A stretch of 64,000 bases of DNA from Psammoneis japonica (lineage: Eukaryota): positions 1 to 64,000 of the forward strand of contig QPGO01000225.1 in the NCBI GenBank assembly GCA_008632985.1, read 5' to 3'. Under the pieces are notes generated by a model. The model ran no database searches and was not told where the DNA came from. It worked only from the letters and a program-made list of their open reading frames with translations. A program made the translations under genes and the position numbers. The first letter of the stretch is position 1. Every line of letters starts with the position of its first letter. Below, piece after piece: positions 1-64,000 of this stretch.

Positions 1-3000
1 CTGTCCAACTTCTCACCTTTGCAGATGACACATCCCTCATTGGAGCCTGCACTCCTTGGGCCACACCATCCAGCCCTGTTTTTTTTAGTTTGATTTGGTG
101 GAACAAGACACCAGCAAGAATGCAACAACCTTGCAGCAGGATTTTTGCACATTTTTCACTCCAATCAGTTTGACTTTCTGCAGCAAACAGTGATGCACTT
201 GATGGCAAACACCACAACCGCATTTGTGGCACCATCTGGAGCACTCATTGCTTCAACTCGTGCACTGTTGTCACAACCCACCATGTTGTCCAGAAAACCC
301 AAAGTTCATTGTGCACCAGGGCAAGGCATCCAAATGCCAAAGAAGAGGATTGCACTCTTGCACAGCTGACACACATGCAAAGGAACTGCCAGAGGACCAG
401 CATTGCACACATGTCTGTCTGAAAAAAGTCATTTGCTGCCACACAGATTTTGGAGCAATGCAAGAAAGGATTGACACCCTTGGTCCACATGAAGGCAGCT
501 GCACCCAAATTTCCAACATTGTGGGCAGAACTTTCAACAGCAAGCATTTCTGGTGCTTCATCAATGCCCAGCTGTTTGAGAATTTGGAAGGACAGCACAC
601 TTCCCATGATGTCCAAGACACTGAGTTTTAAGGAGAGAATGGAGAATTGCGCTGTCAAGAACATGGTCCCTTCACCATCATTGATGGGCTGGTGGCATCT
701 CCCAAGTGAGAGTGGAGCACAAGAGAAAGTTGCCAGCAAAGAGAAGCAATCTGCACAGTTTTTCCAGTGAGACCAAGCACTTTGTTCATTGCTTGTTGAT
801 TGACTGGCAACTTTTGCATGGATTTGCAATTCCTCCAGGAAGAAAACAGCATGCAAATTGTTGAGAATTTGCCAGCAATGGAGCCCATGGAATCCATGGT
901 CAGTTGCCTCCCGGCTGTGATCTGCAATCACTGGTTTGCCAATGATCTCACCTGAGTCAACCACAGTCAGTTTCACATCCAACCTGCTTCCTTCTGTCTT
1001 TTGTGGCATCTGTCTTTTGTGGCACGCCAATTCAGAAGAATCTTCTTGCTTCATTTGGTCTCCTCAAACAAACCTGGTTTTGTCAGCATCTTGCTTGCTG
1101 TTGGACTGCCCATGTGTCTCAGGTTGTGCAGCCATTGCTTGTCTCCTGTGATGTTTGTGCATTGGAGTCAGCCTTGGTTTGAGCAAGAAGCAATCTGAGA
1201 TTTGTCAGATGAAGCCAGGTGGTGCAACCATGGCATGTCCAGAAGCACACACAGCTCATGGCAGCTCAGCATGTGCCTGATTGAGTTCTTGATGAATTGT
1301 GTGGTCTCCAGGGAAATGCTGGTTTCTGTGGTGTGGAGTGGCTGGAACAGCAGGAGGAGGTGTGACTCTCCCTGATGGGCACTGCATCTGTCCAACACCC
1401 CTTTGGACCAGTTGATCCAGGATGTTGCATTCTTTGGCAAGGATTTGTTCCCTCAGGTTTCACAGATGTTGAATCAGCTCCAACAATTCTGAGCCACACC
1501 CACTCATGTGCTGGTGTGGGTGTGTCAAGAAATGTTGTTGCTGATGTTTCATTTGCAGCTGCTCCCAACCAAGGCATCAGATCTCATTCCATTGAATCTC
1601 CTCAAACAAATGAGACCATTGCACTGCATTGGTTGCAATGCACTTCCAGGTGTGTTGAACCCTCCCAATGCCACATCAGCACAGGACCTTTCCCATGTCC
1701 CTCTGATGGGCCAGAGAGCTCCAATGTGAAAAGCTGTCTCAATGGAAATTGCACACACAACAACTTGTCTGATCACTGGGTTTAACAATGAGATTTTTTC
1801 ATGCCTTGATCATGAAACACCAAATTGTTGACAATTAAAACAAGGTGGCTGTTATGACGCAATTGTGGTGAATGACACACTGTTTGGTGAGGCTGCTTTT
1901 TGCAGTTCATGCCACCAAAAACAAACAGCAATGCTGGCTGAGGCGGGTTTTGCTCATGCTTTGTCTCCATCACCCCTTGCCATGCATTGCCAAAAGTGAG
2001 CTGCACCAACAATGGGAGGCCCAAGCAAACTCTCTTTGCCAAGTTCAGCTGTTGATGCCACTGTTTTGGAGCATTTCCTTGAACAAACACACAATTAACT
2101 CAATCATGTGTGGCAGTCCAACAAAGCAAGGAATGCTCCAGAAATTGATTCTGTGCTGTTGGCAAGCAGGTGTCATTTTGCCTTGTGCAATGGAAAAAGA
2201 GCTCTGCATCACTTGTGACAACTTGTTTCCAGGTCATGTCAATCTCACTCACTGTTTGTCATGCAGGGAGGGATGGCTGCCACCAGAAAAGGTGTTGAAA
2301 AAACTTTCCAACAGCAAGAAGAAATCTGTGTTCAAAGGGATAGACCAGTTTCAGCGGGTGACCAAAACACTTGCCAGAGACTTTGATGAACTCAACAGTT
2401 GTCTAACCCTCTGGAGATTGATGCTGAGGCTTTTTCTGCCATCAAACACAGCATGCCATGGAGCCTAAAGCACGACACACTTGATTTGCAAATGGATGGA
2501 GTTGACAACAAAATCTGGGTGCTGGGCACAGCCAAGAACAGAGGCACTGCAGTGGTGGATGTGTCACCCTTTTCGCTGTGCAACGGCATTGGCAACACAG
2601 AAGTCAGGCACATCCAGAAGATGGGAAAGAAATGCATGATGCCAAAAGTTTCCTTTTCCATGAAACAACACAAAGAGGTTGTTCAAGCAGCATGGAAAGG
2701 GCACACAAAAGCTCTGTTGCAATGCTGCACCCCTCCAACGTGTTGTTGCTTGGCGCATCTTTGGAAAAAAAAACATTGGAAAATCTGAGCTGCTTCAGTT
2801 TGTCACGTTGGAACTCCAAGCCAGTCACCTGGGATGTTTGCCACACCCCAGCTGCAATGCATGTTGGGAGGGGGGAACACAATCCCCTTGCTGCTGCCTT
2901 TGCATGACACAGCAAATGTGTGCTTGGTGTGCCATTGCCATTGTCAGCCAAAAAGGCAGTTGTGGCAACAGACATCAATGACAATGGAAACTCTGCTGCA

Positions 3001-6000
3001 AACTCAGCCCCAATGGCCAAGATGGTTGTTGAAGAGGATTTTGTTGACAAAGCCAAGTTGCATTTGGAAGAAGAGGATGAGTGCTTCATTGATGATTCAC
3101 CACAAGCACTGTCTTGGTGTCCTTGCAAGAATTCTCCCTGGATGTGTCTGCTGTGCATTCCTCCCAACCCACAACAGATTGTGGAAAAACATCAACAGAT
3201 TGTGACTTGCTGTCAATTGAACCTCCTGATGATGGCAGCAAACCTTCATTGTCCTTGGGCTCTCTTTCCTTGGAAACAGCAGACCCAAGCATTGTGCTGC
3301 AGTTGTTTCAATTTAGCCAACATTGCAAAGTCATGGCACACTCATTGATTCACCAGCATTCATCCAAATGTTTGCTGTCCAAATGTTCCTCTGTGATGTC
3401 AAGGAAAGAGTCACGTTGCACCGTCCAGTTCTTGGTGGAATGACAACAAAGCAAGCAGCATCCTCCATGCAGTTGGGAAATGGGCGAAGTGGCAACCTCA
3501 TTGACAGAAGAACAAAGGTGGCAGACAACACATCCAAAGCTCACAGTGGCAATCAATCATTTTGAGGTCAAGGATTTGTGTTTTTAGCAGGTGGTTCCAA
3601 AAACATCTTAAGAAGACAGAGCTTTGCAGAAACCACCAAAAAATTGTTGGCATTGCCACACTGTTGTGTGCAAAACAGGAAGTGAAGAGAATCATGGAAC
3701 TTGGATGTGCTGCAAAGTCTGGACCCAGAACAACACCCTCAGAATGGGCCAACAACAAACTGAGACAATTTAAGATGTTTGAGAATGCATTTCTGAAGCC
3801 AAGTGTGAGAAAAGCTTTCCTTGTTTGAGGACAGGGACAATGTTTCATCCAATCCAAAAGACATGAACATCAGATGGGCAAAGGGACTCTCCAGTGGCTT
3901 GAGGCTTTTGTCTTCCTTTGAAAGCACGCCTTTCATTGCAGCAAGTGTTGCAAGCAACAAACCGGGATGCTCTTGGCCAGATGGACAAGTCTGGTCAGTG
4001 ATTCCAATCTTGAACAGAGCTCTTGCAGCATCTTCTGATCACTTTGCCTCTTGGGTGCATGTGCAAGAACAACTCCAAAGCATCTCTTGAACTCAGCTTT
4101 GTCAAATGGCTTGGGAAGCCCCTTGAATGTGAAGGATGGTTGATTGTCTGTTGTGCGTTCCTCATCACCGGAATGGTTGTGACACCACAACAACTTGTTT
4201 TCCAGGACTTGGCACAGGTGGGAGAAGGGACAGAGCAGATGCTTGTAAAGGCCCAAGTGCAAGGCATGCAACAGTTCCCAGGGGAGCATGCTGAATGTGC
4301 CATGCCTTCCTCTGCCATTGGAGAGGTCTCACAACACAGGACAAGACAAATGAATGGTGTCTTGTTCCACCAAATTGAAGCTGAACAAGGGATTGCCACC
4401 AAAAGTGCTGTCGCATTTTGCAGCCCCCACTCATCTGAGATGTGTTGCCACAGTGGGAGTTGCAGTGACAAGCCATGCTGTTGTGGCCTTTTGCATTGCC
4501 AATTGTCAGGCACAATCAAAAGTGGAGATGGACAAAGCCAAGAGATGGCACCAAAGTTGGGAAACCAGTCTTTTGCTTTGACAGTTGAAGCAACTTGGCA
4601 AACATCTCCCGAAATGTGCCATGGCAGAACTTGATGCATGTCTCCTGTCTTGGCTTTGACTGATGGTCAGTGGTGCACACTCATTGCTTGTCTTTGGGTG
4701 TGGCAGCACCATTCCAAGTGTCAACCAAAGGGAGTGGCTGCAGCAATGCTGGTCACTTGAATTGCCAAATGTTGCAAGGACAGGTTGTGCTTGCAAACAA
4801 CCCATGTTGTTGCAAAGGGTGGAATCATTGAACAGCACAACTGGGCAAAGAAGAAAGTGTGACTCAGAAGAGCAGCCATTGCCCAGCAGCTCTACAAGGG
4901 AACAATTGACATCATGCTTGGCTTGCTTCCACCAGTCTCCAGTGGCAAAGGAGTCACAAATGATGCGCTCATTTGTTTTGGGGCAGCACTTCTCCTGTTG
5001 CAACCATTGACATGGCTGGACAACCTGGGATTGTGGAACACCCTTCTCACACAATGCAGAAAGGAAAATTGGTGCACATGCACTGGGGGGGACTCGGGTC
5101 CCACATGTGCACAGCAGAGCACAAATGGGCTCTGGGCCAACACAATTGGAGCACACGGCTTTCATGCATCTCAAGGCAATGAAGCAGGACAAATTCTTGC
5201 ACTCACAGTCACTCTCCTTGGCACAAAATCATTGCACAAACCATGGGAGAGATGATGCTTTTTTGTCACAACCAACTCTTCCTCCACTGGGTGGAGCTTC
5301 TTGTTGGTGGTGTTGGTTGCACAAATGTGCGGAGGTTGCAACAGTTGAGCTTCTTCCATCTCCTCAAAATCCAGTGCATCAAGCAGTGCAAGCCATCATC
5401 TTCTTTGTGGACACTGCAATCTTTGTTGTTTGTCCTTTTCCCTCGCAGCAAGAATGAAGTGCAGAGAGGATGCCAAACTCCTCCTCCAAAAATGGTGTGT
5501 TGTCATGGCAGAAACCATCATTGGATGGGTCTTGAGCAAGAGGGCCAATGCTGCATTCAGCCAGCACTGGTGCATGATGAGAATCAACAATGTCATCATT
5601 GAAGGAGAGAATCACTGACAGGAGAAAATGGAAAAAGGTGTCATGGATCATTGTCATAAACAGACAGGGACATGAGTCCTTTGGCCCTTGAATTGGGGGA
5701 ATGGTTTGAGAGGTCCTGGTGCATCAAAAGAGCTGAAGGCACCATTGTTGCTCAGGGAGTGGTTGGGAGAGGAAGATGCATTGTTTGGGCCAAAATGAAA
5801 GAAAAAAAACTGGGGATGCCTTTGAAAATGTCAGTGGAGAGCACACTGCAACTTGTTCCAGACTTGTGGCAGGTGGTGCGCACTTGCCCCTTTTTCGCAC
5901 AAGACCAGAATTTTTGTGTGCTGTCCATTTTGAAAACAATCAATGCCAAATTTGCCATCAAATTTTTTGTGATTGAATGCAGTCTCCAAGGTGGAAAATT

Positions 6001-8170
6001 AGAAATGCATGTCTCCGTGCAGATGATTGGGAAAACACACCAAGGGATTGAACCTTGAAGCTCACTCCTTGCCTCACAAAGCAGCTTGTCTTTTTTGCAA
6101 CTTGTTGAATCAGTCCAAAGGCTTGTGCTGCAGAAACTGACACAAAAGAGCGTCGCAGTGACTTGCAAACAAATGCCTCACTGCAAAGGCATTGGCCACA
6201 AGCACAAATCTGGCACTGGGCATGACCAACAGCCCTCAAGGAGAAGGAGATGCATCCTTCTGTTGCATCCTTGAGGAATGCACCCACTTTGGCTGCTGGC
6301 TCCAGCAGAGATGTTGCTGCTTTGCATGGCAAGCACAACATCTCTTCTGTGGTCGAGGGTGCAACTCTGCCAAAATTGCAGTTGGCGCTGCTGTTGCTCC
6401 CAACCAAAACCAAAACAGAGACAACAGTTTGCATGTGCAAGAATCTGCCAGTGCATCATCTGATCCAGCCCATGCCACAGTCCAAATGCATGGTGCAAGG
6501 AGCCACCTTGGCAATTTCTTGCAAGCTGGGAACAAGACATGGTGCTCTGGTGGGAAACAGCTTTCTCAGTCATCCAAAGCAATGGAGACGAGGGTCACCA
6601 TTTGACAACAGACTTTGACTCCGGGGCTGGACTTGTCATTGGCAACAGATGCATCATTGTCATCATCATCCAGGCACTGCATGAGCTGTGCAAGGAGAGA
6701 GAAGTCAGCATTGGGGTGGCTGGAGGGGATCCCAAGAGTGCCAGCGGGATGGCTGTTCCATTTCTTTCTTTCTTTTGGAGAGCAAGAAGGAACCTCATTT
6801 GAAACAAAACAATGATGCAATGCAGTTTGAAAAGAAAGTTCCAATCTGGGGCTGGCAGGGTCTGAGAAAAGACTGGCCATTGGCAGATCCAAAGCTGCTC
6901 TTCTTCCAGCCATTTCCAGGCAGACCAACCCATGTGGAAGAGGCAAACTGTTCTTTCTGTTTCGGCTTGAGGCACCTGTGCATCAAGTCATGAACTCTCA
7001 AGTGGACAATTGCCAAATTCTTCATTTTCTGGCAGTTGAGATTCTTGCAAGTCCTCAAAAATGTGTTGCGCATCTGCTCTTGCACCAGCTCACAACAGCA
7101 GGCTGTTTTTTCATTCTTCAGCAGATTCTTTGCTGCACTGCACTGGATTGAACTTTGGCGCTGGTGTCAATGCTGCAAGCACAAACATCTTTGGCTTCAA
7201 GCACTGAGAAAAGACAAGCTTGAGCCAGTGGCAGGTGTTGCCAAACTTGGACTCAAGAACATGAGGGAGGAAAAGAGTCCTCACTGTGGATGCAGCAATG
7301 CTCTGAGTCTGTGCAACAAAATTGCTTTGGCAACGAGGGTGCTCTTCTGCAGAAACATCGAGCAGCTGCAGAGACTCTAGACTCAACAAGCCAGCACATG
7401 CAATCCACCATGGCTGTCAGGTTCTTGCCACAGCATGGGAGGTTGTTGAAGGCCTCCAAAACTTTCTGGTGCTGAACCACAAACTGCCCTGTGGCCTTCT
7501 CTTTCTTCTTGTTGTCCAACTTGCAGGTCCAACCATGGCTTCAAACACAATGGAGCCCACATTTGCATCCAAGAGATTGACCTGCAATGTCATTGACAGC
7601 AACCACTTGCTCAAAAAAGCTGCACAATCCATTCTTGGGATTGTGCTGCAAATGAGGCAGAGCTGGAAAGCCGGTGGTGGGCTTCCACGTGAAGCCAGCA
7701 ATGAAAGCCTTCCTTGCCATTTGCGCCTCTGTTGTCCTCTTGAGTCGACGTTTGGCAACACAACATTGGCCATTGCAGCTTGCAAGTGCAGCTGCATTGT
7801 CATCCTTCTCAATGACTTGCAAAAAAGAAGAAAGGAAGCTGGCAACTCCGGCCTGTCTGCACTGTTCCCATCATGAAGATGCTCTGGGAAGCCACAGAAC
7901 CAGACCGACTCGGGATTGTTGGGATCCACATGATTGTTTTCTGTTAACTTGATGACAGCGTTGAACATTTGGCTGAGGTTGCATCCGTTTCCATCATCAT
8001 TGCTCGCAACCATCGAGTTTTAAATCCCTCAAAGCTGAGTCCTTGCTGTTGAATGCAAAGGTGTGTGCTGCGCCTGACATGCCGCTGCCACCCTGTGACT
8101 GGCTGATGTCTTTCTCTTCTTGGCCAAGGTGTTTGCACAGGAGGGGCATGGTCCAATGCTTCACACAACA
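1..8170. other. TpA/CpG-depleted hypermutated domain (decayed repeat or TE sequence, family not identified)
   Basis: TA is very rare over 8 kb and CG is rare, with TG/CA in excess. ORFs in all six frames are nearly Tyr-free and Cys/His-rich. No coherent protein family recognised. Confidence 0.8.
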
Positions 8171-8229
8171 TTGAACATAAACCAGATCCACATTCTAGGC
8201 AGCTAAACCAATTTCACTTTAGTAAATTA

Positions 8230-10187
8230 TCACGACTCTGCGGCCTTCGAAATCCTCTTTTTGCTCCAATGTGAGGTTGATTTGCCCCAAGCAAAAACTG
8301 TTCCATTTTCCGCACTGTAGTGGACACGTCCATCCTTGATGTAGAAAGCCCCAGAAGTGTGGTGCTCCAGGTCGCCAGACGCGAATTGAATGGTCATCCT
8401 GTCCGTGATTCTGACTGCCTTGCCAAGCTCCGGGAAAATGAAGAACAGTTCAACGGCGTCTGCATTGTCTCGAACATCACCTACAAACTCATAGTGGCAC
8501 GTAGTTGGCACCGACAGTTGACCAAATTGGTCAAACCAGGCTAGAAGGTGCTCTTGCTCCTCGTCAGACAAACCAGGGCACTGCCGGATGTCATCTCGGC
8601 TCCTAATCTCCACAATGCCATCATGTTCGTCAATGTGGTTGGAGCAAAAGAAGGAAATAGTCCTGTTCCCAAACGTCAGTATTCCCCTGCCGCAAATTTC
8701 TCGAGGATCACAAAGCAAGATCTTCGAAAGAGCGCCAACCAGCAATCTGTCTCGGGTGACGGCTTGGCTGGCACCAAAGCTGCCAAGATGCGAGTGAAAA
8801 GCCGTCACTGCCGGCACCTTCAGATCCACATAGTGTTCCCGGTAGTACTGAAATTTGGCCAGGTCACCAGGTCCTTCGAGTAGGTTGGTCTTGTTCCTGG
8901 CCTTAAACTCCAAAGTTCTGAGAGAAAAGAAACCCTTTTGTCCATCAAACAGATTTGTCCCATCTGACTTGGAGTTGTGCCGCTCACCATACGCAACGCC
9001 AACTCCTTCCTTTGTTAGTCTCACATGGTTCATGTCAATGTCAAAGCGCTGGAAGGAAAGAAGAGTGGCAAAAGTTAATTTTGCTTGATTGCACAGCATG
9101 CCGCTTACAGAAGACTGCTCACCTGGGATGTTTGTCCGACCTTTACCAGCTTCAGCTCATTGTTATCCACCAGAAGCGTAAGTGCTATTCCGTGAGGATG
9201 ATCACGATGGTCCACTAGATCTAACGTTTCCTCATGCTGGGAAATCAAGAAGAGCTCAGCATCGTGTTCCCGAATCGACCGGCTGCCACACTTGGTGAAC
9301 TGAAGATGATCCTCCTTCGTGACATACGCTACCTTTACTTTCTGTGCATCACCTTGCAACACATACTTCACAGCAATCTTGTCTTTCATTTTTTCCCGTC
9401 GCATGGGACACGTGGACACACCCACTGACATTTGTTCTGGTTGGTTGTGCAGCCTTTCGTACCTCCGCTTCTTACGACTCAGGCGATTCTTCTTACCGGT
9501 ACGACGATTCTTCTTACCGGTACGACTCGGACGAACACTTGAAGTAATGATGTTCTGGGGCACAATGTTCTTCCTAGATTTGACATCATACACAAAGTCC
9601 GGGCCATGATAAGACGACTGTAAGAAGCCATCCAAGCTATCCCTGATCGTATCCCGATGACACAGCTCTATCCCTGGTACAGCATGCACCACATTGATAA
9701 ACTCGAATTTGCCCTTTACCGAATACAGATCAAAGTCAAGATCCGTCTTCTTTGTAAAGCAATCCCGTATAGCTGGAAAACCTTCTCGCCAATGTAGAAG
9801 GAAATCCGGAACAGGTCTGCCGTTTGTCTTCTCGCTCTTGACCATGCCTCCCTTCCAATCGTACACAACAAGCCTTTTTTTTTTATCCTCTGAGAGAGGA
9901 GACAAGTTCTTAACAACACACAGAGTGTGAGCTCCTCGATGAGAATGTATCGCGAGTTGGCCACAACTGTTGGCCACACCCTCAGTTCGAAGGACATGAT
10001 TGGGGAATATAACTGGGTACTGACAGCTAGAGTCGACTTTGATGCGGCTATTGTCGATGTGCTTCTTCAACAACACACCACGTGGGCTGATGATGTAATA
10101 ATGCTGTCTATACGAAACAGTATCGGAGAGGCGCTTGACGGTTAACTTCGACTCAAAAGAGTGAGAAAACTTAAACCGATGCGGCAT
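8230..10187 (-). CDS. Two-exon ~627-aa protein with a C-terminal putative TET/JBP-like 2OG-Fe(II) dioxygenase domain
   Basis: ORFs 9105..10187 and 8230..9099 join in frame through a 74-nt phase-0 intron at 9122..9049 (CAG|GTGAGC ... TTAAC ... TTCCTTCCAG|CGC). The C-terminus has FFCSNHIDEHD (HxD), FFIFPELGKAVRI and LEHHTS (distal His). Tyr and TA usage are normal. The gene model is firmer than the functional call. Confidence 0.6.
9484..9525. repeat. 21-bp in-frame tandem duplication (encodes RTGKKNR twice, basic and NLS-like)
   Basis: CGATTCTTCTTACCGGTACGA occurs twice back to back. Confidence 0.9.
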
Positions 10188-10338
10188 GGTTGCCGTAGAG
10201 AGAGGGACAGGGAGACACTGTCGTTGTCAGAGTGAGATGAAAAAAAGACAAGAGCGCAAGAAGTAAGAGTGGAAATTTTTGTGTGAGGATTTGCAGCATG
10301 GCTCACAACCACGCTGGCCTGTTTTTTCTGGTAAGGCA

Positions 10339-10808
10339 GAGCTAATAAAATCAGACATGAATAGATTCAATATTCATTTTCCCGCCCTTTTTTGACGCGC
10401 GGAAATTCGAAAATATCCAGTATCGCTAAAATAGAAGATCAAAGATCTCATTGCGCTATAGCTGGCCTGTCATTTTTTGTCCCTCCAAATACAGTATGTA
10501 CAGTACGTACATTTTTCCTCATGAGGGACTACAACAGGATTACCAACAAGATTTGGCGCGTTCCTTTCGCTTTCAAGTTCTTTCTGAGAGCTAATAAATA
10601 CAGATATGAATGGATTCAATGTTCATTTTCCCGCCCTTTTGACGCGCGCAAATTTTAAAACATGGACAGTGCATTCAAAAATGTGTGCAGTGTCGATAAA
10701 ATCAAAGATCTCAGTGCGCTGGCCTGTCATTTTTTGTCCATTTCCTCATGACTGCGACTGACAACAGGATTGCCACCAAGATTTGGCGTGTTCCTTTCGC
10801 TTTCAAAG
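10339..10808. repeat. Imperfect ~240-bp tandem duplication at the island/hypermutated-domain border
   Basis: Shared blocks GAGCTAATAAA, TTCATTTTCCCGCCCTTTT, ATCAAAGATCTCA, GCTGGCCTGTCATTTTTTGTCC and TTCCTTTCGCTTTCAA at ~10339-10577 and ~10588-10808. Confidence 0.85.
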
Positions 10809-13276
10809 ATCGACCATGGCGCCACCTCTGAAGCCTCCCAAAACACAGGAAGATGCAAAGAAGGCAAAGCTCTCTTTTGTGACCAACTTCTTCTCACAAA
10901 AGGAACGTTGGGTGCCCCTGCCAACCCAGAAGTTGGGGCAGCACACAAGGCAACAAAGGAAGGGTGCAAAACACAGCGCCTCTTGCAGCAGCTCCAGCTT
11001 GTTCCAGACAAGTTGAGCGAGATGCAGAGGTGAAGATCTCTTTGTGCATGTGATCAATTTTCATCACAAGATTCCAAGTGGCATCTTGTGGGCCTTCTGC
11101 ACATCTTGGTGCTGACTTGGGCGGCACTCAAAACAAAAGACTGCTTCGGCCCTTTTCCTCTGAATGCATCACATTGAGAGAAGTGCCGTGAAAAAGATGC
11201 TGGGGCAGCGGGGCCAATCATCAAAATGACAGCACATCATCTCAGCCAAGGTTGGAATGACAGGGGTTCAATGCGGAGCTGCGAGTGTGCTGCGTGGACA
11301 GGCCAGGCTCAAGAGCCGGCTCTGGAGAGCAGGGAGCTGGTGTGCCCGTGGTTTTCCCATCATGTGGCAAGGTTGAAAGCAGTTGAAATGCTTGGAAGAT
11401 GCAAACAAGAAGAAAGAAATGAGAGCCAAGCTGCAAGAGCTGCTTCCAGCTTCAAAGGCAAAGTTGCAAGAGAAGAGCGGTGACATCAGGAAGCCACACA
11501 CAAGAGGGGCTTGTGTGCCAGGTTGGGTTCTTGGAGCACAAGAGCTTGTTGGAGAGGCAGCCCATGCTGCGCAAACTCCTGAGAGTGCTGCCAGCACATT
11601 CCCAGAGCTCCTTCAGCTGTTTTTTGCAGCATTTCTTGGTGCGCCCATGCCCAATCTTTTCTTGCACAGCCACTGCATGGCTCTCTCTTTTTCTTTTTCT
11701 CTTTTCCTAGCACTGTGCTTTGCTCCACAAATGAGCCCCTGTTTTGACCCTTCTTCAGCTCTTCTTTCATTTTCCCACACAAGCGCAGCTGCATTTTCCA
11801 TCTGCTCTCCAGCACCAGCAGACCAAATGCCATGTCACTTGCCAGAGCCAGCCTGCTCTTCAAGCAACACTCAGCTTTGAGCTGGCTTTTCCATGTGACA
11901 CTCATGATGACAGCTGGTGAGAAGCCATGCACCTCCCCATGTTTCCCTCAACTGTTGCCCTTCCTCCAAGGGCTGCACCTTGCCATTGTTTCCTGTTTGT
12001 TGGCTCTTCTTGTTGAAGCTGAGCTGGCCTGTGTGGGCTGTGCACACACAACACAAGGTGTGTCAGCATTGGCCAGTGGCACTTGCCCCAGACAGCATCT
12101 GTGTCAGCGCCCATCTGCAACAGCAGCTTCTGCTGAAAAACTGATTCTTGAGTTCTCCACCAGCACTCTCATTTGACATCTCCTGTGTTTGTGCTTTGTC
12201 GATGTGGCGCGTGGCACATTGACAAGCTTGGACAACACAGCAACTCTCCAGTGCAGTCTTGCCCCTGCTCCTTGCTTTGCCCCCAGGATGTCACAACTTG
12301 GAAGCTGATGGGGAGATGGAGATTTTGAGCCAACAAGCCAATGTTGCCAAAAGGGAATCCTGTGAGAGGTTTCCTGTGCTGCTCTTTGCACTTGCCCTGG
12401 TTGCTGTGGCAGCTGTGATTTGCCTGGAAGTTCTCAATGAACTCCAGTCTTGTGACACAGCAAAGCCTGCTGATGCCACAGCACAATTTAAGATTGGCCA
12501 CACAAAAAGGTGCCAACGGGTGCTCTCGAGCTCCCAAAATGTTTGTTGAGAAAAAGCGCCCAGAACGCAGTCGCATGATGAACAATTGTTTTTTGTGCAC
12601 ACATGTGTTTTCCAACAAATTGCTTTGACCATTGAAGTGTTTTACCAGCCTCCATTCATTGGGAAACAGGAATTGATGAACAACACACACATGGCCAGAA
12701 AGCGCTCAATGAGAGCTTTCGATTAGTGTCCACACCTGAAAATTGACCATTCGAGCTGTTTCTAGCTCTGTTGGCACCTTTCCATGTGGCCAGTCTCATT
12801 TGTGCAAAGCAACCAGATGATTTGCTGCAAAGAGCAGGACAAAAAAAGGTTGGTGAGATTGGCAATGAACCCACACTTGTTGGCAAAGCAAGTGTCACAA
12901 AATCCACCATGTCAGCATCCAAAGCATCCTCTTGTGAACAACTCCAGTGCCACTTCCGGGTTCCACATGCTTCCTGCTCATTCCCAAAGCTCCAACACAC
13001 TCATGATGCTTGCAACCATGTTCCACTGTTCACATGACCCATGCTCATTGGGTTTGTCATTGTCTTGTGACAGCCTGCCCATCACTCTTGGTGTCATTGC
13101 CACCTGTTTCAGGACTCTTTGTGTCATCCTGCAAGCTGCAAGTTGCAAGCGTGCAAATGCACATGCTTGCCACTGTTGCTGCAATCAACCAAATTGTTGA
13201 GTGCACGTGCAGCTCCATCAACACTCTTCACAAAATGCTCCATGTGAGTTGGACAAGACTTTTCTCTGTCATTTTG

Positions 13277-13663
13277 GGCACAGTGCTGCTTCTCAAGTTT
13301 CAGTGGTCATCGAGTCTCATGGCAGAAAAACACTGCCAGATTTCTGGTGTTGATCTCTTGTGCAAGCGCACTTGTTCTGTCTCCAGGAATCAGCTCCCAG
13401 GACTTGCCAACATGATCATGATGAGACTTCTTTTCACTCCTCTTGCTCTCATCTTCTTGACCTGTTGTTTGGTCCATTGCTGAGCCGCCCACAATTTCTG
13501 GAGTCAAATCCAGGAATGCCATGTTGGCACAGTGCTGCTTCTCAAGTCTCAGCGGTCATTGGGGCTCATGGCAGAAAAACACTGCCAGGTTTCTGACATC
13601 AATCTCTCATGCAAGCACACTTGTTCTGGTGTCTCTGGGAATTGGCTCCCAGGACTTTCCAAA
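13277..13663. repeat. ~135-bp direct repeat pair
   Basis: GGCACAGTGCTGCTTCTCAAGT...CTCATGGCAGAAAAACACTGCCAG...CTCCCAGGACTT at ~13277-13410 and ~13527-13663. Confidence 0.85.
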
Positions 13664-16600
13664 ATTCTTTGGTCTTGTCTGCTTTTGCAGCATGTTCCAC
13701 AACTCCAGACACATCCTTTTGCTGCCAAAGACAGAGACAATGATTGGAGCAGCAGCGGTGATGTGCTCATGTGCTTCACAACTTGTTCCCTTTTCCACTG
13801 GGATGAAGTGTGCAGCCCTTTGTTTCAAGGTTGACACCTCAGATGGGTCAATGGCTGGCGGGCCAAACTTGGGTGCAGGTGATGCCATCATCTTCAAGCA
13901 AAGGGAAGTGGCAACTGGTTTGCCTTTGTGGGTCAAGAGCAAGATTCTGGTGAGGTTCTTGGAGCAAAAGAGCTCAGCATGGAGTTTGTCTTGTGTTTCT
14001 TTGGCTCAGAGGGTGGCAAGGGTGCTGGAAAGGGGGAAGTGATTGGAAGTTGCTCAAATCTTGTCATTGGCAGTGAGGCAGTGACTTGCAAGGGGGACTT
14101 GCTCCTGAAACTTGTTGAAGGTGTGGCACCTGCTGGCAACAGGGGCGGTGACATTGGGGGGCTTTCTGGACTTTGATGGAAACATTCTTGCTGCCACCAA
14201 GTTTGATGGTTGCAAACTTGGCATCTTCAGAAATGATTTTCTCAAGAAAGGAGCTTGTGCAGCAAAAGTGCTGCTGTGCCCCATGTTGTTTGGTGCCATG
14301 CAAAGGTGCCTTCTGGCACCACTGGAGCAGCAGCACTGAGTGATCCATGTAGCAACAGCCTTGACTTCTGCAGCAACCCATTTTGTTCTCTGGCGGCAGC
14401 AAATTTGAGCTCATTCAACTCCCAAATCTGCACGTGAGTTGATGCAGGGAGTGGCAGTTGGCTGACTCCCAAGGTGGGTTCACACAAGCAAAGAATTTTT
14501 CCATGATTTTCAAGCAGTTTTTGATGTGTGGCACTTTTCACCTTTGAGCTGACAGCCTCCACACATCTCTTGGTCAATGAGAAAAAAGGACCTCTTCAAC
14601 CTGTCTTGCAGCAAAGTGAAACATGGAGTTTTCTCTTTGCAACAGAGTGGAAGGCAGTGCAATGAGAGCTTCCACAAACTTGAAGCCAGGATTTTCCAAC
14701 TCCCCAGAGTCGCTGGTCAGAACAATCTTTTGAGATGGTGACAATTGCTTGCCCATGTTTTGAGGAGCTTGTTGCACAAAGGAGTCAAGCACTCTTGCTC
14801 AAAGAAGAGCTTTGACCCCCATTGCTTGCTTTGGAGCAACCCACACACTGTGGCAATCCTTCCTTGGAAGGGAGAGCAGGTTGCAGCTCCACATGAGATT
14901 GGCAAGAGATTGCAATGGACTGACCAGGCAAGCTCTCCAGCTCAAATTGCTTTGGCAACTGCAACCCCCTGACAAGAATGGCAAAGAAGGAAATTGAGCA
15001 CTGAAAAATGTTTTGCAATCCCGCAGCTCCTGAGCTGGTTTTCAACAATGGCTCCTCCAGTGCTGGCGTGCTGGTGCTGGTGGCTTGCATGGCAACAGTG
15101 ACTGGGACATTGAGGATGCTGTGAGAACAACCATGCTGCACTTGAAAGCAGAAAGGGTCCACTGTGATTTTGCAAGTTTGTGAATTTGGTCTTGTTGCTC
15201 ATGTTGAAAATTTGTTCATCTGCCTGCTGCACTTGATGAGCTGCAGCCCCCCACCCACCAGTTGACATCTGTTGGCTGGTCTGCCTTTCTTCCATGCACA
15301 TTGGCTGGCACATCTTTCAACTTCAAATTCTGCCTCCAAATTCTGCCAACATTTGAAGTCATGATGATCCTTCAGTCAACTGCCAATCCTCTGCCACCAC
15401 CTCCATCAGGGCCCACTCCTCCAAATTGCAGTGGCGCCAAGGCTTGCTCAGTCCTGCCATTCTGCCAACCACCATTCTTGTGACAAGAAGACTCCGCTGC
15501 ACATCAAGCAGGCTCTCCACAGAGAGGGATGGAGCAGACATTGTCAAATTTGGTGGCAACAATCTTCAGCTCTCCAAGCATTGCTCCAATGACCTTGATC
15601 AAGCTCATTTTGTGCAAGCTGTTTGCACTCCTGTCAAGGATCATCACAGCATGGAGAGTTCCTTTGTCATGCGCTTGGGTTCCATGGTTGTTGATCTCCT
15701 TGCTGTTGCCAAGAGCGGTTGCTTTTCCAATGTTGCTGCAGATTTCTGCACTGCAAGCATGATGATGTCACCCTGTTGCAGTCGGTTGCTGAGTCTTGAA
15801 CATCCTGTTGATTCAGGGAGAAGACCAAGGTCCAGTTCAGGCATGACAATCTGCTCCAGCATTGTCCTGGGCAGGCTCACATGACAATGGCAACAGATGC
15901 TTGCAACACATCTCCCATCCATGACACTGCACAAGCCGCCAAGGATCTTGAAGCTCTGTTGCAACAATCTGTCTGTCCCAGCAAAGATGTTTCCAAGTTT
16001 GCTGCTGAAGAACTTTGTCTCACCAAGCTCCTTTGATCCAGGCACATGTTGCCCATTGGATTTGGATTGGATGTCCTGAATCACAGTGAGGTCTGCAAAT
16101 GTTGGATGAGGTTTTGCTCATGAAACACAAGTGTTGCCTTGGCAGTCCCAAGACACTTGCCAGGGACTCTGACTGCAATGACCTGGGACCCACTGTGTGC
16201 ATGCATTGCACTCCTTCAACAACAGTGCTGGCTCTGCATTGCTGATGAGGATTGGCCTGGCTTCTTGACTGAGCTCCCCCCTCAGAGCCACAATGCCTCC
16301 AAAATCTGATGACAGCAGTGCCCAATGCTCCTGTGGAACCACAGCAGACCACTGGGCTGGCTGGCACAACCCCAGAAAAGTGTCCCAAGAATGTGGAAGA
16401 ACAACAGAAGCAAAAGAAAAAAGTGCCAGCAGTGATGGCAGACAAAAACAAATGGCGGCATCTCTCCTGCTGCTGCCAACACCTGCTTCCTGCATGTGCT
16501 GCTGCCATTGAAATTGCCCCTGCTGAGAAACAAGAGCCAAACTCAAGGAGTTGCTCACACCAACAGGCCCCGTTGTTGCACCCATCTAGAGGATCCCACC

Positions 16601-17499
16601 AAGCCCATTGTGAGCAAGTCTGGTTTGACCTGTTTCTGTGAAAAGTGCACTCTTTCAAGCACACTGGCGACACAGGGATGTGACATGCACAAATCACAGG
16701 AAACTGGACCACACTCACAAGCTGCCCAAGCAAGAGCAGCTTGTGGGTGACCTCACCTTCATCAACCATCAACAACCCATGCTCAGGCACCCACCTGGGC
16801 TGGCCACCCAGACTGCCTCAGATCCAACTGACTCACCCAGGGATGCTCCTGTTGGTGGCAAGGAACCAGTGTGAACTGGGCTTCATTGTGCTGCAGTCAA
16901 GTGTCCATCCCCTGCTGGCTCTGCACCAACTGCACAAGTCTGCTGCAAGCCAGCTCCTGCATCTCAGAGGGAGTTCACCAAGATTGTTGTCAAGAGACTG
17001 TTGAGCCTGAAGATGCTGGTGACTGCAGCATTGCTTCAGCAGCTGTGGCGACCTCTCTTGGGACAATGCTGGTGTCATGCTCCCCAACAAGGACCCTCCC
17101 ACAAGCCAGTTGGCACCTCCTTGACAACTCTGCTCTACCTGCCACAGAGCAGCACTGCATTGATGCCATGTCCAAGCCAAATCTGGCACCTGACGTGCTG
17201 CCTGGTGCCCCAAGCTTGCACCATCTTTGCCTGTGGCATCTGCTGAGGATTCTCTCCCCACCATGTCTGCCTGCTCAAATGTGCGCCCACCCTGTGTTGC
17301 CATCCCTGCCATGAGGGTGTCATTGCAAGCACAGTTGCTCCATGGCAATTTGTGCACAGTGGCTGGCCACACTCTTTCCCACCCCTTTCAGCCCTTTAAC
17401 TCCCCATGCTCTCAGCAGACTCACAATTTTGTCTCTGCTCTTGATGGCTGAGTTGACCTGTTGCCCAGTGTGCTCATCCAGCGCTGCTCTCTCAAGGCA

Positions 17500-19930
17500 T
17501 GACACAGCTCAAATGTGAGTTGGCGGTGCACTCAGACAGAGACAAGAATGACACACCCACTCTGCCTTTTGATCTTGCCAATTTGATGGAACTGAGTGAT
17601 GACAATGATTTTGTTGAGGTGTGCACACAGCCACCCACTGATCAGGAGTGCTTTTTGATGATGAGATGCTCCGCAACACTGACTGTTCTCCAGTCTGGAC
17701 ATCTTTGGTGCTTGAGGACAACAAGCTTGAGAGTGTCATCAAAACAAATCTTGAATGTTGTGGACTCAGTCACAAGTCAACCATGCCTGTTCTTCAAGGA
17801 TGAGATGATTTGAGTGGTCTGTGTTGATGATGCCAGTCATGCTGGAAAGGACAAAGGATCAAAGCCCTGGGGGTGCAAGATGAGAAACAACATCATGTGT
17901 TTGAGTTGCAAAACAAGCAAGAAGTTGACAATTTTCTTGGTGTCAAGATTTGCAAGACTGCAATGGCCCCAAGGAGTCCTGCTCACCCAGTCTGGCTTGA
18001 TTGGAAGGTTCTCAAGACAGCTGGTGCAGAGAATCACAGGTCAGCTTCCACTCCGTGTGCCACTGCTCCATGTCACAAAGATGAAAAAGCAGCCAAATTC
18101 AACAAGAGCTGCAATTGCCATGTTCCATTGTTGGTGTGTTGATGCATCTCATCAAGCTGCCCATTTTTCCTGCACTCCCAAGCACTCTCACATGGTTGGG
18201 GCAAGAAAACATCATGCTCCATGGCATTTGCAGGGTGCTGGGGACAAGGGACTCTGCCCATGCCCTGGTGACAACAAATGGATTGGCTGCTTTGTTGGTG
18301 CCAACTTTGCCAGCCTGTGCGGCCATGGGAAACTTGGGCTTGTCAGCAGATTGTCTGTGTGTGCCAGAAGATTGACTTTTTCACTGTGAAACCACTTGCT
18401 TTGAGCAATGAACACAAAAATGCTTTTAAGTGGGGCGCACTCCCTTGGCTGCAACAAAGAACACGGCAACACACACACACCACAAAATGCATTGAAAATC
18501 ACCTCTTCCAGTCTCTCCAACACACGAGGCAGCTCACATGTGAACCACCCTTGCTTGGCCTCAGCAGCACACCTGTGCAAAAAGTTGCAGAGCCAATTTT
18601 TTCCTGTTGGCCCCTTGGAGACACAGCCAGAGAAATCATTGTTGAGTGGTGACAACAAGAGACTGCTTGAATGAAAAAAAAAAGATCAGCAGGCAGCAGG
18701 GGTCAATCCTCTGAACCAAACAATTGATCTGCTGGCCCCATTTTTCCCACAATGACCCTGTGGACCTGACTGGCATCAAGTCTTGCACTGGGCACATGTC
18801 ATCTTGGGTCATGAGTGTCTTGTTCTGTGGGTTTTCATGCTGCAGATGCAGGTCATGCTTTCTGCTGTGGAGGCTGGCTCTGTTGGCTGTGATGCACATC
18901 AACTTAGCTCCAATTTGTGAAATTTTGAAAGGATTTCAGACTCACACATTTGGGGGCAAGAACTGCAAGACACCTGCCACTGCCAAATCCAGAGCCTTTT
19001 CAGATGCAAAGGAAGGCAAGATCCCATCCTTGATTGTGTGCAAGGACAGTCTGACCTCAAGCATGCCTCAACTTTGCAAAAATGACAAAACTGTCTCCTT
19101 GTGCAAAGCACATCAGCACTCCCTGCCGCTTGCTCTGCATGAAGGCAGAGGGAGGAGGCTCTTGAGATTCGTGGCGCTGAAGCTGATCCTTTCCAAGAAC
19201 GTGATGAGTGTTGTTTCAGCAACTGTGCAAGGTTTGTGCCACCCCACAGAGTCATGGCTGCCCACCAGCATGCCTCTTCCATCAGTGGTTTCTCTGGTGG
19301 CCCAAGTGCCTCCCACTCCACCTGCAGCACACCAACACAGCCTTCTCTGTGGCGTCACCAGCCCCTTCACTTTCATCTCTGCCCCAGGTGGAGCCTTCTC
19401 CAGGTCCTCTCTTGTCAGACTTGCCTCAGAGGGAGACAGCCCCACAGACACCACACAGTGCAAGGATCAGCCCTCTGTTGAAGCCCTCCACTCCCCAGAG
19501 CCTCTCTCTCATGGACCCAGCCAAGAGAGGGAGTTGCCTCAACCACTTGCACAGAGGAAGGAAATGCCTGCCACTCCTCCTCCCTTGCATTTGACTTGAT
19601 CTCATGCTCCTCTGCAGTGGCGTGGGCATGATGGATCCAAGGGATGTGGCCACTTGGCACACTTTGACAGCTGCATCCATGCACACAGGTTCAATCATGG
19701 GTGCTCCATTTCTGTGATTGCTCCCCAGGTCTGCAAGGCCACCACTTGCAAGAACAAGGATCCCAACATGCTGTCATGGGACAAAGCAATGCACCACCCC
19801 AGATCATGAGAAATGACAGCTGAACGTGTCCGCAGCAAAAATTGCTGCCCTTGGGCAACAAGACACATGGGCTGAGGTCCCTGCATCATCTGCTGAGTCC
19901 AGGATGCTCCTCCCTGGGATTGCTCAGCTT
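17500..19930 (+). mobile_element. Ty1/Copia LTR-retrotransposon pol remnants (RT/RNase H), degenerate and rearranged
   Basis: QPCLFFKDEMI*VVCVDDA (Copia DPCLF..YVDD), VDNFLGVKI, LTQSGLI, CFVGANFASL (YVDADFAG), DP..IKSCTGH (KSRTGY), and KDPNMLSWDKAM / KIAALGQQDTW from the RT N-terminus. Confidence 0.75.
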
Positions 19931-22258
19931 GAACATTCGAGACCAGGAAATGCAAAAAAAAACTCCAAAAATTGCCATCAAAGCAGTGATGAAATTGGAG
20001 CTGTTCTTTGTGAAGCACAAATTGGATGACAATGGAGACGCTCCCAACAGAGACACGCAGCTGGTGCATGAAAATCTTCTTGCAACCATCAGATGCACAG
20101 CTGTGATTTTGCCAATTGTAAAAAGTCTGTCAGTTGAAAATTTGGTGGCTGAACTTTCTTCAATTTGTTTTCATGGTGCAAGTTAAGAAGCAGGCAAGAA
20201 ACATTTGAGAGACAAGCATTGACCATCAGTCCATGAACAATTGTGAGTGTGGAAATCACTTTCAATTGCCTCCAACAGCAGTCGCGATGTCCTCTTGCAA
20301 GCAGCCCAGCTTTTGTTTCTTTTGCGATTCATTCTTGCAGGTCCTGGAACAAGACAAGGCATGCACTCTTTACACAAGGTGTGGGAATTAGTGGCACAAA
20401 GGCTCCTGACTTGTTGTCCACAACCCATGAATTGATGAGCAAGCACAAAGTGAAAAGCACTGTGCTCTGTCGAAACATGAGACCAAGGTGCATGAGATGG
20501 ATGTGAGTGCAGTCTCTCTTGAAGGTAACCTGGTCATCAGGGTTGCAGCACAATGAAGGCTCGTCATCCACAAGTGCCAGCCAGTGGCAAATGCCAAACC
20601 CACTGAGTGAGGTGCAGATCTGATGGAGCTTGATTGGAGCACAGCACCTTTGCTTCCAGAGAAGGACTGGCAGAGAAAACTTGACTGACGCAGAGAACCA
20701 TTGGAGTGTTTGACACCACATCGCCACTCAACACCTTCCTCAAGGCAAACCATGCTCTGCCCTTCAATTCCTTCCTGCATTGATCACAGAGCTGGAGCAG
20801 TGTGTGGTGACAAGCCAAGCATTGCCAAGCCAAGAGAGCTGAGAACCTTTGCTCCATGAGCACAAGCTTCCACACAGCCCACCATTTGTGGACAGCAACC
20901 CACTTTCTGGCCAGTGCATCAAAGTGGCAGCCAACAGCTGTCAAAGACTCTAAAAGGCGGCCCTTCTTGCTGCCAACAGCATCAGGTGAATTGGTTTCCA
21001 ACAAGCAAGTTGGGAGACCAGCCTCAGCGTCAACGCAAAGGTCCAAAGCATTGTTGCTGCTGACTTTCATGACAGCGCGGAGTTCAACATGTTGCGGACA
21101 ATCTGGGGGTGTGGCGCCCATCAATTCTTGTTGTCATGAGCGATGATCTGACAACTTCAGCTGCCAATGCTCTTCTCTGGGTGTCCGGCTGTGGCAACCT
21201 TGGTTGCGGCCGCCCGGTGCTCTCACGACACGGAGATGTTCCAGAAATGCCGTCAAGTTTTCTCTGACCAAGTGGTGCATCTGGCCATGAGAAGTGGAAG
21301 CATTGCCAGAAAACATCCACTCTGCACACAAGACTGAACTGGGTGGCATGTTCTCACCACAAAAATTTCCTTCAATGTGGCTGAACTTCAAGGGGGCTCA
21401 GGGTGGGAGTGAACGGGATGTGGCTTTGCCCAACGACAATGGCTGGATGGGATGAGCACTGCTTTGGGTTGAATGATCTGTCCATGGCTCTTGGCTTGCT
21501 TGCTGCAACTTGGCTTGGACAGTTGAAGCTGGTGGTTGATGCGGCCTTTTGCAAGCCATGCCGCTCTCATCATGAACGGTGCTTGAAGACATTCTTGCAA
21601 ACGAGAGAAGTGGCAAAAGCACAAGTGCCACAAGGTGCTTTTTGAGGATGTTGTGCTTGTTCTTTGTTCTTTGGGCCCTCACCCAATCAACCAACCACTG
21701 AGAGCCGCAAGATCCCACCCCCAAGAACTGGCCACTCTCCAACAGTGACGCAGCCTGGCTGCTGCTTTGCCTGTCTCCCAGTTTCATTGAAAGGCCACTT
21801 CAAAATCAACGCCAATCTGGGCAAGGACACACAAGTGTCTGTTGCTCCTGGGCTCCACTTCGTGAGCAGAAGCACCCTGCTGTGCGGCACTGTGCAGCAC
21901 GGCACTGCAGCGGGCGGCGGGCGCCAAATGCGCATTTTGAGACTTGGCATCTTCGCGATGTCTGGCGCCCTGCCCAGCGATTGGCTGCAGGGCGCTTTGC
22001 TGTCCCTGCGTCTCAGCACAGCTGTAGAAAATCGAGAAGAAGCTGCACTCATTTTGAGAAAGGACAGTCAGATCAAGATGTCAGCAGGGCTTGCCACGTA
22101 GACTCTACGTAGCACGCAGTATGTACACCCATCGCCCAAACAGTACATCGTTCACGCGCAGTATCGCGTAGATGTCAGCAGATCTGAGACCTTGCAGATG
22201 TCAGCACTTAGCACAGGCATGTTATGCCGTCTTATCAACAACAACACAAAACAGAATA

Positions 22259-23377
22259 ATGAGTCGCCACTGTATATCACAGTTAAGCTACACACTTGTA
22301 TTCTTGTTCTTTATAACGATGCTACAAGTTGAGAGTTTAGCAACAAGCTACAAGGCCGAGTGGATAGATCTTTCCAAGAGGAGAGAGAAGATCACTCCAC
22401 CCCGATCCGGACACGTTTCTTTTACGACAAATCAAGGTGACTTGTACGTCTTTGGCGGATACGTGGAAGAAAAAGAAGAAAACGGCGATGCTATAACTCG
22501 ATACGTCAAGAATGATTTGTGGAAGTGGAGTAGCAATCAAGGTTGGATTCCACAAAAAAACAGTGATGCTCCCAACCCACGGTTGGCGTCTGCCTGCGCC
22601 ATTTTACGAAACAAGCCCACCTTATTTGGTGGTTGGGATCCACAAACACCAGGAACTGGTGGAATTATTCTAGACGATATCGTGCAATTAGAGGATGGAA
22701 GCCAATGGAATACGCTGGAAAACATCAAACTACCCGACGGACCTACGAGTCGTCATGTCGCGGTTGCTTTGCACGACGACTGCGTTTTGTTGCACACTCA
22801 TCGCTGTACCAATCACGTTCTTGTCGTGACTACTGTAAATGAAAAGGGCAGTGGCGTGTCTATTAAGAAGCAAGCCACTACGGGTGACGCCCCCTCACCA
22901 CGTGGTTTGCATGCCGCCACGTTGATATCGAAAAACAAGCTACTCATAACGTGCGGAGCCGCACAGGATAGGACCATGTCCAACGAGGTGTTTGTATTAG
23001 ATACTTCCATATGGGAGTGGACACGTGTCGAAATGACCAATGCTGCTCCGTGTCCTCGTGCTTCGCCTTGTCTATGTACCGTACAAGATGGTGTTGCCGT
23101 ACTGTTTGGTGGTGCCAAACGCAAGAATGGTGGATTGGAAGGATGCAGCGACGTTTGGTTATTGTCCATGAATGATGAATCATGCCGCAGCGGCAAATGG
23201 GAATTATTGATCGAAAATGGAGCAGCTCCCGGACGCAATGCTGCCACCATGAATCGTATTCCCGCTCCATCATCCCACAAGAAGAACGACGGAGACTACT
23301 TTTTGCTTCAAGGAGGATGGGAACCCTTTCAAAAGACTTACAATGACAATTACGTGCTGCGTGTATACAAAGAGTAA
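22259..23377 (+). CDS. Kelch-repeat beta-propeller protein with probable N-terminal signal peptide
   Basis: Repeated kelch motifs PPRSGH..LYVFGG..NDLW, PRLASA..LFGGW, PSPRGLHAA, PCPRASP..LFGG..DVW. Hydrophobic N-terminus from the ATG at 22259 (upstream in-frame ATG at 22172). Confidence 0.9.
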   Translation: MSRHCISQLSYTLVFLFFITMLQVESLATSYKAEWIDLSKRREKITPPRSGHVSFTTNQGDLYVFGGYVEEKEENGDAITRYVKNDLWKWSSNQGWIPQKNSDAPNPRLASACAILRNKPTLFGGWDPQTPGTGGIILDDIVQLEDGSQWNTLENIKLPDGPTSRHVAVALHDDCVLLHTHRCTNHVLVVTTVNEKGSGVSIKKQATTGDAPSPRGLHAATLISKNKLLITCGAAQDRTMSNEVFVLDTSIWEWTRVEMTNAAPCPRASPCLCTVQDGVAVLFGGAKRKNGGLEGCSDVWLLSMNDESCRSGKWELLIENGAAPGRNAATMNRIPAPSSHKKNDGDYFLLQGGWEPFQKTYNDNYVLRVYKE

Positions 23378-23543
23378 GCAAGCTATACAATATTCTCTAT
23401 AGTTTTACGGTACATCACAGAAATAAAACACTAGATACAGTTTTAAAATAGATAGAACGGCCGAGTTCGCGACAAGCGTTCCACAGCCACTTATGAACCA
23501 CGTCCAATAGCGAGACACACAACACACTCGCTCCTTTACATAT

Positions 23544-25438
23544 TTATTTGAATTCCGCTCTCATGACAGATTCAATATCTTCACTGAGAATCAATTGAGG
23601 ATCAAACTCATCATCCTCTTCCATTTGCGCAATACGCATTCTCCTTCGCACTTGAGCACGGCATCCGGCAAATAGCATTTCCGCAACAGTCCCATTCCGT
23701 TCCGCCCTCCACCCCGACGTGGTTTCTTGTTCCAACAATTGCGAAATCATACTAACCGTCATACCCTCCTCCAAATCAAATCCCTTGGCGGCACACAAGT
23801 CACAATAAATCTGCGCCAATTCCAGACACGTATAATCGGGAAATTCAAACGTCAAGGTGAATTTGCGTCTCAAATTCTCATTGAGCGCCAAAAAGGTTTG
23901 CATCTCAGCGGGAAAGCCCGCCAAGACAATGAGTGGAAACGTGTCATCATCGTCGGGCCGTTCTTCCGTGGCTGCCACCAATTCGGCAATGGCATCCTTG
24001 CCGGTATCAAACTGGTTCCGCCGTGACGCCATGCCGAGTGTGTAGGCTTCGTCAATAAACAAAATTCCACCACGAGCCTCATCCAAGACTTCTCTCGTTT
24101 TCAACAAAGTCGAATTGCGATCCCGTCCCGTCAAATCCATGCGCTCCACTTCGAGAAATTTCGGTTTCCGCAACAATCCCAACTCGTGATAGGCCTTGGC
24201 CAAGAGGCGCGCCACCGCCGTTTTGCCCGTCCCGGGATTGCCGACAAACACCATGTGCGGTGCGTGTTGCTTTTCCCCCGCTTGAAAGCCCGGAGGCAAT
24301 TGGGGACCGCGGCCGGGACGTATATTAGCCGGCAAGAGCGAATCGCGCAAATCGGCAATTTCCGTCGCTCGGCGTAATCCACGCACTTGCGACTTGATGT
24401 GTTCCAAACCCACCACCGACGACAACAAATCTTCGACGCGATCGCGGGGAAGATTGGATTGAGAGGATGACGAAATTTGCTGTTGTACCGCCATGCGTCC
24501 ACCCCGGGCATCCCGAATCACTGTCGTTTGACGCTTCTTGACCGCTTCCAACAAAATGGCATCCGACTGCTCCGTTTTGGATTCGGAAAAGGCCAATTCC
24601 AATTCATTCGGATCCAATCCCGCCGTATAGAGCGCATGAGGAAAGCGATCCGCCAAACGCCGGACGGCCGCCAGTGCCAAGTGCAAATCCTTGTGTTGCC
24701 GTCCCCCGGCATCACCGAGCGCATTCAACTTGCGTTCGAGAGCATCGGCCCGTTCTTGATACTTTTCCGCCTTTTGCCTCCTCGTCAATTCGGGTGGTGG
24801 CGGACGTCCCTCCAACATGGCAATGACGGCTTCGGACGCACTCTCATCGGCCAATGCCAAATCGAGCGGCGTCATGCCATCGTCGTTTTGCAAATGCAAC
24901 GCGTCGGGATAGGAATCAATCAACGTCCGAACTACTTCGGGTGACGCTTGGTTGGATGCCGCCATGTGCAGTGCCAAACTACCGTATTGATTACGAACCG
25001 TGGCGCCTTCGGGATAACGTGATAACAACAATTCGACCGTTTCCAACGGAGCTTGCCACATGGCGGCTTGGTGAATGGGTAAATTGCCTGCGCCGTTGGG
25101 TTGAGACGCACCGCCGGGATACGCCTTGAGGAGGGCCTCAATGACATCTTGTGTGCCTTGAAAGGAACATGCCGCGTGTAACGGCAAATTGCCGCGTTCA
25201 TTCAAACGAGCGGCCTCTTCGGGAAATGAGGGTGAGACCTATATAAGGAGGAGAATCAGTGGGTAAGAAACTCGTTGCACGAAAAATCGCAACGCACTCA
25301 AGACAATTTCTTTTTTATCGATTGCTATTCTCTTCGCTCTTTAACAATACTTTTTCCGTTTTTGAAATTACACACCTTGCTTCGACTCAAAAGAGCACCA
25401 AAGCCCTTGCAGAGTTCATGGAGCGTCGTGTCCGTCAT
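23544..25438 (-). CDS. Ankyrin-repeat protein fused to a CbbX/SpoVK-family AAA+ ATPase
   Basis: Ankyrin repeats (GNLPLH, GNLPIH, GSLALH, GMTPLDLA), VVGLEHIK, Walker A HMVFVGNPGTGKT, Walker B GGILFIDEAY, FEFPDY. Proposed exon 1 at 25438..25376, with a phase-0 GT-AG intron at 25375..25239. Confidence 0.9.
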
Positions 25439-25878
25439 GGTGGTGGTGTGTCTCTTGTGTTCAACGTTGTTGGGCTTTTGTTTTCGTCAAGCGGGACTTT
25501 TTTCTCCTTCCACGGAACGTCACGGTGAAACAATGTTAATCAATAGATTTTAATATTGTTATTGAATAATTTTTCATACACCATGCGTTGAATACCGTTT
25601 TTTACTATCACATTTCTTTACATTCACAATGCCACGACCGTTGAGAAGCCTTGTTCAACGGCACAAGGAATATGAATATCAAATTCAGTCTTGTGGGATT
25701 GAATCCCACTCGTGTCTGAAGTGTACGTGGATTGAAAATTTTGGTATGGTAACTTATCTTTGCGTGCGCTCATCGTTCATGCATCACTCGCCGCCGCCAT
25801 GATGGTGTGAATGATACAACGCCATACACAATAGTCTCGTGTCTATTTCAAGATCCCTCCGTATTGTTGAGAATCATC

Positions 25879-26814
25879 ATGCCTCGTACACGTTTATGGA
25901 TTATTACGGGTGTTGTAGTGGCCGCAGTCATTGGAGCCATTGTCGCAATCGTGGTGGTTGTGACGCGTGATGATGACGATTCTTCGTCATCCAACAACAA
26001 CAAGTCAGAGCAAAGCAACGCTGCTGCGGGGAATAATCCAACCGTTTTTCCATCGTTATCTCCATCCATGACGACTCCATCCCATCCAATTACTACTACT
26101 ACTGTATCTCCATCTCCGCTACTACCCATTTCATCCACAAGCCCGACGGATTCACCGACATTTACAACATTCCTTGAACCGTCCATGCATCCTTCTTTGG
26201 AACCTACTGTTCAACTTGTTGTTCCAACAGGAGAGATACTGGTGGGCCAATCGATTGGATACGATTATTTTTATTGCAATGCACCACAAAATAACAACAA
26301 CAGTAACAAACAAATTGTCTTGTTGCATGGCGCTTCCTTTAACAAGCAAGTTTGGAAAAGCACAGGCATTTTGGATCAATTGTGTGATTCTCCAACAACA
26401 ACAGTCGTGGCTATGGATTTTCCCGTCAGTTCAGATCGGGCCGATATCGAGGTATTATTGGATGCTTTACAAGATGATGGCATGATTATCAAACCCGTCA
26501 TGCTGGTGACACCGTCGGCATCGGGATTTACCATTGTGGATTGGATTGTCAATGGGGACGTTTCGTATCTACCCGAATACGTATCGACATGGGTCCCCGT
26601 AGCGCCCGTGTCCCTGTCGCTGGCATCCGATGCTCAACTCTCGGCTTTGGTCTTGCCCATTTTGGCTATCTACGGGAATCGAGATTCGGGAGGTGAACGC
26701 TACAGTCGGCGGCTGGAGCAATTGGCGGGTGCGACCGTGGTCGAATTGCAAGGGGGACACGCGGTGTATCGGCAAAGTCCCAATGAGTTTGTAGAGGAAT
26801 TGATGAAATTTTAA
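25879..26814 (+). CDS. Membrane-anchored ABHD14-like alpha/beta hydrolase
   Basis: N-terminal TM helix, Ser/Thr/Pro-rich linker, VLLHGASF..W, VTPSASG nucleophile elbow, VPVAPV, LAIYGNRD, GGHAVY. Confidence 0.85.
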   Translation: MPRTRLWIITGVVVAAVIGAIVAIVVVVTRDDDDSSSSNNNKSEQSNAAAGNNPTVFPSLSPSMTTPSHPITTTTVSPSPLLPISSTSPTDSPTFTTFLEPSMHPSLEPTVQLVVPTGEILVGQSIGYDYFYCNAPQNNNNSNKQIVLLHGASFNKQVWKSTGILDQLCDSPTTTVVAMDFPVSSDRADIEVLLDALQDDGMIIKPVMLVTPSASGFTIVDWIVNGDVSYLPEYVSTWVPVAPVSLSLASDAQLSALVLPILAIYGNRDSGGERYSRRLEQLAGATVVELQGGHAVYRQSPNEFVEELMKF

Positions 26815-26947
26815 AAAAAGGGAGGAGATGGGAATGCAAGAGAAGAATGGATGCGGAGCTTATACGCCGCTCCGCTTATATCGTACAAGTACATTGGCTC
26901 TTGCTCTAAAGTTGGGAAGGATCTATTCGACAGGGGTTGTGAATATC

Positions 26948-27397
26948 TTATTGCTCACAACTGTTTGGGACCCGCCGTGTGTCTGTTGCTTTTCCACTCA
27001 TTGCAACAAACCAGACCCCAGGATGGCATGAATGACTGCTAGGGAAATCGTGTCGATTGGATTTGAACACCATCACATCATAGAAGAGTTGGCATGGTGT
27101 GTAGCGAAGCTTTAGCACCATTACCCAGGTAAGTATCACTCACACTGATTGGGTGGTAGTTTTGGTTCTGACGTACGGCGACTCTAACATGGTTTAACCA
27201 ATAAATCTAGGCGACGCTTGTCGATGACTCATGCGGACCTGATGTGGCGGAGATTTGATCTGTTACGACATCACACAGTACGCTGTGCAGCAAAAGATGC
27301 GAAGTGGTAGTCCGGGAGATCCAGCATAGCTTACTTTCAATAGAATAATAGACTTGTACGTATTCAAAAAGAAACGAATCATTGTTGTGAGCAACAA
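26948..27397. mobile_element. ~450-bp element with terminal inverted repeats (LTR-like or MITE-like)
   Basis: TTGCTCACAAC at 26951-26961 is the reverse complement of GTTGTGAGCAA at 27384-27394. The right end is ...ACA, with an internal AATAAA. No target-site duplication seen. Confidence 0.4.
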
Positions 27398-27599
27398 CTT
27401 GTTCAATGCTAGGGCCCTATGGTGCTAGGACCCTGGTTTGTAGCCATGTTGTTGTGCTAGCTACCAAAAAGAAATGGGGCACCACAACAGCGCATAAGCT
27501 CTTACCATGTAAAACACTGAGGGCTCTGCTGTGTATAGTGCATTTGATGTCATACAACGGGTTTTAAGCGGTTGTGAGCGGCATCAGCATCAAGTTTGT

Positions 27600-30500
27600 G
27601 CAATTTTCAATTGTCAAGTAATCAGATTAGCATGGATTGGATGGGATCTCACGCAACCTTTTCGTCCAAATTGCACACTGGTCTCTTGACCGACTATCTG
27701 GATTGTTGGCATGGCTGACATTGTCAGAGTCACTGTCTTTTGACTGGAAAGTAGGTGCACTCCAGCAACTTCACTTGGAGCTTTCCAATGTTTGCTCAAT
27801 CGAGGGCGTCGACGCCCCGCCCTTCCCTGAGCAGGGACAGGGTCACCCATTCCTGCTGCCAGCTGGGTTTCTGGGGCCCAGGCTCTGGCAGCAGGGTGCT
27901 GCACCCAGGGTTGGGGCTCGCACAGAGGAGGGTCAGGGTTTGGTTGGGGAACACCTGCGCAAATTTGATGGTGAAACCAGAGCTCCAACTGCAGCATGCG
28001 ACTGTCACATGCATTGATTTCAGGCCTCCAACAAATCAACAAAATTCTGCCAACACATCAATTTGGAAAATGAAGCAGATTCCTCTGCCACTCTTGATTC
28101 AGCTCACCATCTTTGAACTGAAACCTTTGTGTGTCAGGACAATTCAGAGGATGCTGCATCTCTTCTAGACTTGGATGAATCAAAAAGCAATCCACCAACT
28201 CTTGATCTTGAATGGTGCAGAATGAGGTGCTCAATTTGGGGCCCAAATTTTCTTTGAGTGATTCATCTTCAGGAGCCACAGCAGTCGGAGGAACAGAAAA
28301 ATCAACAATGGTGCCTTTCAACTCCACTCAAGAACTCTTCCCTTCCATGGTTTTCTCCACATGAGGAAATTGTGAAAAGAAATCAGCCAGAATGTTCTCC
28401 TTGCCCTTGACGCATTCAAACTCAGGTGCAAACAATTCTTTGAGAAAAAGGCACCAACACGAAGCACTCGTTGCGTGTTGAGCATCTTGAAAGTCAAATT
28501 CTTGTGATCTGTGTGGACTGTCATTTCAGCTCCCAACAATGTGGATCAGAATTCCTTGAAACAAAGAGATGCAGCAAGCATTTCCTTTTCCATGGCAGAG
28601 CAGTTCTTCTGAGCTGCATCAAGTTTTCGGGGCCAACACGCGATCAGCTTGCCGTTCTGCGTGATGACAGCATCGAGTTGACAATCGCTTGCATCTGCAC
28701 AATTCTGAAAAGGAAGGTTGTGATCAGGACAAGCATGCAATGCATCACCCACCATTACAGCCTTGATCTCTTCAAAGGCTTTTTGACAAGCTGGGGTCCA
28801 TTCAAAATGTTGCTTCCTGGTCAAATCCGTTGATGGCGCCAAAACGTGCAATTGCCGAGGCCACATGTCACGACAGCAACTGATGGCTCCAACAAAAGAT
28901 CTGAGTTGTGTGTGGTTCTTGGGAGGATCAAGCTTGAGCACTGCCTCTGCTTTCTTCTTCCAAGGCTTGATGCCTTCTGGAGTCATCCAATGTCTCAAAA
29001 AATTGGTTTCTTGAACGGCCCATTTGCACTTGAGCGGATTCACTTTCAAACTTTTTTGCTCTGGTCATTGCAATGCGGCACTCAATGCAGCTAGATGCTC
29101 TGAGCAAACCATGGAGAAGAGACTGACATCATCAACAAAACAATCTGCACCAATCTCATTCATCACTTCTTCAATGACAGCTTGAGCAATGTCTGCCTGC
29201 AGCAGGTTTCAAACCCATCACGAGCTGACAACATTGAAACTTGCCGCAAGGAGCAACAATGGTGCACAGTTCCTTGTTGGACTCTTCATCAAGTTCCAAA
29301 GCACAATGGAACACAGATGGAGGACCCAACTTGGTGAAATGCTTGCACCCCTTTCTCTTCTTGACAATGTCTTGAATTCTTGGCAAAGGACAGATTGGCC
29401 TTTCTCGTCAGGACCTCCTGGCAGACCACAGCCTGCCATGTTGAAGCGGCACACATCTGTGCTCCATTCTTGTGACTGAACATCAGTCGGAGGAGCTCGT
29501 TGAGCCGGATGAGCATTTGGTTCCTCTGAACTGCTCTGCACCTGATTTTGATTTGCGTGAAAATTCTGAGGCAAATTCTGTGGACCGCATCCTCGGCCCA
29601 TGCTGCTCTGGTTGTGACCACAGCCACATCCACCTTGACCATGTCCAAAACCATTGTTGGGGGCACATCCACCACGCCACATCCATGCCCAGTGCAGCTG
29701 GCATTCTGAGGACCACAAAATTGGCCTCCACAATTTCCTCAGCCTGGACATGGATTGCGACCTTGTCCACGACCTGCATCTCGGCCTGTGCTTGGTGAAC
29801 CTTGGCCACCACTCTGAAAATGAGGGTTTGGATTGCAGTTGGGACTCTTGGCATTCTCCCTGCAATTTTGCCACAAATGAGGTGCTGCAGAGTCCTTGTG
29901 CAATCAAACAACAGAAGTTGGGACCAAACCTCTCTTCTTGTTCCCGGCAGAATCCACGTCTCCAGCCTTGCCTTTCTTGGATTCATCTTCAGACTTGCTG
30001 GCACTCTTCTGATCAGCAAACCTTTTCTCATTGAACATGCACTGAACAACATCTTCCAAGGAATCAGTGCTGACATCCTTTCAAGTGCGCACACAATTCT
30101 GCTTCCACATCATCGGCACTCCCGTGAACATGTTGTTCTTGATCTGCTGCTCATTGAGCAAATGCTCAGTTCCTGGCAGCTTGTCAGCATGACATGACAT
30201 TTGAATCATCCTGTCCGCATGCTCACAAGGAGAATCGCCAAAGGGTTCAGAGAAGTTTTTCAAAAATTTAAACATCGCACCACGTGCTTGATGATTGCAG
30301 CATCGCTGATTGAAGCACGCAATTTCCACATCAAACCTGACCATCGTTTGGTCTGCTTCAGCCACACCCGAAACCAAATTGCTCCACATGTCTTGAGCAT
30401 TGTCTTCTGGTGCTTCTTCAAAATGAGTGAATTTTTCAGGCCCTTCATCACAAACCAGATGCCCAGTTGTTGGGCTGTGCAGGCGTGTGTGAGGTGTGAG

Positions 30501-33500
30501 CAGAACATGCGTGGAATCACCACTGAGTGAGTTGACATGCGGCGAATTTTCTGCCTGTGCACAATCTGCATGGTCTGCATGAAAGACAAATTTATGTTGG
30601 TCTCTTGGGGTTTTACATGTCATTGACATTTCTTTGGTCTTTAAAGCGCATGTGCCCAAATTCAAAAAAGTGAGGAACATCCCGAAATGCACTCTAGAAT
30701 CTGAGTGAAAAACATTTATTTGGTGGTCCAAACAGGGTTGTCTTGAAGCAATTCTAAAATTGTTGACATTGTTCAACACAGCCAAACATCCACTGTCACC
30801 AAAACAGAGTGTGGCCATTGGCAAAATGGTGCCCCCTGTCCTTCTCAAACACTGACAAAGCATGAGAACACACAACAACAACATGGCAAGCAACGCGAAC
30901 ACAATTCACGGATCTGCAAGAGTGTGTTTCCAGACAAGATCAAAGCCATTGGACAACATTTTGTGCTTGTTTGTTCCTGGGTCAAGTTGGGTTTCTTCTC
31001 AATGCTTGTTGTCATGTCATTTTACAACATTTTGACCCACCCCATGTTTTTTCGGCACAACTCTCAAAGAATTCTGCAGTGTGGAGTGAGCACTCGATGC
31101 CACACTTGCCGGTGAACTGAGGGCACATTTTCTGTTTCTCAGCGCCACTGTCACAGTTCTGTGCAAGTTTTGCTTTGTCCAAATCTCTGTGTTTGAAGGT
31201 TGGTTTGCACACAAAGCACGTGCCCTCAACGAGGCTCTCGCCAAATGCGACATTGCGTTTGAGGCAAAGAATGCACAGCAAAGAAAAGAGAAGGAAAGAA
31301 CAAGACACAGTGTGATCACAGTGAATGGTCTTGAAAAGTTGTCCATGAATGCTTTCTAAAAATCATGGGAAAAGCTGCGATTGACTGCAGCCACAGTTTT
31401 TGGGTTTCTGTCACAGAATTTCTTCAAGGCATCAACAATCCCCCCCGGTCATTCAAATCTCCCAAATCTTGCAGCTGATGGTGCAACTGTGATGATGCAG
31501 AAGTTCACTTCAATGATGACATGCGTCATTGAGACAAACGTCACTCAAGTGAATCAGAAGAGGAGACATCCCCTTTTCACACATGAGGAATTTGGTTCTG
31601 CAATTTGAGAAAAACTGTCTGATGTGTCCACTGAGGGTTTGTTCACACGACGGTGTTTGAGGGAGAGACATGATGATCATTGAAACATGTCCTTCCACTC
31701 AATTGTTCAACGGTTTTTTTTTTTTTTTCACAAAATGGAAGTGCAAAGCACGAGCACACAAAGGCAGCCCATTCCTTCATTTGATGAAATTTGGTCATCA
31801 TGTTCAGAAGCCTCCTCATCCACCAGCAGGATGTGCCTTGTCTCTGCCCTGTGCACATTCTTGACAGCAGGCTTGAAAGATGGCTGAGCTCAGAAAACAG
31901 GGTGGCAAAAGACCTGCTCTCTAGATTGAGGGCAAGATCATCAACTGTTGGACACAAAAGCAAGAAATGCCACAAAGAAGCAGCAGATGTTCAAATTGTC
32001 TGGCACCCAGCTCTTGTTTGCTTCTGGCTCACACCTCTGGTGGCCAGACAGCCATTGTTCCACCCACAAAAAGGCATGAGAAACATGTCGATCACAATGG
32101 CCTCTCAAAGAGCCCCACTCAAAAACATGAACATGTGATTTGCTTTTGAGATTCAACTTGCAACACCATGCAAACACCACAGTGTTTGTGCTTCAAACCA
32201 TTCTTGTCAACTCATTGTGCAGCACAGCACCTGGGCACCACAAAAAGCTGCCAAAATTGCAAAATGTTTGCAAATGGACACATTTAAATTCCAAAAATCT
32301 GTTGTGCATGTCTGTTGTGTGTGACTCTGTGCTGCTGGCACCACCTTGAGTTGGAGCAGCACAGCACTCTAAAACAGTGAGCCAAGTGTCAGTGAGAGCA
32401 GCAGGCATTTTAGCACGCGAGCCTCATTGCGGTCTTCCAAGCCTCTCTGTTTTCTTCTTGGAATTTGTTTGCTCCATGTGCACTGGCAGAGGAGGGCATG
32501 TTGGGGAATCAGCAGCACGGTGTGCTCAACAAGAAATTGTGGCTGAGAGCCCAGCACAAACAATCACTGCACACTCCCCCACATGGAGACAGCTTTGTTT
32601 TCTGGGTGCAGTGATGGCAGAAGGAAAAAACACAGCAGCCATGAAAGCATGCTGCTGCATTTTTCATTGCTGCACAAGTGGGGCCAAGATGCACTGGCAC
32701 CACAACCACGCCACTCATCATGGACATGACAATGTTCAAATGGTTGACACAGCTTGCATTGCTGCAAAAATCAACCAAATCATGGTCATCACCACAACAA
32801 AACAACGTCAGAAATGGAGCACAAAATTGAAAAGAACCCGGCAGAAAATGTGGAAACCCAGAGGAGCTGCACCCATGACAAGTTTTGACTTTTTTTGCTG
32901 TGGAATTGCTCACTTTGAACAGTGAATGTAAAAATGCTTTGAGCAGAGCATTTCCTTGGTTGCAACAGAGCACATGGGGGCACACACAGAATGCATCAAA
33001 ACTCACCTTTGCCAGCCTCCAACATGCAAACCCACATCATGTGTGAGACACCCTTGGCTTGCCCCAGCAATGCACCTGTGCAAATTTGCAGCTCTGATTT
33101 TTTTCATCAGCCCCTTTGTGGAGATGTGCAGTCAGAGAAATCATTGTTGCACCATTGCAGCAAAAGACTTTTTGAAAAACAACAAAACAAAAAAATCAAG
33201 CTGGGGGGCGACACTCTTCTGAGCCAAATGGCTGGTCTGCTGGCTCCATTTTTCTGGTGTGGTGGGGCAGGCAGCAAGTGCAAGAGAGGAGGAAGGGCAG
33301 GGTTTCTTGGCTGGATCTGCTGGGCTCTTTGCTGGAACAAGGAGAGGCAGCCAGCCCTTGCTTTCTTGCTTTCCTTCCATGTCCCAAAAACAAGAACAGC
33401 TCACAGCTGCTGGTGATGAGTTTTGCAATGGCGTCAGGAGCAAACTTGCTGTGTGTTCCTCACCATGTGATGACTTTGTCAGCCGAGACTGCAAGCTGCA

Positions 33501-33680
33501 ATCACTCATGGCCACAATCCGCGAAAGTGTGTGAGGGTGGTGAGTCAAAGTGCGAAGCGGGCGCTGGACCAAGGCACCGCGTTCCGCGGTTTAGTGGCTT
33601 GCTTGCATGCGCCATCCACAAGTTGCAGCACCGGCAGGTGCAGTGGGGCCCTGGCTGCTCTGCCAGTGGCTGGCAGGCCC
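27600..33680. other. TpA/CpG-depleted hypermutated domain
   Basis: TA nearly absent, contains a Gypsy remnant. Confidence 0.85.
28060..30400 (-). mobile_element. Ty3/Gypsy LTR-retrotransposon remnant (gag-like region, RT, RNase H), frameshifted
   Basis: LPRIQDIV.KRKGCKHFTKL, LELDEES, CFVDDV, KVNPLKCKWAVQETNFL, QLRSFVGAISCCRDMW, FEWTPACQKAFEEIK, DASDCQL, EKEMLA, VHTDHKNLTF. Confidence 0.9.
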
Positions 33681-34017
33681 TCTAGCTAGAGCCAGCTCCA
33701 CCATTCTAGGGCCCTCTCTCTGTCTGCGAAAACAGGGGGGGTGCCGACGGAAGAAGAGGGGGGGAGAGGGGGAGCGAAGCGACCCCGTTGCTGCTGCAAC
33801 AACAAGAGAGAAGGAAGGAAGAGAGGAGAAGAACGCAGCAATGGTGGAAGTGAGTGCAAGGTGCGTTGTGTTGTCGCATTTTCGTGGCGTTGAAGATGCA
33901 GATCATGAGCCTGTCGCGCATAAAAAATTTCCACGGTTGATTTTGTTCAGGCGCCACCGCCCCCCATTTCCCATCTTCCGTCTCGGCGCCAATTCGAGAT
34001 GCAACCATGGGCTGGAA

Positions 34018-37000
34018 TCAAAAGGCAAGCAATGAATCTACATTTAGAGACTGCTTTGATGAACACTGTTCATCGTGTGGTGCTCTTCCTCGAGCAGCCA
34101 CCCCCAACAAGTTTGTTTTTGAAAGATGGAATTCCCTCGCTCGGCAACAGCAGCATTTTTGGTTCAGATCCGACTGCAGATTCGGCGGCATCTGCAACAG
34201 CGGCAAAACTGTTGGCACACCATTCCAAAAGGGATTAACTTGAATCGGAGCACAATGTGGAACAGAACATGGATTGGGGCATGGTACAATCGGCACTGGT
34301 GGCAGCTGTCTTGGTGGAACAACCTCTTGCAAATTCGAAGGTTTCACTTTTTTCGCGCGCGGCTCCTCAGACGGCGGCGGTTGTTGAGACTTGGATTTTC
34401 TTTTGCATGGATTCTCCACACTTGCCATTGGGTTAGAATGGGTTGAACATGGGTTTCTTGTGCCACACTTGTTGCACATGCATCTGTCAGATTTTTTTCC
34501 GGATGCTGCTGCTGCTGCGCCGGTTGCAGCACTTCTTGTTTCGAGCTGCTCTCTCACGCGTTCCAATTGCTCCGGGCAAGCTGAAAAACACCGCTCACCA
34601 TCATCTTCTTTTAGTTCTTCGACATTCCCATGCACAGGATGGGGTGCTTCTGCTTTCTCTGCCAGCTTGTTGATGTGGTCAAGCTTGCTGTGGTTGAGAA
34701 AAGTGGGAACGCCTCGAAAGGCGCACGGAATCTTGGCGCGCTCGTCAGCCGTCAGTTCGTCTGTTCGGACACGCTCTCGCATTGACATGTTGCATTCACA
34801 CGTTCCTGCAAGGCACAGTGCATCTATCAGAGAGGATCTTGAACCAGTGTTTCCAAAATGCTTGACGACATGGTGACACTTTTCAAGCTTTGATTCCGTG
34901 CCAGTGGTTGTTACAAACGTGTCGAGCTTACACTTGGACCATTTTGAAGGCTTGACAACTCTGTGTGAGTCTTCACGTGGCAGCGGCTCATCAAGTCCAC
35001 GAGCCGACAATTTTGCGTTTTCAACCGCTGGCTTTGTATCTTCCGTAAAAAGCGGCTTCCCAGAGTCTGGGTCACACCGTCCGCCAGCTTCTGCCGCGCC
35101 GGGAGACGCAGAGCACTTGTGCCGATCGAACCAAGATTCCAGATGCTTGTTCCGTGTTTCGAGTGGGTAAGTCCACCTTCGAATGTACTTCTTGTAGTTG
35201 TTCCACTTCTCACTGTTCTTGATTTCCTCAATTTCTTCCGTCGTGTTCTTCTTCCCGCCAAGTTTCCCAAAGACAAGAGCATCAACTACCTTCGCCTCGT
35301 CGGATTCATCGTTGTACCGGACGCAATCCTTTAAATCACGAACCGCACGACAGCAATCAATGTGAGCACCTCGTAAAGTCCGAATGATGCGGTTTGTCCA
35401 GTGCCAAAGACCAAGCCTGCATGCAATGTCCTGACCAAAAATTTGCTTCCAAAACTCTTCCTTGTTGGGCCAAGCATCAGAGCAATGCACTTGAGGTTTG
35501 ACATTTGGACGCCTCGCAAACTGTTCAGCTGCATGCGCATGGTCTTTTGTTTCCAATGTTGGCACTGCTACAGCTGCACCAATCTCTCCAGTCTCTGTGG
35601 CCATGGTGAAGAGTCCCTTGCCGTTGTTGTCTTTGCAATTCTTCAATTGGTCAAAAGTGTGGTCGGACGCAACACTGATGCGACAACCAACGGATTGCAT
35701 TTCCCTCGTGTGCCGAATGTTGTCGCTTGTTCCGGTCTCGGTAAGGTTTGATTGCCGGACAAAATCATGCACATCTCTCACATTTTGTCCAGTGGGTCCA
35801 CAGCGACCGACCCAATCCTCGAACACCGACAAACCCGTCGCATTCCCTCCGCCAGCATCTTTTAACAAAGAATGGTAATTTTCCTCTTTATCAACAAAAG
35901 TCTCGCCTCTTTGTTGATGAAGAAAAGCAGACATGTCATCACCATTGCCACACTTCTTCATGGCATGGTCCACACATCGTGACGTTTCGAGCGACAGGTG
36001 AAAAGACGGATTCGCGGCTGTGCATCGTAGATCCACGGGATGGCTTGTTTGCAGAGGCCTCGGCAGCTTCTTAATTAGCTTGGGATCGTTCGCCTTGCAT
36101 TTACAGCCACATTTATTGCACTCATAGAGCATTGAGCTTGTCCAATCAGCAGCGCCACTAACTTTCAATGCTGGAGTCGGTGAACACTCCTTCTTGACAT
36201 CAAACTGCTGATGCATCATCTCGCCATCATCACATCCATCAACACATGGCAAAAACATGCCAATGAAGTTCAATTCCCAGCGGAGCAAATGGATTGTAAC
36301 GCCTTCAATCTCACTGCAGAGGTTGTCGGGAGTTTTGGTCATGTCATCACGTGGCACTGTAAATGACATGGCACCGGAAGGAAAATTCTTCTGACGCCAT
36401 TTAAGTTTCTTGGCATTCACCTCTCCGCCCATGATCTCATTCGAGTCCGCATGAAACCGAGATGGACACAAGTCCAGAAGGTGCAAAATCAAAGCCTGAA
36501 TGGGTGCAGGACAAGGAATCTTCTTTTTTTTACACGTTTCAATTCGTTTCCGAATCTCTCTCTTGAGCACCTCTCTAGAGAGAGGATCTTCTTCAACAAT
36601 GTTGCCAGAATGCTCCATGCTGTTCGACGTGACGGTGCTGATGGCAGCAGCAGTGGCGTTGGCAGCAGCGTTGGCAGCAGCAGTCGGCAACGAGACGGTC
36701 GTTGCAGATGGCTTGTTGTTTTTTGAAGCCCTGGTGCCATTGTGGAACAGTGCCTCCATGCCTTCCTCAGTTGGGGCCTGACAACCCGGCAGCTTTTTTG
36801 CGTTCTTTCTTGCGTCACCAGCAATGAAGCGATGGATGGCCGCGTTTCGCTCGGTGCTCATGTTCTTTCCATGGTGGATGGATTTTGGGCAGCTCGTGTC
36901 ATGACCCTTTTTGTAGGAGGGCCCTTGTTTGCACCTTTTGCACTCAACAACCTTTTCTTGAGTAGTGTGACTGTTTGGCAGAGTCAGAATTTGCAATTCT

Positions 37001-37356
37001 GCCTCCGCCGCCGGTGATGTTGTAAACCGAGGCGCATTTTTCCCCGACAACCCAGCGATTCCAGAAAAAGCTTGCTCCTTTGCTTTTTTCGTGGCTGCCT
37101 TTCGAGTCTGAGACTGAATGCCCATGGTGCTGGGAAGCTCATGGGAGAGATGCTTCTCCATTCTGCTGCAATTCCTTCTCTCAGAACTCTCTTGTGCAGG
37201 TCGGTGCTGATGATGAGTGAGATGAAAAAAGACGGGAGGAGTTTGAATTTTGTGTGTGGTGTCTTTGTCAGAGCGCCAGTGCTCAGACTGTGGCGCATCC
37301 GTCTGAGATGGATGAACCGAGGTGGCTGTGTCTGTGTTGCATTGATCGTCAAGCAA
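34018..37356 (-). CDS. Putative DDE transposase (MULE-related, SDHTF type), copy 1; ORF open but Tyr-eroded
   Basis: CxxC and CxxCxC zinc-binding segments. RNase H-like core VASDHTF..GLFTMATETGEI, second Asp in VHCSDAW, RLGLWHW (matching the C/DxxH motif), candidate Glu in GTESKLEKCHH. Real start is probably MGIQSQ at 37125. Confidence 0.6.
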   Translation of the reverse strand: MLDDQCNTDTATSVHPSQTDAPQSEHWRSDKDTTHKIQTPPVFFHLTHHQHRPAQESSERRNCSRMEKHLSHELPSTMGIQSQTRKAATKKAKEQAFSGIAGLSGKNAPRFTTSPAAEAELQILTLPNSHTTQEKVVECKRCKQGPSYKKGHDTSCPKSIHHGKNMSTERNAAIHRFIAGDARKNAKKLPGCQAPTEEGMEALFHNGTRASKNNKPSATTVSLPTAAANAAANATAAAISTVTSNSMEHSGNIVEEDPLSREVLKREIRKRIETCKKKKIPCPAPIQALILHLLDLCPSRFHADSNEIMGGEVNAKKLKWRQKNFPSGAMSFTVPRDDMTKTPDNLCSEIEGVTIHLLRWELNFIGMFLPCVDGCDDGEMMHQQFDVKKECSPTPALKVSGAADWTSSMLYECNKCGCKCKANDPKLIKKLPRPLQTSHPVDLRCTAANPSFHLSLETSRCVDHAMKKCGNGDDMSAFLHQQRGETFVDKEENYHSLLKDAGGGNATGLSVFEDWVGRCGPTGQNVRDVHDFVRQSNLTETGTSDNIRHTREMQSVGCRISVASDHTFDQLKNCKDNNGKGLFTMATETGEIGAAVAVPTLETKDHAHAAEQFARRPNVKPQVHCSDAWPNKEEFWKQIFGQDIACRLGLWHWTNRIIRTLRGAHIDCCRAVRDLKDCVRYNDESDEAKVVDALVFGKLGGKKNTTEEIEEIKNSEKWNNYKKYIRRWTYPLETRNKHLESWFDRHKCSASPGAAEAGGRCDPDSGKPLFTEDTKPAVENAKLSARGLDEPLPREDSHRVVKPSKWSKCKLDTFVTTTGTESKLEKCHHVVKHFGNTGSRSSLIDALCLAGTCECNMSMRERVRTDELTADERAKIPCAFRGVPTFLNHSKLDHINKLAEKAEAPHPVHGNVEELKEDDGERCFSACPEQLERVREQLETRSAATGAAAAASGKKSDRCMCNKCGTRNPCSTHSNPMASVENPCKRKSKSQQPPPSEEPRAKKVKPSNLQEVVPPRQLPPVPIVPCPNPCSVPHCAPIQVNPFWNGVPTVLPLLQMPPNLQSDLNQKCCCCRAREFHLSKTNLLGVAARGRAPHDEQCSSKQSLNVDSLLAF

Positions 37357-37756
37357 TGATGATGTGTGTTCTTTCAGAAAGCCCCAAGTGTTGCAGCGTG
37401 CATTCTTAGAATGAAGCGTTCTGATTGGTCCAATCTTCCATCGGCAGGGGGCTTTCGTCGGTCTGCGAAAACAGGGGGGGTGCCGACGGAAGAAGAGGGG
37501 GGGAGAGGGGGAGCGAAGCGACCCCGTTGCTGCTGCAACAACAAGAGAGAAGGAAGGAAGAGAGGAGAAGAACGCAGCAATGGCAGAAGTGAGTGCAAGG
37601 TGCGTTGTGTTGTCGCATTTTCGTGGCGTTGAAGATGCAGATCATGAGCCTGTCACGCACAAAAAATTTCCACGGTTGATTTTGTTCAGGCGCCACCGCC
37701 CCCCATTTCCCATCTTCCGTCTCGGCGCCAATTTGAGATGCAACCATGGGCTGGAA

Positions 37757-40700
37757 TCAAAAGGCAAGTGATGAATCTACATTTAGAGACTGCTTTGATG
37801 AACACTGTTCATCGTGTGGTGCTCTTCCTCGAGCAGCCACCCCCAACAAGTTTGTTTTTGAAAGATGGAATTCCCTCGCTCGGCAACAGCAGCATTTTTG
37901 GTTCAGATCCGACTGCAGATTCGGCAGCATCTGCAACAGCGGCAAAACTGTTGGCACACCATTCCAAAAGGGATCAACTTGAATCGGAACACAATGTGGA
38001 ACAGAACATGGAACGGGGCATGGCACAATTGGCACTGGTGGCAGCTGTCTTGGTGGAACAACCTCTTGCAAATTCGAAGGTTTCACTTTTTTTGCGCGCG
38101 GCTCCTCAGACGGCGGCGGTTGTTGAGACTTGGATTTTCTTTTGCATGGATTCTCCACACTTGCCATTGGGTTAGAACGGGTTGAACATGGGTTTCTTGT
38201 GCCACACTTGTTGCACATGCATCTGTCAGATTTTTTTCCGGATGCTGCTGCTGCTGCGCCGGTTGCAGCACTTCTTGTTTCGAGCTGCTCTCTCACGCGT
38301 TCCAATTGCTCCGGGCAAGCTGAAAAACACCGCTCACCATCATCTTCTTTTAGTTCTTCGACATTCCCATGCACAGGATGGGGTGCTTCTGCTTTCTCTG
38401 CCAGCTTGTTGATGTGGTCAAGCTTGCTGTGGTTGAGAAAAGTGGGAACGCCTCGAAAGGCGTGCGGAATCTTGGCGCGCTCGTCAGCCGTCAGTTCGTC
38501 TGTTCGGACACGCTCTCGCATTGACATGTTGCATTCACACGTTCCTGCAAGGCACAGTGCATCTATCAGAGAGGATCTTGAACCAGTGTTTCCAAAATGC
38601 TTGACGACATGGTGACACTTTTCAAGCTTTGATTCCGTGCCAGTGGTTGTTACAAACGTGTCGAGCTTACACTTGGACCATTTTGAAGGCTTGACAACTC
38701 TGTGTGAGTCTTCACGTGGCAGCGGCTCATCAAGTCCACGAGCCGACAATTTTGCGTTTTCAACCGCTGGCTTTGTATCTTCCGTAAAAAGCGGCTTCCC
38801 AGAGTCTGGGTCACACCATCCGCCAGCTTCTGCCGCGCCGGGAGACGCAGAGCACTTGTGCCGATCGAACCAAGATTCCAGATGCTTGTTCCGTGTTTCG
38901 AGTGGGTAAGTCCACCTTCGAATGTACTTCTTGTAGTTGTTCCACTTCTCACTGTTCTTGATTTCCTCAATTTCTTCCGTCGTGTTCTTCTTCCCGCCAA
39001 GTTTCCCAAAGACAAGAGCATCAACTACCTTCGCCTCGTCGGATTCATCGTTGTGCCGGACGCAATCCTTTAAATCACGAACCGCACGACAGCAATCAAT
39101 GTGAGCACCTCGTAAAGTCCGAATGATGCGGTTTGTCCAGTGCCAAAGACCAAGCCTGCATGCAATGTCCTGACCAAAAATTTGCTTCCAAAACTCTTCC
39201 TTGTTGGGCCAAGCATCAGAGCAATGCACTTGAGGTTTGACATTTGGACGCCTCGCAAACTGTTCAGCTGCATGCGCATGGTCTTTTGTTTCCAATGTTG
39301 CACTGCTACAGCTGCACCAATCTCTCCAGTCTCTGTGGCCATGGTGAAGAGTCCCTTGCCGTTGTTGTCTTTGCAATTCTTCAATTGGTCAAAAGTGTGG
39401 TCAGACGCAACACTGATGCGACAACCAACGGATTGCATTTCCCTCGTGTGCCGAATGTTGTCGCTTGTTCCGGTCTCGGTAAGGTTTGATTGCCGGACAA
39501 AATCATGCACATCTCTCACATTTTGTCCAGTGGGTCCACAGCGACCGACCCAATCCTCGAACACCGACAAACCCGTCGCATTCCCTCCGCCAGCATCTTT
39601 TAACAAAGAATGGTAATTTTCCTCTTTATCAACAAAAGTCTCGCCTCTTTGTTGATGAAGAAAAGCAGACATGTCATCACCATTGCCACACTTCTTCATG
39701 GCATGGTCCACACATCGTGACGTTTCGAGCGACAGGTGAAAAGACGGATTCGCGGCTGCGCATCGTAGATCCATGGGATGGCTTGTTTGCAGAGGCCTCG
39801 GCAGCTTCTTAATTAGCTTGGGATCGTTCGCCTTGCATTTACAGCCACATTTATTGCACTCATAGAGCATTGAGCTTGTCCAATCAGCAGCGCCACTAAC
39901 TTTCAATGCTGGAGTCGGTGAACACTCCTTCTTGACATCAAACTGCTGATGCATCATCTTGCCATCATCACATCCATCGACACATGGCAAAAACATGCCA
40001 ATGAAGTTCAATTCCCAGCGGAGCAAATGGATTGTAACGCCTTCAATCTCGCTGCAGAGGTTGTCGGGAGTTTTGGTCATGTCATCACGTGGCACTGTAA
40101 ATGACATGGCACCGGAAGGAAAATTCTTCTGACGCCATTTAAGTTTCTTGGCATTCACCTCTCCGCCCATGATCTCATTCGAGTCCGCATGAAACCGAGA
40201 TGGACACAAGTCCAGAAGGTGCAAAATCAAAGCCTGAATGGGTGCAGGACAAGGAATCTTCTTTTTTTTACACGCTTCAATTCGTTTCCGAATCTCTCTC
40301 TTGAGCACCTCTCTAGAGAGAGGATCTTCTTCAACAATGTTGCCAGAATGCTCCATGCTGTTCGACGTGACGGTGCTGATGGTAGCAGCAGTGGCGTTGG
40401 CAGCAGCGTTGGCAGCAGCAGTCGGCAACGAGATGGTCGTTGCAGATGGCTTGTTGTTTTTTGAAGCCCTGGTGCCATTGTGGAACAGTGCCTCCACACC
40501 TTCCTCAGTTGGGGCCTGATAACCCGGTAGCTTTTTTGCGTTCTTTCTTGCGTTGCTAGCAATGAAGCGATGGATGGCCGCGTTTCGCTCGGCGCTCATG
40601 TTCTTTCCATGGTGGATGGATTTTGGGCAGCTCGTGTCATGACCCTTTTTGTAGGAGGGCCCTTGTTTGCACCTTTTGCACTCAACAACCTTTTCTTGAG

Positions 40701-41094
40701 TAGTGTGACTGTTTGGTAGAGTCAGAATTTGCGATTCTGCCTCCGCCGCCGGTGATGTTGTAAACCGAGGCGCATTTTTCCCCGACAACTTAGCGACTCC
40801 AGAAAAAGCTCGCTCCTTTGCTTTTTTCGTGGCTGCCTTTCGAGTCTGAGACTGAATGCCCATGGTGCTGGGAAGCTCATGGGAGAAATACTTCTCCATT
40901 CTGCTGCAATTCCTTCTCTCAGAACTCTCTTGTACAGGTCGGTGCTGATGATGAGTGAGATGAAAAAAGACGGGAGGAGTTTGAATTTTGTGTGTGGTGT
41001 CTTTGTCAGAGCGCCAGTGCTCAGACTGTGGCGCATCCGTCTGAGATGGATGAACCGAGGTGGCTGTGTCTGTGTTGCATTGATCGTTAAGCAA
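37757..41094 (-). pseudogene. Putative DDE transposase, copy 2, frameshifted
   Basis: Same protein split into ORFs 39070..41094 and 37757..39376 by a 1-nt deletion at ~39300 (AATGTTGCAC versus AATGTTGGCAC in copy 1). Confidence 0.75.
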
Positions 41095-41449
41095 CGATGA
41101 TGTGTATTCTTTCAGAAAGCCCTAAGTATTGCAACGTGTATTCTTAGAATGAAGCGTTCTGATTGGTCCAATCTTCCATCGGTAGGGGGCTTTCGTCGGT
41201 CGGTCTGCAGAGTCGTGTGACTGTTGTCTGTTCTCTGACTGCATAAAAAGCGCGCCAAAATCTAAGTTTTTCCGCGCCTGCTCGCCCTCGTTCGATTTAT
41301 TTGGCTCACATTGGCCTTGTGTAAATACAGTAAATAGAAGTAATTTACCGCTTACCGCAATACTACAGTTGAAACAGAAGCGACAGAATATCTGTTGCGA
41401 AGATCCTTGACTTTAGTGTATAATCCCTCTAGAGAGATCCTTCTCTGCG

Positions 41450-41500
41450 ACTACAGTAGCTACTACTACTACTACTAGAGGCTAGCTACTACTCAAGTAG
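41450..41500. repeat. (TAC)n microsatellite and TA-rich low-complexity tract
   Basis: CTACAGTAGCTACTACTACTACTACTAGAGGCTAGCTACTACT. Confidence 0.85.
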
Positions 41501-41607
41501 AGAGGAGCAGTCCGGAGTGTGGTACTGTAGCTCTGAGGGGTAGCTCTGTTTGTCTGTAGGCTCATTCAGAGACATACCGTACGTCTGAACAACAAACTAC
41601 AAACAGC

Positions 41608-43477
41608 ATGAATCTTGAGATGCCATGGGGGAGCGCAAGTTGGTGGCAACATGAAGCACTCACCGTCAACGGCAAAGTCGCTGACCTGCCGCTTGATGCA
41701 GCAGGTGATGGTCGCGTGCTTGCCACAGTTAAAACTTATGATGGACGTAAAGCAAAATGGGGAGCCGAACAAGTGCTCGCACGTGTCGATGGCGACCGCG
41801 TCGACATTAAACTATCACCAGGTGGGCGTGTATCCATTTTTCCACAGGTTATTTCGAAGAAACAAGCACAAGAAGTTACCGAGGAACTTCTGGAAAAACC
41901 ACTCGGAGTCAACATTTTCCGTTCATACCCTATCCAAGGATTCAATCAAGAACCGCGACTCCACTGCCAGTTTCATGAAAACGCGACGCTCGACTTTGAT
42001 CAGAAACAACCTGGGTATCGATACAACAAGCGTACAACAGCAAAGGCTCGTCCACTTTCCATGGCACGAAAGTTAGAGGGACTGTCGAAACACATTGGTG
42101 AGAGGGTGGGAGTGCAAAAGTGGAATATTGGTGTCACTGCGGTTTTGTACAGGGGCGGACATGATAAAATGGGGCAGCATGCAGGTGAGAAAGCGGGAAA
42201 ATTCCAAAATGTGATGTGTGTATGAATACTTCGTTGTTGATGTACACGCGAGACCTTACGAACATTTTCATCGAAATTTACAGACGACGATCAAGGGGAG
42301 ACGAAAATTGTGGCGCTTGTGGTGGATGCTCCTACTGATGAGCCTCGTAAAGTCCTAATCAAGCCCAAAGTTGCCAACAAGTCGCTCCAAAGTGGGGATC
42401 AGAAAATCGAACTCATCCTGCAACCTGGTGATGCCTATATGATGGACGGTGCGTATTGAGTATTGATCTACCCTTAGTGAGCTCTTTGCTTCCTTGACAT
42501 TATAACTCACCAGAATTTCTTGTCGAACTTGAAACGTGCCAGGCGAAATGCAATTCTGGTGGACTCACGGAGTGGCTCGTATTCCAGAGAAGAAAAAGGA
42601 AGGTGTTGCGGCTGCCAATCGCAGACTTGCCATCATCTTTAGGGATGGCAACCACGTAGAATTCGACAAGGATTCAGGTTCTCCAAGTACAAGTTTGGAG
42701 CCAGTAAAGCCCTGCTCAGGTCCAACATTCGGCTCTGTCGATGGCATATGTGAAGGGCATGTGTACCCTAGAGTAGAGCTAGTGCAGAAACGCGGGCATT
42801 ATTCTCAACAAGGCGGCATTAGTGGCAACTCTAAACAGGGTTGTGACGCAATCATTGTTAGTGGGAAAAGGAAAGGAGATGACCAATTCTCCAAAATCAT
42901 GTATGCCGCAGAAACAAGAGTCGGAGCCAACGGATTGGTCCTTAGCTATCAGAAGCAATTACCTATTCGAGTTTTCCGTTCCAAGAAGTACCAAAGCTCC
43001 TTTCGAGCTGTCAGTGACTCTCCAAAGAAAAAGACACAAGAGATTTACCGGTATGACGGTCTTTATTTTATTGAGTCTTTCGTACCGAGCAAGAAGAAGG
43101 GTGGGTTGTTTCAGTTTCAACTCTGTCGTTGTGCTACAACTGCGGAGCCCGGAAAATCGACGTGGCGCAATGCTATTGACAGTTCTGCCTTCTACGAAAA
43201 ATGTCTTGCCTTGAGAACCATTCCGAACCATAAAATCAAAGACTACTACAAAATGTATGAAGCTGACATTATTGTGGAAGCTCAACGCGAGATGACGGAA
43301 GAGACGCTTGGTGTAATGCAACTTCTGAGTCTGAGGCAGTCGCATCCATCTCAACTACACGACTATTCTGACGACATTGTGCATGGTGATGTGGTCAGTA
43401 GTCTTGCTTCTTATCGTGACTTTGGCTGTGCCGAGATCCTGATGGACCTCAGTGAGATGGACATGGCGGCCGTTTAA
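41608..43477 (+). CDS. AlkB-like 2OG-Fe(II) dioxygenase fused to an SRA/YDG (SAD) domain; three exons
   Basis: Exons 41608-42184, 42284-42448 and 42543-43477 with GT-AG introns. Splicing restores LYRGGHDKMGQHA-DDDQGE (HxD), LQPGDAYMMD-GEMQFWWTHGV (distal His) and RRLAIIFR. SRA motifs follow: FGSVDGICEG, GH..QQGGISG...GCDAIIVSG, LPIRVFRS, YRYDGLY. Confidence 0.88.
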
Positions 43478-44105
43478 AGGAACAGTGGGCTAACCTTGTA
43501 TTAAAGAGAAATTGTTGTGTGAAATGGGGTAGCTTTTGAAGCTGTGGTGTTTCATAACAATACTGTCGCCGCTGAATGCGGGCGGGAGCAAGAGCATCAC
43601 TTTCTCGGAACATAACACCCTCCCATATGAACATTAGCACACAACACCACGCAATAGGAATCGATTCTTTATCGTTCCCGATCAAATCTCCCTTCAACCT
43701 TGTTGATGCAATCGCCGTTGCAGTATAGTACGAAACGGTTTTCTTCTAGTCAAGACCAATCTTGATGAGGAAGTTACTCAACTTGCGAGGTTGACGCATG
43801 AGGTTGTCCTGAGACATCTCTAGATAGAATATGCGAACTCTCTGGGAAGAAATTACCAGCAGAAAAAAAACTGCGAGCATAGCTACCCCGATTTCCAAGT
43901 TTCCCGCCACGACCAATCAAGGCTCCAACCAGGATATGATGAACAATGGTCCCTCCCTTATGCCAAGAATGGATACTACTGTGATTTATGTGATAAAGAG
44001 CGCTTCTACTTTATCAACTACAAGCTCCATTTTCGCCGGCGTTGAAGTCATCTTCAAGCCTTGCCAGTCCGACGCGGATCCCAACAGTTTTGACACGGCT
44101 GTACA

Positions 44106-44316
44106 AACAAGTGGCTTGCGGTGTTACCAATCATCCAAGCGAATATTTTGCTAGAGCAAAGTGACACAGCATCCGGTCCTTGTATTGTTGCCAAGGCGGT
44201 CCTCTACTTGACACCCTCAACAAGTGGCTTGCGTTGTTACCAATCATCCAAGCGAATATTTGCTCGAGCAAAATGACACAGCATCAGGTCCTTGTATTGT
44301 TGCCAAGGCGGTCCTC
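44106..44316. repeat. ~100-bp tandem direct repeat
   Basis: AACAAGTGGCTTGCG.TGTTACCAATCATCCAAGCGAATATTT...GGTCCTTGTATTGTTGCCAAGGCGGTCCTC occurs twice. Confidence 0.9.
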
Positions 44317-44757
44317 GAGTTCCCGCGTCCGACTCCTCGCATTGGAGAACTACGACGCCAACTCGCACCAACTACGACATCCCGACGACTGTGGCGACCG
44401 TCAACCGTGACGTCACGACATCTTTCAGTATGGAGCCTCCAACTCTACCGCCATAGTGATCCAGAGAGTGGTTCAGACAGTATTCCCGCCCTCATCGATG
44501 GTCCGCTGGATCTCTTGTCATCAACTAAAGATGGGCATACCCACAAGCCTGTGAAGAAACGAAAGTCGCGAAGGAAGGTCACACTAGTCAACCCTCAAAA
44601 GTTAAACATGCTGGCCAGTGACGAGACCTTGAGAGCGACCAACCGACGACACACAGAGGAGCGTCGCAAAAAGGAAAGGAGAGCAAGACAGCACAGTCAG
44701 CGGAAAGTGCTTACAACGGAAAGTTACAGTCCATCGGCAGCGCCCTCTGCTGTGATA

Positions 44758-45023
44758 ATATGCAGAGCCAGAAGGTGCTCTCGTTCCGTCCATACAGTTG
44801 CAACCTTATAAAGTAGACATGAACTTCTTCGTGTCGGGGTGTTCAAAAACAGCAAGTGTAGACTGCTATAGCTCGCGTCACTTGCGGATATGCAGAGCCA
44901 GAAGGTGCTCTCGTTCCGCCCATACAGTTACGAACTGATGAAGTGGACACGAACTTCTTCGCGTCGGGGTGTTCAAAAACAGCAAGTGTAGAAGTGTAGA
45001 CTGATAGCGCGCGCCACTTGCGG
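44758..45023. repeat. ~130-bp tandem direct repeat
   Basis: ATATGCAGAGCCAGAAGGTGCTCTCGTTCCG...GTCGGGGTGTTCAAAAACAGCAAGTGTAGA...CACTTGCGG occurs twice. Confidence 0.9.
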
Positions 45024-46500
45024 TGTCTTGCCGGCATTTGCAGTCATGTTGGCCTGTAGTAGGGACACATAATGATTGGGTAGTGCGTTTTGTAGCAACG
45101 TACAAATGGTAGGATTGCTTAGCCAGTGTTCTTCAACGAGTTGCAATGGATCCGTGGCCATGGATAGCGATTTCTGCATTTGTTCAAGGCTATTCTCCAG
45201 GTCGAGTGACGCGGATGGCGCCGTTGGCATGACCGATACCACGTTTGCGTCTCGCTCCGATCCCAGCATGTGTGTTGAAGGGACCGTCAAGGTGACGACA
45301 TCGGCAGTCTGTGCAGACCAATTTTCTGGAAGGATGTTGGCTTCCACAAAGACGTGCTTCGAGGGGTGCTGACGGCCCGACAAAGGTGGCTGATACACTC
45401 GTTGATTCTTCAAAATCCTCCACTGCGGTGGCGGTTGTGGTGTCATCCGATACGGGAGGTCGTTGCTGAATGAATGCTAAAGCTGCTGATTCAGGACTTG
45501 TGACGCATCACCCACCCGACGTGATGGCTTGCACAACCAGAGAATGCCGCACTTGAGCGGAATATTGAGAGACGACAATAAACGATGGCTGGCATCAGTG
45601 TTGCTGTTGCTTGAATAATGTAGACACCGAGTATGGATGGTCCTTGGCGCTGCTGTGAAAAGACTCCTTGCGAATGACCAGGTTTTAATCGGTCGAGCGG
45701 TCTCCATTCTTGCTGCATGCTTACAGGAATCAGTGAATATCCATAATGCGCTCGGATTCTTTGGAATAACCACGCGTATTGCAAGATTTAACTTCCGTCC
45801 AGCGAGCTCGTATATGTTTCACCTCTACAAGGATGCATTGGAGCCGGCAATTCCCACATGTACTGTCATTCGTGGAGATGCCACCGACGTGTCCGCGTCC
45901 CATCCCAGAGCAATATCAATATGCCCTTGATTAAAGCAGCACTGCCTGATTGGAAAATCTTCCGGCACCATAACTATTGCTCCCTTCTCGTTTCAAGTAC
46001 TGGAATTTGCCAAGACGCATACATTCACCACGGAGGAGGCATCGGGAGATAAGGACCCTCCCCACGAATTGCGTTTCCCAGAGTAGAGATAGGCTGTTAA
46101 TTGGTAAGAAACTTCACAACGCGAATCACCTCGTTGGCAACGCATCGTTCCAGGCAATTCTCCGGGAAGCTCCCATTCAAAAGGATACTCGTACTGCCCT
46201 GTTTCGATGGTTCCTGTTTCGTACTGATTAAGAGGCACGTCCAGATGCACCAGCGACGTGGTGGAGCGTTCAATTTCTGTATAGCTCTCGTGAGTCCGAT
46301 TTCGCCGATGCTCTGTATCATGCGCCACCGCTCATACCTCTTCTCCCTTTAAAAGTGAATGAACGACCTGTGCCCGTCGTCCTTCTTGACCCGTTACAGA
46401 CAGATAGACATATCCCTTCAACACACCGCAGCGATTCATAGCTAGGTAGCCTGTTCCAACTTGACTCCGATCTTGACGGGTTTGCTTCCCAGTTTGATGC
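44973..46500 (-). pseudogene. Arrestin-domain (alpha-arrestin-like) pseudogene
   Basis: LKGYVYLSV..LKGEEV, GQYEYPFEWELPGELPGT..CEVSYQLTAYL, then PIRQCCFNQGHIDI and a downstream PTAP motif. In-frame TGA stops at ~46332 and ~45993, with further disruptions downstream. Confidence 0.7.
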
Positions 46501-49500
46501 TTCTTGGACGTTTCAGAATGACTTAGGGGCTCTCGGATGGTTTTATTAACAGATTTTCCCACTGACTTTGCTGCTATTCCGCTCATAAGATAAGTTCTAG
46601 GGCCCTAATCTTGTTTGTTCTATTGCGTTGTTGTGTGGTAAATGATTCCGTGATGAGAAGGTCGCATGTAGAAAAGTAGGGCCTTGAGGAGACGAATGTA
46701 CGAGCAGGTCATCGGATGGAGCTTGAGGAGCTACTCCACTCTAGGGCCCTAACTCTACTGTACCGCATGTATCCACACTCCACTCTAGCTGGAATAGCTC
46801 CTCTATTCTCTTTCTACGTTATAGTAGACCTACCGGTAGTAGCTAGAGAGATTTGACAGAGACGATGAGTTGTGGTGGGAACTAACAAGTGGCTGAACCA
46901 AGCAGACGAATGGATGGGCCAACCTGTCAGCAGACGCAGCAACTCAAAGGCCCATGATCTGTTTCCATGTACTGGAAGAGGGTAGCAGGGTAGCATCCGG
47001 GAAATTCTTTCGCTAATTGAGTTACACCGGAAGTAAAAGCCACACGTTTTGAGCAAACGTCAGGCACCAAAAGACAAGAACCAAAAGACAAGCACCAACA
47101 CAGCGTTTTCGTGGGGCGAACACCGTTCATTGTTCTACCACGCGTCTTAGTGGTAGAATGACATTCGCATTGTGCTTGAGGATAAGCCTTGAGCAATAAA
47201 GCTTGTAGCCCTAAGGTTACAACCACAACGGAGGAGACCGGTCTCCGGTGCGGGTTCTTGTATCCTTGTGAGCTCGCTTGGCGGTTTGTTTGGGTGTGAA
47301 ATAAATACACAGAAAATTTTTTTTGTTCCACGTGGCATGTCTCTCGTCCTCATGTGATTTTAAAAATCGAGAATTTGCTTCCAAGAAAATTGACAATGAG
47401 CAGGTTCAACGTTCTACCGGTCCAAAGCAGCAGCTCACAGTACAAGAGAGTTGGTGACATCCGTTTCCAGATTCGAGAAGTGACATTGTTGCACCCCATG
47501 CTTTGGTCGGCTGTGAATGACAGAGCACAGAGTCCAGCACAAGGCTTCACGTGTTGCCGATGATTCCCGATTCGACGCACAAACTCGTTGTTTTTGGAGA
47601 ATCGCAGGAACAAACGCTTTTCCCGAAAATTTCCCAATCCCCAACAAGACTGCAGCTTGCAAGCGAGTTCGTGCTCATCGTACTCTCTCCATCCGTGTCC
47701 GTGAACGATACAGCGTGTCTGTCGGTCACTACGACCCTTCTTCAAGCTCACAACATCAAGAAACCGGACCGACGGGGGACGCATGTAATTGCATCATTTG
47801 TTATATCATTGAAGGTTGAGTGTAATTTGGCGGCCAATATGATTGGACAAGCCATGGCGGCTGTTCCGAGTCAATCACGGAAAGCGACTCCGTGGGGTGG
47901 TGCAAATGACGGGAGAACACGGTATTATGAATACTAGGACGTAAAAAGTGCTTCTTAATGGCGTACTTCCATTCAGGAGGAGCTTTGGTCAAAAGAAAGG
48001 ATGGATTAGACTATGATATACCCCAAACAATATCAGTTTCGGTAACTACGTTGCTCAATTTTCACGACATTCATACTATTGACACAGAGCACATGCAGAA
48101 GAGCGAGATGACAGCTTCGTATTCTTTGCCGATTCTGATTGGGCGGCTCATTGGACGCCCGGAAAGACGGAGAGTAAGAGGGGCGGTCGCAAACCAACCA
48201 ACTCCCACTTCTGTCGACACGGCAAAACGGCTCGCTACCACTGTAGACGTCAACAGATTTGCAGGGGGGGGGCTTCACAACACGAAGTCAAAGCACTGTG
48301 GTGGTGTTGGGGGCGACGAACAGGATGGCAACGATGGAGAGAATACACAGAGCATCTCGAAGCTAAAGATTCTGTACCAAATGAGTGCAACGGAGAAGGA
48401 CATTGTGAGCGACGAGGTATATTTGGTAAGACACTATTGCACAGAAGATCGCATCTTAAACAAAGGGCAAACTTACATTGATACACCCAAAATTTCATCA
48501 TGCTTGCACGCGAGATAGTGTATGAAGTTGCTACGTGCATTGACGGGCGTAAAGTGTCAGAGAGAAATAATGTCGTTGCCGAGGAAACACGTAATGGCCA
48601 ACATGCCACGATGGGTTCAGACGTTTCAGCGACTCACAGGAGGAATAAATGAGAAGGAGGCAGCCTCAACAGAAGGAGTCGGTCATAAAGCCTGTTCACG
48701 CTCGAATCGTGTTTGCTCTGAAGCGTACCGCTCCATCATTTTCCAGCGCGGAGGCAAGAAAGAAAGCTCTACGGCATTTAGACAAGAGCTGAAAGGAAAG
48801 GTGAAGGCTGTGAAGATTTGTCTCAGGGTATACCGTACTGTACTGTACGAACCTAAAGCAAACAAAAAGCGCACCGGGACGTCGTTTTTCTGATGTCAAA
48901 CGATGATCTGGGTGCATGACTGACGACTACGCCACTCGCTTCCTTCGTGTTTCTTGCAATATGATCATGGTGTTATCAGAGTCTTTCGTCAAGCTCGTGG
49001 GGCAACACAGGAGCCTGATTCTTGGACTTCTGCGAGCGACAGTCATCCACGTTATAAGATGGTTCGCAAAAAGATTGGGATGGAAGATTGTGCACACTCT
49101 ATTGCCAACTGGGAAGCTTACTGCAAGAAGAAAGTTCCCGCCTCGTTGGTGACTCGAGTATGTGACATGCATTGATCAGCGGCGGCCCGATTATCTGGAT
49201 ATTCTTCACGCGCCAAACCACACAACTCTGATTTCTCAGCTATCTACTAAAATGTCAGTGACAATATCTCAAAGGAGAACCATCGCTCTGCTACTGCGGG
49301 TATAGCTGGATGTATCATGCCAGGCGCCCAGCGGCGTTCGTCACATGAAGAATTTCAAATGTCTGACGGCAACGAACAGGCCACCAGTGGTGCTAAAGAA
49401 ACATTTTTGGAACTCTTTCAAGTAATCCCTACTAATTTGCAATGTATAGCCTGCCATATTCGCTAATATTTAAAATGGCCGACCAACAACCGGCCTAGAA

Positions 49501-49532
49501 TTGGCACTAGAACATCTGCATAGCTCTATCGA

Positions 49533-50546
49533 TTACCTTTTTCTTCTTTTTTTCCTTTCTCCCACTCTGCTTTCTATGCGGTCTATACATTCCTTCAGTG
49601 AAGCAAGAAGATCGTCGCCCGGGATTTGAAAGACTTGCTGAACCTCGTCCAATGTCTCGTTTCGATCCTTTTCTCTAATGTGAACATGTAGCCGAACTGA
49701 ATCTGGGTTCACAGCTCCGTAGTGTAGTTTGTAGTCGTCCAACCACGCAAAGCAATTGGCGGGAATGACCTCATTGACAAATGCAACTCCTCCAGAATGG
49801 CGAAAGGCATTGTTCTGTTTGGCAAGATGAGGTAGTTGCTCGTGTGGGTCACCAACAGCAACAGTGCCAATGAGGCAGTCCCTCCCTAACAAGTTGTAGA
49901 TCATGGTGCCAGATTCTACACCTGATCCTTTTTGAGATTCTCCGGTATTGGCATCGGTGTGAACCGCTTGATCTTGCGATCCAAAGGCTATCAAGGTGAT
50001 CTTCGTCACTTCACATTTCTTACTGGCCGGCAACCCAAACGCCCAACGATGATCACTGGTCACACGCTTGATAGTTTCATTTATCATGGCGATGTGTTTT
50101 GATCGTTTCTTTTCCATGTTCGGAGCAGCTGGGTATCTCTCCGTCCCATTCTTGCAGTAGACAATGCGTTGCGGCCTGTGATCCACTCCATGCTTTTTTT
50201 TCACCTCCTTTGAAAACGGATCGTCAAACTCGATCATGGCATCACCCTCACCTTTGTCACTACGCTTTGCCATGGGACGGTTTTGATGAGCAAATGACTT
50301 TGCATAATTCTCCAATCCCGGTACGGAAGCAACAGCTGAAATTGAAGGGGCAACGGCAAAACCATCAACAGGCATGACGTGACCGACATTGGCTAGTCTT
50401 GATTTGTTCGAGGCATCAATCGTTTGCTGTTTTTTTCTTGAGCGGGTTCCCCCAGGGTTTTTCGTGCGTCGCTTGTCATCCACCGTCATTTCCACATCTC
50501 CCTCCGCTTGCTTTTGCAGCTGCCTTTTCTTGGAGCCCTTGCCCAT
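49533..50546 (-). CDS. Putative 2OG-Fe(II) dioxygenase (PhyH-like fold) with basic termini
   Basis: Intact ORF with normal Tyr use, QDQAVHTD (HxD), LHYGAVN (distal His), VRLHVHI (Arg), NLS-like RKKRRKR C-terminus. An upstream exon is possible. Confidence 0.6.
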   Translation of the reverse strand: MGKGSKKRQLQKQAEGDVEMTVDDKRRTKNPGGTRSRKKQQTIDASNKSRLANVGHVMPVDGFAVAPSISAVASVPGLENYAKSFAHQNRPMAKRSDKGEGDAMIEFDDPFSKEVKKKHGVDHRPQRIVYCKNGTERYPAAPNMEKKRSKHIAMINETIKRVTSDHRWAFGLPASKKCEVTKITLIAFGSQDQAVHTDANTGESQKGSGVESGTMIYNLLGRDCLIGTVAVGDPHEQLPHLAKQNNAFRHSGGVAFVNEVIPANCFAWLDDYKLHYGAVNPDSVRLHVHIREKDRNETLDEVQQVFQIPGDDLLASLKECIDRIESRVGERKKRRKR

Positions 50547-50663
50547 GTTCACTGCTAACAACCTGCAACGCGCAACGCAGATTTTGTTTCTATATATATT
50601 TTAGAGGTTGAAATGCATGTTGTGGGTTGTGGGTTGTGTGGTGGAAGAGTTATTGCGCGGAGG

Positions 50664-50916
50664 TTCATCGTGGAACCCCACAAATACGCGGGGACCCGTA
50701 ACCCGGAAATGTGTAGAGTTGTACGTGCATGTATGGGGACTCTTTACGTAGGTTTTGTACCAGAGCTATCTCGCGAACTAGGCGTTTTTTCGAAATTTTG
50801 TCGTAGAAACTGTACCAGTTTTGCGTATGTAGGCTACATGTTTCAGTACCACATACAAAAATGAGCGTAGACCTCTACAGGAGGGTCCCCGCGTATTTGT
50901 GGGGTTCCACGATGAA
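50664..50916. repeat. Perfect 34-bp inverted repeat with a 185-bp spacer (MITE-like or hairpin)
   Basis: TTCATCGTGGAACCCCACAAATACGCGGGGACCC at 50664-50697 and its exact reverse complement at 50883-50916. Confidence 0.92.
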
Positions 50917-50929
50917 GGTGCTTTCGCTT

Positions 50930-53388
50930 GGGGATGGAGACAAAAAACAAAAAAGGGTGGGCCGAAAGTACGGACAGACGGTCGAGAGGATGAGTTGGAT
51001 GGCTTGGCTGGCGGGTGACAGCAGGATGGCAAAGAAAAGAGTTTGGCATGTGGAGAGATGATCGGAGAGAGCAAAGCCCCAAAGTTGAGGCTGAGGATTT
51101 GAGAGGCCCAGAGTTGAGGGGTTGCAGTGTGACAAGAGGAGCTGAAGCGGTCCGGCGAAAGTTGTTTCCAGGCCGCATCATTGGAGTGGGCGAGGGGGTT
51201 GGAAGGTGTGAGAGCAGGGAGTTGGCGAAAGTGGAGAAGGGTGCTTGAGAGTTGGAAAGGGAGGGTGGGCTTGTCCAGGGTGGTTTGGGAGGAGGAAGGG
51301 GTGGGAAGGAGGAGGATGTTGTGGTGGAGGTGCAGAAAAAGAAGACGTAGAAATGACACCCAACTGCTCCAAGGTGGTCAAATGTGAGAGGAAGGAGGGG
51401 GAGCCCAGCTTGGTTGACAGTGTCAATGACATCAGAGCCATGGGCAGATGGCGCAGAGTGACCAAGAAGCTTGTCCCATGCACTGCTGAGGTGAGCCTTT
51501 TTAATGGGTTTTCAAGGACAGGCAAGCCAGGTGCAGGAGTCGGGGGAGCTGGTGGTGCAGCGACGTCAATGGCCAAGAACTGGTGGGTTGATGGGGCGTT
51601 TGGTGGTGCAGAGCCAGGAATGAGTTGAACACCAACATCGGCAGGGCATTTGAGGGGGTCGTCAGCCAAGAGGTTGGCAGGGTCAAGGTGAGCCAGTTGG
51701 CGGGAAAGGCATGAACCACAAAGAGGGCCCAGTGTTTCGATGACACGGTGCAAATGGTGTCGCAAATGTGATTTGACAGAGGGCCTTCATGCATTTTAGA
51801 TCATTCAAAGGCATGGTCTCTGCAAGGGTCTGGGTGGGTGTGGCTGCATGGGCAGTTGTGCTGGAGCAGATTTGGGGGAATCATTGGAAGGTGCAGCTTG
51901 CACAGGAGGAGAAGCAGTGCAAATGAGTTTGATGGGAGCCGGTTGGAGGCAGGAGCTCAGAAAAGGGAGTGAAGGCACAGGCTTGTTGGCGGAGACAGCA
52001 GGGATGGAAGAGCTGGTTGCATGGAGGGATCTGAGGAAGAGTGCTGTTCTTGTGATGACACAGGTGAGTGCACTGTGCAAGGCCGTGCAGGTTGTGGTGT
52101 TTGACAGCATGTGTCAAAGAGGTGAAAGAAGGACGAGAGTCAAACCACCAAAGGAGGATGTGGGAGTGCAGCAGCGGAAGATGCAACAGAGGGAAAGGAT
52201 GGAGCATGGGTTGACATGTTCCAGCTGCACGTGAACCAAATCGTGCACAAAAATGACTTTTGCGCAATTTCCGTGGGGTCTCTGACTTGCGACCTGGCTT
52301 TCTCCACCAAAAGCACAGATTTGTGCAAATTTGAATGTTTTGCAACACTGACAAGACTCGCGTCAGTGTTGCAACATCATTGCTCATGTGCAATCTGCTT
52401 TTTTTTGTTGCAACAAATGAGCTGCAATGCAACGGATGATTTTTGGTGAAATCATTGCCGTTGTTGTGATGTCAAAATTTTCCTGCGATGATGTCTGGCA
52501 TGGGTTCTGCCTGCAGACAAATCTCTGCACACAATGTGCTGTCATGCAATCAGCATTGAGTCTGCTGAGGAAGTTTGTTGTGCATTGCCCCCATGAGGAC
52601 TTGCATGCCAATGGAAAAACCAATTAAATGTTGACACTCTGGACACCTGCAAAAACACATCCACTCAAGTGTTTCATGTGCAAATGCTCCATGCACGAGA
52701 GACACACAATTTACATTCAAAATTGATTGTTGTTTTGTGCATCACCTGGGACTGGAACACGTTGGTCAGACCATGAGCCAAGAGCAGCAGAGTGGCTCAA
52801 AGGGAGATGAAAGACATTGCCGCGGGTGAGTGGGATGCTGTGTTCAGTGTGACGCATGGATCTGGTGAGAGAGGCTGTGAGAGCTGGGGTGGTGACAGTG
52901 GAGACATCACGGCAGCCGACACTGCCCAATGATTTGGATGGGCTGGCAATGAGTTTGGTGGTGGAGGGGAGTGTGGGTTGGTGTGTTGGGCAAGGCAGGC
53001 AAGGAAATGCAGGGAGCGGCCGATGATTTTGTTGGTGAAAGGAGATGTCCATTGGAAAGGTTGTGGGTGGTTGCTGGATCATTGCACAAGGTTGCAGCAT
53101 GCATCAGCTGACAGAAGATGAGCAATGGAGGGGATGGAGCATTTGCTGAAGAGCGTGCTTTGTGTTTGCTTGTTGGCAAGGTGGGCGGTGAGGTGGTGGA
53201 GGTCTGTGGCAAAGGAGGCAGCTTTGTCACAGAAGAAGTTCATGGCAAAGGCAAATGAGCCAACAGGCCAGCCAAGGAAGCGGATGCTGGCGGTGATTTC
53301 AGGTTTGTTGTGTGGGTCGTTGTTGGGATTGAGAAAGCAAGGGCTTCCAAGAGGGCATTGGCATTGGTGGCTGGAAGGCTGGCAGCCA
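50930..53388 (-). mobile_element. Non-LTR retrotransposon (CRE-like, RLE type), 3' part: RT thumb, zinc knuckle, restriction-like endonuclease
   Basis: IRFLGWPVGS..F, CSIPSIAHLL, FHLPL, NHICDTI (H..IRD), KCPADV...LAIDV (RPAD..DV), LLPLTFDHLGAVG. Confidence 0.7.
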
Positions 53389-56300
53389 GGAAAGCAATGC
53401 AAACATGGCAATGTCACATCAATGGGTGCGATGAATGGCCCATTCAAAGGATGCCCCAGCACAGTCGCAGTTGCCAGCCACACTTCACTGAAACATGAAC
53501 TTGACATCTGCACGAGTGTGGTCTCACACACAGATCTGAGGTGAAATGCATGCACTTGACAATTCACCATGATCTCATCGATGCAATTGCACCTTCTCCA
53601 CAACATGTGTCGTTTCTCCCGATGCGACAGATCCCATTCGCGATTCTCCATTGGGATCACAGGCTTGTGACTGAAGATTTAGCCAGTCTTTGTCTTCATC
53701 CCCAAGACAAAGATTGGGGCCATTCAGACATTTCTGTGCATCCCATTCCTTCAATCACTTGGACCCCCAAAATCTCTTAATCCGATGCCTCGCCATGGCT
53801 TGTGTTGATGGTGTTGGATTGCTCAATCGAGAAGTGCCGCAAGCCGCAGCAGAGGAACCATCTCTTTGTCGAAAGTTGTGATCGAATCTTGTTTGTTGTC
53901 TTGAGTCTTGGTCTTGTCGTGTTTTCGCCATTGCTTGCATGCGCCATGGCATGACAAATTAATCGCATGTCAACAAGTCACTCGGCATCAATGGATCCTT
54001 TCCCTCAACTGACCATGCGCAGCGCGATCTCCCCCAAATGTGTGCACGACTCAATCCGTTGCGCTGCCAAGTGTCACCTTCTGTCCATGCATGCATCGCG
54101 TCATCGTCAGCGTGCATGGCCTTTCACTCGCTTGTTTCATCTCGTTGCTCATTGCTTCGGCGATCTCAGAATGCAGGGTGCAATGAGAAACCAACAGAGT
54201 CATGAAAGGGGTTTGGTTGGATGTCATCTGGCGATGCGGCAAAGTGGTGTGGATGATGATTCAGAGGATCTTCAATGTCACACATCCTCCGGGGTCCCAT
54301 GCAGTCCAGCAGGTGACATCCACTGGCATGAGCTTGCGGATGGCTCTGTAAGTTCTGAAGTGGTGACCAGTCGACCACCAACATCCTGTCTCCTTGATGG
54401 ATGGTCGTGCCCTCAAATGGTGCTTTGTGGTGTGGCTTGGTGTCATGCCAATGTGGCAAGTCGCTGTCTCACACCCACATGTGTCACAGTCACTTCCAGG
54501 CGATTCCAAGCCTGCACTCACTGACTCGTTCTTTGCCTCTGTCGCACGCCGGCACGTGTCGTCATTGATGGCATGGGGGTCACCTCGGTCGTCGATTCTT
54601 TTGGTGACAGACTTCTGAGCTTCGTTGCATGGAAATGGTCGAAACTTTGTTGAGCTTGCAGTGAGCGTCCTCTGGCTCATCTCTGCCTTCCTGGAACTTC
54701 TTGTGGTTTGGGCATCTGGGCTGCGCGTCAAGCTCAATCGATCCCTTTGTGGCGTGTCCGTGACAAGAAGAGGTGGTGCAAGCTCTGGCAACAATGTGTC
54801 CGCCAATGCTTTGGGGCCACCTTCCCTGATGCCGCGCTTTGGCATCTCATCCATTCTCTCCTGTTGTCTTCCTGTGGCACAGCTGGCCAGTGGTTTCTTG
54901 ACGGATGCAGGCGCACCGACACGGTCCAGGCATGTGTGTTTCTGCATCTTCTTGTTGTTGGGGCCTGCAGGTGCTTTTGCCGACTCACACTCTTTCCCAA
55001 GCTCAAATGTCGTTGGGCTTCCTTGGGGCAGCTTTGGACCTTTTTCGAGGCAGGAGGCTGTGCATGTGATCGTGGCGGAGTCGTCCCAGGTTGCAGGTCA
55101 TGATCATCATGGCACAAGCTCCCCTCTCGCCGCATCAGGCACATGTGTGGTGAAAGGAGAGGCTCCCCTTTTGAGGCAGGAGGAGGCAATGCATGGGACA
55201 TCAGCAAAGTCGTTTTGAGTCGCAGGTCATGACCATCACTGGTGCAACATGTGCTCCCCTTTTTTGATGCTGTGGCATCCGATTGTGGCTGGTGGTGCCG
55301 GGAGGTCAATGGATTGTGCATGTCCTGTTCCTTGTGTGCCAACCTCGCTTTTTCGTTTGCCTTGTCAATGCCCACGGTGGATCCTGCATCTTCATGGCCC
55401 AACACAATGCGTGTGTCATCAGCATCGGTGTGTGGAGGGTGAAAGAGATTCAGGATGTGTGGGGCACCACTGTGGGTCGACTTCGGGGAACAATCGGGGT
55501 GACACAAACCCGACTTGTCATGGCAGTTGGTTTCCACACTTTTCCTTGGCAAATCCGAGCAGTCCTCTTTGGCTGTGGTTGGGGCTTCAGGGTTCAGGTG
55601 AATGTCTGTTGGAATGGAGCCAGTCTTGGTGGTCTCATCCGATGTTGCGTCTTGCTCCAACTCTTGGTTTGCCTGCAACTCTAGAGTGATGCTGCCTTGA
55701 TCCAGCTCATTCTCCTTTTTGCCGCGAAACATTGTTGTTCGCATGTTGCATGATCCCCCCCGTTCGTGGTGAAAGTGAGAAGGGCGGTGCGGTGTGAGGC
55801 TTTGGCGGGTGAAAGCACAGTCAAGGGCATGCAGGTTGGGAGTTGGGTTGCGCGATCTGCCCGCGAAGGCTGCACGGTGGAGGGGAGCTTGTGTGTTGCT
55901 TGGTTCTTTCAATGGTGGAACAGCATTTTGCTGCATCACCGTGGCTTGCGCAGGAATGGAGCACGCGGTTGGGGCTGTTGAGGTGCCCCTTTGGGTTGCA
56001 TGGTGCGAAGCAGAGATTCTTGATTCCGCTGGCAGGTACACAGATTTTTGCATCTTGCCATCGTTGAGACTGGCTGTTGCTTTCATCTCAAAATGCTCAT
56101 TCTCTTTCTCAGCCTTGGATGCTGTTGTGCCACCTTGGGACAACTTGGGTGGGACAGGGATTGAATCGACTTTTGTCACCGATGCGACGTGTGTCTCTTC
56201 TTTTGCTGCCGGGAATGAGTGTGGTGAGCAGATGCTCCGAGTGGGTGTTTCATGATGACGGCGACGTGTGCTCCCCTGTCGCCACGCTGGGAATTTGTTC

Positions 56301-58249
56301 CTCTTTGGTGCGTCTCGGCTGATTCCACTGTGTGTGCTTGCTTTTCCACGACAATTGGTTGTGCTCAGACTGTTCCCCCATTTCGTGGCAAAGGTGAGAA
56401 GTGGACTCGGCCATCGGACGTCATGTGTGGGGTGACCTCCGGTGGGTGCATGTTCACGGGTGAAGAGTGAGCGTCGGCGGGAGCCGGAGCGGGTGGGTGG
56501 TGGGTCTGATGGTGGTGCCACAGCTGGGGCATCTTTGGCAGCGGAGTCGTTGTAAGTCGTTGGTGCGGTTGCAGAGGTTGCAATGGGTCTTGATGCCGCG
56601 GTCATCCCTTGGGCACAGGGGTGTGTTTGACTTGGTGTCACGGAGTCTAAACTTGCAGTGGTCTGCGATGCACTGTGTGTGTGCATGGCAGGACCTGGGG
56701 TCAGTGGTCCCGATGGGCATTGGTGCAAAGCAGGGGTTGTGGTTGACCCCAACCTCGCAGTCGCCCCTGGTGTGCAGGGGCAGTTTGGACTCGCAGGAGT
56801 GGAGCCCGTGAATGGAGCATGGGTGTCTCCAGTTGTTCCATGGCATCTTGGGGTGTGGGTGGAACCTGGGGTGAAGGTGCCAAAGAACAGGGGGTTTGCC
56901 GGGGTGTCAAGTGGTTTACATCCTTGATTGGAAGTTCTCAAGGCTTCCTGTGACTGCCTTCTGTTGGATGCATCTTGGATTTCTCGGCAAATGGTGCATG
57001 TGTTCTGTTTCTCAAATGCAATGAAATCTTCTCTGTTGAATTCTAAGACACTGCCAACTCCTGACTCAGTCGTTGGCACTTCTGACAGGTGTTTTCCACA
57101 GGCCCTGATGCGGATGGCGTCGCTTCCAAGGCTCTTGCAGCCTTCGCACCCTGTGATGTCAAACACGTTGCCGTGGGGCACAGTGGCAAATCTGACAAAC
57201 CAATCAGGTGTGGAAATGCCATGATTGTGCAAGAACAGGGCAGTGGATCCTTGTAGACCCGGGCCAGCATCTCCGCTTGTAAGGTGGCATTCGCAGGTGT
57301 CGCAAATGTCAGTTTCCTTGAAGGCCACCACATCATCCCAGTCATCACAGGCGGTCATGGTCAAGAGTGGATTTGCGCAGAACAAAGCAGTTAAGGTCCA
57401 CTTCAAGACCGATTTTACAGTGTGCTTGTCACTGGTTTTGTGCTCTTGTGCCTGAGCATGTTGCAGTGTTGTGTTCACTGATTGGTGGCGTCATTCTTTG
57501 TGGCCTCTGTGACCTTGTCACGGGCACTCCTCATGCCCGGCTTGAGTGTCAAGAGCCTGTTCTTTGGGACATGAAGCTCTGGTGCTGACGGTGTCGTCAA
57601 TCCAGTGTCCTCCACCAGATCCGCAAGAGGCGACACGGGCTCTCTTGGCTTTCGTTCAACCGCCTTGACGATTGCTGGTCGCCTTGAGGGTCTCGACATG
57701 GGCGCAAACCTCCTCGGCTTGCTCAACTTCCTCAGCTGTGTGTCGGCAGGAGTGCTTCTACTCCTGACTCTCGATTCGAATCTTGATGCTGGACGTGTCC
57801 TGGTCGCTCACAGAACGTCTCTCTTCGGCCAAAAAGCGATTGGCTCTGACAAAGTGGCAGTTGGGAAAGCAATGCGAACACAGCGATGTCGCATCGATGG
57901 GTGCAATGAATGGCCCATTCAAAGGACACCCTGGCACAGTCGCAGTCACCAGCCACACTTTGCTAAAATGTGAACTTAACATCTGCACGAGTGTGGTCTC
58001 ACACACAGATCTGAGGTGAAATGCATGCACTTGACAATTCACCATGACCTCATTGATGCAATTGTGCCTTCTCCACAACATGCATCATTTCTCCCGATGC
58101 GACAGATCCCGTTCGCGACTCTCCATTGGGATCACAGGCTTGTGACCAAAGATTTAGCCAGTCTTTGTCTTCATCCCCAAGACAAAGATTGGGACATTCG
58201 GACATTTCTGTGCATCCCATTCCTTCGATCACTTGGACCCCAAAATCTC
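53389..58249. mobile_element. ~4.9-kb segment bounded by ~385-bp direct repeats, lying between the two halves of the non-LTR RT
   Basis: 53389-53776 is similar to 57864-58249 (GGAAAGCAATGC...GGACCCCAAAATCTC). The interior holds a long low-complexity minus-strand frame at 54734..57478. Confidence 0.55.
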
Positions 58250-58900
58250 CCAACAAAGGCAGTTGATGGGAGAGGTGCTGGTTGCAGATGTGAGAATTTG
58301 TGTTTTGGAGGCATTGAGCTTGATTCCAAATTGGGGGCCACAGGGCAAGCATCACAAGAGCATTTGTTGAAGCAGTTGGAAATGTCAAGGAGAAGGAGAG
58401 CTTTTGGTGCAGAGTCTGGTTGAAAGAAGCATCCAATGTTGGTGCAAGCAGCACCCACAAGGTGTGGTTCAGGCCGCCTTTGACACCAATGACCCCAAAT
58501 TGGCCAGAGATGAGGAGGTTGGCAGCAAAGGTGGCAGCAAGGAGGAACACAATGAGGGTGCACAGACGACCCTCCGCAGGGCTGTTCCAGCACTGACCAG
58601 TCAGAGTTTGGAAAGGTTGGATGAACCCTTGTGTGGGGCAAGGAAACAGTTGGATGAAAAAAGAGGTTTGATGGATGTGGGGATGTCTGCTGCAAGAATG
58701 AGGTCAAGCAAGCCTTTGAAAGTGAGCAGGCAGGGGTGTGAGGAGGACATTGGTGCAGAACGGCCATGAAGGGCATGGCCTTGAAGAGGTCAGTGGAGTC
58801 GGCAAAGGCACCGGGCACTTTGCATCTTGTCCACATGTCAACACAGGCTCAAGCTGCAAGCTCAGTTGCAGCAGGCAGGTGGGTCAGTGCAAAATTTTGA
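58250..58900 (-). mobile_element. Non-LTR retrotransposon RT, N-terminal motifs
   Basis: GTALRRV (RPI..G..LRR), GQFGVIGVKGGL, ALLLLDISNCFNK (RT motif A). Confidence 0.7.
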
Positions 58901-60209
58901 AACATGCAATGTTTTGGTTCCTGGCACAAAAACAAGAAATTCTGCACAGAATTTGCGCAGCCACAATGGCGAATTTGCATCGCATCCACCGGTTTTTCAC
59001 AAGGTGAGTCACTCGGGACGTTGTTGGCATTTGTCTGTGGCACCACTGTGTGTTGGCGCAATTTTGAAAAGTGCCACTCCACGCAAGAAAATTGATTCCG
59101 ATTGCTTTGGTGTGTGAGTCTGCTGCTGTTGTCATCGTTCCGGCATGTTGTTTCATCAAGTTTCTTGTCATTTCCCTCCTCTCATCCCTTGACCTGTGCA
59201 CAATTTGTTTCACACCAGATGCAGACAAAAGGCCCTGATGTGTGGTGTGCAGGGCGCCTTTGGAGTGTTTGAGACAAGCTCTGGATGTTGTGGCTCATGG
59301 TTGGTGTGTTTCCATGAGACATTTGCGGCCCGGCACTTGTTCCATTTGTTTCTTGGTCCACATGCAGATTCTTCCTGACAAAAGGGCCGTGTGCTTTGCT
59401 TTTTTGAATGTGTTGATGATGCAAGTGGTGGAGTTTGTGGAGATTGTTCTTTTTGCTCTTGCCCTTCACAAGCTGCAACAACCAGAAAAGAAACAGGACA
59501 ATGACTGCCATTTGGCATCCTTGACGTTCCATGGCAGAGTGTCATGTTGAGCATCTTTGTCACATTGTCACCATGGACCAATGTTGACAAGGCCTCATGC
59601 TTCACCTGGCCACACACTCTCCAAGCATCATTCTTGCAAAATGAGCCACCCTCAATGGCTTCGGCAATCATCATGGGGTTCTTGTGGATCAAATCAGGCA
59701 TGTGACACCACTTCTTTAGCACATGTCCAGGATTGCAGAGCAGCTCCATGGCAGCTTGTAAGGCTTTGTCTTTTTGTTTGAGCTCCTTCTTGTGCTCCTC
59801 TTGTAAAGCATGGATTGCGTCACAGACCAACTCTGCTTGCTTCCTCTTCTTGTTGATGGGACTCATTCTTCATTTTCTCATTTCTGTTTTGGACAACGGC
59901 TGCCAGCCAGTGGAGAGAACAAGTGCTGTCAGTTCAATGTCAATGACACATGGGTTTGATGTGCCAGCAAGGCAGGGCTGCACTGCACAGCATGCACCTG
60001 GCTCCACTCTCTGCTCTGCTGCAGAGAGCCTCAGCGGCTGCTCTTTAAAGTGGAGTGGCATGAAAAGCAAGTGATGTCTAGATCATGAGCTGCCAGCACT
60101 CTCTGTGGTGAGCTGAAGAAAATTGGCAATTCATGTTCCAATGGTCAACAGTTTTCTGGAGCGGAGTGTTGCTGACATCAGCTCCAACAAGCTCCACTTT
60201 TAAGTGCTG

Positions 60210-60420
60210 CATTGAGGATTGCAGGTTCTGTGGCACATTGGTGTCTTGCCAGAGCTGTCAAATGGCTGTTTAACTCCCAACAGTGCATGTGAGTGAGGCA
60301 GGGCCACACTGTACAGCACATGCCAGTGGCTGCCGGCAGTGTCTCTGGCAGCCCTCATTGAGGATCCCAGGCTCTACATGGGTGTCTTGCCAGAGCCGTT
60401 TGACTGCTGTTTAACTCCCA
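60210..60420. repeat. Imperfect ~141-bp-period repeat upstream of the non-LTR element
   Basis: GGTGTCTTGCCAGAGC.GT......GCTGTTTAACTCCCA at ~60240 and ~60381; CATTGAGGAT occurs twice. Confidence 0.7.
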
Positions 60421-60648
60421 TTGTTGTGTGAGGCACAAGAGCATGTTGTGCAGCATGCAGAGTTGCTGCTGATTGAGTTGACAGGCAGTGGCTTTTCACC
60501 TGTGCACAATCCGTGGACTCTGCTGTGCAGGGAAGACAAATTTGTCTCAGTGCTGAATGGCCAAATTTACACTTGGGTGAAATTGTGCTGCAAGCTCAAA
60601 TTCAGCTGATGTCTGGCATTTGTTGATGAATTTTCAACATGCAGCAGC

Positions 60649-63400
60649 ATGGAGGAGCAAAGCAGTGGTGGCACCTCCCAAGCCCAATTGGCTGAGTTGG
60701 ACAGTGCCAACAATGGCAACACTGGCGGCTCCGATTTGACGCCCGTGAAAGCCCCTGCCAAAAGAGCAAGAGTGGACCTTGGGGGTCAACCTGCCAAACA
60801 CATGGTTGCTCATGCTGCAAACATGACCAACCACACACCTCCTGCATTTGCTTCCACAAATGCAAGAACAAGGAAGGGCTCTCAACTTGTGGCTCAAGTG
60901 ACATGCATTTGGGTGAGAAGCTGCGGAAAACTTCTGACCTCCCCAGAATCCAGCCTGCTTCAGCCAAAGATTTCTCAACTCATTGACAACACCCCTGATG
61001 CTGCTGACAAACAAGACAAAGACAAGGCTGACACCAAAGCCAACAAAGAGAACATTGCACCCAACAATCAAGAGATGGATGCTGACAAGAGCAGAGGCGG
61101 CAAGGATGTTGACACTGCCACAGAGGGGGGTGTGCAGTTGGAGGACAGAGATGAGGGCTCAGAGGGGCCTGTTCTTCTGTCAATTGATGACACCAATGTT
61201 GCACCCAACAACTTCAATTCAGAAGCATGACAGATCATGTGCAAGATGCATGGCAAGACACATCATCTCAGTGACCAGCGCTGAGCCAGATGGTGGAACA
61301 TTGGTTGACAAGACACGGCAAGAGCGTTGGCACGCCGGCTGGTGCCCCACCCACAGCAATGATGCAAGCCGTGCCAAATGGCACAGCTGGAAAACAATTC
61401 ATTGCAATGTTGGCAGAGGTGCTGCATTGAGTCACAACACAGAAGTGGAGCTCAGAAAGGTTCGCAGTGTGCCAAACGGTCATTTTGCAGCGGGGTTGCA
61501 ATGCTGCTGCCGGAGCTTCAAGATGTCCATGTTGCTGACAGCAGTGCTGTCAAGACCACCACAATGCAGGACTTGATGAATCTGATGCTGATGCATTGTC
61601 AGAGTGGCTTCTGCATGGTAAAAAGGCCAGCAGATTGCTTGGAGAAGTGTGGCGCATGTTTGTAAATTGGCCAGCAAATGAGTCACCTCCATGTGCTGCC
61701 AGCTGTGCAATCATGCTGGCACAACAACTTGTCGCCCCAGACAAAAATCTGGTGGTGCATCTGGTTGGCATGGGGTGTGTGTGGCAATGAGCAATGAGCC
61801 ACTGTTGGGGCCACTCTCTCAGTTGCAGGAGCAGAGGCCAAAGGCCAAGGAAGCTTGTGGGACAGACCAGCTGTGCACTCTTGACCAGAATCAGGCATCA
61901 AAGGCACCATCCATGCAATGAGCATGCTCTGGGAGCAACACAAATTCAAAGATGACTGCAGGTTTCTCTTTGTTGACACCTCCAATGGCTTCAACAAAAA
62001 GAACAGGATCCCAATGCCACACAATGTGAGACACCTTTAGCCATCTGGTGCAAGGTTCACTTTCAAGCTGCAAGCATTGGAGCATCTTGACCATCCATGG
62101 GAACTTTGGGGTGGCCTTCAATGCAGCAATGCAATTGGCACAACAGTGCATGGACCAGAGTTGAGCAAACATTTCAAGGATGCATTCACCCCTTGGCATG
62201 CCAATGACTCTGCAGCAGCAGGAAAATTCAACATCCTGCTGATTTTTTCTTGAGAAACTCTCCAAGCCAAAGGCCCCAGGCATGGATGCTGCCCTGCTGT
62301 CAACTCCAATGACATCCTGACAGTCCCAGAGTGCAACTTGGAAAAAACACCAGCGCAACATTCTGCCAGTGCCAATCGGTGAGATCTTGGCTGATGACAA
62401 CCACCCAAGAGTTGCCCCATCTGCCATCCCAATCAAAATTTTTGGGGCTGTTCATCTGTCATCCCATGGAGTCTGCAGCTCACAACTGCAAAGCAAGTGC
62501 TCTCACATGCTCTCCCATGTGATCAAGTCACTCCATGGCTGATCCCAGCCCTCTTCCACAGTCCACTGGGACACACTGCATGCAAAGTGAAATGAGAAGC
62601 AGCCAAATGAAAAGTTGAAACACACGAGGAGACCCTCAAAATGACTCTCAGGACTCTGCCAGACCTCAAGGCCAGAGCTGTCAAGCACAGCAGTGTGACT
62701 GTCAGTGCACCCGTCAACACTGAATTGCACGGAACTGTCGCGCCAAGAGTTCTGCAATGCGCTCTTCTTTTTGTGGCATGGCGGCACTCCGCCAGACCTC
62801 TCTGAGCACTGCAATCTGATTGGCAAGGCTTGCAAACCTTCCCACACATGCAATGAACCTCTCATCAACCCCGCTGGTTGTTGCATCTCAGGAAGCCCAC
62901 ACACCTTCTCTCCAACAAGTCCAAAGATGGCAATCACAAAAATCTTCTTGCCATGAGATTTTAGGACAGAAAGACAGACATGGTGTTGGGCATTCACGCT
63001 CCTGATGAGGGCAAAGTCTTGCCTGTCTGAAACACCAGAAGAGGTCCTGGCAATGCTGTGGCTGGCGTGGCACCCCCAGAGCATTGTAGAGACAATTTTT
63101 GCTTCTTCTCATCTTGGGGCTGCCCACTCTGGCATGCACTGGCGGTGCCCCCCCCCACCAAGCACCACAGCGTGGCAAGACATTGCCACACTGGTGACAA
63201 CACAAGTGACCAAGATCAAGGGAAGGCATCTTTCTTTGCACTGGCTTGGTTCATTTTGCTGCCACAGCAAGCAAGGCCCCGCTGGCTTGAGTGGAAGATT
63301 CTGGGTTCCCTCTTCTCAATTTTTCTGTGGATCCCCATCTTGCTCTGGCTGATTGTCACATCCATGAATGACACAAGAACAGTCTGATTCCATTGCTTCC
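60649..63400 (+). mobile_element. Second degenerate non-LTR retrotransposon (RLE/CRE-like RT)
   Basis: GFLFVDTSNGFNKKNR (motif A), PSGARFTF, WHANDSAAAG (WYADD), GPRHGCCP (GP..GY.P), TELSRQEFCNAL followed by a Cys-rich knuckle. Confidence 0.7.
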
Positions 63401-64000
63401 CATCTTGCATGGTTTTAACTCTCATGATCATGGATCACGCATGTCCTCCACCCCCTGCACTTTTGCATCAACTGGCAATGACAACAATGTTGCCCCTGAT
63501 GAAGTGAGGATTGCCAATGAGCACAAGCACCCAGCTGAGGTGCAAGGTGGTTGAGGCAACATGGAACAAAACAACTCAGATGAACAAGAAGAAGAGTGCT
63601 TGATTGAGCAGCTTGTGTGGGAAGATTTGAGGAGCAACATCTTTGAAATGGTTAAAAAGGTGACCAAGAAACCATGCCATCCAACCAGTGAAGGAAATGT
63701 CCGCTGTTTTGCCAACCTCAAAGATTTTTTATTTTGTTGCCCGGGCAATCATGCTGGGCTTGCTTTTGCAATGTCTGGGAAAATGTGCATTGTGATGATT
63801 TGGCTGTCATTAAAATTGCCTTGACACATGTCTTGTTTGCAACCCAAGACCAAGAACCAACTCAAAAAATGCCACAGTGCCGTGCACTGCACACCATCAA
63901 TTCTTTGAACTTTTCTCATCTCATCCACTTGCAAGATTCTCAAGGACATCAACATGCACATTTGTGGGGAGTTTGCTGTCATTGTTCTGACACATGGACC

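Follow-up and report, generated by a model that had tools for sequence, protein, structure and literature searches.

A three-exon gene for an AlkB-SRA protein

The plus strand of the window (the whole 64-kb stretch of Psammoneis japonica DNA that was analysed) carries, at 41608-43477, what is almost certainly one intact spliced gene. Its product is a 558-aa protein that is composed of an N-terminal ALKBH2/3-type Fe(II)/2-oxoglutarate dioxygenase and a C-terminal SRA domain. Joining of 41608-42184, 42284-42448 and 42543-43477 gives 1677 nt in frame on the plus strand, with a start ATG at 41608-41610 and a single, terminal stop (TAA, 43475-43477). The exons and introns are as follows.

41608-42184, plus strand: exon 1, residues 1-192 and base 1 of codon 193; N-terminal extension and first half of the AlkB-type double-stranded beta-helix, ending at H191-A192
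42185-42283, plus strand: intron 1, 99 nt, GTGAG...ACAG, phase 1
42284-42448, plus strand: exon 2, rest of D193, residues 194-247 and base 1 of G248; central AlkB strands
42449-42542, plus strand: intron 2, 94 nt, GTGCG...CCAG, phase 1
42543-43477, plus strand: exon 3, rest of G248, residues 249-558 and TAA; last AlkB strands, linker, SRA domain and helical acidic tail in one open frame

The splice donors are CAG/GTGAG in intron 1 and ACG/GTGCG in intron 2, and the corresponding acceptors are ACAG/ and CCAG/ (the slash marks the splice site). The frame of exon 1 is also used by exon 2, and exon 3 lies one frame over. Both introns interrupt codons: intron 1 divides the codon of the HxD Asp (G at 42184, AC at 42284-42285), and intron 2 divides the Gly codon that follows MMD. 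An in-frame TGA is located inside intron 1, and retention of this intron would therefore truncate the protein.

Comparison with relatives supports both junctions. The spliced protein aligns with fused homologues without a gap at either site, with HADDDQGE spanning intron 1 and MDGEMQ spanning intron 2, and it forms single HSPs of ~420-475 residues (about residues 34-480), in which identity is 37-42% and E is as low as 9e-98. The intron positions were also observed in other members. At intron 1, the motif ending in H-x is present in 84 of the 154 relatives examined; 75 of the 84 continue with Asp, and with Gln three residues on, and in the other nine H-x gives way to G and then to unrelated sequence that ends in a stop. 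Such a break is expected from read-through of a phase-1 GT intron, which indicates that the position of intron 1 recurs. At intron 2, GDAYxMDG was found in 74 relatives, of which 46 continue into MQxxYxH by pattern match and two more by inspection, and 26 end exactly at the intron 2 site. The relatives with such breaks are evidently ORFs called on genomic contigs. The three-exon model put forward in an earlier note on this DNA thus stands, with an open spliced frame, GT-AG introns, gapless junction alignment and recurrent intron positions. The same note had allowed that the two domains would be separate genes if the introns proved unsupported. This arrangement was rejected, as a single uninterrupted exon (ORF 42533-43477) encodes the SRA domain together with the distal metal-binding His and RxxxxxR; oxidase and reader are therefore one coding unit independent of the introns.

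Of 81 columns that are at least 85% conserved in 39 homologues, 75 have the consensus residue in the Psammoneis japonica protein, or 76 when the split-codon Asp is counted. Where the protein deviates, L is replaced by Q, E by Q, Y by W, P by A and V by I. Because 76 of the 81 conserved columns are kept, the gene appears to be maintained and not a relic. A single copy of it is present within the window.

The oxidase half and its ALKBH2/3 kinship

The oxidase half is encoded by all three exons and contains the following elements.

41830-42649, plus strand: AlkB-type Fe(II)/2-oxoglutarate dioxygenase domain, residues about 75-283, split by both introns; recognised by Pfam PF13532, by a PDB profile search and by the fold of a homologue
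42178-42285, plus strand: metal-binding HxD, composed of H191 (42178-42180), A192 and D193 (42184 and 42284-42285), followed by D194-D195-Q196; H and D invariant in 39/39 homologues
42566-42568, plus strand: distal metal-binding His, H256, invariant in 39/39 homologues
42623-42643, plus strand: 2-oxoglutarate-binding R275-x5-R281, each Arg invariant in 39/39 homologues

The AlkB catalytic set H191/D193/H256/R275/R281 is complete and all five residues are invariant in the 39 homologues, which confirms the full set, with HxD split by intron 1, that the earlier note had described. Pfam PF13532 (2OG-FeII_Oxy_2) matches residues 75-192 of exon 1 at E 2.3e-7 over profile positions 2-113 of 194. The score of 31.6 bits is just over the cut-off of 31.2 because the remaining profile positions are encoded by exons 2 and 3. 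Full-length relatives score 45-80 bits against the same model and cover profile positions 2-194.

Exon 1 alone retrieved no match from the PDB. A family profile was built from alignment A1, which comprises the 39 homologues and the three exons from the 64-kb window, and the oxidase half of this profile matched ALKBH3 (1.6e-7) and ALKBH2 (2e-3), with no other AlkB homologue in the PDB at E up to 0.01. The double-stranded beta-helix fold of AlkB was checked on homologue P0020 and not on the Psammoneis japonica protein. P0020 has 447 aa and is 41% identical to the Psammoneis japonica protein, and its AlphaFold model (pLDDT 93, pTM 0.88) retrieved ALKBH3 bound to 3mC ssDNA and ALKBH2 on dsDNA in Foldseek, with TM of 0.76-0.82. 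By sequence and modelled fold, the oxidase is predicted to be nearest to human ALKBH3 and ALKBH2, a clade placement that was made by best PDB matches. These human enzymes (PDB 8jnr, 2iuw, 3rzl and 3s57) are the closest solved oxidases in sequence and fold, and they have HxD...H and RxxxxxR in common with the family. However, the identity is only about 15-22%, the human enzymes contain no SRA domain, and the AlkB-SRA family has an extra N-terminal beta region and conserved motifs of its own.

An acidic residue, D195, is located two positions past the metal-binding Asp. An acidic residue after HxD is typical of enzymes that act on charged N1/N3 lesions, and the equivalent of D195 in AlkB, ALKBH2 and ALKBH3 presumably contacts the exocyclic amine of 1mA/3mC. 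ALKBH3 favours single-stranded substrates and RNA.

The SRA reader half

The reader half lies entirely within exon 3.

42728-43135, plus strand: SAD/SRA (YDG) domain, residues 310-445; Pfam PF02182 at E 4.2e-17, PDB match to TagI at 4.6e-8, fold matches to TagI, SUVH and UHRF
43052-43060, plus strand: YDG motif, Y418-D419-G420, inside YRYDGLY (43046-43066)

PF02182 (SAD_SRA) matches residues 62-197 of exon 3 at E 4.2e-17, with 62.7 bits compared with a cut-off of 30.7, and the match covers profile positions 2-146 of 148. Together with the presence of YRYDGLY, this bears out the complete SRA/YDG domain that had been read from the sequence earlier. The closest solved SRA domain, in both sequence and fold, is that of TagI (PDB 6ghs), a bacterial SRA-HNH modification-dependent restriction enzyme in which the reader is paired with a nuclease. 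Exon 3 alone matches TagI in the PDB at 4.6e-8; the reader half of the family profile matches TagI at 1.7e-18, followed by SUVH6, SUVH5 and UHRF1 (about 1e-8). In Foldseek, the reader half of the P0020 model retrieved the SRA domains of TagI, UHRF1 and UHRF2. The fold predicted from exon 3 only is poor overall (mean pLDDT 55.5), but its SRA core reaches 65-90 and still retrieves the SRA domains of TagI, SUVH and UHRF. The fold and the YDG core are in common with UHRF1/UHRF2 and the plant SUVH proteins. Sequence and models therefore agree in predicting that the SRA fold and the base-flipping core are present.

The canonical pocket for flipped 5mC was taken as two stacking Tyr residues and an Asp, with the residue roles of the UHRF1 structures. 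In the GGY motif, the Tyr belongs to the pair that stacks on the flipped 5mC. In the HMMER alignment, this Tyr of UHRF1 and TagI aligns to a non-conserved position of the family, and the Psammoneis japonica protein has SGKRKGDD there. The second Tyr and the Asp are conserved in the family (Y340 and D333 in P0020 numbering), as is the YDG core. A further difference concerns the finger loop, which UHRF1 uses to plug the gap left in the duplex and to inspect the other strand. Over the stretch from the pocket strand to the helix that precedes P-[IV]-R-V (PVRVVR in UHRF1), UHRF1 has 41 residues compared with 5 positions in the family profile, so that the family lacks the finger-loop segment (~36 residues fewer). 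TagI retains the GGY Tyr and has 16 extra residues at the same loop region. The partner domains of UHRF1/UHRF2 and SUVH also differ from those of the AlkB-SRA family.

Because the GGY Tyr is not conserved and the finger loop is missing, the ligand may differ from 5mC. The SRA domain appears to be divergent, and neither 5mC specificity nor hemimethyl discrimination can be assumed. The earlier statement that the domain reads 5mC is accordingly not supported by the pocket and loop comparison.

The AlkB-SRA family

An exhaustive search with exon 1 yielded 226 representatives at E up to 1e-3, and 54 of the best 150 of these 226 matches are at least 400 aa in length. Both PF13532 and PF02182, in the order AlkB then SRA, are carried by 41 of the 54 long relatives. 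This count and the single HSPs to fused homologues establish the fusion that the earlier note had recognised, and, when clustered at 50% identity, the family has no fewer than 41 two-domain clusters. Another 12 of the 54 contain the AlkB domain only, several of them cut at introns and one with DUF6824, and the remaining match is a spurious cadherin protein. Additional domains were observed among the 41 two-domain relatives: an SGF29 tudor domain is present in three of them, and DUF6824, a domain that is linked with diatoms, in one. The longer database proteins found via exon 3 all (6/6) contain PF13532 and PF02182, and three of them bear the JGI name 'alkylated DNA repair dioxygenase AlkB'.

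Pfam detected no transposase domain in the 54 long relatives, and no Tet_JBP match in these relatives or in the Psammoneis japonica protein. TET/JBP enzymes likewise oxidise DNA bases with Fe(II)/2OG and offer a possible functional analogy, but they form a different family. Scans of metagenome contigs with homologues P0003 and P0008 found no relative. Scanning viral contigs with the family alignment gave 5 loci, and both of those inspected carry SRA-HNH and not AlkB. The AlkB-SRA family is widespread in environmental eukaryote sequence. It appears from the present analysis, which adds these points to what had been listed before, to be large, intron-bearing and well conserved, with a reader that most resembles the bacterial TagI type.

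The architecture had been described before, as the earlier note had suspected from similar fusions in fungi, and has been listed from comparative genomics since 2015/16. In the portion of their article that was available, Iyer, Zhang and Aravind (2016, BioEssays, PMC4738411) list, from two stramenopiles, a group related to AlkBH3 that is fused to SAD/SRA, together with SAD-AlkB proteins in fungi, and propose that the AlkBH3-clade fusions and the fungal SAD-AlkB proteins might demethylate m6A. The accessible part of the supplement to PMC4738411 calls the stramenopile fusion an independent one. The stramenopile proteins resemble the present one in that they are protist proteins, combine an AlkB domain of the ALKBH3 neighbourhood with SAD/SRA and are predicted to act on modified DNA. 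In contrast, the available text of PMC4738411 gives two species, with function confined to the m6A suggestion, compared with at least 41 two-domain clusters here. The fungal group also has both domain types in one protein, yet the available supplement of PMC4738411 writes it as SAD+AlkB-2OGFEDO, with the reader first and often with a zinc ribbon, whereas AlkB precedes SRA in the present family. No functional study of an AlkB-SRA protein was found in the literature searched, which included the available portions of PMC3265494, PMC13297926 and PMC9998398. As a separate observation, the feature-based look-alikes of homologue P0038 are 2OG proteins of Ascomycota (0.83-0.84), which is a lead only.

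A tandem duplication and TpA-poor blocks near the gene

The gene is preceded in the window by two copies of a tandem duplication arranged head to tail.

33719-37457: copy A, with a 1207-aa ORF on the minus strand
37458-41195: copy B, 98.5% identical to copy A, with the ORF split by a 1-nt deletion

The earlier note had referred to a transposase duplication at this position. The duplication is real, as the identity of the copies demonstrates, but the transposase label could not be upheld, since the ORF matches no Pfam family even at E 10. The copies differ by 55 substitutions, of which 53 are transitions, and 47 of the 55 are interconversions among the YpR dinucleotides CA, TG, CG and TA. TA is opposed to CA or TG at 18 sites, with TA in copy B at 14 and in copy A at 4; CG is opposed to CA or TG at 19 sites, and CA to TG at 5. 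The comparison was made without an outgroup and leaves the direction of the changes unset. The differences look like ordinary transitions at YpR steps.

Blocks that contain 0-4 TpA per kb (O/E 0.00-0.10) make up approximately two thirds of the window and alternate with normal islands. CpG is also low in these blocks (O/E 0.05-0.6), and CpA/TpG is 1.6-2.0. Pfam matched none of 13 ORFs of 200-310 aa, most of which lie in or beside depleted blocks, nor a 918-aa ORF inside one block; Rfam gave no match in the window, and a literature search found no paper on TpA-free repeat blocks. The AlkB-SRA gene, which is not included in the duplicated unit, begins 413 nt after copy B ends and is located in a normal island at 41-51 kb (TA O/E 0.56, CG O/E 0.90). 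It is tied to the TpA signature by nothing but adjacency, and AlkB chemistry seems to offer no known route to transitions at TpA. A role of the gene in this signature, which the earlier note had raised, thus found no supporting evidence, given the normal composition of the island and the ordinary YpR transitions between the copies. The gene was also considered as a passenger of a mobile element, and this was rejected on its position outside the duplicated unit and its normal composition.

A proposed role in repair on methylated chromatin

The favoured reading of the whole mechanism, held tentatively and with a little less than even confidence, is SRA-tethered oxidative demethylation on methylated chromatin, probably in the repair of 3mC/1mA. 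The SRA domain would tether the enzyme to DNA that contains a modified base, most simply to cytosine-methylated chromatin, and the AlkB domain would remove N-methyl lesions (3-methylcytosine and 1-methyladenine) via oxidative demethylation. Direct-reversal repair would then be concentrated at the sites where DNA methyltransferases work and 3mC arises as a by-product. Repair of 3mC/1mA is favoured because of the ALKBH2/3 kinship, D195 and the co-evolution of DNMT1/3 with ALKB2, which the available part of a review by Sarkies (PMC9246332) describes together with the off-target production of 3mC by DNMTs. The SGF29 tudor domain in 3 of the 54 long relatives provides a chromatin context and was counted for this mechanism. 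That this organism methylates cytosine is suggested only by the CpG-poor blocks of the 64-kb window. Several points stand against the mechanism. The liking of ALKBH3 for single strands and RNA fits poorly with duplex reading, the SRA domain appears divergent so that 5mC may not be its ligand, and m6A was suggested as the substrate of the fungal version in the available text of PMC4738411.

The same architecture could instead serve a TET-like 5mC oxidase, in which SRA finds 5mC and the dioxygenase converts a 5mC that lies close by, or in the other strand, into the oxidised forms 5hmC/5fC/5caC. This is possible but rather unlikely. The oxidation of 5mC by AlkB, ALKBH2 and ALKBH3 in vitro, reported in the accessible part of PMC6582317, is consistent with it, as are the classical role of the SRA fold as a 5mC/5hmC reader and the recurrence and conservation of the fusion. 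However, the active site resembles that of lesion-repair AlkB enzymes (HxD-D-D, ALKBH2/3 kinship), the SRA pocket is divergent, and two pockets cannot hold one base simultaneously. A wider form of this proposal, to which a similarly low probability is given, is that in TET-less lineages the AlkB-SRA family would be a chromatin base-methylation eraser or editor that oxidises 5mC or another methylated base beside the SRA-flipped base, as an independently evolved reader-eraser polypeptide. Somewhat less probable still is an N6-methyladenine demethylase acting on DNA or RNA, with the divergent SRA domain reading methyl-adenine and not 5mC. Demethylation of 6mA has been proposed for AlkBH3-clade fusions and fungal SAD-AlkB proteins (PMC4738411, available text). 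An SRA domain without the canonical pocket and finger features would suit such a ligand, but the domain scores well on the standard SAD_SRA model and its nearest relative, TagI, is cytosine-modification-dependent. The acidic residue after HxD also points away from 6mA, being typical of enzymes for charged N1/N3 lesions.

The remaining readings are weaker. An ALKBH3-like enzyme for general repair of ssDNA or RNA, to which SRA adds just non-specific nucleic-acid affinity, would agree with ALKBH3 as the closest solved relative and with the absence of the duplex-reading finger loop of UHRF1. This reading is distinctly improbable, as the family shows strong conservation of its SRA core motifs and some members have added SGF29 tudor chromatin readers. 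It is highly improbable that the gene acts as the mutator or editor that produced the TpA/CpG-poor blocks, or that it travels as a passenger with the duplicated element next to it. Adjacency is all that speaks for it: the gene start is 413 nt from the duplication end, and most of the 64-kb window is nearly TpA-free. Against it, the gene is not part of the duplicated unit, sits in an island of normal composition and has one copy within the window, its relatives carry no transposase domain, and oxidative demethylation has no apparent route to TpA transitions. The bolder extension of the eraser proposal, that AlkB-SRA services the base chemistry behind the nearly TpA-free, CpG-poor blocks (~two thirds of the 64-kb window), is likewise much less likely than the proposal itself. 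A pseudogene or a mis-joined model, with the two domains not expressed as one protein, has a similarly slight chance, given that the last AlkB strands and SRA are in the same exon, no stop interrupts the spliced frame, both introns have canonical, conserved splice sites, and the protein matches the consensus in 76 of the 81 conserved columns.

If the protein does join a methyl-mark reader to a lesion-reversing oxidase, it would provide physical evidence for on-site repair of methylation-made 3mC, a notion that in the available portion of PMC9246332 is based on co-evolution. If it oxidises 5mC or 6mA instead, it would represent a second, independent invention of a methyl-mark eraser. AlkB-SRA is a sound candidate, though not a novel one, for repair or erasure directed at methylated DNA, and its function is cheaply testable. 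The TpA signature deserves a separate study. In a protein atlas, the 1207-aa ORF of the neighbouring duplication falls closest to DUF6729 clusters (0.94, 198/256 features) and to Mutator-like clusters (0.80), a feature-based lead only.

Tandem duplication next to the AlkB-SRA gene

The adjoining tandem duplication, which the earlier note described as a transposase duplication, is a perfect head-to-tail arrangement.

33719-37457: copy A
37458-41195: copy B
34018-37641 (-): 1207-aa ORF, occupying almost the whole duplicated unit

The duplication itself was borne out, as the copies are 98.5% identical. Transitions account for 53 of the 55 substitutions between them, and 47 of the 55 are CA/TG/CG/TA interconversions, a count that includes five adjacent CA/TG double differences. 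In copy B, the ORF is split by a 1-nt deletion (opposite 35561). The transposase label is unconfirmed: a Pfam search with the 1207-aa ORF returned no family, even at E 10. A lead to candidate kinship comes from the protein atlas, which gives 0.94 for DUF6729 clusters and 0.80 for Mutator-like ones.

TpA-poor blocks and normal islands

Dinucleotide counts divide the window into TpA-poor blocks that alternate with islands of normal composition.

1-8000, 11001-22000, 28001-33000, 51001-64000: TpA-poor blocks
33001-41000: intermediate TpA stretch
8001-11000, 22001-28000, 41001-51000: normal-composition islands

The depleted blocks contain 0–4 TpA per kb (O/E 0.00–0.10, compared with 0.23 for the whole window); their CpG O/E is also low (0.05–0.6), and CpA/TpG is 1.6–2.0. 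TpA is a product of fungal RIP, whereas it is nearly absent from these blocks, which is the opposite direction. A literature search on such TpA-free blocks found no paper.

Ordinary genes are located in a normal island (22172-26814), encoding a Kelch-repeat protein, an ankyrin and AAA ATPase protein, and an alpha/beta hydrolase. The absence of TpA makes TAA and TAG stops impossible; therefore, long frames in TpA-free DNA are weak evidence of genes. Pfam searches gave no match for the following frame or for any of 13 further ORFs of 200–310 aa in the window, most of which lie in or adjoin TpA-poor blocks.

54734-57490 (-): 918-aa ORF, Pro/Ser/Thr-rich

One TpA-poor block also holds both units of a dispersed direct repeat; they lie 4475 nt from each other and share 89% identity.

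53380-53679 and 57855-58154: the two repeat units

Relatives of the AlkB-SRA protein

Certain family members carry an additional SGF29 tudor domain (P0081, P0100 and P0112) or DUF6824 (P0139 and P0084). The SGF29 tudor is a histone-mark reader, and the joining of either domain to the AlkB-SRA core points to a possible chromatin role for the family. The family alignment also matched five loci in viral or prophage contigs, of which these two were inspected.

L005 8022-8984 (+): SRA-HNH nuclease, TagI type
L001 7767-8879 (+): SRA-HNH nuclease, TagI type

A viral or prophage AlkB-SRA fusion was ruled out at both loci, which lack AlkB and share the SRA-HNH architecture of TagI, a bacterial modification-dependent restriction enzyme, unlike the AlkB fusion of the window gene. 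Two short tandem repeats lie approximately 0.6–1.5 kb downstream (3') of this gene.

44106-44316: 112 nt x 1.9 copies
44758-44992: 130 nt x 1.8 copies
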